From IMG/VR virus record IMGVR_UViG_3300012979_000036, positions 12,034-76,033 of that record: a stretch of 64,000 nt of DNA. One strand, 5' to 3'. The notes beneath the pieces were generated by a model, which saw only the letters and a program-made list of their open reading frames with translations, searched no databases and was not told the origin of the DNA. The position numbers were made by a program, and so were the translations under genes. Source of the DNA: a virus (taxonomy: Duplodnaviria; Caudoviricetes). Of this stretch, positions 1 to 64,000 are shown piece after piece (within the stretch, counting starts at the first letter, position 1; every line of letters starts with the position of its first letter).

Positions 1-2
1 AC

Positions 3-581
3 TTCTATGCTTGGGATAATTTCAATAAAAAACAAACTACTAAAGAAGTTGAAACTCCTTTTTCTTTAGAAGGTAAAACAATAAGAGTTACAACAGATGG
101 TATTTATCATATTGACAATATACCAGCTCATGGTAAATTTATAATAGACTGTGATGGTAAGATATATAATAATACAAAAGCTGGTACTAACTCTTATTGG
201 TTTTGGGATGGTGTTTTGCTATATGGTAATGTAGAGTATATATACTTGCAAAATGCATGTAAACATTTTAGTTTATCTCATGAAGATATTAAATGGGTAT
301 GTCCTGAAATATTAAATTATTTAAGTCCTTATCCTATGTTAGATCCTGATTATATAGGAAATAATGAAGGAGATGTTTGGCTTAAATGTACTGATTTAAA
401 TACTTTCGTACCATATACAGGAAGTCTTCATAGACTTTTAGAAGGTAAATCTGAGTATTATAAAGAAGGACATTCAAATCATTCTATCTGGAAAGGTAAA
501 ACAGAAGCAGTGATTCGGTTTAATGACCTTTATAAGGCAAAAAAGATTAATTTTAGTCATCTTTATAAATTATTGAACTAA
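3..581 (+). CDS. Hypothetical protein, 5'-truncated by the window edge
   Basis: Frame is open from nt 3 (FYAWDNFNKKQTTKEVETPF...) through the track ORF 216..581, so the TTG at 216 is not the true start. Confidence 0.7.
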   Translation, partial: FYAWDNFNKKQTTKEVETPFSLEGKTIRVTTDGIYHIDNIPAHGKFIIDCDGKIYNNTKAGTNSYWFWDGVLLYGNVEYIYLQNACKHFSLSHEDIKWVCPEILNYLSPYPMLDPDYIGNNEGDVWLKCTDLNTFVPYTGSLHRLLEGKSEYYKEGHSNHSIWKGKTEAVIRFNDLYKAKKINFSHLYKLLN

Positions 582-1855
582 TGATTGTAGTTAACGAACA
601 AACAAGAAAAAGAACTCATCTTTTCAAAACAATTAGAGGAATTGTTTATAAAGATGATAATTATATAGAATTTGGATATTTTATTCCTACTATTGATACT
701 CTTATAACAGAATATAATGGTAAAATGTATTATGACATTAGAAAAGATTTAAAAGTAATGGAGGTTTTTTCAAAATTAGAAGGAACTAAAAAGTGTTTTC
801 TAGAAGGCGATACTGCTAATATAGAAACACATTTAAATGTATTTGGAAATGGTAGATTTCCATATTTTATAGCAAGAGAATATGAAGCAGAACATTACAT
901 TGATATGTTTGAAGAAAAAGTAGAAGAGCAGTCTTCTATAAATTATCCTTATTCTAAAGATGTAAAATATTCTTTTGGTATAGAGTTTGAAACAGCTGCA
1001 GGTTATTTACCTGAAAATAAATGTTTCGATTTAGGTCTTATTCCTCTTAGAGATGGTTCTATTAGTGGTATAGAATATTCTACAATTCCTCTTTATGGTA
1101 ATGAAGGTTTAAATCTTTTGAAGAGACAACTTGATTGTTTAAAAGAATATACTTATACTAATAAAGAGTGTTCTACACATATTCATTTTGGAGGTTATCC
1201 TGTAGAAGAAAAAGCTATTTATATTTTATATAAATTGTGGTATTATATGCAATATAATATATTAGATTATATTCCAACTTGGAGTTATTCTACTGGTAAT
1301 TTTAAGAAGAATGAAAAGAACTATTGTGATACTGTTCCTGACTTTGATGATTTCAAAAATTTATATAGATTTTATGCTTGTCAGAGTTATATGGGAGATT
1401 TGTATCAACCTCATCCATGTGATATAGAAAAAAGAGCTAAATGGAATATTAAAACCAGATATTATAACTGCAATTTTATAAATATGTTGTGTTATAATGC
1501 TGCTAAAACAGTAGAATTTAGATTTCTTACTCCTACATATAGTTTTGAAAAACTATCGACATTCATTTTGATGTTTAATGCTATCTTGAAAAAAGCAGAA
1601 AGTATTTATAAAGAATATAAAGATAAATCTTATACTGCTATTAATGGTTATTTTTATACTAAATATGATGAAGGTTTGTTAGATATAAAACACATAGTTA
1701 AAGAAGTGTGTGACAACACTACTTCTGATTATGTATTAAATAATATGAAGAAGCTTATTTGGCTAAAACAAACACAACAAAATGTAGGAGATTATAATGG
1801 TGGCAGATTAGACATAGAAAATAGATATTTTCCAGATGGAAAACAAGAAAATTAA
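581..1855 (+). CDS. Putative amidoligase (COOH-NH2 ligase type 2)
   Basis: Motifs FGIEFET, LRDGS, IEYST, CSTHIHFG and TVEFR are typical of the phage Amidoligase_2 family. Confidence 0.8.
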   Translation: MIVVNEQTRKRTHLFKTIRGIVYKDDNYIEFGYFIPTIDTLITEYNGKMYYDIRKDLKVMEVFSKLEGTKKCFLEGDTANIETHLNVFGNGRFPYFIAREYEAEHYIDMFEEKVEEQSSINYPYSKDVKYSFGIEFETAAGYLPENKCFDLGLIPLRDGSISGIEYSTIPLYGNEGLNLLKRQLDCLKEYTYTNKECSTHIHFGGYPVEEKAIYILYKLWYYMQYNILDYIPTWSYSTGNFKKNEKNYCDTVPDFDDFKNLYRFYACQSYMGDLYQPHPCDIEKRAKWNIKTRYYNCNFINMLCYNAAKTVEFRFLTPTYSFEKLSTFILMFNAILKKAESIYKEYKDKSYTAINGYFYTKYDEGLLDIKHIVKEVCDNTTSDYVLNNMKKLIWLKQTQQNVGDYNGGRLDIENRYFPDGKQEN

Positions 1856-2297
1856 AAATGCTCAACAAAAAGAATACAATGGAATAAAATTTAAATCTCT
1901 CACTGAAGTAATGGTATATAAAACATTACTTCAGGAGGGATTTGAACCATTTTATGAAGGGACTAAATATGTAATATGGCAAGGTTTTAAACCAGAAATA
2001 CCTTTTTACAAACCTGATAAAAAAACTAAAAATTTAGTATTACAAACTTCAAAAATAAAAGATATTACATATACTCCTGATTTTGTGTTTATGGCTCCAG
2101 ATAATAAAACTGTTATTATATTTGAAGTTAAAGGACACGAAAACGATTGTTACCCTATGAAAGAAAAAATGTTTAGAGCTAAATTAGAAAGATTATTAAA
2201 AGAAAATAATCAACCTACAATGTTTTTTAAAATAGGAACTAAAAAACAATGTTTAGAAGCAATTAATATTATAAAAGAATATTGCTATGAAAATTAG
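1836..2297 (+). CDS. PD-(D/E)xK endonuclease (T7 endonuclease I / DUF1064-like)
   Basis: YNGIKFKSLTE...YTPDFVF...IFEVKG. Confidence 0.7.
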   Translation: MENKKIKNAQQKEYNGIKFKSLTEVMVYKTLLQEGFEPFYEGTKYVIWQGFKPEIPFYKPDKKTKNLVLQTSKIKDITYTPDFVFMAPDNKTVIIFEVKGHENDCYPMKEKMFRAKLERLLKENNQPTMFFKIGTKKQCLEAINIIKEYCYEN

Positions 2298-2607
2298 TCC
2301 TGTAAAAATTATTACAGCTTTGTGTAAATATCTTCCTGAAAAGGATAAATTTTATGCAGATGCTTTTATTATTAGAAGAGATTTTACATCTTTAAGAGAT
2401 TTGGTTGAATCTGATATACGAAAAGTAGAAAAGAATTTAACTAAAGAAAACCCAAAAGAAGAATTATTAGATATACAAATAGATAAATTAAGAACTCTTC
2501 TTAACAAAATTGATGAGTACTTAATTCTTTTAGGAGAAGATTTAACTCAATTTGTAAGTGAAGAAGATTTCAATGAAGAAGCAGAAAATTATGCAGATGA
2601 TTGGTAA
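2287..2607 (+). CDS. Hypothetical protein with acidic C-terminus
   Basis: 106-aa ORF overlapping the upstream stop; phage-like codon usage. Confidence 0.6.
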   Translation: MKISPVKIITALCKYLPEKDKFYADAFIIRRDFTSLRDLVESDIRKVEKNLTKENPKEELLDIQIDKLRTLLNKIDEYLILLGEDLTQFVSEEDFNEEAENYADDW

Positions 2608-2692
2608 AAAGAGTTTAAAAAATATATGGATTTAGTGTGTCTAATATAAATAAATATGTTAATGGTAAACAAAAACATCATAAAAAATATAT

Positions 2693-4965
2693 ATGGAAGT
2701 ACAAAGAAAAAGTTTAAAAACATTAGCATTAAATATTACAGAAGAAGAGTATCGTGCAGATCCAGCATATAGTTATTCAACACTTGCTAAATTTGATAGA
2801 GAAGGCTTTGAAAAGATTGATACTTTATTTGATAGAGTTGAAAGTCCATCTTTGTTATTTGGTAGCTGTGTAGATACTCTTCTTACTGATGGTCAAGAAG
2901 CATTTGATGCTAGATTTTTTGTTGCAGATTTTCCTGAAATGACAGATAATATTAAAAAGATTGTAGATTCTGTATTTAAAGCACATGGTGAAGAATATAC
3001 TTCTTTAGATAAAATACCAGATGCTCTTATTATAACAGTTACTGAAATGCTTGATTATCAAAAGAACTGGAGACCAGAAACTAGAGCAAAAGTAATTAGA
3101 GAAAAAGGTTCTGAATATTATAATCTTCTTTATCTTGCTGGAGATAAAACTGTTATTACATCAAGTTTTTATGCAGATGTTTTGGCTTGTATTGAAGAAT
3201 TAAAAACTTCAGAAGCAACTAAATGGTATTTTCAAGATGATGATCCTTTTGATGACAATATTGAAAGACTATATCAGCTTAAATTTAAAGGAGAATATGA
3301 AGATATTAATCTTCGTATTATGATGGATTTAGCAGTTGTTGATCATAAAAATAAGATTATATATCCTTGTGATTTAAAAACATCTTATAAAGAAGAGTAT
3401 AATTTCTTTAAATCCTTTATTGATTGGAGATATAAACAAATTAATTATATATCGTAATAAACTTATAAATAACAGTAATATTACCAAATATTATTCTTAT
3501 TTTTGTATAAATAATTAAAATTTATACAAATGGATAAGAGAAAATTAAATCGAAAAGTTTTTAAAATTTCTGATGAAGAAATTAAAAGAATGTATTTAGA
3601 AGGAAATAGTATGAGTGCTATTGCGAAAGTAGCACAAGACACTAAAGGATTAATGGCACTTCGTAATAAACTTCATGATTTAGGAGTTGATACTACTAAA
3701 AATATAAAACGTTACTCCTCGAAATTCTCAAAAGCGTTTAAAAAATATGATTTAGATGAGCATATTTTTGACACTGTTGATACGGAAGAAAAAGCCTATT
3801 GGCTAGGATTCTTATACGCTGATGGTTACAATCATGAAAGTAAAACTTGTATTTCTTTAAGACTGCAATACAGTGATATTGAAATTTTAGAAAAATTTAA
3901 AAGTTTCTTAAAAACTAATGTTCCTATTTATAAATGGACTAGAACTACACAAGTTAATAAAATTGAAAAAGATTATTGTGAAGTTAATATTTGTTCAGTG
4001 TATTTAAGCCAACAATTAGCTAAATTAGGCTGTGTACAAGGTAAAACTTATACTCTTGAATTTCCAGATTTTTTAGATAAAAATTTATATAATCATTTTC
4101 TAAGAGGTTATTTTGACGGAGATGGTTGTATAAGTGTTAAAGATAGACTTAATCGTAGAAAAAGAAATGGTAACTGTATGAACTATCAAGCCAATATTAC
4201 AGGAAGATATGAGTTTATACAAGAATGTGAGAAAATTATTTCAAAAAATACTAATATACCATTGGGTAAAATACAAAAATTTAAAAATAATTTTGCAGTG
4301 TCCATTCATTATAGCGGAAAATATCAAGTAACTAAACTTCTAAATTATTTATATAACAATGCTACTATTTATTTACAAAGAAAATACGATATATACAAAG
4401 AATATTGTATCTCGGCAGAGTAATCTGTAATAATAAAAAACTTCGTGAATTCAGAGAAACTCCTTATAGGACAACTCTGAGCCAAGCCTCAATGAGGAAG
4501 GTGCAACGACTATTCCGAAAGGAAGTACATTCAAGTGAATGGAAGCGCGAAGCCCCTATTTAGGGTGATGATATAGTCTAATCTGCGTGGTAACATGCAG
4601 CAGTTCATAAGAGAACGCATATAAATTAACGACTTATATGGAATACAACGAATATTCAAGCTCAATTATATTGGGAGATATTAAGACAAAATCTTAATAA
4701 AGATCCTTATTTTAAGGACTTTAAATTAGCAGATTATAGGTTTATTGTTGTTTGTAACAGAACTAGAAATCCTCTTGTATGGGAATACTATGATACTACA
4801 AGAGAAACTGATATGGTTTATGGTAAAGACAGACAAATTAAACTTAGAAATTGGAGAAGAATAGTTAAAGATTTAAATTATTATTTAACTCAGACTCCTA
4901 AAGTACCTATTGGAATTAATGTAGAAGGTACAAACGATATAATTCATTGGTTAAACAATTATTAA
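2693..4965 (+). CDS. PD-(D/E)xK exonuclease (RecE/DUF3799-like), intron-split: join(2693..3433,4651..4965), 351 aa
   Basis: Exon 1 has SYSTL, MMDL...CDLKT and ends ...DWRY. Exon 2 continues NIQAQLYWEIL... to TAA at 4963-4965, restoring the W-x-Y-x-IQA-x-LY motif. Confidence 0.85.
3498..3530 (+). promoter_or_regulatory. Bacteroidota-type -7 box (TATTTTTG, 3498-3505) inside an 11-bp hairpin that covers the endonuclease start region
   Basis: TAnnTTTG match; TTTGTATAAAT (3502-3512) / ATTTATACAAA (3520-3530) is a perfect inverted repeat ending on the A of the ATG. Confidence 0.65.
3530..4423 (+). CDS. Intron-encoded LAGLIDADG homing endonuclease (double motif)
   Basis: AYWLGFLYADGY and HFLRGYFDGDGC motifs; lies within intron A. 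Confidence 0.9.
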   Translation: MDKRKLNRKVFKISDEEIKRMYLEGNSMSAIAKVAQDTKGLMALRNKLHDLGVDTTKNIKRYSSKFSKAFKKYDLDEHIFDTVDTEEKAYWLGFLYADGYNHESKTCISLRLQYSDIEILEKFKSFLKTNVPIYKWTRTTQVNKIEKDYCEVNICSVYLSQQLAKLGCVQGKTYTLEFPDFLDKNLYNHFLRGYFDGDGCISVKDRLNRRKRNGNCMNYQANITGRYEFIQECEKIISKNTNIPLGKIQKFKNNFAVSIHYSGKYQVTKLLNYLYNNATIYLQRKYDIYKEYCISAE

Positions 4966-4966
4966 T

Positions 4967-7147
4967 ATGAATACTAGAAGTGAAGTTGTAAAGAGAGATG
5001 GAAGTATAGTACCATATCAACCTGAAAAGGTAAGAAAAGCACTTGAATCAGCATTTAGAAGTACTGGTATTGAACCTTGTACAGTAAATATTGATTACAT
5101 CGTAACCATTATTTCTAATATGTTTGAAAGAACTAACCCTATTCCAGTAGAAGATATTCAAGATTTTATAGAATATCATTTAATGAAAGATGGTTGGTTT
5201 GATACTGCTAAAGCATTTATACTTTATAGAGAAAAACATAAACATATTAGAGAATTTGCACAAAAGAAAATTGATTTTATTAATAATTATGCAAAAAGTG
5301 ATAATACTGCAGATGCTACTATAGATGACAATAGCAATGTAAGTAATCATAATGTAGCCGTTCTTAATGCTGAAATTCATAAAGAAGACAATGTAGCTAT
5401 TAATCTTAAAATACTTGAGAATAAACTTAAATCTTTATATCCAGATTTTGATGCTACACAAATGTATAAAGATTTTAATACTACAATGTATTTGCACGAT
5501 TCATCAAGCCAGATTGGTATGCCTTATTGTGTAGCAATTAGTTTATACCCTTTCTTACTTAATGGTATTAAAGATTTAGGAGGTTTATCAGCAGCGCCTA
5601 AAAATCTTGATAGTTTTTGTGGTATGTTCGTAAACCTTGTATTTGCTGTAGCGGCCCAATATAAAGGAGCTGTAGCAACACCAGGATTTTTCTTATGTAT
5701 GGATTGGTTCTGTAGAAAAGAATGGGGAGATGATTACCATCTTAATAAAGATAGGTGTATTTCTCAATTTACTAATAGAACAATTACTATACAAAAGCAA
5801 GTACATCAATATTTCCAACAAGTAACATATTCAATCAATCAGCCTTCAGCTGCAAGAGGTGCTCAAAGTGTTTTTTGGAATGTTTCAATATTTGATAAAG
5901 CATTTTATGAAACAATGTATGGAGATTTTAAATTCCCAGATGCATCTTCTCCTAATTGGGAATCCTTCAATTGGCTACAGAAAGAATATCTCCATTGGTT
6001 AAATCAAGAGAGACTTAAATGTATATTGACTTTTCCTGTTGTTTCAACGGCTCTTATTTATAAAAATAATAAATTTGTAGATGAGGATTTATATAAATAC
6101 GTTTGTAAAGAATATGAACAAGGTAATTCATTTTTTACCTATATAAGTGATTCTGCTGATAGTTTATCATCTTGTTGTAGACTTTCTTCTAAAATAGAGA
6201 AACCACAATTTAATTTTACTAATGGTCAACTTGGTGAAATGACTGGAAGTAAAAATGTTATCACTCTTAATTTAAATAGAATTGTTCAAGACTATTGTAA
6301 ACTAGCAAAATATAAGAAAGATTGTTTACTCAAAGATGATATAAATATTTGGTCAGAAGGATTTAAAGAATTTCTTAAAGAAATTCTTGAGAAAGTGTAT
6401 AAATATCAAACTGCTTATAACGAATGTCTTTATGAACTATTTGAAGCAGGAATGTTACCAGTATATTCCGCAGGTTTTATTAATTTAAAGAAACAGTATC
6501 TTACAATAGGTATTAATGGTCTTAATCAAGCTGCAGAATTTCTTGGATTTAATTGTAATAAAAATAAAGAATATAAAGATTTTTGTAATTTAGTATTTAC
6601 TACAATTAAAGAAGAGAATTCTAAACATAAGACCAAAAAAGAGATGTTTAATACTGAATTTACTCCTTGTGAATCTGCATCAATAAAACTATATAATAGA
6701 GATAAAAAAGACGGATACTGGGTTCCAGATGATACTAACTTATATGCTAGTTATATTTTTAAACCTAATGATACTGAAATATCTGTATTAGACAAACTTT
6801 ACTTACATGGTGCTGATTTTTGTGGAGACAATCTTGACGGAGGTTCAGCTGCTCACATTGGATTAGAAGAACATTTAAACGCGTCTCAATATGAAAAACT
6901 TATCAAATATGCAGCAGAAATAGGTTGTAAATACTTTACATTTAACGTACCTAATTGTGAATGTGAAGATTGTGGGTTTATAGCTAAACAACCTTTTACA
7001 ACTTGTCCTAAATGTAATAGTATAAATGTTAGTCTTTGGGATAGAGTTATTGGATATTTAACTAAAATTAAAAACTGGTCTAAAGGTAGAAGAATTGAAC
7101 AAAAAACAAGAGTGTATCATGGTAGACATACAGTATATTCAGAATAA
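4967..7147 (+). CDS. nrdD: Anaerobic (class III) ribonucleoside-triphosphate reductase with ATP cone
   Basis: N-terminal VVKRDG ATP cone, SCCRL, NTEFTPCES, Zn ribbon CEDC...CPKC, glycyl radical motif RVIGYL. Confidence 0.95.
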   Translation: MNTRSEVVKRDGSIVPYQPEKVRKALESAFRSTGIEPCTVNIDYIVTIISNMFERTNPIPVEDIQDFIEYHLMKDGWFDTAKAFILYREKHKHIREFAQKKIDFINNYAKSDNTADATIDDNSNVSNHNVAVLNAEIHKEDNVAINLKILENKLKSLYPDFDATQMYKDFNTTMYLHDSSSQIGMPYCVAISLYPFLLNGIKDLGGLSAAPKNLDSFCGMFVNLVFAVAAQYKGAVATPGFFLCMDWFCRKEWGDDYHLNKDRCISQFTNRTITIQKQVHQYFQQVTYSINQPSAARGAQSVFWNVSIFDKAFYETMYGDFKFPDASSPNWESFNWLQKEYLHWLNQERLKCILTFPVVSTALIYKNNKFVDEDLYKYVCKEYEQGNSFFTYISDSADSLSSCCRLSSKIEKPQFNFTNGQLGEMTGSKNVITLNLNRIVQDYCKLAKYKKDCLLKDDINIWSEGFKEFLKEILEKVYKYQTAYNECLYELFEAGMLPVYSAGFINLKKQYLTIGINGLNQAAEFLGFNCNKNKEYKDFCNLVFTTIKEENSKHKTKKEMFNTEFTPCESASIKLYNRDKKDGYWVPDDTNLYASYIFKPNDTEISVLDKLYLHGADFCGDNLDGGSAAHIGLEEHLNASQYEKLIKYAAEIGCKYFTFNVPNCECEDCGFIAKQPFTTCPKCNSINVSLWDRVIGYLTKIKNWSKGRRIEQKTRVYHGRHTVYSE

Positions 7148-7331
7148 TATTAAAGAAGGATTTCAACTTAATCCTAATGAAAAAGTAGTTAATGCTATTA
7201 TCAAAGGTATTAATAGATGTGATGGAGATTGTCCTTGTAATAATTCATCAGATGAGATTAAATGCCCTTGTAGTAATTATCGTTTAAAAGATATGTGTTG
7301 TTGCGGATTATATGTTAAAATACCACAGTAA
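7119..7331 (+). CDS. Small ferredoxin-thioredoxin reductase catalytic-chain-like protein
   Basis: CPC...CPC...CCCGLY Cys pattern; likely start ATG 7119 (track start 7095). Confidence 0.7.
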   Translation: MVDIQYIQNNIKEGFQLNPNEKVVNAIIKGINRCDGDCPCNNSSDEIKCPCSNYRLKDMCCCGLYVKIPQ

Positions 7332-7803
7332 TTATATAGGTTTTAGAGAGATACCTGATGAAATAACTCTTTGTATTAATATTAGTAATTGTCCTAATAA
7401 TTGTATTGGTTGTCATAGTCCTCATTTAAGAAAAGATGTTGGAAAAGTATTAGATGCGGCATCTTTAGAAGAAATGATTAAAAACAATGACGGAATTACT
7501 TGTGTTTGTTTTATGGGTGGAGATAATAGTCCTTCTACTATTAACTGGTTAGCTTATTTAGTTAAACACGATTATAATTTAAAATCTGCTTGGTATAGTG
7601 GTAAACAAGACATAAGTCGTAGTATAGATGTATCTTTTTTTGATTATATTAAAGTAGGTCCTTATATAGAAGAAAAGGGACCTTTAGATAATCCTAATAC
7701 TAATCAGGTTTTATATAAAATAGAATGGTTAAATGACAGAGATTCTACAATAGGACAATCTAAATTTAATTTAGAAAATATAACTTATAAATTTTGGAAA
7801 TGA
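7312..7803 (+). CDS. nrdG: Anaerobic RNR activating radical-SAM protein
   Basis: CPNNCIGCH (CxxxCxxC), MGGD, DYIKVGPY...TNQ; follows nrdD. Confidence 0.92.
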   Translation: MLKYHSNYIGFREIPDEITLCINISNCPNNCIGCHSPHLRKDVGKVLDAASLEEMIKNNDGITCVCFMGGDNSPSTINWLAYLVKHDYNLKSAWYSGKQDISRSIDVSFFDYIKVGPYIEEKGPLDNPNTNQVLYKIEWLNDRDSTIGQSKFNLENITYKFWK

Positions 7804-8060
7804 TCAAAGTATTTTCAACACAATATTTAGCAGAAAATCCTGAGAATAAAAATGAATTGTTTGTAATTACAGTTAAAGATACATTCTTTTTAGGAATGAG
7901 AATTAGACATGAAGAACACTGTAATTATGATTTAGCTTTAATTGATAGGTTTAAACCTCAACTTAATCCCCCTAAAGCTAAAAAGATAGGATTTAAAACA
8001 AATGCTAATACTAAAAAGAAGAAAAAGAATGAAAATAAAAGTAAAATATCACAATCCTAA
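7794..8060 (+). CDS. Hypothetical protein
   Basis: 88-aa ORF tightly packed between nrdG and dut. Confidence 0.5.
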   Translation: MEMIKVFSTQYLAENPENKNELFVITVKDTFFLGMRIRHEEHCNYDLALIDRFKPQLNPPKAKKIGFKTNANTKKKKKNENKSKISQS

Positions 8061-8526
8061 CTGTAAGTTTAATTTTATAGATAAAGGAGAGTGGGTAGAT
8101 TTAAGAGCATCAAGAACTATTGAATTCAATGCTCCTAAATTTGATGAATATAATGGAGAATGTAAGTTTGATTATAAACTTATTCCATTAGGATTTGCTA
8201 TGCAATTACCAAAAGAGTTTGAAGCAGTAGTACTTCCTAGAAGTAGTACTTTTAAAAGTTGGGGAATATTACTTGTTAATTCTCAAGGTGTAATTGATAG
8301 TAGTTTTTCTGGTCCAAATGATATATGGCATTTTCCTGCTATTTCAACTAGAAACAGTGTAATTTTAGAAGGTGAAAGGATATGTCAATTTAGAATTCAG
8401 CCTAGTCAAAAGGCATCAATTTGGACTAAAATTAAATGGCTTTTTACAAATAAAATCGAGTTTGTAGAGGTAGAAGATTTGCATAATGCAAATAGAGGTG
8501 GATTTGGAACAACTAAAAATAATTAA
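8029..8526 (+). CDS. dut: Trimeric dUTPase
   Basis: PRSS, GVIDSSFSG, RICQF, RGGFGTT motifs; likely start ATG 8029. Confidence 0.92.
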   Translation: MKIKVKYHNPNCKFNFIDKGEWVDLRASRTIEFNAPKFDEYNGECKFDYKLIPLGFAMQLPKEFEAVVLPRSSTFKSWGILLVNSQGVIDSSFSGPNDIWHFPAISTRNSVILEGERICQFRIQPSQKASIWTKIKWLFTNKIEFVEVEDLHNANRGGFGTTKNN

Positions 8527-9012
8527 ATGATTTATATTTGTTTATTCATTACATGTGCTGCTATTATTGCTATAGCAGCACTTATTAGAAAGTATTCAAA
8601 GAGATATAAGAGTGCTATCTCTTTTAGAGAATCTCTTGATTTGACAGGACTTCCTGTTATAACATTTAGTCAAGGTAAAAATAGATTTAATTTCTTGTTA
8701 GATACTGGTGCAACTAATTCTGTTATTAATGAAGCACAATTGACTAATATTAAACATAGTGTTATAGAAGGTGCTACATGCGAAGTATATGGTATTGAAG
8801 GTAATACTCAAACAGTTCCTTTTGTAGAAATTAATTTTAGTAGAGATATTAATTATAAAGGATGTTTTCAAGTAGTTGATATGGCTGTTGCTTTTGATAG
8901 TGTTAAAGCAGAAACAGGTGTTACTATTGTAGGAATTCTTGGTAATGATTTCTTTCAGAATTATAAATATGTATTAGATTATAATACTATGATAGCATAT
9001 TCAAAGCTATGA
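8527..9012 (+). CDS. Membrane-anchored retropepsin-like aspartic protease
   Basis: N-terminal hydrophobic helix; FLLDTGA and GILGNDF motifs. Confidence 0.8.
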   Translation: MIYICLFITCAAIIAIAALIRKYSKRYKSAISFRESLDLTGLPVITFSQGKNRFNFLLDTGATNSVINEAQLTNIKHSVIEGATCEVYGIEGNTQTVPFVEINFSRDINYKGCFQVVDMAVAFDSVKAETGVTIVGILGNDFFQNYKYVLDYNTMIAYSKL

Positions 9013-11051
9013 TTTATTTAGTAACTGGTAATTTACAATTATTTGAATCGCATGAATATAGTTTAATTTCTTTAGAAGAATCTCTAAATAAATTATCAAC
9101 TTGGAAAATGTTTCAATTTGATAGTGAAACAACTGGTAGAAATCCTCACATAAATGATTTTTTATGTATACAATTTGGTAATATTGAAGGTACAGAACAA
9201 ATAGTAGTAGATACTACGACTGTGAATGTGCTTAATTATAAAGATTATATAGAATCTAATTTTATGATTGGTCAAAATCTTAAATTTGATATTCAATTTC
9301 TTTATAAATATAGCATTATACCAAGAAAAGTATATGACACTATGATAGTAGAACAACTATTATATATGGGTTATCCTGCAGGTATAATATCATACTCTTT
9401 AAAAGCAATTGCTGATAGGTACTTAGGAATTGATATTGATAAATCAGTTAGAGGTGAAATTATTTGGAGAGGATTAGATACTAGTGTTATTAAATATGCT
9501 GCTGGAGATGTTCAATTTCTTGGAAATATAATGAAATTACAACTTAAAGAATGTGATAAAAAAAATTGTAAAATAGGAGCTAAATTAGAATGTGATTTTG
9601 TACCTGTAATAGCATATCTTGAATGGTGTGGAATAAAACTTGATAAAAATAAATGGAGAGCTAAAATGATGAATGATAATATTAAATTACAAAACGCTCT
9701 TAATAATCTTAATAATTATTGTATAAATCATCCTAAATTACAAAAATGGGTTTATGTTGATTTACAAGGAGATTTATTTTCAGGTTTTAATACAGATCCT
9801 CAATGGAAAATAGATTGGCAAAAAGATGAAGCAAAAGAAGTATTTAAAACTTTAGGATTTAAACTAGATACAATAAGTAAAACAACTAAAAAAGAAACAG
9901 AATCAGTTACAGAAAAATTATTATCTGTTCAAAAAGGAATAGATGATGTATTTTTAAAACTTTATTTTGATTATCAAGGATATTATAAAGTAACTACTTC
10001 ATTTGGTCAAGGTCATTTAAATCTTATTAATCCTATTACTGGTAGAATTCATACTAATTATTGGCAAATTGGAACCGCTTCTGGTAGAATGTCTAGTGGA
10101 AGTGGCGAGGATTCAGATATAGCAAAATTAAAAAAGTTACCTTCTAGTAAAGTTAAAATGGTAAATATGCAACAATTACCACATGATGCTGAAACTAGAA
10201 GCTGTTTTGTTGCAGAAGAAGGTAATTTATTTTGTTCTTGTGACTATGCAGCAATGGAAGCTAGAATAGGAGCAGAAGTATACAATGAAAAAACACTATT
10301 AGATGAGTTTCTTTACGGCTCTGGAGATACTCATGCTGCTTATGCTAAAGTAGTATTTGCAGATGAGCTTAAAGATGTAGCAGTAAAAGATATTAAAAAA
10401 GTAAGACCCGATTTAAGAAATAAAGTTAAATCTGTAGAATTTGCTGTTCAATTTGGATCAGATGGTACAGCTGTTGCTCCTCAATTAGGTATTCCAGTAG
10501 AAGAAGCTAGACAGTTAGTTAATAATCTTCTTAAAGGAATGACAGGATTAGCTAATTTTAAAAGAATAGGTAGTCAAAATGTTAGAAAATTAGGTTATGT
10601 AGAAGCCCATCCTTTAACAGGGCATAAATGCTATTGGTGGGATCATCAAAAATGGCTAGAAAGACAAGCATCATTTACATCAGAATTTTGGGATAATTAT
10701 AAATTATATCATAAAGGAACAGATAGTGCTATAGCTAAAGAAGTTAAAGAACATTTTCAAGCTGCTTCTAAATGGGATAGAATGGCATTAAATATTCCAA
10801 CACAAGGCGGAGGCGCTATTGTATTGAAAGAAGCTTCTATAAGACTGTTTAATTGGATAATTGACAATAACTATTTTAATAAAATACTATTAGTAAATTT
10901 AACTCATGATGAAATTAATTCAGAATTCCCTAAAGAAGTAACAGAATGGCCTTCTATTGTGGCTAAAACAATGCAAAATGCTGCTGCTAAATATTACTAT
11001 AAATTACCTATTCCAGCAGAAGCAGAAGTATCAACTTGTTGGGTACATTAA
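9009..11051 (+). CDS. polA: Family A DNA polymerase with 3'-5' exonuclease (no 5'-3' exonuclease)
   Basis: ExoI DSETTG, ExoII GQNLKFD, ExoIII YAAGD; TASGRMSS; motif A DYAAMEAR; motif C THDE. Confidence 0.93.
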   Translation: MIYLVTGNLQLFESHEYSLISLEESLNKLSTWKMFQFDSETTGRNPHINDFLCIQFGNIEGTEQIVVDTTTVNVLNYKDYIESNFMIGQNLKFDIQFLYKYSIIPRKVYDTMIVEQLLYMGYPAGIISYSLKAIADRYLGIDIDKSVRGEIIWRGLDTSVIKYAAGDVQFLGNIMKLQLKECDKKNCKIGAKLECDFVPVIAYLEWCGIKLDKNKWRAKMMNDNIKLQNALNNLNNYCINHPKLQKWVYVDLQGDLFSGFNTDPQWKIDWQKDEAKEVFKTLGFKLDTISKTTKKETESVTEKLLSVQKGIDDVFLKLYFDYQGYYKVTTSFGQGHLNLINPITGRIHTNYWQIGTASGRMSSGSGEDSDIAKLKKLPSSKVKMVNMQQLPHDAETRSCFVAEEGNLFCSCDYAAMEARIGAEVYNEKTLLDEFLYGSGDTHAAYAKVVFADELKDVAVKDIKKVRPDLRNKVKSVEFAVQFGSDGTAVAPQLGIPVEEARQLVNNLLKGMTGLANFKRIGSQNVRKLGYVEAHPLTGHKCYWWDHQKWLERQASFTSEFWDNYKLYHKGTDSAIAKEVKEHFQAASKWDRMALNIPTQGGGAIVLKEASIRLFNWIIDNNYFNKILLVNLTHDEINSEFPKEVTEWPSIVAKTMQNAAAKYYYKLPIPAEAEVSTCWVH

Positions 11052-11062
11052 AAATTAACAAT

Positions 11063-11293
11063 ATGAAAGAAAAAGAAATGGTAAATCATCCACAGCATTA
11101 TGCTGTAAATGGTATGGAATGTATTGATGCAATGCTACAATTGTATGGTAAAGATGCTGTATTAAACTTTTGTATGCTTAACTCATTTAAATACCAATGG
11201 AGATGTAATAGAAAAGATAATTGCAAAGAAGATTTAGCTAAAGCTAGATGGTATCTTAATAAATATTTAGAACTACTTGAACAAGATGAATAA
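11063..11293 (+). CDS. DUF3310 (SaV-like) protein
   Basis: VNHPQHY...ECIDAM...KYQWR...EDLAKARWYL. Confidence 0.85.
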   Translation: MKEKEMVNHPQHYAVNGMECIDAMLQLYGKDAVLNFCMLNSFKYQWRCNRKDNCKEDLAKARWYLNKYLELLEQDE

Positions 11294-12833
11294 AGTTTTA
11301 TTTAATAAAGAAGCGTTTGATATATTAAAAGAAGGAGTCGATACATTATGTAATGCTGTTAAAGTTACTTTAGGTCCAAATGGTAAAAATGTTTTAATAT
11401 TTAATAACTATGGTGATGCCCATCTTACTAAAGATGGCATCACTGTAGCCAATAATGTTAAATCTGATGATCCTATTATTAATGGTATTATTAATGTTGT
11501 AAGAGAGGCTTCTGCTAATAATGCTAAATCTGTAGGAGACGGAACAACTACTACTTTAGTATTAACTCAAGCTATATTTAATGACGGTCTCAATCTTCTT
11601 GAAGAAGGAGTTAATCCTACTCTATTAAAAGAAGGAATGGATGAGGCTTTAAAAGATATTATTATTGAAATAGAAAAATCTTCTGAAAAAATTAACATTG
11701 ATGACAGAGAGAGACTTAAACAAATTGCTTATATATCAGCTAACAATAAACATGATGTGGCTGATACAGCAGTTGAAGCTGTGTCAATTGCAGGCGAATC
11801 GGGTGTTATTAGAATTGAAGATTCGAGAACTTCAGATACAACTGTTAAAGCTACAAATGGATTAACATTTGATAGAGGTTATTTATCACCATATTTTGCT
11901 AATGGAAATACGACAATTACTTATGAAAATCCTATTATTTTTGTATCGAATATAGAACTTACTAATAATACATTAGTAACTCTTATGAAAGATGCAAAAG
12001 CTGAAAATAAACCTCTTATTATTATAGCTCCTGATTTTAATGAGAATATATTTACAACAATGTATAAAAATCATATCGCTGGAGCTGTACAAATTTGTCC
12101 TATTAAATGTCCAGGATTTGCAGGTAATAGAGAACAATGGTTAGAGGATATTTGTATTTATTCAGAAGCAACTCTGTATAAAAATAATAATGTATCTCCT
12201 ATTAATAATATTGGTAATGTAGATAAAATTATTATTAGTAAAAACGAAACTTCTTTGATTCATAGTGATATGAGAAAAGGAGTATTTGAGCATCTTCGTT
12301 TGTTAGATAAACAGTTAGATGATGCTACAGAGCAATATGAAATTGATAATATCAGAGAAAGAAGAAGTAGATTAGCAGGTAATGTTGTAACTATTTATGT
12401 AGGAGCAACTACAGAGTTAGAACTTAAAGAAAAGAAAGACAGAATTGAAGATGCAGTATGTGCATTACAAACTGCTCTTAAAGGTGGTATTTCTGAAGGT
12501 GGTGGTATGACTTTTGCTAAAATAGGATTAAATTTAAATTGTTCAGAAGAAAACGAAGATGATTTTATAGATGGGTATAATCTTATTAAAAATATTTTAT
12601 TAAAACCATTTGAACAATTATGCGTTAACTCTGATAATAATTATTCTGTACTATCAGCAGCTTTATATGCAGCAGAAAATAAAGGCTTTAATTTTAAAAC
12701 TCAACAATGGGAAAACTTTAAAGAAACTGGTGTAATTGATCCTACTTTAGTTTTAAAGAATGCTATTACTAATGCTATAGGCATTGCTTCAAACTTATTA
12801 ACTACTAATTGTATAACTTATAAAGAATCATGA
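11277..12833 (+). CDS. groEL: Phage-encoded chaperonin GroEL-like (start 11277 or 11286)
   Basis: VTLGPNGKNV, TKDGITVA, GDGTTT, KCPGF, KDRIEDA, GGG and IDP motifs. Confidence 0.93.
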   Translation: MNKMNKVLFNKEAFDILKEGVDTLCNAVKVTLGPNGKNVLIFNNYGDAHLTKDGITVANNVKSDDPIINGIINVVREASANNAKSVGDGTTTTLVLTQAIFNDGLNLLEEGVNPTLLKEGMDEALKDIIIEIEKSSEKINIDDRERLKQIAYISANNKHDVADTAVEAVSIAGESGVIRIEDSRTSDTTVKATNGLTFDRGYLSPYFANGNTTITYENPIIFVSNIELTNNTLVTLMKDAKAENKPLIIIAPDFNENIFTTMYKNHIAGAVQICPIKCPGFAGNREQWLEDICIYSEATLYKNNNVSPINNIGNVDKIIISKNETSLIHSDMRKGVFEHLRLLDKQLDDATEQYEIDNIRERRSRLAGNVVTIYVGATTELELKEKKDRIEDAVCALQTALKGGISEGGGMTFAKIGLNLNCSEENEDDFIDGYNLIKNILLKPFEQLCVNSDNNYSVLSAALYAAENKGFNFKTQQWENFKETGVIDPTLVLKNAITNAIGIASNLLTTNCITYKES

Positions 12834-13921
12834 ATCAACTATTTAGTTTAGATGATATTGTATTAATTCCTGCGGTATTTAGTCATATAAAATCTAGGCA
12901 ACAGTGCTCTCCTTATATAAGAGAGCACTCGTTGTTGCCAGGAACTAATGCTAAACTACCATTATTTACAGCTCCTATGAGTTGTGTAATTGATGAAAAT
13001 AATTATCAAGAATTTAATAAATGGGGAATTAACACTGTTATTCCTAGAAATATTGATATTACTACAAGATTGAATATGGCTAAAGATACTTTTGTGGCAT
13101 TAGGGTTAGAAGAATTTAAACTTTTAATTGAAAGAGAATCTTTACCTTATAAAATGTATATTCTCATAGATGTTGCTAATGGTCATATGTATCAACTATA
13201 TGAATTAGCTAGATATGCTAAAGAAAAATACAAAGATAATCTTGTATTAATGGTTGGTAATATTGCTAATCCTGTAACTTATTTAGAATATTCTAAAATA
13301 GGAGTTGATTTTGTCAGAGTAGGTATAGGTACTTCTCCTGTATGTACTACTTCAGCAAATTCAGGAATACATTATCCTATGGGAAGTCTTTTAGAAAGTA
13401 TTGGAATAATCAAAGATGAAAATAAAAGACTTTTTAATAAACAAGGATGGAAATTTGCTAATATTGTAGCAGATGGTGGTTTTAGTAATTTTGATCAAAT
13501 CAATAAAGCTTTAGCATTAGGAGCTGATTTTGTAATGCTTGGTAAAATATTTGCTAAAACACAAGAGGCTTGTGGTAGAATGATGTCTGAAGTATACCCT
13601 CATAATTTAGATGTTCCTTTTACTGAGTTTATAAAAGATAAAGATATTAATACTGTTAAGTACTATAAAAGTTTTAGACATTATTATGGAATGTCTACTA
13701 AAAAAGCACAAAAAGAATTTGGTAAAGAAGGTAATAAAACTGCAGAAGGAATAGCTATTAAAATACCTGTAGAATATACTATTGCAGGATGGGTAGATAA
13801 TTTTAAGCATTATCTTCAAAGTGCTATGAGTTATACTGGACATATAACATTAGATAGTTTTAAAAATAAAGTAGAATATGCGTTAATTACTCCTAACGCA
13901 AGAATAGCTTATTTTAAATAG
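12830..13921 (+). CDS. GMP reductase / IMP dehydrogenase family protein
   Basis: DDIVLIP, LPLFTAPM, IDVANGH, VGIGTSPVCTT catalytic loop, ADGG, YYGMST, EG. Confidence 0.88.
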   Translation: MNQLFSLDDIVLIPAVFSHIKSRQQCSPYIREHSLLPGTNAKLPLFTAPMSCVIDENNYQEFNKWGINTVIPRNIDITTRLNMAKDTFVALGLEEFKLLIERESLPYKMYILIDVANGHMYQLYELARYAKEKYKDNLVLMVGNIANPVTYLEYSKIGVDFVRVGIGTSPVCTTSANSGIHYPMGSLLESIGIIKDENKRLFNKQGWKFANIVADGGFSNFDQINKALALGADFVMLGKIFAKTQEACGRMMSEVYPHNLDVPFTEFIKDKDINTVKYYKSFRHYYGMSTKKAQKEFGKEGNKTAEGIAIKIPVEYTIAGWVDNFKHYLQSAMSYTGHITLDSFKNKVEYALITPNARIAYFK

Positions 13922-13922
13922 C

Positions 13923-14531
13923 ATGTTAAAGATTAATATTACTTTGAAAGACAATCAAAAATTATACTTCACATCAGATTTACATTTAGGTCATAGAAAT
14001 GTTATTAGATTTTGTGATAGACCATATGAAAATGAAAAACAAATGAATCAATGTCTTATTGATAATTGGAATAGTACAATTACTAATAATGATATTGTGT
14101 TTATTTTAGGAGATTTGGTATGGTTTAATGATAGTCATGCTATTAAACGATTATTTGAAAGACTAAATGGTCAAGAGATATATGTGATTCCTGGCAATCA
14201 TGATCAAATGAAATCTTATCATAGAGTTGATGATCCTAGGATAAAACTGGTTAATGATATATGTACTCTTTATATTAGTACTGAAAATAATAGATATACT
14301 AAAAATATTATTGAAATAGTATGTTGTCATTATCCTCTTATGACTTGGGCACATAGAGAATTAGGTGCTATAAATCTATTTGGACATATTCATTCTGGGT
14401 GGTTAAGACCTGTTGATGGTGTAGATCAAAATCTTCCTTTATGGAAAGGTTTACAATATGATGTAGGAGTAGATAATAATAACTACCATCCTATTAGTTT
14501 GGACGATATTTTAACAGAATTAAACAAATGA
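13923..14531 (+). CDS. Calcineurin-like metallophosphoesterase
   Basis: SDLHLGH, GDL, GNHD, HYP, GHIH, DVGVD. Confidence 0.88.
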   Translation: MLKINITLKDNQKLYFTSDLHLGHRNVIRFCDRPYENEKQMNQCLIDNWNSTITNNDIVFILGDLVWFNDSHAIKRLFERLNGQEIYVIPGNHDQMKSYHRVDDPRIKLVNDICTLYISTENNRYTKNIIEIVCCHYPLMTWAHRELGAINLFGHIHSGWLRPVDGVDQNLPLWKGLQYDVGVDNNNYHPISLDDILTELNK

Positions 14532-15247
14532 AAATATTAGTTTTAGGAGATATACACGGTATGGGTTGTTGGAAACCTATCATTGAAAAAGAAAATCCTG
14601 ATTTAACTATATTTTTAGGGGATTATGTTAGTACTCACGGTTTAATAACAGAGAAACAACAAATTGATAACCTTGAAAGAATATTACAGTATAAAGAAGA
14701 AAATCCTGATACTGTAATTCTTTTAAGAGGTAATCATGACTTAGCCTCTTTATACTATTGGGCAGAATGTTATCCTATAAATGGAGAAAGAGTTGATGAG
14801 TATATGAGAAATAATGAAGAAAGGTTTCTTAATAACACTCAATGGGTTTATCTTTATAATAATATATGTTTTTCTCATGCTGGTGTATCTTCTATATGGA
14901 TGAAAAACAATAAAATTAAATCTTTAGAAGATATTAATACACTAGAACCGTCAGAGATATTTGCTTTTACAGGTAAAATGAGTGATTTTACAGGAGTATC
15001 TTCTACACAACCTCCTACATGGATTAGACCTCATACTCTTGTAGATTGTGGTTATAAAGGAGTAATTCATGTTGTGGGTCATACTAATATAGGAAATCTT
15101 ACTAACTATAAAGATATTTATACTAAAAGTGGTTTATATTCTCAACAAGAGTTAGATCATTTTGTTGATGTATGGTGTTGCGATAGACTTCCTATGGAGT
15201 ATCTTATTATTGAAAATGATAAATTTATAATTAAGAAAAATGGATAA
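14528..15247 (+). CDS. Calcineurin-like metallophosphoesterase
   Basis: GDIHG, GDY, RGNHD, SHAG, GHT. Confidence 0.88.
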   Translation: MKILVLGDIHGMGCWKPIIEKENPDLTIFLGDYVSTHGLITEKQQIDNLERILQYKEENPDTVILLRGNHDLASLYYWAECYPINGERVDEYMRNNEERFLNNTQWVYLYNNICFSHAGVSSIWMKNNKIKSLEDINTLEPSEIFAFTGKMSDFTGVSSTQPPTWIRPHTLVDCGYKGVIHVVGHTNIGNLTNYKDIYTKSGLYSQQELDHFVDVWCCDRLPMEYLIIENDKFIIKKNG

Positions 15248-15416
15248 ACAAGATATAATGTGTGAAACTTATAATAAAATAGCTAATGCTATATGGACTT
15301 ATAAGTGTGCACGAAATCAAAATTTAGGTCTTAGAGATCCTAAAGTAGAAAAGAAACTTGATGCTGCTGTAGTAGCATTAGGAAAACAATTAGATAAAGT
15401 ACTTAAAATTAAGTAA
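15240..15416 (+). CDS. Small hypothetical protein (58 aa; not in the ORF track)
   Basis: MDKQDIMCETYNKIANAIW...KVLKIK* fills the gap exactly between its neighbours. Confidence 0.6.
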   Translation: MDKQDIMCETYNKIANAIWTYKCARNQNLGLRDPKVEKKLDAAVVALGKQLDKVLKIK

Positions 15417-15418
15417 TT

Positions 15419-15802
15419 ATGGGACTTGATAATGGTATAATACTATATTGTTCTGATGAAGATTATCTTAAATTTCCATATCACGATCATAGAGATTTAG
15501 GACGAGAATATAAACATGTAGCATATTGGCGTAAATGTTGGAATATTAGAAGAGATATTATAAACAATCTTCATTATAAAGATGGAGATGTTTCTAATGT
15601 TGATTTAGAAGATGTTTCTACATTAATAAGATTACTTAAGCCTTATTTGAATGAAAATTATTGGAATGAAAACGATGATTCAATTTGGGATTATGATGAT
15701 ATGTTTGATAAAACATATGAAATACTTATTAATTTAGAGTATCTTAAGAAGTATTTAAAAGATAATCCTAGTGTTAAATGTGAATTTTACGATAGTTACT
15801 AA
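15419..15802 (+). CDS. Hypothetical protein
   Basis: 127-aa ORF (MGLDNGI...YWRKCW) in the operon. Confidence 0.65.
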   Translation: MGLDNGIILYCSDEDYLKFPYHDHRDLGREYKHVAYWRKCWNIRRDIINNLHYKDGDVSNVDLEDVSTLIRLLKPYLNENYWNENDDSIWDYDDMFDKTYEILINLEYLKKYLKDNPSVKCEFYDSY

Positions 15803-16749
15803 TGAAATTAATTGAAAGTTCTTATGAAATAATTCCTCAAGATGTAGGTCTTGAGGGAGTACTTAAACAAATAGAAATAGCAGCTCGTAATTGTTATAAA
15901 AGTGAGGCTTTTATTAAAGAAGGTTCTGCTGAAAAAATGGTTAATGCTCTTATTAAAAGAGGACATGGTAGCCCACTTGAACATGGTACTGTTTATTTGC
16001 ATTTTAAATATAACTCTCCCGTTAATGATATTAATTATTTAGAATATACAAAAATAGAGAGATTTTATAGAAACAATCCTTATTCTAAAGTTGTTAATAG
16101 GACAGAAGATCATTTTAATCACGATATTTATATAACTTCTAATTATAGAGTGTTAATAGAACACAATAGATTAAGTGATTTAAAATATATATGTGAGCCA
16201 ACAGAATACCATAAGAAAAGATATACTGTTAGATTTGTATGTTCTAGAAGTGTATCTCATGAAATAGTGAGACATAGATCCATGAGTTTTTGCCAAGAAT
16301 CCCAACGTTATGTTAATTACTCTCTTGACAAATTTGGTAATGAAATAACTTATATACTACCAAAATGGGCTATTGATAGAACAAATGATACAGCAGAAAC
16401 ATATGATCCATTAACTGGTTTTAGAAGAGATTATCTAATGGATATGCCTATTTTAGAAGCTGTAACTAAACATATGGTTTGTGAAGATAGAGCTATTTCT
16501 AATTGGATAGATTCTTTGAAAAAAGCAGAATCAGATTATTTCTATTTATTATGTGATGAATGCGGTTTAAAACCAGAAGAAGCTAGAGGAGTACTTCCTA
16601 ATGATTGTAAAACAGATATTATAGTAACAGGTTTTGCAAGTGATTGGGTACATTTCTTTAAACTTAGAACTGCTAATGGAGCACATCCTGATATGAGAAA
16701 TCTTGCTTGTCCATTAGAAGCAGAATTTAAACTTAAAGGGTTTATTTAA
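15802..16749 (+). CDS. thyX: Flavin-dependent thymidylate synthase
   Basis: GHGSPLEH, SHEIVRHRSMSFCQESQRY (ThyX motif), ARGVLP, FFKLR, HPDMR. Confidence 0.93.
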   Translation: MKLIESSYEIIPQDVGLEGVLKQIEIAARNCYKSEAFIKEGSAEKMVNALIKRGHGSPLEHGTVYLHFKYNSPVNDINYLEYTKIERFYRNNPYSKVVNRTEDHFNHDIYITSNYRVLIEHNRLSDLKYICEPTEYHKKRYTVRFVCSRSVSHEIVRHRSMSFCQESQRYVNYSLDKFGNEITYILPKWAIDRTNDTAETYDPLTGFRRDYLMDMPILEAVTKHMVCEDRAISNWIDSLKKAESDYFYLLCDECGLKPEEARGVLPNDCKTDIIVTGFASDWVHFFKLRTANGAHPDMRNLACPLEAEFKLKGFI

Positions 16750-16750
16750 T

Positions 16751-17059
16751 ATGGGATATTTAACTTGTTTTGATATAACACTTTTAGAAGGAAGTGAAGA
16801 TGAATTTCAAAAATTTCTAAAAGATTTAGCATTAGAATCTGATTATACAGATTTAAGAAATGGTTACTTATATGATGCTAAATGGTATGATTGGGAAAAA
16901 GATGCTTTTAATGTATCTAAACGACATCCTAATATATATTTTTTAATAGATGGAAGTGGTGAAGAAACAGGAGATATTTGGAAATATTATTGTTGTAATG
17001 GTAAATGTAAATATGTTGAACAGGTTTGGCCTGAAATAACTAAAGATGATTTAGAATAA
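16751..17059 (+). CDS. Hypothetical protein
   Basis: 102-aa ORF, last gene before a terminator. Confidence 0.6.
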   Translation: MGYLTCFDITLLEGSEDEFQKFLKDLALESDYTDLRNGYLYDAKWYDWEKDAFNVSKRHPNIYFLIDGSGEETGDIWKYYCCNGKCKYVEQVWPEITKDDLE

Positions 17060-17081
17060 TAGTTAAATGTTAATGTTGGAT

Positions 17082-17115
17082 AAGGGGAATAGTTATAATA
17101 CTATTCCCCTTTTTT
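17082..17115 (+). terminator. Intrinsic terminator
   Basis: AAGGGGAATAG/CTATTCCCCTT stem followed by a T-tract. Confidence 0.85.
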
Positions 17116-17167
17116 CTTTAACTTACTATAAATTTGATAATTACATATAAAAATATTGTTAATTTTA

Positions 17168-17198
17168 TTTGAGAATTAATAAATTCTAACTATATTTG
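17168..17198 (+). promoter_or_regulatory. Bacteroidota sigma-A-type promoter for the virion RNAP operon
   Basis: TTTG (17168-17171), 19-nt spacer, TATATTTG (17191-17198), 27 nt before the ATG. Confidence 0.75.
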
Positions 17199-17225
17199 TA
17201 CATTAAATTTTAAATAATTATAATT

Positions 17226-20200
17226 ATGATTAATTGTAGCGTATTAACACCTCATGTTAAGGAGTTAGGTAAAAAACTTAATATAGAAAATGAGACTCTA
17301 TTGAGAGGTTTATTTACTGTATGGAGAAGTAATAACCCTGATAAACTTGATAATGAGATAACAGAAGCTGATTTAAAAGAATTATTAAAAGAAAATTCTC
17401 AAATACTAGAAACTAAACCAATTAAAGTTTCTAGATTAGAAACAGATCCTAATATTATTTCAATTAATGTAAGTACTCCTAGAGCTAAACTTAATGCTTC
17501 TATAGATGCTAATCTTCAAGCTAAAAGAACAAAACTTATTGCAGATACATTTTATGATGTATGCGATGAAGCTCTTGAAGAAAAGAAAGAAGAACTAAGA
17601 GAAAAAGGAGATTTTCAAACTATTATGGAGTGGGAGTCTTCTGTATATGGTAGAGCTAAAGGTATTAAAACACTTCCTGTTAAAGATTTATTAAGAAGAC
17701 TTCAAAACAGATTTAGAGAAGCAGCTTCTATTAGTGAAGAATGGCAAAAGATTTGGGATAATTTTGTACCTCTTCTTGAAGATGCTTGTGTTCAAATTGA
17801 AAGAGATTCTGGTTTAAGACTTACTATTAAATCTTCTCTTACATCTGATGGTACTAATACTAAAAGAGAATTAGGAGGCACATTTACAGAAATTACTGAA
17901 GATGAAGATCCTAATATGCAAGATAATACTGAAGGAGAAGCCACTGATAATAATGAGCTTTGTACTTACAAAGCTAGACATACAGATCCTCATGCTACAG
18001 TATCTCTTACAACTAAACATATATTAAGAAGAATACCTCAATTAAATGAAGATTCCACTGTAAGAGAAGATGATTTAGGAAATATTGAATATGTTAATGA
18101 AGAATATGCTCATGCTGTTTTAGTACAAAAGTTATCAGAAATGAGCGATCCTGATGATTTTGCTATATTTGAAAGAGATGAAGAAGGTAATATTATCAAT
18201 CCTAGATTTCCTTTATTAGAACAAATTGCTGTAGAAGCTCCTTGGGTAACAGGTCTTATTGATATACTAGAATCAGAACCTGAAAAAATACCTGCTTTTT
18301 ATCACGACTTTAGGAATAGTTTTGTATCTTATTATATGTATAAGAATGGTATTCTTATGCCTATGAATAGATCTAATATAGTAGGTTCTACTATGGCTCA
18401 AATTAAGAGAGATTATGAGCAAGGTAATACTCTTACTTCTCATAGTATCTATGATAATATGGGTAAAATTAATCTCAATTCTGTAGAACCTCTTTCTGCT
18501 TTAAGTGTTGAAATTGAAGATTTAGTAGACGACTTAGATTCAGAAAATGAAGAAGAAGTAGCGATCGTTCTTGATAAAGCTGTAGAACTATTTAAATCTA
18601 TAGGAATGAATGTAAGAGGTAATGCTCTTAAATCTCTTTTATTAAAAGATACAAACCATACAGCTTTTAAAAATGCTCTTTCTACGGTAGATTTTATTAT
18701 AGAGCATCTTGATGAAGTAGGAGACGAACACTTGGTAACAAAGTTTAATTCTTCATATGTAGAACTTAGTAAACTTGTAGGAGATGTTTCAGATCTTGAA
18801 AACATGGCTTCTTTTAGACAAGGTAAGAAAACATATTATTCATATTCTGCTCCTAATTTTGCTGACAATCAAATAGCACAATTGAAGAAAGATTCTGCTC
18901 CTACATATATTGATAGAGAATTTGGATTTGATGAGTTCTTTTTTAAGAATGGAGAATATAGAAATAAATGGTTAGCTTGGTTAAGAACTGATGAGAATGT
19001 TAGAAAAAATCTTGCTACATTTGATTTAAAGACTATTAATTGGTTTGGAGAAAATGTAGATTACACAGAATGGACTCCCGAATTGATTGATAAAGCTTTT
19101 ATATCAGCTTATTTTTCAGCAGGTTATAACGAAGCATCTCAAACACAGTATGCGTATTATCACTATCCTATCTTCTCAGATTCTCCTGTAGCTAAGTTTA
19201 TTAAAATGCCTAGATTTACAGGTAAAATTGAAGAAATTAAAGGCAATGTTCTTCCTCTCTTAAGAGAAGTAGTACTTCAAGAATGTGATAGAATACAACT
19301 GGTGCTTGATAGAGAAAAAGCAGGAGCCGCTAAAATATCTAATTTTGATGGTAAGCGAGGTAAGCAATTCTGTTTCTTCCCACAATTAAATGGAGTTAAT
19401 CCTGAAACAGGTAATAACTATTTAACTGACATTATTGAATTTAATAAAAGTGGAGATGTTGAAGGTAGAAATGCTTACATAGAAAAAGCTCTTGATAAAA
19501 TAATGAGAGTTAATTTTATTAAGTTCTCACTTACTACAAATGCACTTACCGAAGATGAACTTAAAACTTTGGGTCATGGTCATTTAACTGCTAAAGAAGC
19601 TTTAGAAGAGTACTATTGGAATAGTGTTTATGCTCAAACGCAACTTATCCAAATGACTGCTTGTGATCTAGCTTTTTATAAAAATGCTGTAGATTTTCAG
19701 AAAAGATACAAACAAGTATATGCTGCTGGTAAGAGATTGTTTACTAATTCTAAATATGGTAGAAAATTTGAAAATGTAATCTATCTTAAAGACTTAGAAG
19801 TTACTTATTCTAAATTAGAAGCACTTAAAACTGCTCTCGAAAAAGCAGTATCTGAAGGTAGAATTTCTAAAATGGACAGAGATGCTATTTTAGATTCTTA
19901 CAGAAAAGTAAATGCTACAGATGCTCAAGGTTTTAGAAGTATGACTTCATATAGAGCTGTACTTGATATGATGGGTCAATGGAATCCTGTAATGGAAGAT
20001 GCTCTTAATAAGATTAAAGCAGGTCAATGGGATATGTCTCATTATAATATAGTATGGCAAACTATCAAACCTTTCATGTTCGGTACTACTGTAAAACCAA
20101 ATGGTAAAGGTGGTAAAATGAGAGTCATGCATCAAAATAAAGACTCTGAATTATTATTATTAGCAATGTTTGATGTTATATCAGCAGATGCTTATTCTCC

Positions 20201-23200
20201 TCAAATAAGAGCTCTTAATGAGTTTATGGAGAGAAATAATATTGATTTGGCTCTTTATGAATCAGGATGTAAAGTAGGTAATCAAGGTATTATTGATTTA
20301 AATTACAGTCAAGCAAGAATTAATGCTTTATACGAAGCAGGAAAATATACTTTTAATACAGGTAAAACTATTGAAATAGTTAAAAAAGAAGGAGAATCTC
20401 CTATTAAAGCTATTAAGAACACTTTAGATGGACTTGTAGTTAGAGGTAAAATTACTTCAGAAGAGTATGATGAAATATTTGAAGAATATCTTCCTTTAAC
20501 TGGTAGAGAAGTATATGAAACTCTTGAACAAGCTGTTAATGTAAATGAAGTACAAGATGCTGATTTTAACAGAGGTGAAAGACCTAATGATACTCAATAT
20601 TTCAATCCTGAAGTAGTGCACACATTCTCATATAATGATTATATGATTGCACAGCCTACTCCTGAACATTTAATGGATACTGAAACAATTTTTGGTTCAC
20701 AATTTAGAAATCTTATTATAGCAGATTTACCTATTGATTTTGAAATTGAAGTTAATGGTAATAAGTATAATAGAAAAGAAATAATTGATTTATATAATAG
20801 TTTAATTATTGATAACCTTCTTGATAGTTTTGATAAATTAAAAGAAGAATTTAAATCTATAGAAGCAGTACAACAAAAATTAAGAAGTATGGTTGAGGGT
20901 AATCCTAAGTTTGAAAAAGATATTCTTCAAGCTTTAGAGATTGTAGAAATAACTCATCCTGTTACAGGCAATAAAGTTAAAACTTTCAATATTCCTCTTA
21001 ATAATCCTAGTACTACTGAAAAGTTACAAGAACTTATTTTATCAGCATTTAAAAATGGTATAACTAAACAAAAGATTAAAGGAGGTAATGCTATTCTTTG
21101 TTCTAATGTTGGTTATACTGATGAACTTAAAAGAATTGTAGATGCAAATGGTACTTTGATAGGATATGAGTGTTATCTTCCTGCTACAAGTAAAAAATGG
21201 TTTGAACAACTACTTACTGAAGTAGAAGACGATACTGGTAATACTTATCAAATGCTTGATATAGAAAAACTTGATGATGAACTTAAAGATGCTTTAGGTT
21301 TTAGAATTTAATCGAAAGATTGGGATTCGCTTGGAAAGAAATTTCCTTGAATAATAAATTGGGTGAATTGCTGGAACATCCTTAAAAAATTGCATATTTC
21401 AAATATATTTAGTATCTTTGAATGTAAAAAGATATTAAAGTATATGGAAGAAGAATTATTTATTGTAAAATGTAGAATGGGTGAATTTCGTGATTATAGA
21501 ATTACGAAAAGTGGTAAAATGTATAGCTACAGACAAGGTGGTATTTTAAAACCATTATCTATAGTATTAGATAGTAGTGGTTATCCTATTGTAAGAATGA
21601 GAGATGATAATTATAAAACTCGTACAATAGCGGTACATAGAATTGTAGCAGATATGTTCATACCAAATCCTAATAATTTGGAATGTATTAACCATAAAGA
21701 CGAAGTTAAAACCAACAATTGTGTTGATAATCTAGAATGGTGTACAAAAGCTTATAATAATTGCTATAATGATAAAGCTGTTAAAATAGGTTTAAAATTA
21801 CGAGATTCTAATCCTAGAAAAAGAGCAGTAAATCAAATAGATGATAAAGGAAATATTTTAAACACTTTTAAATCTATTAGAGAAGCTGCGAGATTTTTAG
21901 GAGATGAAGATAGAGATTCTGCAATTTGTAATAGTTTAAAAACTGGTCAAAAGAGATATGGTTATTATTGGAAATATGCTCATATTGAGGACAATCAGCA
22001 GCCAAGCTAAACTTAGGATAAAGGAGTTTAGAAGGTTCAGAGACTAGGAGAGTGAGCCTAACAATAATCTCTCCCACGAGTGCCCAACACCTTAACGTAA
22101 AGACGAAGGTGAAGATATAGTCCGCGCTTTATGGTAACATAAAGAAGTCAGAATAAAGAGTCTGACGATAACAAACCGACCAACCGAACATAAATACAGT
22201 ATGGTTCCTTTAATTATTAAAGGATTCTTGCCTCAACAAAACGGTTCATCAATAATGGTAGCTAAAGAAATTACTACTGCTTCTGGATGTGATTTTGACG
22301 TTAAACAAGTTGATGTCATTAAACCCCTTTAACTGCTGGAAAATCTTAACAAGTAATGTTGAAGACAATCAGCAACGAAGCCCTAATGGGAACGCTCAAC
22401 GACTATCGAAAAGATAATATAGGAGAAATACCTATATGAATAACTGAGTAGAGTACACTTAAATGTGGAAATGGGGGGCAATTTACAAAGGTTAACACAA
22501 TGTAAATTGAAGATATAGTCTCATCTTTATGGAAACATAAAGTTAAGAAAATGGACAAACTCTTCTTAATGTTGTATAATTTCTATATAGGAAAAGATGG
22601 TAAAGCTCATAAAGTTGCACCTCCTAATCCTAAAGAAAAACCAACTGAAGAATGGACTAAAGAAGAAAGAGATAACATGATAATGGACATCTCCAGAGCT
22701 ATTCTTACTCATCCTGCTATGGGATGGATTAATTCAAAACCTGGTAGTTTTGATACTCTCAAAAGACAAGCTAGAAAAGCTAGAATATTAGAATCTCCTA
22801 ACATAATGACTAAGTTTTATCAAACTTATGGGATTCAATCTGGTGCTGATTTTGAAGCTAAAATTGAGAGTATGGATTTAGACGAATTAACAGATTTTGT
22901 AAATGAATATTCTGAAGAAATTAATCCATTAGAACTTACTACTTTTAAAAGATTTCATAAGCAAAATATGACTGGTGGAGCATTGATTGGTATTTATGCT
23001 AATAATACTACAATGCAAGCTAAATTTCAAGAAACATCATTAGCAATTAAAGATGCTTATACTATAACAGTTAATGGTGTAACATACAAAAGTTTATCAG
23101 ATATTTACTCTCAAGATGGCAAATTAATATCTTTTAATTGTTCTGAATCATCAGCTGCATCAGTAGATAATGTTAAAGACCCTGTACTTGCAGATTTAAT

Positions 23201-25334
23201 GCAAGATACTAATACTGCTAAAATTCTTTGTTTACTTCTTAGAACTGGTATGCCTATTAAAGATGCTTGCGCTTTCTTTAATATTCCTATGATTAGAAAT
23301 TATATTAGAAATGGTGGAGATTTAAATAAATTTGATGGGTTAGCAAAGCAAATTTTACAAGTTATTGAAGATGTATTTGCTTATAGTGATAGCAATAAAG
23401 CTAAAACTATTGCTAGCTATAAAAAAGATAATATTAACACTTCTGAAATAATTGATCATATTGCATATAGTTATTTTACACCAACAGGAGAACAAGAAAC
23501 TTTAAAAGATTTAGTTAGATATTTAATGTCAGATGCTTCTGTTGAACTTAAAAAAGAAAAAGTGGCTAAAGCTGGTTATGCAACAGAAGATGCAAAAGAA
23601 TTTTTAATAAATTATCTTAGACAAGATGCTAAATATTTAGCAGTATTTGGCAACATTGCTAAAATTTCTGAAGATTTAAGAAAACTTACTAAAGTTTCTA
23701 GAGCAGACTCTCCTAACGGTGCTATTAAACATAATATTGAAGAGGCTGTAATTCAAGTAAGAATGGTAGATTTAATTCATATTAAAGAAGAAGAATCTAC
23801 TCTTGAAGGATTAGGACAGACTCTTAAAAATGGTAGAGTTAAATTTAGCGATTCTAGAGCCAAAATGAAAACTACTTTTATGAGGAGTCCTCTTGCTAGA
23901 TTACAAGCATTTCATACATTAGGTATTGAATTACCTCTTCAAATGGTTGGTAAATATTTTGTACAAACTAATAAATGGATGCAAGAGAAAACTTTAGAAC
24001 TGTTTAATCAGTCTCCTAGTGGTGTTTTAAGCGCTAATCAATTAAAATCTTTTTATCAAGCATTAACTTATTATTATCTTACCAGTATTGCTACATTTGG
24101 TAATGATGGTATACATACTTTTGAAGAGAAAAGAGATTGGTATATTTATGAGTTTCCTAAATATTTTGTAAATCTTAGAAATGAACATCCCGAATTAAAT
24201 CAGAATTCTGTTATACAAAAACTTGAAATTGAATCAGGTAAAGTATTAATGAAGAGAGGTGGTAAACTTACTCCAACACAAAGACAAATGATTTCTAATA
24301 CCATTACAAATCTTTTGTATGGAGATGAGATGCATATTAAACTTGCTGCAGATTTAATGCTTTATAGTTTCTATACTACAGGTATGAATTTTGGACCTGA
24401 TAATTTTGGTATGTTCTTTAATGTAGATTTTTATAATCAATTTCCTGAATATGTAGATGCTCTTAGAAAGATGCAGTTTTATGTAAATGAGCACGCTAAT
24501 AATAATTTGATGCAAAATTTTATGGATCAATTTTATGCTATACATGGAACTTACTTTACAGCTCATAGAGAAGCTCCTAAAAAAGGTGTAATACCAGATC
24601 CAGAGTTGCAGTTTGAAGTTAAATCAGTACAGAATACTAATATTAAAGGTAAGCCTTGGAAATATCTTACTATTAATTATCAACTTGAAGAAGAGGAAGA
24701 AGTTGAGAAAGATGGTGAAAAAAAGAAAGTTACTAAAACTGTTAAGTATTCTAAACTTTATAAACTATCTAATGTAACTAATGAAACAGCTACTTATCAC
24801 GAAATAGGAAGTATTTATGATCCGTTTACAGGAAAAAATAGATATAATGCAGCTCTTACTGCTTCTGAATTAACTCAAATAGTTCAATCAGAAGAAACTA
24901 AAAAGAAAGCTGAAGAACAAAAGAAATATTCTTATAAACGTGGTGCTAGAAAAGCTGAAGTTGAAAGACTTAAGGATGAAAGATTAGGAGATATTAACAT
25001 GCTTAATGCTCTTGCTTTTATGGAAGGTCAAAACTTTGAAGAAATACCTGATAATTTACCTCCTGCTTATACAGGATATGAAGGTATAAATGCTGAAGAT
25101 GCTGTTAGATATTTAGAAGAAAATAATAATGAAGGAATTAATGATGATGCTGCTACAGGATCGTTTGATTTAAGTCAGTTTGAAGGAGATAATTCTGAAT
25201 TTGATGATTCTATATATGGTCAATTTGATAATATAGATTTAGAATCATTATTAGAAGGATTAGAACTTCCTGAAAATATTGAAGATTACTTACCAGAAGA
25301 AGGAAATAACCAGTTAGAAGACCCAATGTGTTAA
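17226..25334 (+). CDS. Giant virion-packaged DNA-dependent RNA polymerase, 3 exons: join(17226..21308,22180..22302,22554..25334), ~2328 aa (first junction +/-1 nt)
   Basis: Splicing gives GFRI|PTEHKYSMVPLIIKGFLPQQNG...GCDFDV|DKLF, i.e. the double-psi-barrel R-IPT and DxDxD motifs of crAss vRNAPs; upstream NATDAQG and HQNK motifs. Confidence 0.88.
21404..21444 (+). promoter_or_regulatory. -7 box (TATCTTTG, 21413-21420) in the 5' arm of a hairpin covering the HNH start
   Basis: About 16-bp stem (21404-21419 / 21428-21444, one G.U and one bulge) that reaches the A of ATG 21444. Confidence 0.65.
21444..22010 (+). CDS. Intron-encoded HNH homing endonuclease with C-terminal NUMOD1-like domain
   Basis: VHRIVADMFIPN...INHKDEVKTNNCVDNLEWCT...N; likely start ATG 21444 (the track GTG 21363 lies in the intron core). 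Confidence 0.9.
   Translation: MEEELFIVKCRMGEFRDYRITKSGKMYSYRQGGILKPLSIVLDSSGYPIVRMRDDNYKTRTIAVHRIVADMFIPNPNNLECINHKDEVKTNNCVDNLEWCTKAYNNCYNDKAVKIGLKLRDSNPRKRAVNQIDDKGNILNTFKSIREAARFLGDEDRDSAICNSLKTGQKRYGYYWKYAHIEDNQQPS
22303..22553 (+). ncRNA. ORF-less group I intron C (251 nt) inside the RNAP DxDxD motif
   Basis: Exon TGACGTT pairs with IGS GATGTCA (22312-22318, U.G at the splice site); P3 CCCCTTT/AATGGGGG; P4 TGCTGG/TCAGCA; P7 GACTA/TAGTC; ends in G22553. Confidence 0.92.
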
Positions 25335-25335
25335 T

Positions 25336-28300
25336 ATGAAATGTACTTATATACCAAGTAAAGGAGCTAATTTATTTAGGCAACTTAAAAAACAGTTTGG
25401 TTATGAATTAGCAAAAGATATATTTTTACGAGCTATAAGTCCAAGATTCATTGAAGATTTTAGGAAAACCCTCAGTTTAGATGCTGAGGGTATTCCTTCT
25501 TTTGAATCTGTAATGAATAATTCTTGGATGAAAAAATTTATAGGAGATACTCGTATTCTTGAAAGTTTAAATACCTTTAAACCATTAGAAGATACTTTAG
25601 AAAACTTTAATATTTGTTTAGAAGAAGCTTATAGATTTAATAATAATGATGATTATGATAGCTATATAGCTACTGTAGAATATACTGATACTGGAAAGAT
25701 TGTAACTAAAGTATCTCCTAAAACTACAGAAGCTGTAGAAAAGTTTAATAATCAATATGGTACATACAAACTTAATAAATCCTTAGCTAATACTTTTGAA
25801 TCTATAGGAGTTACTGTAGGAATGCTTACAGAAGCAGAAGTAAATGCTGGTAGAATTGGTAATATTGATTTTTCTAAAGCTAAAAGAATTGCTCAAGATT
25901 TTAAATCTATTATTAGAGTAGCTAATAATATGGAAGGAGCACAAGCTATTAGTGAAGAATTTTCTCATTTGGTGGTAGCATTATTTAGACAAGAACCTTT
26001 AACTGTAAGAGCTTTAAATACTTTAAAAAATAATGAAGAAGCTCTTAGAAAGGTCTTAGGAGAGGATTATCAAGATGTGTATGACTATCATAATGGTAAT
26101 TTAGAATTAATAGCAGAAGAAGCTTTAGGGCAACTTCTTCAAAAAAATTTGATTGCTCAACAAATAGAAACTGGTTATACTTCTTTTTTTAACAGAGTTA
26201 AAAATTTTATTATTAACAAGTTTAAAAATTTTAATTTATCAGATATAGATAAAGCTATTCAAGATGCTGATAATGCTATGAATAGCTTAGCTAAAAAGAT
26301 TACAACTAATACTCTAGAAGCAACTAAAGAAGATATAGAAAATATTAATAGAGACGATTCTTTTAATGCTCTTTCTAAAAGAGTTGAAAGAAATATTAAT
26401 ATTCTTAAAAATGCTATTAAAGTTGAAACTAAAAGATTTAAAATCAATACAGATGTAGATGCAGAGTCTATTAAACTTCTTATATCAGAACTTAGAAAAC
26501 ATAGTGGTGAAACTAGTAATACTGTAGCAGGTTTAGGTATATATGCTGAAAATGCAATAGAAAATCTTAAAGAATTATATAATGGTTTAAGTAATACTAA
26601 TGGTATGGATCTTAATGCTAGAGCTATACAATTAAGAAAAGTATTACAATATTTACAATCGTACGGTAAATTTATAGAAGAACTTACATCAGCTTATAAT
26701 GAAGAAAGAGATTTAGAAGATAATATTTTTAATATTAAAGTAACTGAAGATACTACTTTAGGAGATTTATTTGATATATTAAATGGTTTAAATACTAAAT
26801 TAAGTAATGAATTTAAAAATCAATCTGTTACTTTATTTTCTGAATTTATAGAAGGTTATATTGATAAGCTTGATATTGAAGCTAGAGAACTTATTCAAAC
26901 TGCTACTGGAGATATAGGTTTTATTGATAGGTGGCTTCAAAGTATGGAAGAATCATCTGATGTTCTTTTAAAAGTTTTTGATTTGGTTTCTAAAAAAGCT
27001 AAAGCTAAAGCACGACAATCTACTATTAAATCTATTCAAGAAATTCAAGCTTGGATGAAAAAAGCTGAAGAATTAGGATATACTGATTTTGAATGGATGT
27101 TTGAGCATAATAGCGAAGGGAATAAAACTGGTAATTATATTAGTGAAGTAAATTTAGGTGAATTTGAATATCAATTAGATCTTTTCCTAAAAAATTTGGA
27201 TGCCAAATACGGAAAAAACCCTGCTGGAGAACAAGCTAGAAAAAAGATAGCAGAAAAGAAAGCTTGGTTAGAAGCTAATTCTTTTGAGTATGCTAATAAA
27301 AGGTATCCTAAAAATGATGTTTGGAAAAACGATGAATATGTAAGTTTATCTACTGAACAAAAAACTCTTTTAAGAGAATTTAATGCTATAAAAGCTGAAC
27401 TTGATAAACTTATTCCAGAAAGTAAATTAACATCAAATTTAGCAATTCAAATTAGAAAATCTAAAGGTCAGAGATTTATAGAGTCCGCTACATCTCCTTC
27501 TCAAATATTTGAGAATATTAAAAATGGTTTTAGAAGTGAGTTTTATGATTCTGAAGATGACGATCAAATATTTGGTGCTACTGTAAGAAGAGGTCTTACA
27601 AACTTTGATGATACTGAATATATGGTTTTACCTGTACAATATACTAATAGATTAAAAAATCCTAATGAATTATCTACAGATGTTGTAGGCTCTTTAATGT
27701 CTTATGCTTTCATGTGTCATCAGTACCATGAATTAGAAAACATTATTAATCCTATGGAAATAGGTAGAACTATTGTTAAAGAAATGCGTAAAACTAAAAA
27801 AACTAGAGGTAAAAATCCTTTAGTTGAAAGAGTTGAAGCATTAGGAGATACTTACTATAATGATATTGTACATACTGAAGGTACTAATGCAATAAAGAAA
27901 CTTGATGATTTCTTTGAAAGTCAAATTTATCAAAGATATATTAAAGACGAAGGTGTTATAGGTAAATTTAATGTTGCTAAAACAGTTAATAAAGCTTTAG
28001 AATATTCTGCTATGGCTCAGTTAGGTTTTAACTGGTTAGCTAATATTGCCAATGTTGCACAAGGTATTTGTATGGCTAATATTGAAGTAGCAGCAGGTCA
28101 ATACTTTACTTTTACAGAACTTTTAAAAGCAGATAAAGAATATATTTCTTTAATGAAAGGTTTTATTCCTGAAATAGGAAGTAGAGTTAAAACTAACAAA
28201 CTTTCTTTAATAGGTGATTATTTTAATCTAAAACAAGATTTTGACAAGCAAATTAAACGTTCTAATAAAAGAAATATTCTTGAAAGATTATTTGGAAGTC

Positions 28301-29229
28301 ATATTGCTTTTTTAGGCCAAGAGGCTGGAGACCATTGGTTATACAACAGATCTGCAATTGCTCACATGATGCATTATCAAATTAAAATTAATGGTGTTCA
28401 AATGAGTGTTTGGGATGCTATACAAATACAAGATGCTAAAGTAGGTCAAGGTATTAAAGAAGTACATATGGATGAAGCTTATAATTTAGATGGTACTAAA
28501 TTTGATAAAGACATTTTTGGTATGCAAATTGCTACAATAAACCATAATTTATTTGGTATTTATAATACCGAGGATGCTAATGCTGCTAACAGAATTGCTT
28601 TAGGTAGAATGTTAATTCAATATAGAAAGTGGATGGTACCTCTTTACAAAAGAAGATTCGGCGCTGAATCTGTAGATATAACTACTGGAGAAAAATATAG
28701 AGGTTATTATAGAACTCTTATTAAAGTTATACAAGAGCTTAGAAGAGGGGAGATTCAATTTAATATGCTTAAAGATCAATTATCTGCAAGAGATTTGCAA
28801 GATATAAAAAGAGCCGTATTTGAAATTGCTCAGTTCTTAGCAGCTTGGGGAGCATCAGAATTTATTGCTTGGCCAGATGATAAAGATAGACCTTGGGCTT
28901 TAAAGTTAGGAGAATACGCATCTCACAGATTGGCTCATGAGTTGGGAGGATTAACTCCTTCTCCAGCAATGATTAATGAGACTTTAAAGACTGTTAAAAC
29001 TCCAATTGCAATGTTGTCAGCTATACAAAATACAGCTAATTTAGCTACAAGTTTATTAGATCCTAGAGATTATATAGATGAAATACAAAGTGGTCCTTAT
29101 AAAGGAATGAGTACTTTAGAAAGAAATTTTGTTAAAGCCCCATTACCAGGAATCGCACAATATAGACAAATTGATAAGTTTGTAGGAGATTTAGATAATA
29201 GTATTATGTATTATTTAAGACCGTATTAA
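25336..29229 (+). CDS. Large virion (cargo/ejection) protein with a degenerate zincin-like region
   Basis: 1297 aa directly after the vRNAP; SEEFSHLVV...AEEALG resembles an inactivated HExxH domain. Confidence 0.7.
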   Translation: MKCTYIPSKGANLFRQLKKQFGYELAKDIFLRAISPRFIEDFRKTLSLDAEGIPSFESVMNNSWMKKFIGDTRILESLNTFKPLEDTLENFNICLEEAYRFNNNDDYDSYIATVEYTDTGKIVTKVSPKTTEAVEKFNNQYGTYKLNKSLANTFESIGVTVGMLTEAEVNAGRIGNIDFSKAKRIAQDFKSIIRVANNMEGAQAISEEFSHLVVALFRQEPLTVRALNTLKNNEEALRKVLGEDYQDVYDYHNGNLELIAEEALGQLLQKNLIAQQIETGYTSFFNRVKNFIINKFKNFNLSDIDKAIQDADNAMNSLAKKITTNTLEATKEDIENINRDDSFNALSKRVERNINILKNAIKVETKRFKINTDVDAESIKLLISELRKHSGETSNTVAGLGIYAENAIENLKELYNGLSNTNGMDLNARAIQLRKVLQYLQSYGKFIEELTSAYNEERDLEDNIFNIKVTEDTTLGDLFDILNGLNTKLSNEFKNQSVTLFSEFIEGYIDKLDIEARELIQTATGDIGFIDRWLQSMEESSDVLLKVFDLVSKKAKAKARQSTIKSIQEIQAWMKKAEELGYTDFEWMFEHNSEGNKTGNYISEVNLGEFEYQLDLFLKNLDAKYGKNPAGEQARKKIAEKKAWLEANSFEYANKRYPKNDVWKNDEYVSLSTEQKTLLREFNAIKAELDKLIPESKLTSNLAIQIRKSKGQRFIESATSPSQIFENIKNGFRSEFYDSEDDDQIFGATVRRGLTNFDDTEYMVLPVQYTNRLKNPNELSTDVVGSLMSYAFMCHQYHELENIINPMEIGRTIVKEMRKTKKTRGKNPLVERVEALGDTYYNDIVHTEGTNAIKKLDDFFESQIYQRYIKDEGVIGKFNVAKTVNKALEYSAMAQLGFNWLANIANVAQGICMANIEVAAGQYFTFTELLKADKEYISLMKGFIPEIGSRVKTNKLSLIGDYFNLKQDFDKQIKRSNKRNILERLFGSHIAFLGQEAGDHWLYNRSAIAHMMHYQIKINGVQMSVWDAIQIQDAKVGQGIKEVHMDEAYNLDGTKFDKDIFGMQIATINHNLFGIYNTEDANAANRIALGRMLIQYRKWMVPLYKRRFGAESVDITTGEKYRGYYRTLIKVIQELRRGEIQFNMLKDQLSARDLQDIKRAVFEIAQFLAAWGASEFIAWPDDKDRPWALKLGEYASHRLAHELGGLTPSPAMINETLKTVKTPIAMLSAIQNTANLATSLLDPRDYIDEIQSGPYKGMSTLERNFVKAPLPGIAQYRQIDKFVGDLDNSIMYYLRPY

Positions 29230-29235
29230 AAAATT

Positions 29236-29276
29236 TAAGGGATAGTGAAATTAATCACTATCCCTTATTTTTTTTT
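29236..29276. terminator. Bidirectional intrinsic terminator between the convergent gene arms
   Basis: TAAGGGATAGTGA/TCACTATCCCTTA 13-bp stem, with a T-tract on the right and an A-rich stretch on the left. Confidence 0.85.
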
Positions 29277-32200
29277 ATTTACAATGTAAAATTGCGTCTT
29301 TAACTTTATTTTGAAGCTTATCCCATTGTTCCCTAGAAATACCAGTAGAATCTACATATTGTTTATCTTCTAAAGATAAATAAGCATAATTAGATTTATA
29401 CTCATGATATTCATTAATCTCATCAAAGTCATCCATATCTCTTTCTTGCCACTCTAAAGCTGCTTCAGAAATGCGTTGTTCTCTTGTAAGATTAGGTCTA
29501 TATACATTATATTCTCTTTCAGATGATGTTTCAATTATGTGAGAATCTTCTCCTTTTCGTTTAGATCTAATAATCTTATTAAGTTCAGAAGTCTTAGGTA
29601 CTATTCTATGAGTATCTCTTTCATTTCGATGTTTAACATCTTTGAGTACTCCTAATCGCCAAGCCTTCATTAAAATAGGATCTGAAGAAACATAATCTAC
29701 TAAAGCAGTACTATTTTTGTGTATTTCTTTAAATTGTTTAGAACTCAAATAATTCTTTATTTCTAGTAACTCTTCTAAAGAATAGTTTGTTAAATTTACT
29801 TCCTTATTCCTATCTACTTCAGTTTCAGCGATTTTTCTATCAGCATAATAACCTTGTGATATATCATAATAAAGTTTATTTATAATAGGTTCTTTACCTT
29901 TAGCAGATTGTATATAATGTTTAATTCTTCTAAAGAACTTAATAATATTACCACCAAATCCTTGTTCTACTTGAATGTATTTTCTAAATCCTTCAGCAAG
30001 TTTCTCTTCTGCAGCAATATCACTTGTAACACCAAAAAGTTGTTTACCTTCATTTAATAAATCTAATAATTCAGATTCACTTAAAAGAGTATTAACTACA
30101 GCATGGAATGCTTCGTGATATACTGTGCCTTCAGCAGCTATATCTGAAAGAATTATATGACCATTAACAAACTTACCAAAAGCTCTATCAGAGTTAACAC
30201 CGTTAACAATTTTAATAAGACCTTCAACTAATTGAACTCTATCTTTGAATTGAGGTAAAGCAGATTCTAACCATTTAAGTTCTTTATCTCTATCAAATAC
30301 TTTATATTCATCAACAGCTTCTCTATTTCTATCAACTCCTATAATATCATTAGGGTTCTTTTTAAACTGTTCTGTTTTACTATCAAAAGATTGTTCAAGC
30401 TTTTGCATTGCTTGTCTAGCAACCATAGGATTAATATTTAAAATAATTTGGAGCTGTTCTTCTTCTAAGAACTCAACCATTTTTTGTTTCTTAGGGGTAT
30501 TTAACATTCCTTTTGATTTAAGAGATGCTATTAATTCTGATTTAGAAACCTGTTGTTTTTCTTGAATATTAGAAGATGTATTAAGTATAGTACCTAATTT
30601 GTTATAGAAAATATCATTTATTTTTGAAGTATCCTGTATTAAAGTTTCAACTTCTCTTTTTTGTTTTTCTGTTAAATTATACTTAAACCATACTGTAGTG
30701 TTATCATCTCCTCTACCTCCCATTATAGATTTTTTAAAATAAATTAATCCATTATATTTTCCCCAACCGTCTTCAGAAGTCCTTATATCTCCTATCGCTG
30801 TACTCCAAGATTGTGTTTCTAATAAAGTAGAAAAACCTTGATATGTTACAGCAATTTGAATATGATCTTCTGGTTTTTGAGGATTAAATGAAGGTGTATT
30901 TTCATATACTTCTCCAGTTGCAAGATTGTGATTAGGCAATGCTTCTTGTGCAGGTTCACCATATAATAAAGTAGGTACTTTTTCTTCTTTGGGTATATAG
31001 TTCTTTTTAACAGGATCATACATACCCCATTCAGTATTATAAGGCTTAGTCATATCTTCGCCTTTAATAATACCCCAAGCATAACCTAAGAATTTAAGAG
31101 TGTTTTCTCCTTTATTATAAGCTTTACCTGTTTCATCTGTAACATTCCATTGTTCATCAACAAAGAATGTTTTTCCACCATAGTCTATAGCTGTTTTAGT
31201 AACTACAGTAGGTTGAGATGTATTAGTAGTAGGATTAATACCTGTAGTTTTAATTTTATTTGCCTTTTGTACAGTTCCGTCAGGAGATACAGGAGCTATT
31301 GTAAACCAGTTATTAGTTGTAGTAACATAACCAGGTTCCACATTAGTATTAGCAATTTCACCTATTACAGAATTATAATCTAAATTACCGATTTTTTTAT
31401 TAAGGTACTTTCTATTAATTCTAAATGGAATTTGATGTTTAAACATCTCATTCTTTAGTTTATTAATAAACTCTGGATCATTAGGATCTAATTCTATGGT
31501 AAATAAAGCAGCTTTGCCTTTTTCAGGAACATAACTAATTTTAATAAAAGTACGCTGTTCTTTTGTAGAAATACCAGATTGTAATTCTGCGTTAGTAGCG
31601 GTTTCAATATATTTACTAGTTCTATTAATATGAAAAGAAGTTTTAAGTTTGCCATCATCTCCTCTCCAAGCATTTCCTAAATGTTCTGCTAATCTTTTAG
31701 CTACTGAAGAAGCTGCTTGAGAACTATCTACAATTCTAATATCTTCTAAAATGTTATCAATTATACTTCCTAAAGTAGATTTAGCTGTTCCTCTATCATA
31801 TCTAGGCATTGCAAATGGTACAGGCATAAAAGCTCTTTTAGGATTATTAGTAGGTATAAGAAGATATGGCTGTCCTTTTTTACCTTTTAAAGGAGTTATA
31901 GCACTATCACCTATAGGATCAATACCTTTTTTACCTCCTGATTCTGAAGTAGTAGTAAGTTTATATTTACCAGCTTTATCTGCTACAACAACCGCAATCT
32001 TATAAGGCAATTGTTTAGTTGCTCCTTCAGAAGTAGTTACTGTAAATATTTCATTTAATGAATGTCTAGTATCGGAGTACTCTACTTTACCTACCATTAA
32101 TTGAGACACTTCAGATTTATATTTTTGAGAAGTAAACAATCCTGTATTACCAGCATTCACCCAATCTGTATATTCTTGTTTAATAGCATTAATAGTTTCA

Positions 32201-35200
32201 ATTAAATTAACATGCTTAGCAGCAGATTCATGTGAAGGATCTACTAAATCTCCTACAATATTACCTTTAGAATCGACCATTAAAATAACTACATCTCCTG
32301 CAGTCTGATTTAATGTAGGATCTATAACAAAATGTATAGTATCTTTAGGAGCTAAAGTTTGACTATTTCTAATAGCAAATGTACCTTTAGATTCTAAATA
32401 CTTATACACAGCTTCCATTCTTTTAAGTTGTCCCTCAGTATATCTAGGAGTACCATCTTGATTCTTAAGATTTTTAGCAACTTGATAGAAAGGAATTCTT
32501 GAACCATCTTGTCTATAAATAGGAAACTGAGTTGTAGAAGGTTGCCAGTAATTAGAAGCATCTTCGTTTGAAACTTGATTTTTAATTTCTTTATTTTGCT
32601 TCTCAACATCTTCGTTAGGAGTTACTATAACTTCTTGTTCTGCTATATTATCAAGAGTGATTTCAGATACAACTTTAACAGGCTGTGGATTATATAATTC
32701 TTCTACAAAATCCTTAATGTACTGTAATATTTTAGGATATTTTTTAAGAATTTCGTATTGAGGAAGTTTACGAAGAGTTTCAAATATTTCACCAGAAGAT
32801 AATTCATTATCAAATAATGTTTTAATTGTATTATACATTCTAATAATAGCATCTTTTACTGGTATTTTATTAGAATCTTCTACCAAATTATCAGACTTTT
32901 CTAATAATTCTTTTAATTCTTTATTTCTATTAGATTCAGCTTCTTTTCTAGCTTTAGTTTCTTGAATAGTTTCTGCAGTAGGACTACTATCATGTCCTGT
33001 TTCTTCAGATATTGGTGATGTAGTAGGTTGCTCTGTTATACCTTTGTCTCTAGATTCTATTTTACCTCTAATAAAATTAATCTTACCTCTAGCATTATCG
33101 AGTCTTTCTTCTTTAGCAATAGCTTTTTCAATATCAGGAAGTACCGATTCACCTTCTGTATCAGAAAGAATATTAGGATCTAAAGCCGCTTCTAAATCCA
33201 TATTAAATACTTGATCTATTCCTTCAGCAGCACTACCAGAAGCTTCAATTAAAGTTATAGCATCTTGAAATTCTTGCTCATCAAGCTCGCCATTCTGAAA
33301 CATTCTCATAGCCTCTGCCTTACCGTCTTCAATCATAGTAAGCATTTGTTCTACTTCTTCAACTTTTTTAGCTACTTCTGTACCAAGTTCTCCTTCTACA
33401 TCAATACCGTCTAATCCTACCGCTTCTTTTAAATCTTCTAAATCAATCTCACCATCTTGAATTTTATTAAAAAGTTCATTTTTAGATAACTTTTCAATTT
33501 TAGATACTGTTTCATTCTTATCAATAGCTTTTTGAGAAGCTTCTTTTTTAGCTTTAATTTTATCTCTGTTCTTCTTAAGTCTAGTAGGGTTTTTAACAAA
33601 CTCTTTATATCTATCATCAAAAGTTTTATAAGCATTTGCTATTTTAGCTATATCTCTTAAATTAGTTATAGTTTTTTGATAATCTGCATGACTTAATGTA
33701 GTATGACTACCAAACGCTTCATAAAAATCTTTATTATCTATAAAATTTATAAATTCTTTATTAGAATCTAAGAAAGAAGATATATACATTAAACCTTTAT
33801 CACTATTAATATGATTTAAAAAAGATTTAGTAAGAGAAATAGTTTTCTTTAAATCTTGTATATCTTTAGAATTTAATTCTTCTTCAGTTAATTCCTCTAA
33901 AGATTGTTCCCAATCATCCAGATTTGAAGATAAAGCTTGATAAAAAGTAGGGAAATCTTTTCTCATTTGCTCGTATCTTTCTTTAAATCTAGAACCTTTC
34001 CAATGTAACCAAGCAAGCTCAGCTATTTGATCATGTGTGAGATTTTTAGTATCGTTTGCTATACTTCTAGTTTCTAATATAGCTTTTTCATAATTATCAA
34101 TTTGAGCAAGAATTTGATCTCTCTTCTTAATAAGTTCTTCTCTCATCTCAGCAGCACCTTCTTCTCCATCAGGAGTATAAGTACCATCAACAGCGTACCA
34201 TCCTGCAGTATCTGTAGATGTTTCTCTGGCCATTGCTTGCAGAGTTTCATCAGAAATGTTTTCAAAATCTTGATTTACCAAAGCTTTAAGATAATCGAGT
34301 TTACCCATAGCAGCATATCTACTAATAGCAACAAAATCATCATTGTCTTCCATATTTTTATACTCAAAAGCATTATTAGCTTCAGACCAACCACTCATAG
34401 CATTAGTAAAAGATTGACTTCTAACAAAATGTCCTTTGTTTTCTCTAAGCTTTGGTTCGTATTTATTCATGAAAGCCACTGCTTCATTCATTTCTTTATT
34501 AGCAGATTTAGCCATTGATAACTCTCCAAGAATACCTCCTGTAAGTCCAACTGGTTTACCTCTACCAAGTATTGTAGAAGCGTCAGAATTATTAACTCTA
34601 CCAAATGTAGGTATACCTAATGCACCTGTAAGAAAACCTACTGCAAACTCTTCATAAGCATCTCCATTACCGTAAGAGTCTTTAAAACCTTCAATAGCAG
34701 CTTTTAAAAATTCATCTGTTTGAACTATAGCGTCAGAATCTAAACTTGCATTAAAATAAGCATCAGGAGAATCAGTATCATACATTTCACCAGAAGTACC
34801 AGATATAAATCTTTGAGCCATTTCTTCATTACCTTCAAGAAGACCTTTAGTAACACCTTTTCCTACAGCGCTTGCTTTAGATATATTATCAGCTACCCAT
34901 TTGTCTCCTTCTTTAGTTACTCTTTTAAAAATGCTTTGATCTGACGCAAATAAATCATCTGCTGTAGCTGTTATACTTTTACCTGTCTTTCTTGCATTTT
35001 GAAATCCTTTAGCATATAATCTACCCATAGTAAAGAAATCATTTAATGATAAAAATACAGAGTTACCAATAAATGTTCCTAAACCCATTTTAGATTTTCT
35101 AATATCTAAATCTTCTTGAATAGCTTGATATTTAGCATTTAATTGATTAAGATTATTATTTTTTTCTTCTGTAGTAGAGTATAAATCATTTTGAATGTTA

Positions 35201-35952
35201 TCATATTCAATTTTATAAGAATCTTCTATCTTCTTTTGTTCTTCTTTATAGAAATCAGTAGAATTATGATTTGCTTCAATTCTAGCTTCGTTAATAGCAC
35301 CATATATAGAACCTGCTGTAGCAGCACCTAAACCTGTTTTAATAAGACCTGCACCTTTCATTAGTTTCGTAAAAGCACTTCCTGATGCAAATGCTCCTAC
35401 AGTAAATCCCATATTTTTAAGAAAAGTATCAGCCCAAAAATTAGCAGTACCTAAATTTTGATACCAAGCTCTATCTCTTTCTTCTTTAGTTTTATAATTT
35501 GGAAGAGCATATTCAGACCAATTATTAATCTGTTGCATTCCATTACTAAACTCATTATCCCAAAGCCTAGAAAAAGTTTCCCAACCAGATTCTTCTTTAT
35601 TACCTAGATTTAAGAGCATATCTCCTAAACCATATACTAAACCTATAGTACCATCAAGAAATGTAGTTCCTACTAACACTCCTCCTTTAGTAATACCATT
35701 AACCCATTTACCTAAAGTAGATTGTTTTTGAGCACGCATGTTCTCAACATCTTCAATCTGCTCCATTGTAAGAATAGGTTCATCAAATTTACTTCTTCCT
35801 AAATCTCCAGTACTAGATTGAAATGAAAGATCAACCCCAATTCCATAAGAACTGGGGGTACTTTCAAATCTTAATAAATATTCAGGTTGTTCCTCTGTTT
35901 CAACATTTAAACCTTTTAGTCCTATAGGACCAGTTTTTCTAACATCTTCCAT
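29275..35952 (-). CDS. Giant virion cargo protein (~2225 aa) with a C-terminal zincin-like metallopeptidase motif
   Basis: Likely start ATG 35952 (MEDVRK); N-terminal Gly/Ala hydrophobic segments; EGTVYHEAFH...EEKLAEGF. Confidence 0.75.
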   Translation of the reverse strand: MEDVRKTGPIGLKGLNVETEEQPEYLLRFESTPSSYGIGVDLSFQSSTGDLGRSKFDEPILTMEQIEDVENMRAQKQSTLGKWVNGITKGGVLVGTTFLDGTIGLVYGLGDMLLNLGNKEESGWETFSRLWDNEFSNGMQQINNWSEYALPNYKTKEERDRAWYQNLGTANFWADTFLKNMGFTVGAFASGSAFTKLMKGAGLIKTGLGAATAGSIYGAINEARIEANHNSTDFYKEEQKKIEDSYKIEYDNIQNDLYSTTEEKNNNLNQLNAKYQAIQEDLDIRKSKMGLGTFIGNSVFLSLNDFFTMGRLYAKGFQNARKTGKSITATADDLFASDQSIFKRVTKEGDKWVADNISKASAVGKGVTKGLLEGNEEMAQRFISGTSGEMYDTDSPDAYFNASLDSDAIVQTDEFLKAAIEGFKDSYGNGDAYEEFAVGFLTGALGIPTFGRVNNSDASTILGRGKPVGLTGGILGELSMAKSANKEMNEAVAFMNKYEPKLRENKGHFVRSQSFTNAMSGWSEANNAFEYKNMEDNDDFVAISRYAAMGKLDYLKALVNQDFENISDETLQAMARETSTDTAGWYAVDGTYTPDGEEGAAEMREELIKKRDQILAQIDNYEKAILETRSIANDTKNLTHDQIAELAWLHWKGSRFKERYEQMRKDFPTFYQALSSNLDDWEQSLEELTEEELNSKDIQDLKKTISLTKSFLNHINSDKGLMYISSFLDSNKEFINFIDNKDFYEAFGSHTTLSHADYQKTITNLRDIAKIANAYKTFDDRYKEFVKNPTRLKKNRDKIKAKKEASQKAIDKNETVSKIEKLSKNELFNKIQDGEIDLEDLKEAVGLDGIDVEGELGTEVAKKVEEVEQMLTMIEDGKAEAMRMFQNGELDEQEFQDAITLIEASGSAAEGIDQVFNMDLEAALDPNILSDTEGESVLPDIEKAIAKEERLDNARGKINFIRGKIESRDKGITEQPTTSPISEETGHDSSPTAETIQETKARKEAESNRNKELKELLEKSDNLVEDSNKIPVKDAIIRMYNTIKTLFDNELSSGEIFETLRKLPQYEILKKYPKILQYIKDFVEELYNPQPVKVVSEITLDNIAEQEVIVTPNEDVEKQNKEIKNQVSNEDASNYWQPSTTQFPIYRQDGSRIPFYQVAKNLKNQDGTPRYTEGQLKRMEAVYKYLESKGTFAIRNSQTLAPKDTIHFVIDPTLNQTAGDVVILMVDSKGNIVGDLVDPSHESAAKHVNLIETINAIKQEYTDWVNAGNTGLFTSQKYKSEVSQLMVGKVEYSDTRHSLNEIFTVTTSEGATKQLPYKIAVVVADKAGKYKLTTTSESGGKKGIDPIGDSAITPLKGKKGQPYLLIPTNNPKRAFMPVPFAMPRYDRGTAKSTLGSIIDNILEDIRIVDSSQAASSVAKRLAEHLGNAWRGDDGKLKTSFHINRTSKYIETATNAELQSGISTKEQRTFIKISYVPEKGKAALFTIELDPNDPEFINKLKNEMFKHQIPFRINRKYLNKKIGNLDYNSVIGEIANTNVEPGYVTTTNNWFTIAPVSPDGTVQKANKIKTTGINPTTNTSQPTVVTKTAIDYGGKTFFVDEQWNVTDETGKAYNKGENTLKFLGYAWGIIKGEDMTKPYNTEWGMYDPVKKNYIPKEEKVPTLLYGEPAQEALPNHNLATGEVYENTPSFNPQKPEDHIQIAVTYQGFSTLLETQSWSTAIGDIRTSEDGWGKYNGLIYFKKSIMGGRGDDNTTVWFKYNLTEKQKREVETLIQDTSKINDIFYNKLGTILNTSSNIQEKQQVSKSELIASLKSKGMLNTPKKQKMVEFLEEEQLQIILNINPMVARQAMQKLEQSFDSKTEQFKKNPNDIIGVDRNREAVDEYKVFDRDKELKWLESALPQFKDRVQLVEGLIKIVNGVNSDRAFGKFVNGHIILSDIAAEGTVYHEAFHAVVNTLLSESELLDLLNEGKQLFGVTSDIAAEEKLAEGFRKYIQVEQGFGGNIIKFFRRIKHYIQSAKGKEPIINKLYYDISQGYYADRKIAETEVDRNKEVNLTNYSLEELLEIKNYLSSKQFKEIHKNSTALVDYVSSDPILMKAWRLGVLKDVKHRNERDTHRIVPKTSELNKIIRSKRKGEDSHIIETSSEREYNVYRPNLTREQRISEAALEWQERDMDDFDEINEYHEYKSNYAYLSLEDKQYVDSTGISREQWDKLQNKVKDAILHCK

Positions 35953-35953
35953 C

Positions 35954-37768
35954 TTAATTATTTGTGTTGTGTGTTCCAAAGTAATTAAATAAATCTCCAA
36001 ATATCAAATTCATTTTTTTCTCAGTAGATGATACATAATCACTTCCTAAAATATTAGTACCAGGAATGTAACCATTTTTGTCTAATGGAATATAATCTAC
36101 TACAACTTCTCCTTTTTCATTGGTAGTTTTAATAGGTACTATACCTTGTTGGACAGTATTTAAACCAAATGCAAACTCTGCTAAATCTGAAGGGTCTTCT
36201 GCTCTAAAACCAGAACCTTTTGGTAAAACTACCTCCATGTAACCATCTTTAGTTTTAAGACTCACACTTCTTTGTCCAGTAGCATAATCCATATTAACTC
36301 CTAAAATATTAAGTTTGCCTTTATCATCTAATAATTTTTCATACTCAACAGGTTTAGTTCTATAAGTACCTGCATTTCCAAGAGATGATTCATTTAGTCC
36401 TATAATTTGTTCTACTGTTTCAGTATTTCTTAATCCTCTTTCAATATTAGATTGAATATGCTCAAATCCTGTAGAATTTGAAGTAATCATAGCTCTTTTT
36501 CTACCAGTTGCATCAGAACTATTTAATACTTTCATAAAAGTATCTTTATCAGCTTTACTAGGATCTAATCCTAAATTATTAAAAGCATCTCTTAAATCAT
36601 TGTAATCATTAATATAAAATTGTTTGCCAGTAGCATTACTTGTAGAATAAGGAGTTAAATACCCATAAGATGTTCCATATGGTAATCCAACACCTTCGTC
36701 TTCCATTTTAGAAGCTTCTTTTTCTATTTCTTCAGGAGATAATAATTTACCATTTTTAAAGTATTTATCATAATCTTCATTAAACTTACCAGTGTTTACT
36801 CCGTAAGTATGAGTAAATTTATTTTTAATTTCCTGCCTTGTTACATCAGGAGTTATAAAATAATCTGAACCAATTTTTCCAGATCTTTCTGCTTCTAATT
36901 TTGCAGCTTCTGCTCTAGCTTTTTCTAATTCATCTCTTTTTTTAAGATTATATGCAAACATTGGATCAGATTCTGTAGAAGTTTTCTTATCATATTGAAA
37001 ACCTGCCCTAACACCTTTAATAATAGAATTTAAAGCTTTTTGTTGATTTTCTTCACTTAATCCTTGGAAACCAGGAGTACTAATAATGTCATTAATAGAA
37101 TTCTGTATAAGCTTAGCATTAGTACTTAAATTTTCATTGCCTGACATTACTTCAGCTAAAGCATTATTAAATTCAATATCATTTAATCCTGTTTCAACAG
37201 ATCTTTCTAAAAATCTACCACCTGCTGTAGAAGTCCAATCTGATTCTCTGTAAGTTCTACCAGCTTGAGTTTTAGCAATATTTAAAGCTTCAGTCATCAA
37301 ATCATCTGTATTAACACTTCTCATTTGAGGAGTTTTACCACCTAAATAATCGCTAACACTTTTACCAACTCCTTCTATAAGAATTTCAGGATGCTCTACA
37401 GCCATTTTAGCAAGATATTGTTGGTCTGTTTGATATGCTTTATAAGCTTCATTGATAGGATTTAAATCTTTAGTATATTTAGCTTTTAGTCCTGTTAGTT
37501 TTTTTCTAGTATTAGGAGTTAAGCCTTTATTATATAAATCATCCATTGCGGATGTTAATTCACTTTGAAACCCTTCATATTGTTTTCTTAAATTTTCATC
37601 TAAAGGATTACTTAATTTAGAAGCAACATCTCCAGCCATTATATCAAGATTAGCTAATTCTTCTTCAGCTTTATTGTAAGCTTCAGTATATATTTGATAA
37701 GGTTGTAACATCTCTTGAAAAGAGAAAGGTTTAAACCTTGTATTAGTTGTAATATAAGTATTTGCCAT
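35954..37768 (-). CDS. Virion cargo protein (604 aa)
   Basis: Synteny within the crAss cargo block; N-terminal RFKPFSFQEML.PY motif. Confidence 0.65.
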   Translation of the reverse strand: MANTYITTNTRFKPFSFQEMLQPYQIYTEAYNKAEEELANLDIMAGDVASKLSNPLDENLRKQYEGFQSELTSAMDDLYNKGLTPNTRKKLTGLKAKYTKDLNPINEAYKAYQTDQQYLAKMAVEHPEILIEGVGKSVSDYLGGKTPQMRSVNTDDLMTEALNIAKTQAGRTYRESDWTSTAGGRFLERSVETGLNDIEFNNALAEVMSGNENLSTNAKLIQNSINDIISTPGFQGLSEENQQKALNSIIKGVRAGFQYDKKTSTESDPMFAYNLKKRDELEKARAEAAKLEAERSGKIGSDYFITPDVTRQEIKNKFTHTYGVNTGKFNEDYDKYFKNGKLLSPEEIEKEASKMEDEGVGLPYGTSYGYLTPYSTSNATGKQFYINDYNDLRDAFNNLGLDPSKADKDTFMKVLNSSDATGRKRAMITSNSTGFEHIQSNIERGLRNTETVEQIIGLNESSLGNAGTYRTKPVEYEKLLDDKGKLNILGVNMDYATGQRSVSLKTKDGYMEVVLPKGSGFRAEDPSDLAEFAFGLNTVQQGIVPIKTTNEKGEVVVDYIPLDKNGYIPGTNILGSDYVSSTEKKMNLIFGDLFNYFGTHNTNN

Positions 37769-37769
37769 A

Positions 37770-38900
37770 TTATTTCTTTCTCTTTTTAGTTAATAATTTA
37801 CCACCATTTTTAGCTGTAGTCTTAGGGGCCTTTAAAGCATCACTATCAGTTAGCATTTTTAACCAATCTTTTTGTATTGCTTCTTGTCCTAAACCCCTTA
37901 AATCTTCAGACATATTTGTTAAAGAACTTGATATAGCAGCACTCCTTTGTGCATCAATAGCTTGCCTTAATTGTGATGCTGCTTGAGTAGCAGCTAATAC
38001 ATTTTGTGCTTTCTGTTGATCCATAGCTAAAGCTTGTAATCCCATTTGAGCATTAGTTTGATTAGTACCCCTATTAAATGTAGCTTCTTGAACCGCTCTA
38101 TTAATATTCTCTTGATCTACTTGAATTAAAGCATTACCTATATTTCTTTGAGTGTTGTAATTATTAGCTAATAATCCTGCCATTACTTGACCTGCATTTA
38201 ATCCTTGATTTTGAATATCTCTAGCAGTTGATCTAGAAGTATTAATCATAGGATTTAATAAATAGTTTCTATCAATAGATTCAAGATTAATAAAATCTCC
38301 TAATGGTGTAAATGAACCACCTGGTATATTTCTAGCGATTTTTTCAATTTTATCAGCTTGTGAATAATCAGGTTTTCTCATATTTGATATAAGAGTACCA
38401 GCGTTAGTTAATACTGGTGCTAATCTACCCAGTGATTGCCAATTAAATTGACCTCCTTCATCAAATATATTACTATTAGTTTTATTCTTTTTCATTCTAA
38501 TTTCTTCTTGCATTTTAGTAAGAATACTAATCATGTCTTCCAAAGTATTCTGAGATATAAAATCAATTGGATTATCTGCAGATTCCTTTTGTAAATCTTC
38601 TACAATTTTTGCAAAAGTCCAATCTTCATATTTTTTATTCAAACCATTGTCTTCTAATTGTTTTTTAGTTGGTTTAAGTCTGTTAGAGAATACATAATCA
38701 TTATATATTATTTCTCCTTCTTCAACTAAATTAGGAATAAAATTGGAATCTATTCCGACAGGAACTCCCGCAAAAGGATTATCCTCATGCCTTCCTCCTT
38801 CGTTTATGAACACAAGCCCATTTGACCAACTTCCTGAATGATGATACATAGGACCTCCATATGATTTTTTATTAGGTGCTTTAATTATTTTTATTTTCAT
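37770..38900 (-). CDS. Virion cargo protein 1-like (376 aa)
   Basis: GGRHEDNP.GVP.G...VEEGE...VFS motif; Gln/Ala-rich helical C-half. Confidence 0.7.
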   Translation of the reverse strand: MKIKIIKAPNKKSYGGPMYHHSGSWSNGLVFINEGGRHEDNPFAGVPVGIDSNFIPNLVEEGEIIYNDYVFSNRLKPTKKQLEDNGLNKKYEDWTFAKIVEDLQKESADNPIDFISQNTLEDMISILTKMQEEIRMKKNKTNSNIFDEGGQFNWQSLGRLAPVLTNAGTLISNMRKPDYSQADKIEKIARNIPGGSFTPLGDFINLESIDRNYLLNPMINTSRSTARDIQNQGLNAGQVMAGLLANNYNTQRNIGNALIQVDQENINRAVQEATFNRGTNQTNAQMGLQALAMDQQKAQNVLAATQAASQLRQAIDAQRSAAISSSLTNMSEDLRGLGQEAIQKDWLKMLTDSDALKAPKTTAKNGGKLLTKKRKK

Positions 38901-39663
38901 TGTGATACCTCCAAATATAACCGTGACACGTTAATCCTTTTCCTCTACAAACCCTTTCTATATGAGAAAATTTAACTCCTAAAAATTTATTAGCTTCTGT
39001 AATACTAGAAAAACTTTTAATGAAATTTAAAGACAAATCATACATATCTACAGGAGCAACATTATAAGGAACTCCAGCACTTTTAGGTGGAATATATTCA
39101 TTGTATGAATATGTATATTTCCATTTGTGAGGAAACTTTTTAGTTGTTATATAATACTGCATTGTCTTACCTGTTACTCCAGCATCTAATGCTGCTTTTT
39201 CATAATCTTGAAAAACTTCAACTAAAGTACCATTTAAATCGTATTTATTCACTTTTTTTCGACCAACTCTTTCAAAATATTCTATAGAAGCTAAACGTTG
39301 TCTTTCTGTCCACTTCTTTCCCTTTTTAACCTTAGAAATATTCTGTCTTGCTTGTTCTGATAAACTATGTAGATCTCCTCCTAAATCAATATTATACCCA
39401 CAATTTATATCAGTAGAATTATATTCTTTTATAAGTTTTATCTCTATTTTTTCAGCTTCTTCTTTTGTTAAATTAGTATGTAATATCTCGTGTTTAATAT
39501 TGTCCCACCCGTATTTAACAATAGCTCTAAAAAAATATATCTGAGTTTCATACCCAAAACCAGATGCCCATCTATCATTCGGTGCTTTTTTGGTTATACC
39601 AATATATACTTTTCCATTAGGAGCTGTATGCTTATATACTATATAATTGTTTTCATTACACAT
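38881..39663 (-). CDS. Free-standing GIY-YIG homing endonuclease with NUMOD-type C-terminal repeats
   Basis: YIVYKHTAPNGKVYIGIT...RW...F.RAI.KYGW...E..LI...GYN; overlaps both neighbours; no intron core found around it. Confidence 0.85.
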   Translation of the reverse strand: MCNENNYIVYKHTAPNGKVYIGITKKAPNDRWASGFGYETQIYFFRAIVKYGWDNIKHEILHTNLTKEEAEKIEIKLIKEYNSTDINCGYNIDLGGDLHSLSEQARQNISKVKKGKKWTERQRLASIEYFERVGRKKVNKYDLNGTLVEVFQDYEKAALDAGVTGKTMQYYITTKKFPHKWKYTYSYNEYIPPKSAGVPYNVAPVDMYDLSLNFIKSFSSITEANKFLGVKFSHIERVCRGKGLTCHGYIWRYHNENKNN

Positions 39664-40417
39664 ATTCTATTTCATATCCTAAAGCTAGTAATCTTTGTAT
39701 CTCTTTTTCATCTAAATCATACTCTTTATTCTCTATATAATTTTTATCAATCCAATCACTAGTATGATTATTTATAGGTCCTCCGTATGCAGCAAAATTT
39801 AACAATCCTTTATTAAAGTTTTGATTGTAAGTATTATCTGCTGCAAAAGCATAATTATTTAACATTTGTTTATTAGCTAAAGTAGATTCGGCATTTAATT
39901 CGGCTGCTTTTCTTTTAGCTTTTTCATTTCCTGCAAATATACCAGCTAATCCAGAACCTAAACCAGCAGCTGCTCCACCAATAGCTCCCCAAACACCTCC
40001 TACTTGAGCACCTGATATAGCTCCTTTTGCCATTCCTTTAGCAGTATTACCTGCCATTTGCCAACCATTTAAACCTCTTACAGCTTTTTGAGTATAATTT
40101 GTTCTACCTAACAAACTATTATTCCACATCTCTTGAAGGTTATCATAACTACCAGATTCAAATGTAGTATTAGCTGTTTCTGCTATAGCAGCCTCTTCAG
40201 AAGACATGTCTTTAATTTGAGCATTAGCTATTCCAGATTCAACAATTCCTGCTACACCGTTTCCAATAACACCTAAACTGTTTACTAAATTTGAACCACT
40301 AAATGCATCACGTGCTACATCTCTAGATGAAGTATTCATCTTTTTTAGTAACTCTCCATTAGCAAATTTATTAACTTTTCTTTTGGTCAACATCTTATTT
40401 GTAATTTTCTTATTCAT
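39656..40417 (-). CDS. Gly/Ala-rich virion cargo/membrane protein
   Basis: GAISGAQVGGVWGAIGGAAAGLG glycine zipper; likely start ATG 40417; directly after the muzzle gene. Confidence 0.65.
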   Translation of the reverse strand: MNKKITNKMLTKRKVNKFANGELLKKMNTSSRDVARDAFSGSNLVNSLGVIGNGVAGIVESGIANAQIKDMSSEEAAIAETANTTFESGSYDNLQEMWNNSLLGRTNYTQKAVRGLNGWQMAGNTAKGMAKGAISGAQVGGVWGAIGGAAAGLGSGLAGIFAGNEKAKRKAAELNAESTLANKQMLNNYAFAADNTYNQNFNKGLLNFAAYGGPINNHTSDWIDKNYIENKEYDLDEKEIQRLLALGYEIEYV

Positions 40418-40436
40418 ATACAATTAAATTAATATG

Positions 40437-40444
40437 CAAATATA
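40437..40444 (-). promoter_or_regulatory. -7 box (TATATTTG) for the cargo operon
   Basis: TAnnTTTG about 20 nt upstream of the ATG, just after a terminator-like hairpin. Confidence 0.65.
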
Positions 40445-40483
40445 TAAAAAATAATTGATATATTTAATAGTATTTATAAATAA

Positions 40484-40520
40484 TTATAGGAGAATAAGTT
40501 ATTCACTTACTCTCCTATAA
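40484..40520 (-). terminator. Terminator-like hairpin after the muzzle gene
   Basis: 16-bp stem on the - strand RNA (one G.U); weak U-tract. Confidence 0.6.
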
Positions 40521-40522
40521 AT

Positions 40523-43500
40523 TTACTTATAATAATACACGTTTAAATTATGAAATTCTAATTTAGAATTAGTTAAAGAAGCATCTTTGTTTGAATATAA
40601 AGAAAGATTAATCCAAGGATTTCTAATTCTATCTAATTTATGTTTAGAATTTTGATCTCGTGGTATATCAGTTCGCCAGATTCTAAACTTCTTTGTAAAA
40701 TTAGGATACTTAACATTGGATATAGAAGTTTCGCCGTATTGATAATCGTTTTCAACAGTTATAGAACCAAAAGGATTGGCTGATATATTCCTATTATCCT
40801 TATTATATAGCTCTGCTATATATTCGATATTGGTAAAAACTTTATCTAAATATGGTTCTGGATTTATTCTGTATGATATTTTATAATCATTAGTGTAATT
40901 TCCAACACTTAATTGAATAGGAGTACAACTAGACGATTCTTTATCTACTTTTTCAGTATCTTTAAAACAATAAGATTCACCTTTATAATTAACAATATTT
41001 GTATTAAGATGATTTATAAAATTTAAAAAACTTGTAAAGTTATTTAAATTTTCATTAAATAATAATGATAAAGTGTCAGTAGTAATATATATGTCTTGTA
41101 ATGAAGAACTATAATTTAAATATTTTATTTTGTCTATGTTGTTTTTAAACCACACAGACATTCCTTTATTGGAAATATTTTTCAATCCTTCACTATTTAT
41201 ACTAAACAAAGATTTATTATATTTATCTATAAAATACAAACCTGAATTACCTTTTACCATTAGCTGTTTATCTTGACACCCTACAGTATCTGTAATAACT
41301 TTATAACCGTCAACTTTACCACTATTAGCTATTTCAATAGGTATACCGTTTTCTGTAGATAATGCTGTTCTATTATTAAAATTAATAGCACTAATAGCCT
41401 TATCTTGAAATGCCAATATAGTATCATTGTTGTTTATAAGTTTAGTTATTTTACCATAAGAACCATTTAAATTAAGAGTACTTGCTAAGGATATGTTTGT
41501 CCAAGTATCAATATTTTCTGTATTAGTTTTAGAAAGAGACCAAGTTATTTGATTATTAAATACTTTATTATAATACTTAGAATCTAAAATATTATAACTA
41601 AAAATATTATTTTCTTGATTATATACTTTATTAGTTAAATTAAAGTTTTGTGGTCTTATATTTAAGATGTTTGTTGTTCCTATATTTTTATCATATCTAC
41701 TTTCAAGATTAATGTGTGTTTCAACCATAAATGATGTTATATCTACTACACTATTAATATCTTCTTCAGTATAAGGATAAGTTTTTAAACAATCCCATCT
41801 TTGAAAATAAGTATCTCCTTCAGCTTTTCCTGTGGGAGTTTCAATGTTAACAGAATTAGTTATTGGTAACCAGTTAATTGCCTCTAAAGCTTTTTCATCG
41901 TAACCTCCATATAAATTATGATAATCTAAATCTTTATACAATTCGGCTAAATAAAGATAAGAATATCCATCAGAATTATACTCTGTAATATCTTTTAAGT
42001 TATAATCTATATCTTTTTCTATGTATTTAAAAGTATAATTATCAAATCTGGTGTCTTTATAAAATTCTATAATAGTACCTTGTTTGTAATCCTCGAAAGA
42101 AGGCATTAAGTTATAACTTCCATCTATAGAATTACCATTAGTTAACTCGCAAAGATCAAATTGTAATCCTATTAACTCTGGAAAATCTGATATAGAATTA
42201 CTATATTTAACATTTCCAATTGTTAAAATATTATTTGTGGTTTCGAACTTAATGATACCTGTTAAACAACCAGGATTAGGATAACCAACTGTAAGATATG
42301 CATTACTAAGCATATTACACAAAAACAAATAAAGAGTGGTAGTTTCCCCATATAAAATATGGTTTATTTTATTTTCTCCAATGTAATGAGTTTTAATAAT
42401 ATTAAAAATATTCTGCACATCATTATCTGTTAATGTGGTGTTTGGAAAATGATAAAATCCGAGTGTTTTAATTTTAGATTTCTTAGAAAGTTTATTAATT
42501 TGCCAAGGATAAGAAGGATTAGTATTAACACCATATATTTCTGAAAAATTTTCATTTTCTTCTTTTAACCAAGGTAGTGTATTTAGTTTAGAGGCTTCTT
42601 TATCTGCCCACAAACTAAATACTACATGAGGTGTAGATTTATATTTGATTCTTACTGGATCAAATGATTTTAAATTATTTACATAATATTCGTTTGTAAA
42701 AGTTAATAATTTATCATAATTTCCAGAATAAAATATTTTATTACCTTTAGACAATTCTACTTGAAGATATTCTATATTATTTGAATCAAAATATTGGGTA
42801 GGACTAATAAAACTTTCCCAAGGTTCTAAATATACAGTATTGTAACTGAATCTTTGTGTAGCAAAAGTTTTCTTTTTTAAATCTGCTATAATATTATCAA
42901 AGCTATTTCCATTGGTTGTATTATAAGTTTCTTCATTTTGACCTATTAAAGAACCTTGTTTATGCCACATGTAAATATTATAATCTATTAAATTTGAAGT
43001 TGGTAAATATCCTCCAAATCCAGTATTACCATCAACTGTATATTCCCAATCAAAATCTCTATATAAAAGATTAGATATTAAAGTTTTTGTAGTTTTAGAA
43101 ATATTACTGTTATTAATAATATTATCTTTATTTATATTATAAGCAGAAGATAGTCCTTTAGTATTTAATTCTATGTTAGCATCCGAATAATTAGAAGTTA
43201 TAGGTACTATTCCTACTATTCTAAAATTTAAATTATTATTTTTAAATATGTTAGTATTATATTCTATATCTGGAGAATGAAATGTTACCAAAGAATTATC
43301 TACATAAAAATTATTCTTTTTAGTTTGTATATTAATATCTAACTTATTATTAACTATGGTTTCATCTTCTTCTACAATTACAGTATAAGCATAACCTCTA
43401 TCTCCGTTAGGTTTATCGTTATTAAAAATACTAGAATATTTTAAAAAATCAAAATCTATCCAAGAGTCACCTAACAATTTAGCTTCGCTTACATTTGATA

Positions 43501-45361
43501 ATTCTTGTTTTGCAAATTTTTTAAATTTTTCAAATGTTACTCCTAAATCTGTTTCTAAGTCTTTAGCTGTATGTGTGGCTATAAATAATCTTACTTCTTC
43601 ATATGTAGTTTTCCAACTACCGTTTTTAAAATTTGCAGATTTTATTAAATATGATATTTTAGATTCATCCCATGTTGGAGGATTATTATTAATATATCTT
43701 CCTCTTCTTACTGCTACAGCACATCCGTGTCCAGGATATGGATGTAAATATATAATTTTTGATGTAAATAAAATAGGTTCATCTCCATCTGTAGATACTC
43801 CACTACCATCATTAACCACTGGAGCAAGACTATTAGTTCCTTGTATTTCATCAGATGTAGAACTCATATGTTGCCAAGAAGCGTTCCCTCCTCTTGGACG
43901 CATTATCCAAGAAGATAAAGAATATACTTTATTGTCTAATCTTTCTTCATAATTAAAAACTGTAGGGCATACTACACCTTGTGCTACAATAGTTCTATCT
44001 TGTGAAGCATCTGCCATTAACAACCTATATTTTTTATAATTTGAAGCAGCGTTTATTATTTCAGGAGTTAAAGTACATACAGGATTGGCTACTGTAGCTA
44101 ATTTAGTAGTTTCATCTATAACAGGGTAAACATCACATATTTTATCTCCTACCCAAATAGGAGAAGTCCATTCTCCTCTTTTAGTTTGAAATTGAATTGC
44201 AAATCTATAAATTTCTGCACTCTTAAAAGTTTTAAATTCTGTAGAACTATTAACAGATTGTCTTTCATATGTATAAAAACCTTTTGTATCTCCTAATGTA
44301 ATAGTTTTATTTCCAAATATCACCAATGAAGATTCTTTAATACCATTATTATCTTTAATAGTATTGTTTATTAATTTTACTAAAGATTCGTCTACAGGAT
44401 TATCTGCTAATTTTATATTTCCAAAAAACAAAGTATTATCTTTTTGTGCTATGGTAGAAGCATAAAACTCTTTTCCTCCTATAAAAAATAAAAGATTGGG
44501 ATCTAAAGAAGACTGATTAGTGTTATTATCAATAATATTTATTGAAGATTGATTTTTTATATTTATGTCTTTAACAATATTAAATTGAATATCTCCATTA
44601 TATGAAGTTCTTTTTACAGAATACAATCGTAAATAATCATAAGATGTATCTATATCATCTATATTTATTTTAAAACTACATTTTAAAATATCTTCAGGAG
44701 AACTTCCTCTGTCAGTATTATCTATATAATTAATGTCAGATGAAGCTAATATAGGAGTTTCTATACCATGTTTATTATAATAAGATACAAAATACTGTAT
44801 TACACCTGCTGGAAACACTCCAGTATTTTTATATTCTTTTGTTACATTTATAGTTGGAAATATAGATATTTCAGGATTAAAATCAAATTGAGTAGAATCA
44901 TCATTATTATAGGTATTTTTTATGTTTATGACTCTGGGATAATTATCATTATCTACCCAATATACTTTTTGGATATTTTCAGACTCATAATATCCTATGC
45001 ATTCTATTTTAGAATTAAACTCTAACTTGCCTTCATATAATACAGTTCCTGTTAATACGTTTTGTATTTCGTCATACTGTAATCTATATATATAATCATT
45101 ATCCCCTTTTGTAAACAATACAATATAATCATTTAAAACACAATGTCCTAAATAATTACCTAATATAACCGTTTTACCATTATCAAGAATAACATTTAAT
45201 TCTTTAGGTTCTTTTTCGTTTATTATAGAAAATAAAGTATTATCATTAAGAGGTGTAATTCTTATATTTATATTTTCAAAAGCAAATTCATTTGTAGCTT
45301 TACTAATAGAAGTATCTTGATACATTCCTCTATTAGTAAATTGTGCTATTTGTTTTTCCAT
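40523..45361 (-). CDS. Tail muzzle / stabilization protein
   Basis: 1612 aa with crAss muzzle hallmarks (GM.QD.S.SK, Y.FAIQFQ, GDTYFQRWDCLKTYP, KFRIWR.DIPRD, RIRNPW); synteny. Confidence 0.8.
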   Translation of the reverse strand: MEKQIAQFTNRGMYQDTSISKATNEFAFENINIRITPLNDNTLFSIINEKEPKELNVILDNGKTVILGNYLGHCVLNDYIVLFTKGDNDYIYRLQYDEIQNVLTGTVLYEGKLEFNSKIECIGYYESENIQKVYWVDNDNYPRVINIKNTYNNDDSTQFDFNPEISIFPTINVTKEYKNTGVFPAGVIQYFVSYYNKHGIETPILASSDINYIDNTDRGSSPEDILKCSFKINIDDIDTSYDYLRLYSVKRTSYNGDIQFNIVKDINIKNQSSINIIDNNTNQSSLDPNLLFFIGGKEFYASTIAQKDNTLFFGNIKLADNPVDESLVKLINNTIKDNNGIKESSLVIFGNKTITLGDTKGFYTYERQSVNSSTEFKTFKSAEIYRFAIQFQTKRGEWTSPIWVGDKICDVYPVIDETTKLATVANPVCTLTPEIINAASNYKKYRLLMADASQDRTIVAQGVVCPTVFNYEERLDNKVYSLSSWIMRPRGGNASWQHMSSTSDEIQGTNSLAPVVNDGSGVSTDGDEPILFTSKIIYLHPYPGHGCAVAVRRGRYINNNPPTWDESKISYLIKSANFKNGSWKTTYEEVRLFIATHTAKDLETDLGVTFEKFKKFAKQELSNVSEAKLLGDSWIDFDFLKYSSIFNNDKPNGDRGYAYTVIVEEDETIVNNKLDINIQTKKNNFYVDNSLVTFHSPDIEYNTNIFKNNNLNFRIVGIVPITSNYSDANIELNTKGLSSAYNINKDNIINNSNISKTTKTLISNLLYRDFDWEYTVDGNTGFGGYLPTSNLIDYNIYMWHKQGSLIGQNEETYNTTNGNSFDNIIADLKKKTFATQRFSYNTVYLEPWESFISPTQYFDSNNIEYLQVELSKGNKIFYSGNYDKLLTFTNEYYVNNLKSFDPVRIKYKSTPHVVFSLWADKEASKLNTLPWLKEENENFSEIYGVNTNPSYPWQINKLSKKSKIKTLGFYHFPNTTLTDNDVQNIFNIIKTHYIGENKINHILYGETTTLYLFLCNMLSNAYLTVGYPNPGCLTGIIKFETTNNILTIGNVKYSNSISDFPELIGLQFDLCELTNGNSIDGSYNLMPSFEDYKQGTIIEFYKDTRFDNYTFKYIEKDIDYNLKDITEYNSDGYSYLYLAELYKDLDYHNLYGGYDEKALEAINWLPITNSVNIETPTGKAEGDTYFQRWDCLKTYPYTEEDINSVVDITSFMVETHINLESRYDKNIGTTNILNIRPQNFNLTNKVYNQENNIFSYNILDSKYYNKVFNNQITWSLSKTNTENIDTWTNISLASTLNLNGSYGKITKLINNNDTILAFQDKAISAINFNNRTALSTENGIPIEIANSGKVDGYKVITDTVGCQDKQLMVKGNSGLYFIDKYNKSLFSINSEGLKNISNKGMSVWFKNNIDKIKYLNYSSSLQDIYITTDTLSLLFNENLNNFTSFLNFINHLNTNIVNYKGESYCFKDTEKVDKESSSCTPIQLSVGNYTNDYKISYRINPEPYLDKVFTNIEYIAELYNKDNRNISANPFGSITVENDYQYGETSISNVKYPNFTKKFRIWRTDIPRDQNSKHKLDRIRNPWINLSLYSNKDASLTNSKLEFHNLNVYYYK

Positions 45362-45363
45362 AA

Positions 45364-46071
45364 TTAATTAATTTTTAAATTCTGTCTAGAACCTAATGTT
45401 TTAAATCCTTTGGAGTGTTCATTTGTTTTAGGAATAATACTTCTCCAAGAATTAAAGAAAGATTCTGCTTTATCGAGAGACATTTTTTGAAACTCTGATT
45501 CACAAGCGCCTACTGCCCAAGCGTACATTTGTTGTGCATTTTGATATATTGCTTGTTGTAATTTGCCCATTTCAAAAAGAATAGTAAACCATTGTAATTT
45601 TATATAAGCTTCTAAAGCTCTTGTAAATTTACTATTATCTGGTATTAACGGATAACCTTCTTCATCAAGAAGAATAGCTTTATAAGATATTTCAATTGTA
45701 CCTTCTTTTATAGAAGTGAATATATATCCTCCTTGAATTTTATAAGTCATATCAAAGTAATTACTATAATCTGACAAATGAAAAGTATCACTTGCATATC
45801 TGAACGCTTTAGATACTGATAATTCTCCGCTTTCTGTTAAAGCTGTTACTAGTCTTACTTGATTCATTTCAAAAAAGTCATCAGGTAATAATCCTTTATG
45901 TTCTATAATTTCAATAGGTTCGCACTTTTCAGTGAAAAAACCACTACATTGAACAATACGCATAAAATCTACAGCATAATCAATAATTGCTTCAAATGAA
46001 ATACCCGCCATCATAGGATTTCTAAGTGTTTTATCAGCAATTTGTTTTAAAGATATATAATTATTTGCCAT
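45364..46071 (-). CDS. Tail ring/adaptor protein (R1-like by synteny)
   Basis: YKIQGGYIFTS...G.IEISYKA...GYPLIPDN; lies just upstream of the muzzle. Confidence 0.65.
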   Translation of the reverse strand: MANNYISLKQIADKTLRNPMMAGISFEAIIDYAVDFMRIVQCSGFFTEKCEPIEIIEHKGLLPDDFFEMNQVRLVTALTESGELSVSKAFRYASDTFHLSDYSNYFDMTYKIQGGYIFTSIKEGTIEISYKAILLDEEGYPLIPDNSKFTRALEAYIKLQWFTILFEMGKLQQAIYQNAQQMYAWAVGACESEFQKMSLDKAESFFNSWRSIIPKTNEHSKGFKTLGSRQNLKIN

Positions 46072-46597
46072 ATGTAAAAGCGTCTATTTTATTTAATTTA
46101 ATATTATTTTTCAAATTAACTTTTAAAAGTCTATTAGGATCAAACTCATAAAAAGTTTTATTATTATATTTAGCCTTTGTTTTATTGTAAAAAACTTTAA
46201 AAGTTTCAGTATTTTCTTGTCTTACTAATTGCTTGTGTTCTTTACACACAGGATTATCATACCATAATTTAAGAGTAGCATTCCAATCAATAGGTAAATT
46301 AGTTTTTATTTTACCGTTTACAAATTTAATAGTATTAGCTATTTTTCTTAATTCTAAACGACCCATTTGTTCTGGTAGTGTTACATCTTTACCTTCAATA
46401 AGAAGATCTCTTAAATCATCGTTAATTAATCTTATAATATGAAGAAATTGACAATCTGTTAAAACATATTTAGAGTCATTTGGTTTTATTTTTCTATAAA
46501 AGCGAAAAGCATCTTTACTACCATAAGAACCTGATACTTTATGATGTCTTTTATTTTTTACTTTTTTTACATTATTTATAAAGTCTTTAAATTCCAT
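46061..46597 (-). CDS. IHF/HU-like DNA-binding protein
   Basis: Basic; LIEGKDVTLPEQMGRLEL resembles the HU/IHF core; conserved position in crAss tail blocks. Confidence 0.6.
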   Translation of the reverse strand: MEFKDFINNVKKVKNKRHHKVSGSYGSKDAFRFYRKIKPNDSKYVLTDCQFLHIIRLINDDLRDLLIEGKDVTLPEQMGRLELRKIANTIKFVNGKIKTNLPIDWNATLKLWYDNPVCKEHKQLVRQENTETFKVFYNKTKAKYNNKTFYEFDPNRLLKVNLKNNIKLNKIDAFTYGK

Positions 46598-47289
46598 TAA
46601 CTTCTAATTTGTTCGTTATAATCTTTTTTCATATTATTAGCTAAATAATTAGCAATAGAAGCCATATCGTCATTAGCATTATTAGTATTATCAGCTGGTC
46701 TATAAGCTGCCCCTAAAAGTTCTTTAACTACTAATTCTAGTACAGTAGTAAGTAATCCTTCTTCTATAGGAAAATTAGAATCTAACCAATCTGATATAGC
46801 ATATCTAGGTTCTTCAAATACTCCTACAATTTTAAAAGTTGTAGGATTAATATAATTATTATCTTCTATCTTTTTATTTTGTACTAATACATAATTATCT
46901 TCATTAATAGCACAATATGTTATTTTCTTTAGATATTTATTATTTCCTGTAAATACAAGTCTTTCTCTAGAAGTAATTTCAAATCTATAATTATAATAAT
47001 CTTCATCATTAGATATAATTCTAGGAATACCTACTTGTAATAAATTAGGAATTTGATTTGTGCTTTTTAAAAAAGGTTTGGTGTTATGGTCCTCTAATGT
47101 AATTGTTAAAGTTTGATAATTACTATATGGCACACTTTTTTTAGGATCATTTCCATAACGTTGTTTTAAAATAAGCGCTCTAAATTTATCTAATAAATAA
47201 GCCACGTGATCTTCTGTATAAGAAAAATCATCACTTGATGCCTTAATTAAATCAAGGCACATATAAATCGCTTCTCTATATGTAGTCAT
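46597..47289 (-). CDS. Tail ring protein (R2-like by synteny)
   Basis: 230 aa; GVFEEP, FPIE...L...VVKEL motif; position in the structural block. Confidence 0.6.
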   Translation of the reverse strand: MTTYREAIYMCLDLIKASSDDFSYTEDHVAYLLDKFRALILKQRYGNDPKKSVPYSNYQTLTITLEDHNTKPFLKSTNQIPNLLQVGIPRIISNDEDYYNYRFEITSRERLVFTGNNKYLKKITYCAINEDNYVLVQNKKIEDNNYINPTTFKIVGVFEEPRYAISDWLDSNFPIEEGLLTTVLELVVKELLGAAYRPADNTNNANDDMASIANYLANNMKKDYNEQIRS

Positions 47290-47304
47290 ATCTATATAAA
47301 ATTA

Positions 47305-47349
47305 AATGTTGTCACAAAGATATAAAAAATATATCAATGTAACAACATT
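47305..47349 (-). promoter_or_regulatory. Promoter (-7 TATCTTTG, 47322-47315) embedded in a 20-bp imperfect palindrome
   Basis: Arms 47305-47324 and 47330-47349 match 17/20 as an inverted repeat. Confidence 0.65.
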
Positions 47350-47372
47350 ATAATTAAACTGTTGAATAAAAT

Positions 47373-47399
47373 AAAAAAGGACTACTTAATGTAGTCCTT
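47373..47399 (-). terminator. Intrinsic terminator
   Basis: AAGGACTAC/GTAGTCCTT stem with a U-tract on the - strand. Confidence 0.8.
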
Positions 47400-47405
47400 A
47401 TATAA

Positions 47406-48305
47406 TTAAGCAGTTGCAATAACTGCTTCACCTTCAGTAACCTTAGTAAAAGTAACTCCTGTAGCCTTTGAGAGGTTAGTAGCAAGGGTATCAAGAGCAC
47501 CCTTAGCACCAGCTATAATCAAATCCTTCTCAGACTTGTAGTCTCCCTCATTAGCTCCTTTGAATGCGTAATGCACAACAAGTACATCGTACTCCTTAGT
47601 AGGAACTACTCTATAATCAGCAGGATTAAGATGATAAGGATAACCCATGTCACGATACTGGTCGCCACGTTCTCCTAATGCAAACCATTCCATTTCAGAA
47701 ACAGCATAACCACTAGGTACAACTACATCAGCAACTGTGCCTTCTGCTTTTTCTGCCCAAGCAACTTCCTCGCCTTCAACCTCAATAAGGTTAGTATAAA
47801 CTTCAAAGTCAGGAAGAATTACAGGCTTAACACCTTTCTTATAATTCTTAGTTACGTCAGCAGCATAAATAACAAGACCACCATCAACGCTTACTTCGAG
47901 TACACCATCTGCTTTAAAAGCCTCCTTAAAAGCCTTTGCAAGGTCATTATAAATATCTGTAGCAATTGTTCCCTTCTTAGCGTGTGCTACTGCTGTCTTA
48001 GTAGTCCAACCTTCAACACCAAGACCAGCTACTTCAGGATAAGAAACTCTAACAACGTAGTCAGCACCTTCAACTACTGCTTCAGCAAGTGTAATAGTTA
48101 CACTCTTATAATGTTTAGCAAGAGCGTCTGCTGTAGTAAGCTTACCCCAAATAACATTTTCAATTTTATCTGATACCCTAACTTCGTTAGAAGCAGTGTC
48201 AGTAAAAGTTACAACTACTGCATTCTCAAGTGGATACTTCTTTACAGCTGCTGATACACCTTCAAGTGCATAGAACTGCATTACCTGATTTGTACTAAAA
48301 TTCAT
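47406..48305 (-). CDS. Auxiliary capsid protein-like
   Basis: 299 aa; strongly biased high-expression codon usage like the MCP; EWFALGERGDQYR..GYP motif; synteny. Confidence 0.65.
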   Translation of the reverse strand: MNFSTNQVMQFYALEGVSAAVKKYPLENAVVVTFTDTASNEVRVSDKIENVIWGKLTTADALAKHYKSVTITLAEAVVEGADYVVRVSYPEVAGLGVEGWTTKTAVAHAKKGTIATDIYNDLAKAFKEAFKADGVLEVSVDGGLVIYAADVTKNYKKGVKPVILPDFEVYTNLIEVEGEEVAWAEKAEGTVADVVVPSGYAVSEMEWFALGERGDQYRDMGYPYHLNPADYRVVPTKEYDVLVVHYAFKGANEGDYKSEKDLIIAGAKGALDTLATNLSKATGVTFTKVTEGEAVIATA

Positions 48306-48324
48306 ATTAAATTAATTTAATAAA

Positions 48325-48996
48325 TTATTTTTGTATAATTGTTTTAGAGGCTATCGCTAAAGCTACAGCTCTATCTAAAATTCTATTATGTAATCCTTCA
48401 TGAAGGACACATTCTGTTTTTACTTCAATTCCATTAATAGAAAGATTTTCTAAATTTATAAGAACTATAGGAGAAGGAGTTTTTAAATAATTTAAAAAAT
48501 AAGAACCATCTTTAATATCTTTTCCTATAATATAAACACTATCTTCATTATCTACTCTTAAACATTTATTAATGTTAAACTTAAATGGATTTTGAAGAGT
48601 TTTATATAAAAAATCTCTATTAATAGGAACTATTAATCTTTCACCAGTATTTAGTTTTAAACTCTCATAAGTTATAAACCAAACATCTTCTGGTAGATTA
48701 AATTTTAGTCTGTCATATCCAGAAAAAGAATCTTTTGTAGGATTATCTATAGTTTCTTCTTTATTTAAACTACTTAAATATCTACGTACTTCTTCTGTTT
48801 GCTCATATGTATTATTACCTGTATTACCTGTATAATAAGTTAATAGTATTTCTTCTTGAGCTTTTGTTAGAAAAACAGACTTTTCATATTCATCAAAAGT
48901 CAAATCTACTGAAGAAAAATCATTACCGAATTCAGGACTGTATTTATAAGAGGCTAATAATACATCAAATGCATTACTAAATTCTTCACAAGTCAT
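48325..48996 (-). CDS. Tail ring protein (R3-like), paralog of the next gene
   Basis: MTCEEFSNAFDVL...EYEKSVFLTKAQ...CVLHEGLHNRILDRAVALA. Confidence 0.7.
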   Translation of the reverse strand: MTCEEFSNAFDVLLASYKYSPEFGNDFSSVDLTFDEYEKSVFLTKAQEEILLTYYTGNTGNNTYEQTEEVRRYLSSLNKEETIDNPTKDSFSGYDRLKFNLPEDVWFITYESLKLNTGERLIVPINRDFLYKTLQNPFKFNINKCLRVDNEDSVYIIGKDIKDGSYFLNYLKTPSPIVLINLENLSINGIEVKTECVLHEGLHNRILDRAVALAIASKTIIQK

Positions 48997-49973
48997 TATT
49001 CACTTCTATTACCTAGTTCTACAGCAGATGTTACATCTCCAGTATAAGCAGCCTTAGCTAATTCAACAGCTCTTTGAAGTATTTCTTGATGTAATATTGG
49101 ATCTAACTCACAAGTAGTTTCGGTACTAACACCGTCAATAGTTAATCCTTCACTTCCAAGATTTTCAAGTATAATAGGTCTTGGGCGTCTTACATATCTA
49201 ATGATATAACTACCTATAGTATCATTAGGTCCTGGGACAATCTGAACTACTGAAGTTGTAGCAGAAACTGTAGTTGTGATATAGCCTTTCATAGTGTCTG
49301 TAGCTGTAATACCATCTGTTGGTAAAGTACTTGATAAAGTACCATCGGCTTTAAGATATTGCCCATCAACAGTTATTCTTTCTACATTACTATCGGTTTT
49401 AGTGCTTATAGTTTTACCGTTTATAAGATTGTATATTTCAGTAAAACTTTTAGATACACTAGCATCTAAAGCTGCAGCCAAATTACCATAATCAGTATAA
49501 GTATAAGAAACACCCTCACCACTAGTAATTAATCTCCAAGCTTGATTTTTAAGAGGCCTTCTAAATGGTTTAGACATTAGTTTATTATACTCATCATAAC
49601 TGAGTGGTAATATAACTAGTCTAACTAAACTACCTTTACGAGTTACATCTACAAACTCATTAATGTATAATAGAATATCAGAAGGTATTGAATAATAACC
49701 TACGTTACTAGCTCCGTGTAAATTAACTGAAGCTGTTACAGCAGTACAACTAGTTGTTTTCATAAGCATTGAAAAGTCCATCTGTCTTTTAGGACTATCA
49801 TCAAAACCTTCTTGATACTTATTACCTTTAGGATTGAAATAATTTTTAATTATTTCGCTTTGAGCTTTAGTTAAGAAAATACTCTTTTCGTATTCTGTTA
49901 ATCCTGGAGCTTGACCACTAGAAATATTATCGTATAGAACATCAAATTCTGTTGAAAATTCTTGAGTAGTCAT
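48996..49973 (-). CDS. Tail ring protein (R4/R5-like) with a Thr/Ser-rich insertion
   Basis: MTTQEFSTEFDVL...EYEKSIFLTKAQ...CELDPILHQEILQRAVELA. Confidence 0.7.
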   Translation of the reverse strand: MTTQEFSTEFDVLYDNISSGQAPGLTEYEKSIFLTKAQSEIIKNYFNPKGNKYQEGFDDSPKRQMDFSMLMKTTSCTAVTASVNLHGASNVGYYSIPSDILLYINEFVDVTRKGSLVRLVILPLSYDEYNKLMSKPFRRPLKNQAWRLITSGEGVSYTYTDYGNLAAALDASVSKSFTEIYNLINGKTISTKTDSNVERITVDGQYLKADGTLSSTLPTDGITATDTMKGYITTTVSATTSVVQIVPGPNDTIGSYIIRYVRRPRPIILENLGSEGLTIDGVSTETTCELDPILHQEILQRAVELAKAAYTGDVTSAVELGNRSE

Positions 49974-49983
49974 ATATAATGTA

Positions 49984-50871
49984 TTAATTATTCAGTTTAG
50001 CTTCTATTGAAAATTTCAATTCTTGATTCTGAGGTAAACTAAGATATTTAGCAGCTATTGTAAAAGTAGGATCTTCATTAGCATTACACATTGGAGAACC
50101 GTCTTCTCTAAAATAATAGTACTCACCTCTCTTAGAAATAAGACCTGCTTCAACAGCCTTCTTAATAAGAACCTTAGCATTAAGAAGAGGATCTGTAATT
50201 GTTTCTAAGAATAGCTTAGGATTTGAATTGATTAAATCAGCAGCTTTAGCCTGTAAGAATTCAATCTTAGTGTTATTATTAACTGGTCTACCATCAACTG
50301 TTTCAACGATACATCTAAGAACATCAAATTTATCTTTGATAGCACCAAACTCTTCATAACACTTCATAGTGTTATTAACTCTATTTCTAGAATCACTAAA
50401 CTCTTCATTAGGCTCCATTATTACATATTCATATGTAGCTTTTCTGTACTCTCTAAGATATTTCATAGAAGGAGCTACAGTTTCTTTATTTGCTAAAAGA
50501 ACTTTATATTTTATGTAATCTTCTGGATTTGACAAATCAAGAATTGTGTCTTGCTTACCGAGTTTAATCAAATAATTATCCCAATAATTATCTTTCTTAT
50601 TATAAACAGAAAGACCATTTACTTCTAAACCTAAAATTTCCTCAAGATAAGACTTTTCATTATCTGTAAGAACATTTTTATAAACACCATTGCTCATTAC
50701 AGGTACTGTAAAACCTCTTACAGAATTATCCATCATACCGCCAAAAGCAACATGCTTTCTATCTGTAATATTATCATTTTCTTTAGGAACAAATCTTATG
50801 ATAACCTTTTCGTTTCTCAAAGGATTAATAGGTTCGTTATTTTCAATAGAATTTTTAATTGTTTTTGCCAT
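49984..50871 (-). CDS. Conserved crAss protein downstream of the major capsid gene
   Basis: 295-aa ORF; LDLSNPEDYIKYKVL motif; synteny. Confidence 0.65.
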   Translation of the reverse strand: MAKTIKNSIENNEPINPLRNEKVIIRFVPKENDNITDRKHVAFGGMMDNSVRGFTVPVMSNGVYKNVLTDNEKSYLEEILGLEVNGLSVYNKKDNYWDNYLIKLGKQDTILDLSNPEDYIKYKVLLANKETVAPSMKYLREYRKATYEYVIMEPNEEFSDSRNRVNNTMKCYEEFGAIKDKFDVLRCIVETVDGRPVNNNTKIEFLQAKAADLINSNPKLFLETITDPLLNAKVLIKKAVEAGLISKRGEYYYFREDGSPMCNANEDPTFTIAAKYLSLPQNQELKFSIEAKLNN

Positions 50872-50894
50872 TATTATCTTCTCCCGTTTTAATT

Positions 50895-50928
50895 AAAAAA
50901 TAAGGGTAGGTGAGAATCACCCACCCTT
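50895..50928 (-). terminator. Intrinsic terminator after the major capsid gene
   Basis: AGGGT-A-GGTGA/TCACC-C-ACCCT stem with a U-tract on the - strand. Confidence 0.75.
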
Positions 50929-50934
50929 TATATT

Positions 50935-52434
50935 TTATCGAAGGATTGCAGGAATCATTCGCATAGTTCTAGTAGGATCAAGGATGCAAACACCAAGAGT
51001 TCCCATTCTATGCATTACTGCCTTATCCTCGTCAAATGACATATAAGGATTATTAGTAGAACCATTAAATGGATTTCTAATACCCCACTGATAGCCCCAA
51101 TACTCAGGATTACCCTTAATAGCAGTCTTAAAGATATTAGGCTGCTCTGCAGTACCTAAATCAAAGATGTCATATACATAAGACTGTGCTACACCACCGT
51201 TAGGATGAGTAATCTTATTACGGATTGGATCATCGTAAGCTGGATCGATTTCTACAGAAACCTTAATACCATTAGGTGCAATATACTTAGTAAACTGAAT
51301 ATTTTTAAGAGTATAGTTCTCACCATTCTTAGATACTACTCCAAGGTTGTCACCGCTATACTCAAACTCTGACCAACCTGACATTGCAGACTTAGCAGCT
51401 CTGTTAAACTGAAGAGCACCAAACTCACCAGTTCTAATCATGAATTCTCTATCCTTGAAATCAAGTTTACCAGCAGAGAATCCTGTAAGAACTTCCTCAA
51501 GGAATGCAAGTGAGAAATGAGTATAAGGAATAATATTACCACGCTCCATCTGTGCATAGAGACCATCACCCATACGAATTACCTCACCTGACTTACCGAA
51601 GTTAAGATACTCACCATTAGCATTTCTGTTAGAAACACCATAAGCATAAGCATTATTCTTATACTCCTGCCACTGCTTATTAAACTCGTATTCCTCATAG
51701 TGCATCCACATTGGCTGAGTTGACTTAACCATCTTACCATCAACTTCCTTAACCATTGGAACACCGAATGCAATCTTCTTATTTAAAAGACCGCCAGAAA
51801 CAGTATCTTGAATACGAATAGTAGTCCACTCATTACGCATTGAAGTAGGAGCTACATGGCGTACACCACCAACTTTACGAGAGAGTTCCTTCTCTACTGG
51901 AGCAAAACCAACTGAGAAACGCTCACCAAGTTGAAGCAATGCACCTGGCATACCGCTAAGAGTACCATTAGCAAGCTCAACAGTTACTACTACATTTGTT
52001 CCTTCATAACGAGGATTACCCTTAATCAAAAGAGGATACTTCTCATTTCTAGAACCATAGATAATTTCACCATCAAAGAACCAATCCTCACCAAATACAA
52101 GATAGAACTGTTCGTTACCTACACCTGCGAATACTTCATCGCCAGCACCAATTACAGTACCTGAAAGGTCTCTTGCCTCTACAAGAGGAATATTCCTTCT
52201 TGAAGCACCAATTACATCCCAGTAGTACTCATCGTCAGTTTCAAACTCTTTAGTAGGAAACATATTAAGAGTTGATTCGAGAGTCTTTGCATAATTTCTA
52301 GCAAGGAGTTCTACAACAAAATTAGACGCTTTCTGTGGTGCAGAATGATACATTGTGCTAATGTGGTTGAGCTTTGTAATCTCTGACTTCCAAGCAGTAA
52401 AAGGTCTACTAATCTGATATTTACTTAAAGCCAT
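50935..52434 (-). CDS. Major capsid protein (crAss-type HK97 fold)
   Basis: 499 aa; D.EYYW.VIG, R..GDGL..Q, FMIRTGE.G..QF, G.RNPF, DPTR motifs; high-expression codon bias. Confidence 0.9.
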   Translation of the reverse strand: MALSKYQISRPFTAWKSEITKLNHISTMYHSAPQKASNFVVELLARNYAKTLESTLNMFPTKEFETDDEYYWDVIGASRRNIPLVEARDLSGTVIGAGDEVFAGVGNEQFYLVFGEDWFFDGEIIYGSRNEKYPLLIKGNPRYEGTNVVVTVELANGTLSGMPGALLQLGERFSVGFAPVEKELSRKVGGVRHVAPTSMRNEWTTIRIQDTVSGGLLNKKIAFGVPMVKEVDGKMVKSTQPMWMHYEEYEFNKQWQEYKNNAYAYGVSNRNANGEYLNFGKSGEVIRMGDGLYAQMERGNIIPYTHFSLAFLEEVLTGFSAGKLDFKDREFMIRTGEFGALQFNRAAKSAMSGWSEFEYSGDNLGVVSKNGENYTLKNIQFTKYIAPNGIKVSVEIDPAYDDPIRNKITHPNGGVAQSYVYDIFDLGTAEQPNIFKTAIKGNPEYWGYQWGIRNPFNGSTNNPYMSFDEDKAVMHRMGTLGVCILDPTRTMRMIPAILR

Positions 52435-52453
52435 AAATAAATTTATTTATTAA

Positions 52454-53614
52454 TTATTTAACATCAGGAACCCAACCACCTAGACCAAAGTAAGAATCAT
52501 CGTCATCAGCATGTTTAGAAGTAACAAACCTTAAACTACCGTCAGAATTTCTACTAGAACTATTAATAGTGTTTTCTAAATTCTTGAGTCCCTTTTTAAC
52601 TTCTTTATTTACTTTGCCTTTAACTAAACCATCAAGGTTTTTAAATCCATCAGTAAGTGTATAAATAAGACCTACATATTTCATAAAATCAATATGATTT
52701 TCTTGCTCATACTTTTGAATAGCTGTTAGCATTTCTCCAGTATCAGGGTCTTTATAAACAGGTTTACTGATATTGTCGTAAATTTTCTTTCTAGAAGCTT
52801 TATCTACAACTAAATCATTAAAGGCTTTATCGTCTTCAAGAATTGACTTCCTAAGAGTATCTGCTTCTTTCTTCTGATCTGCTACACGTTTAGCTTCAGC
52901 ATCTTTAGCTTCTTTAATAATAGAATCATATCCTTCTTTAAAGAAATCTTTATTAGACTGAAGTGCTTCTTTAGCATCATCAATATCACTACCAGCATTG
53001 AAAGATTTAGTTACTTCCCTAGTTGCCCTTTCTTTACTATATCCTCTGTTAATAAAATCTTGATAAATTAACTGCTTTCTGAGATTCTCTCCTTTTTCAG
53101 ATTCATCTGAAATAGCATCATCATTAATACTATCCAAATAATCAAGAGTTCTCTCATACTGTTGAATAGCAGTTGGTTCAACACCCACACCTAAAGCTTC
53201 ATTAATTCTTTTTTGCTTCTCATCAAATCTAGCTTGAATTTGAGATTCAATTAATTGAGCAAAATCTTCAGGTGTTTCAGTCTTATCAAGAACATCATCA
53301 TCAAGGTCAGGAAGGATACCATCTTCTTTCAAAGCTTTGGCAATGGAAGAGTAGAAGTTATTGGGAGAAGTACCGTTCTTATCAGAAGCAGTATCCTCCA
53401 TCTCTTGGTTATCTTCTTCACTACCTACGCTCTCTGGTGACTCCGAATCATCTTCTTTAGTAAAGATGTCATCAACATCTACCTCAGTAGTATCAACATT
53501 CTTATTTTCTCCTTTCTCAGGAGGAGATTCCTGTGAATCATCTGTATCATCACTAAACAATGATGATATTTCATCCTCATTAAGGATGCTATCCAAATTA
53601 AATTCTTCTCCCAT
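52454..53614 (-). CDS. Acidic scaffold-like protein upstream of the MCP
   Basis: Very acidic N-terminus and a helical coiled-coil body; immediately upstream of the MCP. Confidence 0.6.
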   Translation of the reverse strand: MGEEFNLDSILNEDEISSLFSDDTDDSQESPPEKGENKNVDTTEVDVDDIFTKEDDSESPESVGSEEDNQEMEDTASDKNGTSPNNFYSSIAKALKEDGILPDLDDDVLDKTETPEDFAQLIESQIQARFDEKQKRINEALGVGVEPTAIQQYERTLDYLDSINDDAISDESEKGENLRKQLIYQDFINRGYSKERATREVTKSFNAGSDIDDAKEALQSNKDFFKEGYDSIIKEAKDAEAKRVADQKKEADTLRKSILEDDKAFNDLVVDKASRKKIYDNISKPVYKDPDTGEMLTAIQKYEQENHIDFMKYVGLIYTLTDGFKNLDGLVKGKVNKEVKKGLKNLENTINSSSRNSDGSLRFVTSKHADDDDSYFGLGGWVPDVK

Positions 53615-53642
53615 ATTTTTTTTTATTTTTAAAAACTAGATG

Positions 53643-53650
53643 CAAAGTTA
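53643..53650 (-). promoter_or_regulatory. -7 box (TAACTTTG) for the scaffold/MCP operon
   Basis: TAnnTTTG with a TTG about 20 nt upstream; 29 nt before the ATG. Confidence 0.65.
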
Positions 53651-53705
53651 CAATTTTTTTAAAAACGTGTCAATCTTATTAGTAAATTAATAACAGTATA
53701 TAAAT

Positions 53706-53736
53706 AAAAAGAGTAATAGATTTCTCTATTACTCTT
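53706..53736 (-). terminator. Intrinsic terminator closing the 56231-53746 operon
   Basis: AAGAGTAATAGA/TCTATTACTCTT 12-bp stem plus a U-tract on the - strand. Confidence 0.8.
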
Positions 53737-53745
53737 GATACAATA

Positions 53746-54288
53746 CTACTCAAAGTAGTCCATCAGTTTGTTTCCTTGATAATCATCATCTTTAAACCAA
53801 AATGCAATAGCTAACATTATGGCTTTTTCATCTATATTACTACCAAACCAAGATTTAAGTACACTACAAAAATCATGATAGGTAGCATTAATAGCTACAT
53901 AAACATCTTCAGGAGAAGCTTTAGTAACAAATTCATCTTTATATTTTCTAAATACTTCTTCGGCTTTCTTCATATCAAAGTGTTCTCCTGTATGTCTACG
54001 ATTCATATCATAATGATACATCTCAGAAACTATTTCCTTAGCTTCCATTTCATCGAAGTTTCCTTCCATAGAACCTTTAGCATATCTAGCTTTAAAAGAA
54101 TCTTCATAATCCATATCCCAATCATGACGACCATATTCCATATCATCCCATTGAGATTCTTTATGCCTCATTCCTCCTCTAGATTTACCTCTAGCTCTCA
54201 TGTACTTTTTGAAATCGTGAACGAGCTTTTCATCATCTCCTCTCATACCTTTATTTCTAAGGTATTCTAAAAGCATATAATCACTCAT
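53746..54288 (-). CDS. Hypothetical protein (Met/Asp/Tyr-rich linker, helical C-domain)
   Basis: 180-aa ORF; DVYVAINATYHDF...FWFKDDD. Confidence 0.7.
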   Translation of the reverse strand: MSDYMLLEYLRNKGMRGDDEKLVHDFKKYMRARGKSRGGMRHKESQWDDMEYGRHDWDMDYEDSFKARYAKGSMEGNFDEMEAKEIVSEMYHYDMNRRHTGEHFDMKKAEEVFRKYKDEFVTKASPEDVYVAINATYHDFCSVLKSWFGSNIDEKAIMLAIAFWFKDDDYQGNKLMDYFE

Positions 54289-54670
54289 AAGAACTGTTGT
54301 TTTCGGTAAATAATTCTTTTAATACATCTAAATCTGTTTTGCCTAGTACAATCTGATTATTAGTAAAAGGAATATTCATTTTAATCATTCCTCCTCCTAT
54401 CTCTAAATCTCCTAAAAATTCTGTATGTAAAATAAAAGGTTTTGTTGTTGATACACTTTGAATCATTTCAGGAATTAAAGATTGCACATCAATATTACCA
54501 GATTCGTCAGCTATTAAAGAAAGGAAACCCTCTGCTTTGTAGATATTATTATTAATAGCTCTTAAGATAACAGGTTTTGTAAAACTGATCAAAGGATTAT
54601 TTAAAGCAAGACTATTAATTCTTCCGTTTAAATATATTTTAAGTTTTTCAATAGTTTCAATAGTATTCAT
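54281..54670 (-). CDS. Hypothetical protein
   Basis: 129-aa ORF, translationally coupled. Confidence 0.65.
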   Translation of the reverse strand: MNTIETIEKLKIYLNGRINSLALNNPLISFTKPVILRAINNNIYKAEGFLSLIADESGNIDVQSLIPEMIQSVSTTKPFILHTEFLGDLEIGGGMIKMNIPFTNNQIVLGKTDLDVLKELFTENNSSYE

Positions 54671-54672
54671 GG

Positions 54673-55149
54673 TTATTTAATAGCTTTTAAAAATTCATCA
54701 TAAGTTACATTTGGGTTAGTCTTGCTAAACTCCTTAAACTGTTTAAATAATGCAACTTCTCTATCAGTATCTTCTATGATTTTAGTTTTAAGTTTCTTTA
54801 AAATATCTAATTGATTTCTTAAAAGTTGATTTCCTTCAGTACTACTCTCAATTTTATATTTAACTAAATTGAGGATTTCAGCATTAACTAATTCTTGAAT
54901 TCTCGAATATATTTTAATGTATTCTTCGTTTTCAAATAGTTTTTGAATTTGAGCTGGACTTAAAACTTTAATTTCAGCATCAATTTCATTCCATATAACA
55001 GTTTGAGGTATAGCTTGAGGGTTCAGTTGTTTCATAGACTCCAATGATTGCCTACGCAATTCTAGTTGTCTTAACTGCTCTTCTATATTATATCCTTGAG
55101 CTCCTAAAAGAGGGTCTCCTCCTATATTAATCTGACTAACTGGTATCAT
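54673..55149 (-). CDS. Hypothetical coiled-coil protein
   Basis: 158-aa ORF, Gln/Leu-rich helices. Confidence 0.65.
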   Translation of the reverse strand: MIPVSQINIGGDPLLGAQGYNIEEQLRQLELRRQSLESMKQLNPQAIPQTVIWNEIDAEIKVLSPAQIQKLFENEEYIKIYSRIQELVNAEILNLVKYKIESSTEGNQLLRNQLDILKKLKTKIIEDTDREVALFKQFKEFSKTNPNVTYDEFLKAIK

Positions 55150-55159
55150 ATTAAATTAA

Positions 55160-56231
55160 TTAAGCACCTGCTACTACTCTAGGACAACCACACTGGTTGG
55201 CTCCAACATATCCTGTTACAGTAGGAGTAGAAGGTAATACTACTTCACCATAAATTACATTGCAAGTCTTTTTGTCTGTGTAGTTAATTCCTGCAGTAAA
55301 GGCTTTATCAATCTCGCACTGTATAAGCTTGTCTTGGTAAGGACGGACAGCAGAGTTGATAGCAACCATAGCTTTGAGATCACAAAGCTCCTTCTTAATC
55401 TCATCATCTTTGTCACGAGTTTCTTTGTAAAGACTGAAGATCTCATTAGTAATCCTATTATTAGTAAGGTCATTAGCATCTCTCTGTGATTTATACAAAC
55501 CAAAGTCTGCATCAATTTGGCTCTTATAAACACCAAACAATTCAGAATTTAAAGTTTGTCTGTCCATAAATCTTTGATTTTGATCTAAAAGAGCATAATC
55601 ATAAAGAGCTTTCTGTGCATTAAAAACGTCAGCATTTTCTTTTGCTAATACATCAAATACTGAAGGAACGTATCCCCAAGAAGCACCAGATGTACCTAAA
55701 GTGTTAATGTTTACATTTTCAGGAGTTGAAGCACTACCAAAAAGATTGAGTCCACCAAGACCACCATTCTTTGCTAATGCAAAAAGACCTAATGCAGTAC
55801 CAGCAATTCCTACAATATGTTCACATAGAGTCGTTAATTCTATGCAGTTCTCTTATGAACTTCTGTATGTCACCATACAGTTCAGACTATATCTTCATTT
55901 GTAAATTAATTACAAAGTCCCCCATTTCCACTCACTTGAGTGTATGCCTCAGAATTTTCTGAGGACTTACTAGTCGTTGAACCTTCAATATTACTATTGC
56001 TTGGCTGCTGATTGTCTTAATATAATTAAGAGTTTCCAGCAATTAAGGGGATTTTACTTGACCTAGTTAATTTAAGCCAAGGCCAGCACCAGCAACGCCA
56101 CGGCTAGCAGGAATAAAAGGGCGAGCGCCCCAAGAATTACCACAAGAGTTGTAAGGATAACCGCAATCATAAGATTTACGCCAATATTCAACAGGAACTT
56201 CCTTTACTGTCTCTTTCTCAATAATGTCCAT
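55160..56231 (-). CDS. Glycine-zipper protein, intron-split: complement(join(55160..55812,56075..56231)), 269 aa
   Basis: Exon 1 MDIIEKETVKEVP...GVAGAGLG + exon 2 LGIAGTALGLFALAKNGG... runs in frame into track ORF 55160..55567 (157+653=810 nt). Confidence 0.85.
55813..56074 (-). ncRNA. ORF-less group I intron D (262 nt)
   Basis: Exon CTTGGCT pairs with IGS GGTCAAG (U.G at the splice site); P10 TAG/CTA; P3 TCCCC/GGGGA; P4 TGCTGG/TCAGCA; P7 GACTA/TAGTC; ends in G55813. Confidence 0.92.
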
Positions 56232-56285
56232 AATTTAATTTTGTTAAGTTCGTTATTATTCGTTTTATCTGTAAGCTTACGGGTG

Positions 56286-56293
56286 CAAAGATA
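56286..56293 (-). promoter_or_regulatory. -7 box (TATCTTTG) for the glycine-zipper operon
   Basis: TAnnTTTG 54 nt upstream of ATG 56231, just after a terminator. Confidence 0.6.
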
Positions 56294-56324
56294 TTACACA
56301 TTTATTTCAAAAACTATTTATACC

Positions 56325-56358
56325 AAAAAACCCTGTCTAGTAGGCACTAAACAGGGTT
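56325..56358 (-). terminator. Intrinsic terminator
   Basis: AACCCTGT...TAGT/ACTA...ACAGGGTT stem with a U-tract on the - strand. Confidence 0.75.
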
Positions 56359-56370
56359 TATTAGGTATTT

Positions 56371-56703
56371 TTATACCATGTGTTTATTTAAAGATTTCAT
56401 AATTTGTTCGTAGATGTATGTATGTAAATATTGATCTACTTCATCATTATCTCTCATAGGAGTATATCCTATATATTTCCAAATTAAATTTTTAATATGA
56501 CCTGCTTCATGAACAACAGATGAAGCATGTTTAGGAGTACAACATACAATACAATGATCGTTATAATCTATTGTTACTCCTCTACTGGAATCTTTATAAA
56601 TGTCTTCTGGAATATAACCTTTTAAATCTTCCCAATTATCAAATATCAATATCACTATTGGATAATCGAATATCGGTACTAAGTGTTTTCTTTTTGTTAT
56701 CAT
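56371..56703 (-). CDS. Small protein with an HExxH (zincin-like) motif
   Basis: SSVVHEAGHI...NDE...YL. Confidence 0.6.
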   Translation of the reverse strand: MITKRKHLVPIFDYPIVILIFDNWEDLKGYIPEDIYKDSSRGVTIDYNDHCIVCCTPKHASSVVHEAGHIKNLIWKYIGYTPMRDNDEVDQYLHTYIYEQIMKSLNKHMV

Positions 56704-57007
56704 ACTTTTTTAAGTATTCATCTAAATCCTTCTTAAACCACACAGGACCTTTACCAGGAACTTTATGGCCTTTAGGGAGAATACCACTATTAACCTTAGC
56801 ATCAAAAGAAGATCTACTTATTCTTAAATACTGATAAGCTTCTGTTCTACAATACTCTTTTTGTTTTTCTCTGTTAGCATTTATAGTATCTGTAATATCT
56901 AAAAACTTATCAATTACTATACACATATCTTCTTCTGTAAGATTAGAATTAGAAATTAGAAACTCCCTTAAAGAAGTATCTAGCAATTTGTTAATTAAAT
57001 TTCTCAT
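56639..57007 (-). CDS. DNA-binding protein with a C-terminal excisionase/AlpA-like HTH
   Basis: EAYQYLRISRSSFDAKVNSGILPKG...WFKKDLD. Confidence 0.65.
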   Translation of the reverse strand: MRNLINKLLDTSLREFLISNSNLTEEDMCIVIDKFLDITDTINANREKQKEYCRTEAYQYLRISRSSFDAKVNSGILPKGHKVPGKGPVWFKKDLDEYLKKYDNKKKTLSTDIRLSNSDIDI

Positions 57008-57017
57008 GTTATTGTGA

Positions 57018-57404
57018 TTATATGCTTTTATCTTTTAAATATAAATATAATACCATAAACACAGTCAACCCAAATAATACACTATGTATTACAATATATG
57101 ACCAAATATTTATAGTAATTTCAAATTCATATCCTATTATACTTAATAAATTAGTAAGTAATATATAGTGTAAAGGTAATCTATGATATTCACAAAATTG
57201 AAACACATAAGAAGAAATGTATATAAAAAATAAAGGTATAAAAGAAATTCCCGAAATATAACTTAATATATTTAAATTAACCCCCACTAAATTAAGTAAA
57301 ATATTAATGAAGTAAATTAAAGCCATTAAAGATGGTAATATCTTTAATAATTTAATTTCTATGAAGTATAAATTTTTATTTAATTGTTTTTGTTTTCCCT
57401 CCAC
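57018..57404 (-). CDS. Multi-pass membrane protein
   Basis: About 4 hydrophobic helices in 128 aa; CEYHRLPLHYI loop. Confidence 0.7.
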   Translation of the reverse strand: MEGKQKQLNKNLYFIEIKLLKILPSLMALIYFINILLNLVGVNLNILSYISGISFIPLFFIYISSYVFQFCEYHRLPLHYILLTNLLSIIGYEFEITINIWSYIVIHSVLFGLTVFMVLYLYLKDKSI

Positions 57405-57498
57405 ATTTATAAGATTGTTTAGGATTTTTAGTTACTCCTGCTCTGGGTATCAATTTAGGAGCAATAGATACTTTTCTAGATTTAGTTTTCTTAGCCAT
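57376..57498 (-). CDS. 40-aa basic peptide (not in the ORF track)
   Basis: MAKKTKSRKVSIAPKLIPRAGVTKNPKQSYKCGGKTKTIK*; ATG 2 nt after the upstream stop. Confidence 0.6.
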   Translation of the reverse strand: MAKKTKSRKVSIAPKLIPRAGVTKNPKQSYKCGGKTKTIK

Positions 57499-57500
57499 AA

Positions 57501-58214
57501 TTATACTGTTTCTAATGTTGCAATTCTACCATCTAAATCAGCAAGAATTGCATTTAAATCCACTTCTTTTTCTTTTACTACTGAACCATCCGATCCAAAT
57601 CTATAATGTGCATTAACTCCTTCTGCTGTAGTAATATGGCCTTCTCCTCCTCTATTAGGAATAAATTTGCCAACTCCTATGCCAGCATCAATGTTAACTG
57701 TAAAATGATCTCCTAATTGAAGATAAGCAGATGTTAATCTTTCAAGATTCTTTTCTGCTTCAGTACTACCAGAAGTGCATACATCAAGTATTACTTCTGT
57801 TCCTATAAATTCACAATCAACAGTAAATCTTTTAGAAATAACTCCTGTATCAAAATTAACATCCCACAAAGTTATTTCATTATTATAAAAAGAACTAATT
57901 GTACCATTATAATATGTACCATGAATAATTTCTTCATCAGATACTTTATAATTACATATATAATTAGTTGTTAAATTTAATGGTTTGAGTAGTTCTAAAT
58001 TATTAGAAGCATCCTGACTAAACTCTAAAACAGACATTTTGTGACCATCAAGTGTTTCAATTAAAGTAGTCATTACTTCATCTGTCATTGTTTTAACTAC
58101 AGGATACCATTTACCTTTTCTAAAAATATTTAAAGACTTACCATCATCCCACAAACAATTAGTTGATTTTGGAGGTAATGATTGTCTTATAATTGTATTA
58201 TCTATTCGTTTCAT
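57501..58214 (-). CDS. Hypothetical (possibly structural) protein
   Basis: 237 aa; PPKSTNCLW N-terminus and a coiled-coil C-terminus (LDGRIATLE). Confidence 0.6.
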   Translation of the reverse strand: MKRIDNTIIRQSLPPKSTNCLWDDGKSLNIFRKGKWYPVVKTMTDEVMTTLIETLDGHKMSVLEFSQDASNNLELLKPLNLTTNYICNYKVSDEEIIHGTYYNGTISSFYNNEITLWDVNFDTGVISKRFTVDCEFIGTEVILDVCTSGSTEAEKNLERLTSAYLQLGDHFTVNIDAGIGVGKFIPNRGGEGHITTAEGVNAHYRFGSDGSVVKEKEVDLNAILADLDGRIATLETV

Positions 58215-58639
58215 ATTATTTTAATTGTAATTTTTTCTTTTTTAAGTTTAGTTTGTTTTAACAATTTTGTAAGCTCAATTTCGTATTTAGTTGAATTTAA
58301 TACTTTTCCTTTTTCTTTATTTTCCCCCGTGAGTAAACAACCAGAGGTATCGGATATATCATTTCCACGATGCATCCTAATACCTTCAAAATGAGGAACA
58401 TTTAATAAGATAGGTAATTCTCTTTTAAATTTAGGAGAGTAAGTAACATCTACTTCATAAGTACCATAAGGTATAGCAGTATGTCCTTTAATTTTAAATT
58501 CTCCACAATCAAAAGTACCATTCTTATTTAAATCAACTACTTTATCCTCTAATATATTACAAAAAAATACACCATCAACATATAAATTGCCGATAGTGTA
58601 TTTATTTTTTATCCATTTACGTTCTAGTAATAGTTCCAT
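58211..58639 (-). CDS. DUF5675-family putative cell-wall peptidase (endolysin candidate)
   Basis: TIGNLY, LED, TAIPYGTY, SPKF, GIRMHRGN...DT.GCLL.G. Confidence 0.8.
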   Translation of the reverse strand: MELLLERKWIKNKYTIGNLYVDGVFFCNILEDKVVDLNKNGTFDCGEFKIKGHTAIPYGTYEVDVTYSPKFKRELPILLNVPHFEGIRMHRGNDISDTSGCLLTGENKEKGKVLNSTKYEIELTKLLKQTKLKKEKITIKII

Positions 58640-58982
58640 CGCTATTAACTTTTATACCATATTTTGATAAATCTACACTACCAATTTCAGTTTGTAGAAT
58701 TCTCAATAGCAAATCCACTTGAGCTTTTAAGTTTTGAACTTCAATAAGTAATTTGAGATTGCTTTCGGCTAATTTTTCTGAACGCTCAAGTATATCTGAA
58801 AGAATCTTATTGTTACTATTACTTAATTTCTCATAGAACTCTAACGAGCATTCCATGTTTTCAATGTTGTTATGATCTACTTCTGAATGATATTTCTTTC
58901 TAGAAAATAACCAAGTTATAAAACCTGTTAATCCAGAAGCAACCACACCAACAATAGCAGTTGTAAATATATTCCAATCCAT
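58617..58982 (-). CDS. Holin-like protein (one N-terminal TM, coiled coil)
   Basis: IVGVVASGLTGFITWLFSRKKY; lies between the spanin-like and endolysin-like genes. Confidence 0.55.
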   Translation of the reverse strand: MDWNIFTTAIVGVVASGLTGFITWLFSRKKYHSEVDHNNIENMECSLEFYEKLSNSNNKILSDILERSEKLAESNLKLLIEVQNLKAQVDLLLRILQTEIGSVDLSKYGIKVNSDGTITRT

Positions 58983-59584
58983 TATTCTATTATTACAAAT
59001 TTACTTTCTTTTATTTCACTATAAGGATTAGCATCCACAACTTCTACTCTGATTACATTGTATTTCTTTTGAAATAATCTCCCTATAAAACACTTTTTAG
59101 GTGTTCCTAAAATTTCTTTATTAGAATATGCAAATACACTTAAATCGCTCTTATAAGATGTTTCAACTTTAATAGTTGAAGGATATTCTAATTCAACTTT
59201 TATATTATACCATTTATTAGTAATACTAGTGTCTAACTTTACAAAGTTATCCCTAAAAATAGTATCTTTTATAAAAATACTATCTTTAGTTTGAACTTCT
59301 GTTTTTATAGATTGCATTTGAAGTATTTGCTTATCCTTTATTTTAAGTTCTTTTCTAGTAGCATTTAAATCTTCTATAATAGAATCGTTTAACATTTCTA
59401 GCTCTTCTATATTTAATTTATAGGCTATCAAACTGTTATTTAAACTATCTCTTTCAAGACTTAAAGCTTTGAGATTATTATCATATTGAATGACTTTATC
59501 TGTTAGTCTTTCATTTAAAACAATAAGAACTACAAAAACACTACAAACAGCTAATATTGCTAAAATTTTATATAGTATTTTCAT
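58982..59584 (-). CDS. Inner-membrane spanin-like protein
   Basis: N-terminal TM anchor, long coiled coil and beta-rich C-terminus; part of the lysis cassette. Confidence 0.55.
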   Translation of the reverse strand: MKILYKILAILAVCSVFVVLIVLNERLTDKVIQYDNNLKALSLERDSLNNSLIAYKLNIEELEMLNDSIIEDLNATRKELKIKDKQILQMQSIKTEVQTKDSIFIKDTIFRDNFVKLDTSITNKWYNIKVELEYPSTIKVETSYKSDLSVFAYSNKEILGTPKKCFIGRLFQKKYNVIRVEVVDANPYSEIKESKFVIIE

Positions 59585-59874
59585 TACTTATAATATACTT
59601 CGATAGAAGTAAGACAATCTTTAACAAGATTTGTTACTTCTATAAGCTCATCTGCATCAAGATTAGTAATATTAATTTTTGCTTTTCCAGATGACTGCTC
59701 AGTATAAGCACTAAAATAACAAATGCTCATATCATCTTTAGAGATAGAACCATTAGCAGAATCAAATTTAGAATCTGTTAAATATAATTTACAATCACCT
59801 GTAATTTTATAAGATCCATCAGTATAAACGAATGAACCTGTTTTCTTCTCATTTGTAATTTCAATAGTTCCCAT
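59584..59874 (-). CDS. Hypothetical protein
   Basis: 96-aa ORF, coupled to its neighbours. Confidence 0.6.
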   Translation of the reverse strand: MGTIEITNEKKTGSFVYTDGSYKITGDCKLYLTDSKFDSANGSISKDDMSICYFSAYTEQSSGKAKINITNLDADELIEVTNLVKDCLTSIEVYYK

Positions 59875-60329
59875 TATTCAAATAAATCTTTTAAACTTAT
59901 TAAATCTCTACCTGTTATATCAACATTAGCTTCTACACAAGTTTCAACAAAGTCATCTTGTTTTACTTTCTTAAGATTGAGTTCTACATCAACATTAAGT
60001 TGCTTTGAAGCCTCATTATTAAACTCCATCTCTAAATTAAGAATGTCTTTATATTCTGAAGTAATAGTTTTAATTAGATCCTTCTTAACATCTTCATTAG
60101 TTTCAGAATTAAATTTCTCTCTTAACTCATTAAGCTTTTGAATTTCTTCCTCTTTTCCTTCAAAGAGTCTTTTTTGAAGCTCTTTAACATCTTCCTCATA
60201 CTGTTTAGCAATATTATACATCTGAAGATGATTACTTATAACAGCACTTCTAACTTCTTTATTGGTAATTTTATTGATCTTAATATTACCAAGAAATCTA
60301 AAAATCTCAATAACTCTACTTTTTTTCAT
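59874..60329 (-). CDS. Hypothetical helical protein
   Basis: 151-aa charged coiled-coil ORF. Confidence 0.6.
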   Translation of the reverse strand: MKKSRVIEIFRFLGNIKINKITNKEVRSAVISNHLQMYNIAKQYEEDVKELQKRLFEGKEEEIQKLNELREKFNSETNEDVKKDLIKTITSEYKDILNLEMEFNNEASKQLNVDVELNLKKVKQDDFVETCVEANVDITGRDLISLKDLFE

Positions 60330-60342
60330 AAAAAATTAAAAT

Positions 60343-60394
60343 TTAATACTCCTGCAAAGTTAAACATAAAATTTTAATTTTGCAAGAGTATTAA
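60343..60394. promoter_or_regulatory. 52-bp palindrome containing TAnnTTTG boxes on both strands
   Basis: Arms 60343-60364 and 60373-60394 match 20/22; TAACTTTG on - (60362-60355) and TAATTTTG on + (60375-60382). Confidence 0.65.
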
Positions 60395-60447
60395 TAATTT
60401 ATTTATTTTTAACTTTTACCTTGCGATTTCGATTTTCTTCATGATTA

Positions 60448-60636
60448 TTACTGTTTATTGATATTCTTCTTGTACGCAATGATTGTGCTGATGATGCCGA
60501 ATACGGCATTCATTGCTCCCGCTACGGTGTAGATATGCTCACCGCAATCGAATGCGTAGTTGATTGCTCCTGCCGAAGCGAGAATGAATGCTGCTACATA
60601 GACGAGCAGTCCGAATGTCATTACATACTTGTTCAT
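60448..60636 (-). CDS. Small two-TM membrane protein
   Basis: 62 aa, two hydrophobic helices, basic C-tail; GC-rich codon usage. Confidence 0.65.
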   Translation of the reverse strand: MNKYVMTFGLLVYVAAFILASAGAINYAFDCGEHIYTVAGAMNAVFGIISTIIAYKKNINKQ

Positions 60637-60656
60637 ATTACATCTGATTTAAGGGG

Positions 60657-62165
60657 TTAAACTTGAGTGTATGATTTGAATGTTACGCTGGTACCAGACA
60701 ACTCTGCTACCTTGTTATCGTTAGCCGTCGAAGATGGATAATAAGCAAACATTGGGAATCCTCCCATATTCGGATACGAAGAAGGGTAGCCGTTGTTTGC
60801 ATAAGCAGCATCGTAGTAGGTAAGTTGGATACCCACCATATATGGTGTTGTATCGCTTGGCGTTACAGACTGACCACTCCAAATATTATCGAGATAGAAA
60901 TAAAATCTCATCTGACCACCAGCATTTATAGTGTAATTATTTGTCAAAAGTGCAAGCGTAGGGCCATATACTTTAGGTGTGAGTATCTTTTTTGTGCTTG
61001 AGTTGTTATTGACCGTTACGACTACACGCACATTGTTAGGGTTAACAACCACACTTGCATTATTTGCAGCCACATTAGTAAGAGTTGCACTAAAGATAAA
61101 AGCACCTCGCGTTGAAGGAGCGTATTTATAGTGACCCGTTACCGTACCCGATGGAGAAGCGTCACGAAGGCTGACCATATTAGAGATTCCCGTACTTGTG
61201 TTATAACCAAAAACATCAGTGTACTCCGTCTGACCGATAAGAGGCTGGCTCAACTTCGCGAATGGGTCTGAGGTAGTATATTCCGAAACAGTTGTTGTTA
61301 TGGGATTAGGGTAAGCATCTGTAGACGGAAGCGGAATCGCGAGTTTCTTGGACTCGTTGTATGCAAAGAAGTAGCATCGTATGTTCGCGAAACGAGTGAG
61401 CATCGTACTTGGGATTTGCAAGTCGCATCCCACAGCGGATGCTTTTACGGACGATACTACAGCCTCTTGATAACCGACCGAAGTAGATGACCTGCCTCGC
61501 ACGAATATAGCAGCATAGACGAACTCATCGTTGAATATCGTCTTGAACATATTTTGCAAGTCAATGCTATTGCTATATGGATAGTTTGTCACTCCTGCTT
61601 TTGATGCATAAGCGTTCATAGCAATATCTTTGTCAATACTATAAATGAACGGACATGCAGCATTGTGGTCATATCCGTCAAAGTCACGAATTCGCTTGTA
61701 GCCACCACGCCTTGACCAAGGTGTCTTAGGCCAGTTTTTCCCATTAGAAGTGTAGTTTTCAATAACGCTGACGATTGTTTCTGTCTGATTGGCGAGTGTC
61801 TCGTCTGTATTAAGAGCAATCATAGGCACATCGAGTCCTGCAACTTCGAAATAACTATTGAGATAGCCTACTACATTGCCGTATTTACCTGTCCTATATT
61901 CTGGCGAGCCTTTATAAGCATTGCTATAATACCTTTCTACCGTGTAAGCGTTGTCGGTCACATCGTTTCCCGCACTATCCTTAAGAGGAACTGGCTTATA
62001 CATAGCCCACTTGTTGATACCCCTCGCTTGGCACATATCAGAGAGGTAATAACGACCATCATCTCTTGGGCCCACTCCGAGAAGCCCGCCTAAATCCTTA
62101 AGCAACTTACCGAGAGTCTCAGTATTGTTGTCGGCCATTGTAAATACTTTTCCGTTAATTGCCAT
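60657..62165 (-). CDS. Tail-fibre-associated / receptor-binding protein
   Basis: 502 aa, Thr/Asn/Tyr-rich beta-type sequence; N-terminal LLG...YLSDMC...INKWA.YKPV; follows the S74 fibre gene. Confidence 0.6.
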   Translation of the reverse strand: MAINGKVFTMADNNTETLGKLLKDLGGLLGVGPRDDGRYYLSDMCQARGINKWAMYKPVPLKDSAGNDVTDNAYTVERYYSNAYKGSPEYRTGKYGNVVGYLNSYFEVAGLDVPMIALNTDETLANQTETIVSVIENYTSNGKNWPKTPWSRRGGYKRIRDFDGYDHNAACPFIYSIDKDIAMNAYASKAGVTNYPYSNSIDLQNMFKTIFNDEFVYAAIFVRGRSSTSVGYQEAVVSSVKASAVGCDLQIPSTMLTRFANIRCYFFAYNESKKLAIPLPSTDAYPNPITTTVSEYTTSDPFAKLSQPLIGQTEYTDVFGYNTSTGISNMVSLRDASPSGTVTGHYKYAPSTRGAFIFSATLTNVAANNASVVVNPNNVRVVVTVNNNSSTKKILTPKVYGPTLALLTNNYTINAGGQMRFYFYLDNIWSGQSVTPSDTTPYMVGIQLTYYDAAYANNGYPSSYPNMGGFPMFAYYPSSTANDNKVAELSGTSVTFKSYTQV

Positions 62166-64000
62166 ATCTTAATCTCCTATTTTCCTCTTCTAATGATTTT
62201 ACTTTTCTCTCCAATTCCTTGATTCTTTCCTCGTGATTCACCGCCTTCTTAGCAAGGGAAATGCCGATTGCGACTCCAAGAGTAGAGTAGTCGAGAGTCT
62301 TGAAGTCCTCGCCTTTCACAAGCCAAGGAGTGACATTCTCCCAATACTGAGCAGAGCTACCGAGGTGTACTGAATCATCCTCTCTATCGTTCCACTTGAA
62401 GGTGAAGAGTGGTGCTTTGGCGATATGCTCAATCTTGATTGTCTTGTTCTTGATGATGTCCTTGAAACGGATGTCTGAACCCGATGAGGTGTCGCCGCTG
62501 AATATTCCGTTTACTGCATACACATTTCTCCATTGGACATTTGAAGCACCGAGGTCTATCAGTCCTGCATCATCGCCCCACGGACGGAAGCAGTTGGTTG
62601 TGAGGAAGAGCCTTGAACCCGCTGCACTTCCGTTGGCCACGATGTCGAGACCGCCCTCCGACTTGAGCAAAGGAGTAGTCACGGATGTGACCGCCTTGAT
62701 GGTGGTAGAGACATGCAGGGAGCCTCCGAGGTATGAGTTTCCGCTCACTTGGAACTTATAGTTTCCGCTCGGGGTTGTTCCGACTCCTACATACGAACCA
62801 TTGAGGATGACAATCGCGCCTGTCGAGTTCTGACCGATGTACATACTGCCGTATGAGCTTCCGTCCTCTTTGATATTGTATATGCGCGCGTAGTTGTCAG
62901 AGGTATATGATGTCAATCTGTATGCATTGTCCGACTGATAAATCATTGACATGCCTGATAGATAGCTGTTGCCCGACACACTCAGAGTGCTCGACATGGT
63001 GACTGCGCCTGTGAGACTAATCTTCCCACCATTGATAACCATATCGTTATCAGAAAGAGAGGATGACCAATATGAGCCTTTATAAAGTCCTGCGCTTCCG
63101 AGCAATACCTCATTTGCTTTGACACCTACGGAGAAGTTTCCAGTTCCATTCACATCCAACTTGTAACCTCCATCAGTCGCAGTACCTATGATGACATTGC
63201 CATCGCTTGTAATGGTCATTCTTCTTGTGGAATTGGTAGAGAAGCCCATGTCGTATGCGCCTGTTGCGTAGATATAGCTTACACCGCTCGAATTAACGCC
63301 AACCTGAATATCATTCACAGAGTTCTTTGCCATTAGGAATGTTCCATCACTTGTTGTTCTCGTAGCAGCTATGACACCATTCACATACAACTTGTAGTTT
63401 GTTGAAGCCAAATCACTACCACCGATGGTCACATTGCCAGAGGAGTTGAGAATGAGACCTGTACTTTGCGAATTGCTATATCTGAAATAGATAGTGCTTC
63501 CGTCAATATATGTTGGCAGACCAGCTTTTGCAGTACCATTTCCGACACGCGTCCAAGAACCAGAAGAATATATGAACTCTTGATTACTGATGTCAAATAA
63601 TCCCCCACTCACATTCCCCGTTCCATCAAATGACTGACCCCAGATGGTTCTTGCGGTTTGGAGCTTGGTAGCACTACCTGCGTTCTTACTTCCGATGTTA
63701 CCGCTATGGATGACAAGATTAGTTCCGAATGCCATATCAGTAGCATTCTCCCAAAGCAATCTTTTTGTACTACCATTGTACCAAACATTAGCAGAACCAC
63801 TACCATAGCCACTCCAAGCATTAATGCGTAGATACTGATTGAGAGTAAGGTTTCCTGTTATCGTTCCACCGCTCAAAGGCAGATACTTCCCGCTCACGAC
63901 ATCATCCGTGAACTGAGAGAGCTTCGTAGGTATCGTTCCCCAAGACACGTCTCCGCCCGTATCAATGAGATACCTTCCACCCGTCGAAGCACCGAGGGCA
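62155..64000 (-). CDS. Tail fibre with a C-terminal peptidase S74 intramolecular chaperone, 5'-truncated by the window edge
   Basis: Frame is open to the window end; ATKLQTARTIWGQSFDGT fibre motif, GNVxIG repeats, SDIRFK...W...GSSAQ...P.LV...LDY plus a C-terminal coiled coil. Confidence 0.85.
   Translation of the reverse strand, partial: ALGASTGGRYLIDTGGDVSWGTIPTKLSQFTDDVVSGKYLPLSGGTITGNLTLNQYLRINAWSGYGSGSANVWYNGSTKRLLWENATDMAFGTNLVIHSGNIGSKNAGSATKLQTARTIWGQSFDGTGNVSGGLFDISNQEFIYSSGSWTRVGNGTAKAGLPTYIDGSTIYFRYSNSQSTGLILNSSGNVTIGGSDLASTNYKLYVNGVIAATRTTSDGTFLMAKNSVNDIQVGVNSSGVSYIYATGAYDMGFSTNSTRRMTITSDGNVIIGTATDGGYKLDVNGTGNFSVGVKANEVLLGSAGLYKGSYWSSSLSDNDMVINGGKISLTGAVTMSSTLSVSGNSYLSGMSMIYQSDNAYRLTSYTSDNYARIYNIKEDGSSYGSMYIGQNSTGAIVILNGSYVGVGTTPSGNYKFQVSGNSYLGGSLHVSTTIKAVTSVTTPLLKSEGGLDIVANGSAAGSRLFLTTNCFRPWGDDAGLIDLGASNVQWRNVYAVNGIFSGDTSSGSDIRFKDIIKNKTIKIEHIAKAPLFTFKWNDREDDSVHLGSSAQYWENVTPWLVKGEDFKTLDYSTLGVAIGISLAKKAVNHEERIKELERKVKSLEEENRRLRYGN

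Follow-up and report, generated by a model that had tools for sequence, protein, structure and literature searches.

Architecture of the polymerase locus

The stretch of DNA analysed here, referred to as the window, has a length of 64 kb and is part of a crAss-like phage genome of ~100 kb that, judged by the closest annotated hits, is Beta/Steigviridae-like. In this genome of a gut phage, the predicted virion RNA polymerase gene consists of three exons split by two introns, named B and C. The features of the locus are listed below, where profile positions refer to a family profile of 22 uninterrupted homologues.

17226..21307, plus strand: exon 1 of the virion RNA polymerase (ORF 17226-21311; profile 2-1554; crAss001 gp50 residues 5-1445)
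21308..22178, plus strand: intron B, group I, 871 nt (Rfam RF00028, with the 5' part by eye and by folding)
21444..22010, plus strand: putative intron-encoded HNH homing endonuclease, 188 aa (Pfam HNH_3, PHROG 59)
22179..22302, plus strand: micro-exon (profile 1555-1595, E=6e-29; gp50 residues 1446-1486)
22303..22553, plus strand: intron C, ORF-less group I, 251 nt (Rfam RF00028, full-length model)
22554..25334, plus strand: exon 3 (profile 1596-2436; tblastn to 'putative RNA polymerase' of crAss001 and relatives)
25336..29229, plus strand: downstream neighbour, homologue of crAss001 gp49 (32% identity over the full length)

The ORF 17226-21311, the micro-exon at ~22179-22302 and the ORF 22554-25334 together give one protein of 2328 aa, which is read as a single open frame when 17226-21308, 22180-22302 and 22554-25334 are joined, and the exons contain neither stops nor frameshifts. 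Removal of the introns restores a continuous conserved frame, and the same joined sequence is present in intron-less relatives. The three exons tiled the family profile exactly, with scores of 1884 bits for exon 1, 88 bits for the micro-exon and 930 bits for exon 3, and the joined protein is collinear, without gap or overlap, with the uninterrupted proteins of crAss001 (gp50), IAS virus and eight metagenomic relatives (43-90% identity). The first-pass annotation had described the locus in these terms, as a three-exon gene with a 41-codon micro-exon flanked by two group I introns, one of which cuts the R-I|P-T motif and the other separates the second from the third Asp of the catalytic motif; all of these elements were recovered, with the boundaries of one intron moved by a single base.

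Exon 1 comprises 1360 codons and the first two bases of an Ile codon, its C-terminal residues being ...G-F-R-I. The micro-exon supplies the final base of this codon and 41 further codons, from P-T-E-H through D-F-D-V of the catalytic motif, and the third catalytic Asp is the first residue of exon 3 (D-K-L-F...), which has 926 codons and the stop. The mechanical ORF has its ATG at 22551, formed by the final three bases of intron C. DFDVD exists solely across the junction of exon 2 and exon 3, and no single ORF contains a DFDxD motif. On its own, the micro-exon, which separates introns B and C by 124 nt, shows 80% identity to gp50 residues 1446-1486 (E=5e-21). Its peptide is continuous in five relatives (71-90% identity), being identical in four of the five and carrying one F-to-Y exchange within the Asp motif in the fifth. 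Skipping of the micro-exon would preserve the frame (123 nt) and yield a catalytically dead product, which is a formal possibility only.

Identity of the interrupted gene

The family profile matched PDB entry 6VR4_A, the virion RNA polymerase gp66 of phage phi14:2, with E=3.9e-32 in two blocks (808-1032 and 1217-1523). In this alignment, the micro-exon falls on gp66 residues ~1322-1364, and DFDVD of the spliced product is aligned to 1361-DFDID-1365, so that both have a catalytic DFDxD whose fourth residue is Ile or Val. Single-sequence phmmer searches of the PDB with exon 1 and with exon 3 resulted in chance matches only, which is why the family profile was required for the link to gp66. BLAST of the exons against crAss001 gp50 resulted in E-values from 1e-69 to 5e-21. 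These matches support the assignment of the gene to the crAss-type virion RNA polymerases, as proposed in the first-pass annotation; this gp66/gp50 family comprises two-barrel enzymes that are injected after packaging and then transcribe early genes. In addition, the alignment with phi14:2 gp66 and intron-less crAss-like polymerases that it had suggested as a check shows homologues with the segment in continuous form. It had further claimed that automated annotation would miss the polymerase entirely. This is only partly correct. Neither Pfam nor PHROGs gave a match for any of the three exons and no ORF holds the motif, but with tblastn either large ORF leads to genes already annotated as 'putative RNA polymerase'. 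When the gene was compared with 50,697 phage records by megablast, no match was obtained.

In phi14:2, gp66 is packaged in the virion and transcribes the early genes, and each of the three Asp residues in its DFDID motif is essential (bioRxiv 10.1101/2020.03.07.982082). For crAss001 gp50, the orthologue of the protein described here, presence in the virion is documented by mass spectrometry (PMC10172136). Both resemble the spliced product, gp66 by profile matches in several blocks, among them the DFD(I/V)D segment, and gp50 by collinearity. The fourth motif residue of the spliced product is Val, as in other crAss-like enzymes. Gp66 and gp50 differ from it in that their genes are uninterrupted; moreover, gp50 shares no more than ~25-50% identity with it by block, and gp66 is seen only by profile. 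From the gp66 profile alignment, the two double-psi beta-barrels would be expected in one chain. The downstream neighbour is homologous to crAss001 gp49, an RNA-polymerase-associated virion cargo protein, and the gene order around the polymerase and this neighbour is the same in three related loci (L007, L008 and L009), which shows that the gene block is conserved. Based on orthology and this block, the polymerase of the window's phage is likely to be packaged in the virion and to transcribe early genes.

The two introns and their predicted splice sites

By their sequence and predicted folds, both introns are classified as group I introns that appear subgroup-IA-like. RF00028 was matched in intron B at 21886-22144 (74.3 bits, E=2e-18), which covers the 3' two thirds, and in intron C at 22293-22542 (79.9 bits, E=4e-20), as compared with a gathering score of 50. 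The 5' part of intron B, with P1, P2 and P3-P5, was assigned by eye and was also obtained in a fold of the intron with its ORF deleted. As group I introns end in G, the earlier boundaries of intron B were shifted to the left by one base, to 21308-22178; a run of three U.G pairs in its P1 together with the final base G22178 fits a splice after U21307 (by eye). With the shifted boundary, the Ile codon is divided as AU|A and the protein R-I-P-T is unaltered, the exact junction being ambiguous by one base with the same protein either way. Just past the 5' splice site lies an in-frame TAA stop (21309-21311). By eye, the P10 pairings comprise only 3-4 bp.

The HNH ORF is located in the P5 loop of intron B, and its final codons overlap the strands of P5, P4 and P6. 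Starting from ATG 21444 it encodes 188 aa, whereas the mechanical ORF from GTG 21363 comprises 215 aa; the homologue in L008 is called as a 188-aa gene. It matched Pfam HNH_3 (PF13392) with 28.8 bits at a cutoff of 24.8 and PHROG 59 'HNH endonuclease' with E=3e-30. ORF-less relatives in read contigs skip from 21376/82 to 21987/90.

Intron C lies between the Val codon and the codon of the third Asp (DFDV|D). In the Rfam alignment, U22302 at its 5' splice site takes part in the conserved U.G pair of P1; the final base of the intron is G22553, and the minimum-energy fold gives P1, P3-P6, P8 and P9. The exon frame continues for 9 codons into the intron up to a stop at 22330-22332. A related intron carrying a LAGLIDADG ORF occupies the same site in L007, and intron C appears to belong, without an ORF of its own, to a family in which the other introns encode LAGLIDADG endonucleases. 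The endonuclease is absent from intron C, which leaves its own mobility without explanation.

From these structures we infer that both introns self-splice in vivo. The gene would be transcribed, both introns would fold and excise themselves, intron B from after U21307 to G22178 and intron C from after U22302 to G22553, and the exons would be ligated. The resulting mRNA of 2328 codons would rebuild the core of a beta-prime-like barrel from R-I-P-T to D-F-D-V-D, and the stops just after each 5' splice site would bar ribosomes from the ribozyme cores. As the segment between R-I|P-T and the second Asp of DFDVD is encoded by the micro-exon, an active enzyme would need both introns out, as the first-pass annotation had recognised. 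No tRNA genes were found in the 64-kb window, and there is accordingly no sign of stop-codon recoding as an alternative way of reading through. Contigs with joined exons were found in two bovine-gut metatranscriptome runs from the same study and in a third run, the type of which is not given, with joints at 21307/22180 (one base between) and 22302/22554. These contigs come from strains that are ~3-6% diverged (~95% identical) and could equally be intron-less alleles, and for this reason they are not counted as proof of splicing; since the runs contain only small shares of the sequence, no claim is made on habitat either.

Distribution among relatives and history of intron B

The presence of the introns varies among close relatives. 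Neither intron is present in the five relatives with 71-90% identity (P0083-P0087). L007, with exons of 86-89% nucleotide identity, lacks intron B and has the LAGLIDADG-bearing intron at the C site, and in L008 intron B is present and intron C is absent. Intron B and the intron at the same site in L008 are 90.8% identical over the full length, as opposed to 72-75% for the flanking exons and 67-77% right beside the intron. L013, with just 30% identity in the exon 3 protein, has a B-type intron with an HNH ORF at the same site. These comparisons show presence/absence polymorphism of the introns and, for intron B, a history independent of the gene. The HNH protein presumably cuts or nicks intron-less alleles, an activity and a target suggested by the 91% identity of the intron as against 72-75% of the exons.

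In a comparison of the window with L008 by sliding identity, no co-conversion tract was visible at intron B, the upstream identity staying at 67-77% without a rise. Downstream of the intron the identity is 90-92%. This rise is also seen between L007 and L008, and since L007 lacks intron B, it is attributed to constraint on the micro-exon. Hitch-hiking of intron C on the endonuclease of intron B was considered and found no support, with no co-conversion tract by sliding identity.

Recurrent insertion at the catalytic motif

Introns with LAGLIDADG ORFs interrupt the catalytic motif of related loci at D|FDVD (L010), DF|DVD (L012), DFD|VD (L011) and DFDV|D (L007 and L009). Related introns are therefore found at four staggered positions inside DFDxD which, together with the RI|PT site, make five positions and two endonuclease families. 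With Rfam, the ORF-containing introns of the related loci gave one partial match (L010) and none in L007, L009, L011, L012 and L013; the classification of the introns in L007 and L009-L013 as group I rests on conserved core strings, the endonuclease ORFs and the exon logic, and is to be read as putative. In a metagenomic protein database, ~64 of 80 hits with a length near that of exon 3 begin at these sites, and ~61 of 94 hits with a length near that of exon 1 end there. The same database contains 420 longer homologues of exon 3, and those inspected all cross the motif uninterrupted. The interrupted share amounts to roughly one in eight protein clusters. These data show that, in the most abundant group of gut phages, the codons of the catalytic loop are a recurrent target of mobile introns.

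Probable mobile elements at a conserved site

Because interruptions of this short segment recur in many related phages, the introns look like mobile parasites of a conserved site and not like a switch. Very probably, both are mobile selfish elements that home at this site. The HNH endonuclease of intron B would cut or nick intron-less alleles in co-infecting phages, and repair would copy the intron in. Insertion at the most conserved codons is the expected product of homing endonucleases, and the introns would sit at the catalytic codons because such enzymes select invariant targets, not because the polymerase is regulated.

A selfish origin leaves room for a secondary benefit. According to one such explanation, the HNH protein of intron B, and the LAGLIDADG proteins in the C-site introns of relatives, would also benefit the carrier phage by cutting the polymerase gene of intron-less co-infecting crAss-like phages, whose divergence would preclude efficient repair, with the occupied site conferring immunity. 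A close precedent is gp210 of PhiPA3, where an HNH intron in the virion RNA polymerase gene, directly after conserved Asp residues, lowers the fitness of the competitor PhiKZ (bioRxiv 10.1101/2023.09.30.560319). The B-type intron is near-identical across exons of 72-75% identity and occurs at 30% protein identity, so its endonuclease would meet diverged targets, and each of the four staggered insertions would destroy adjacent target sites. Plain homing, however, predicts the pattern equally, and intron C of the window has no endonuclease. We regard such a benefit as possible but rather doubtful. A slightly less probable and speculative extension would regard the 45-codon segment of the catalytic loop as a battleground, on which endonuclease-bearing introns at five positions act as weapons and shields among co-infecting gut phages. 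If so, a phage with an occupied site would be protected and would cut its rivals, and the tandem occupation in the window would represent stacked immunity.

The first-pass annotation had suggested a regulatory checkpoint, in which the two splicing events at catalytic codons would time or limit the formation of active virion polymerase, e.g., to a late phase or to conditions that favour ribozyme folding. The cores of both introns are intact and the split motif makes an active enzyme impossible without both events, as this explanation would need. However, close relatives lack one or both introns, which are therefore dispensable, the history of intron B is separate from that of the gene, and the invasion of the same codons at four positions by endonuclease-encoding introns fits the target choice of endonucleases; a regulatory element was not seen at the locus. 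To our knowledge, the role of a dedicated regulator has been shown for no phage group I intron. We consider a checkpoint very unlikely and have dropped it in favour of intron homing.

Least probable is an absence of splicing, with the gene broken in a defective genome or by an assembly artefact, or with the two large ORFs as separate subunits: the two barrels do reside on separate chains in cellular polymerases and gene callers list the two ORFs separately, but neither ORF contains DFDxD, the 41 codons that both lack are found between two complete ribozymes, undamaged and in frame, the exons are free of stops and frameshifts, and independent assemblies from other samples have the same kind of architecture.

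Comparison with known intron systems

The locus does not reveal a new mechanism, as introns have already been described from conserved genes of phages, from crAss-like phages and from the gene of a virion polymerase. The classical phage introns are T4 td with I-TevI, the SPO1 DNA polymerase intron with I-HmuI and the three introns in orf142 of Staphylococcus phage Twort. They are of subgroup IA type, reside in essential conserved genes, have their endonuclease ORF looped out or lack it, and occur sporadically among relatives. The window agrees with them in the ribozyme type, the possibility of several introns per gene and the sporadic presence; it differs in the host gene and in the 124-nt exon with most of the catalytic loop, which is bracketed by introns.

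The phages described by Yutin et al. belong to the same order as the window, and the group I introns reported there in the core genes MCP, PolB and primase were located via endonuclease domains (Yutin et al., 2021; PMC7886860). A LAGLIDADG intron endonuclease is drawn in their figure of the transcription gene block, and polymerase ORFs of the Zeta group, broken within DxDxD, were ascribed to 'unknown expression mechanisms' (Yutin et al., 2021; PMC7886860). In contrast to that study, the breaks in the window are mapped to exact splice sites, one ribozyme is ORF-less, and four staggered positions are distinguished among related loci. The introns probably explain some of these mechanisms: crAss-like polymerase genes with an apparent break in the catalytic motif can be reconstructed in silico via small ribozymes, including ORF-less ones, which are invisible to protein-domain searches. 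The locus also offers a natural system in which homing of introns, and possibly interference between gut phages, could be studied.

A close counterpart is the Pseudomonas jumbo phage PhiPA3, in which gp210 likewise has an HNH group I intron in the gene of a packaged RNA polymerase directly beside conserved Asp codons of the catalytic region, with a target conserved in related phages (bioRxiv 10.1101/2023.09.30.560319). There, the enzyme is multisubunit and a beta-like subunit carries one intron (bioRxiv 10.1101/2023.09.30.560319), whereas the window, known from its sequence, encodes a single-chain enzyme of the gp66 type with the beta-prime-like barrel split by two introns around a micro-exon.

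Structure of the polymerase gene

The window comes from a linear IMG/VR virus record of 76 kb whose completeness is estimated at 75%. In the window, two ORFs of 1361 and 927 aa are separated by a gap of 1.24 kb, which contains a 215-aa ORF, a short open stretch (the 41-codon micro-exon) and two regions that match the Rfam model of group I introns (gathering score 50):

17226-21311, + strand: exon-1 ORF, 1361 aa, reading G-F-R-I and then a stop
21363-22010, + strand: mechanical ORF between the exon ORFs, 215 aa
21886-22144, + strand: group I intron match in intron B, 74.3 bits
22180-22302, + strand: short open stretch between the exon ORFs, the micro-exon
22293-22542, + strand: group I intron match, intron C, 79.9 bits
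22551-25334, + strand: exon-3 ORF, 927 aa, opening with M-D-K-L-F

Joining 17226-21308, 22180-22302 and 22554-25334 yields one frame of 2328 codons, the product of which aligns without a break with two proteins of uninterrupted genes, crAss001 gp50 (2412 aa) and the RNA polymerase of IAS virus. The pieces exactly tile a family profile made from 22 uninterrupted homologues (exon 1, 2-1554; micro-exon, 1555-1595; exon 3, 1596-2436), and the micro-exon by itself matches this profile with E=6e-29 and gp50 residues 1446-1486 with 80% identity. Both junctions are continuous in four related IMG/VR loci (L003-L006) and in eight metagenomic proteins of 43-90% identity; four of the five closest proteins (71-90%) share all 41 micro-exon residues with the window, and the remaining one has a single F-to-Y change within the Asp motif. 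Of the alignments proposed in the first-pass annotation, that with intron-less crAss-like RNA polymerases is collinear and continuous from R-I-P-T to DFDxD, and phi14:2 gp66 is matched by the family profile, including its DFDID segment. The polymerase gene in three pieces described there is correct and well supported as an observation, and a three-exon gene with two self-splicing introns is very likely.

Contigs with joined exons were present in three runs, two bovine-gut metatranscriptomes from a single study and one of unknown type, with joints at 21307/22180 (one base between) for exon 1 and the micro-exon and at 22302/22554 for the micro-exon and exon 3; a single 5.2-kb contig has all three exons joined. 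These contigs confirm the junctions. They differ from the window by 3-6%, a distance at which intron-less alleles exist, and both spliced RNA and intron-less alleles fit them.

Intron anatomy and splice sites

Intron C is an ORF-less, phase 0 intron of 251 nt at DFDV|D. In its P1, GACGUU pairs with UUGAUGUC, U22302 is the conserved P1 U.G pair of the model in the Rfam alignment, and the last base, G22553, is immediately 5' of the GAC of the third Asp, which bears out the earlier placement between the second and third Asp. The P1 of intron B is a hairpin with a GAAA loop and three consecutive U.G pairs. The micro-exon start at 22180 is preceded by A22179, and this by G22178; because group I introns end in G, intron B is placed at 21308-22178 (871 nt), which rebuilds the Ile codon as AU|A and leaves the protein the same. 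Thus, the proposed cut at R-I|P-T and its protein stand, with boundaries shifted by one base. In related-strain contigs, this junction carries just one C (Ile ATC), compatible with either boundary.

In both introns, additional hairpins separate the P7 5' strand from the P3 3' strand, a feature typical of the IA subgroup common in phages, and the Rfam alignment suggests that both introns belong to it. Unconstrained folding gives P1, P3-P6, P8 and P9 for intron C, and P2-P6, P8, P9 and P9.1 for intron B with its ORF deleted. Downstream of its 5' splice site, B has a stop codon at +1 codon and C at +10 codons; this is how ribosomes are usually prevented from entering the ribozyme core. The intron B ORF is located in the P5 loop and encodes an HNH_3 endonuclease (Pfam, 28.8 bits, cutoff 24.8; PHROG 59, E=3e-30), which likely starts at ATG 21444 and has 188 aa, also the length of the gene called in the related locus L008. 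In ORF-less relatives of intron B found in read contigs, 3-11 bases replace 21376/82-21987/90.

A third group I intron, at 55863-56100 on the - strand upstream of the capsid block (major head protein 50935-52434, PHROG 11589), gives the strongest Rfam match in the window (RF00028, 92.8 bits). Within 2693-4965, a 254-aa ORF is followed by a 297-aa LAGLIDADG ORF at 3530-4423 (Pfam LAGLIDADG_1, LAGLIDADG_3), and Rfam at the gathering threshold had no group I match in that region.

Identity of the polymerase

Single-sequence searches with the polymerase exons against PDB, Pfam and PHROGs gave no match; the family profile matched the phi14:2 gp66 DNA-dependent RNA polymerase (6VR4 chain A) with E=3.9e-32, the micro-exon aligning on a segment that terminates in 1361-DFDID-1365. 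The stretch from R-I-P-T to DFDVD, the motif of the window, corresponds to NRAPTLH to NADFDGD of bacterial beta-prime, so that the micro-exon amounts to the catalytic strand-loop of the beta-prime-like barrel. The activity of gp66 needs all three Asp of DFDID, and the fourth motif position is Ile or Val in crAss-like enzymes (bioRxiv 10.1101/2020.03.07.982082). Mass spectrometry detected the orthologue gp50 in virions of crAss001 (PMC10172136), and a 1297-aa ORF downstream of the polymerase is homologous over its full length to the cargo protein gp49.

A GroEL-like chaperonin is encoded a little upstream of the polymerase gene (11277-12833; PHROG 5725, E=2e-124), as is a ThyX-type thymidylate synthase (15802-16749; Pfam Thy1, E=2e-37). 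The closest relatives have about 300 additional residues near the polymerase N-terminus (L007:226-1133; P0084; P0203-P0204), with a match to Kinase-PolyVal (PF18762), inserted between positions equivalent to residues 60 and 73 of the window's protein, which lacks them, and more distant homologues have NADAR, ART-PolyVal, cpYpsA or DUF7831 domains in that place; the N-terminal region looks like a swappable effector module.

Distribution of the introns

All four combinations of presence and absence at the two sites are found among relatives.

Introns in the window, two related loci and homologous metagenomic proteins
Window: B present, with HNH ORF; C-site intron present, no ORF
L007 (exons 86-89% nucleotide identity): B absent; C-site intron of 881 nt with LAGLIDADG_2 gene
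L008 (exons 72-75% nucleotide identity): B present, with HNH ORF; C-site intron absent
P0083-P0087 (71-90% protein identity): B absent; C-site intron absent

Intron B of the window and that of L008 share 90.8% identity across all 871 nt, whereas the adjoining exon sequence is only 67-77% identical, and locus L013, with an exon 3 protein only 30% identical to that of the window, has a B-type intron with HNH ORF at RI|PT and nearly the same ends, which argues that intron B, at least, moved between diverged phages. Unlike intron B, intron C shows less similarity to its L007 counterpart (74-79% at the ends) than the exons do to theirs. The two introns have separate histories.

Exon 3 and, as a mirror query, the end of exon 1 were compared with a collection of 5.8 billion proteins, each search scoring the 8000 candidates sharing most words with the query. 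Among the exon 3 candidates, 80 cluster representatives are near exon-3 length; about 47 start within or right after DFDxD (M+DK, M+VDK or M+IDK, M+DVDK, M+FDVDK, or the next internal Met) and about 17 at the RI|PT site. Longer homologues numbered 420 among these candidates, with the motif uninterrupted in all those inspected (22 in alignment A1 and the eight closest). The 8000 exon-1-end candidates included 94 representatives, of which 27 read through the motif, about 55 stop within it (after D, DF, DFD or DFDV), usually following a Lys codon from an intron beginning with AAA, and 6 stop at G-Y-R-I. As a crude estimate from the 8000 candidates per search, about 1/8 of the protein clusters are split. 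One contig was checked per insertion position.

Insertion positions within the Asp motif
D|FDVD: L010, LAGLIDADG_2 ORF
DF|DVD: L012, LAGLIDADG_2 ORF
DFD|VD: L011, LAGLIDADG_2 ORF
DFDV|D: L007 and L009, LAGLIDADG_2 ORFs

These introns lie at about 5100-6000 or 2100-3000 in each locus, each with an ORF between the polymerase halves and with the conserved core strings. The four staggered positions fall within the 15 bases coding DFDxD, and nearly all LAGLIDADG introns there open with AAA, so that the upstream ORFs end in D, DF, DFD or DFDV plus K; they look like one family with a re-set guide sequence. Rfam detected the intron of L008 in full, that of L010 in part and no others in the related loci, because the inserted ORFs break the model.

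Probable homing and proposed regulation

Five lines of evidence argue for homing introns aimed at conserved DNA, of which such a pattern is the classical signature: the introns are dispensable in close relatives, their history is decoupled from that of the gene, the endonuclease genes belong to two families, several insertion points are staggered across the 15 bases where the gene is most invariant, and a second hot spot lies 41 codons upstream. By analogy, a competitive role is possible: the closest experimental precedent is that of PhiPA3, where the HNH endonuclease gp210, encoded in a group I intron that splits a virion polymerase gene just after conserved Asp codons, harms the competing phage PhiKZ (bioRxiv 10.1101/2023.09.30.560319). 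The first-pass annotation rightly held that the active enzyme needs both excisions, with DFDVD split by intron C; the regulatory checkpoint that it considered possible in the two splicing events is unlikely, as close relatives do without the introns and all five lines of evidence support homing.

Yutin et al. 2021 (PMC7886860) reported that core genes of Delta and Zeta crAss-like phages contain group I introns, showed a LAGLIDADG intron endonuclease in the figure of the transcription gene block, and noted Zeta-group polymerase ORFs broken within DxDxD with "unknown expression mechanisms". The window phage is of about 100 kb and its nearest annotated relatives are Steigviridae. At least in this phage, such breaks are ordinary introns, and intron C, being ORF-less, cannot be seen by protein-domain searches. 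The insertion hot spot is widespread.

The intron C core (22333-22546) also draws many unrelated contigs, a large part of them with different flanks, in sequencing runs X1, X4, X6 and X7, with a summed depth of 40-124 compared with about 3-18 on the exons, which suggests that in these animal-gut samples the same intron family is abundant elsewhere too.
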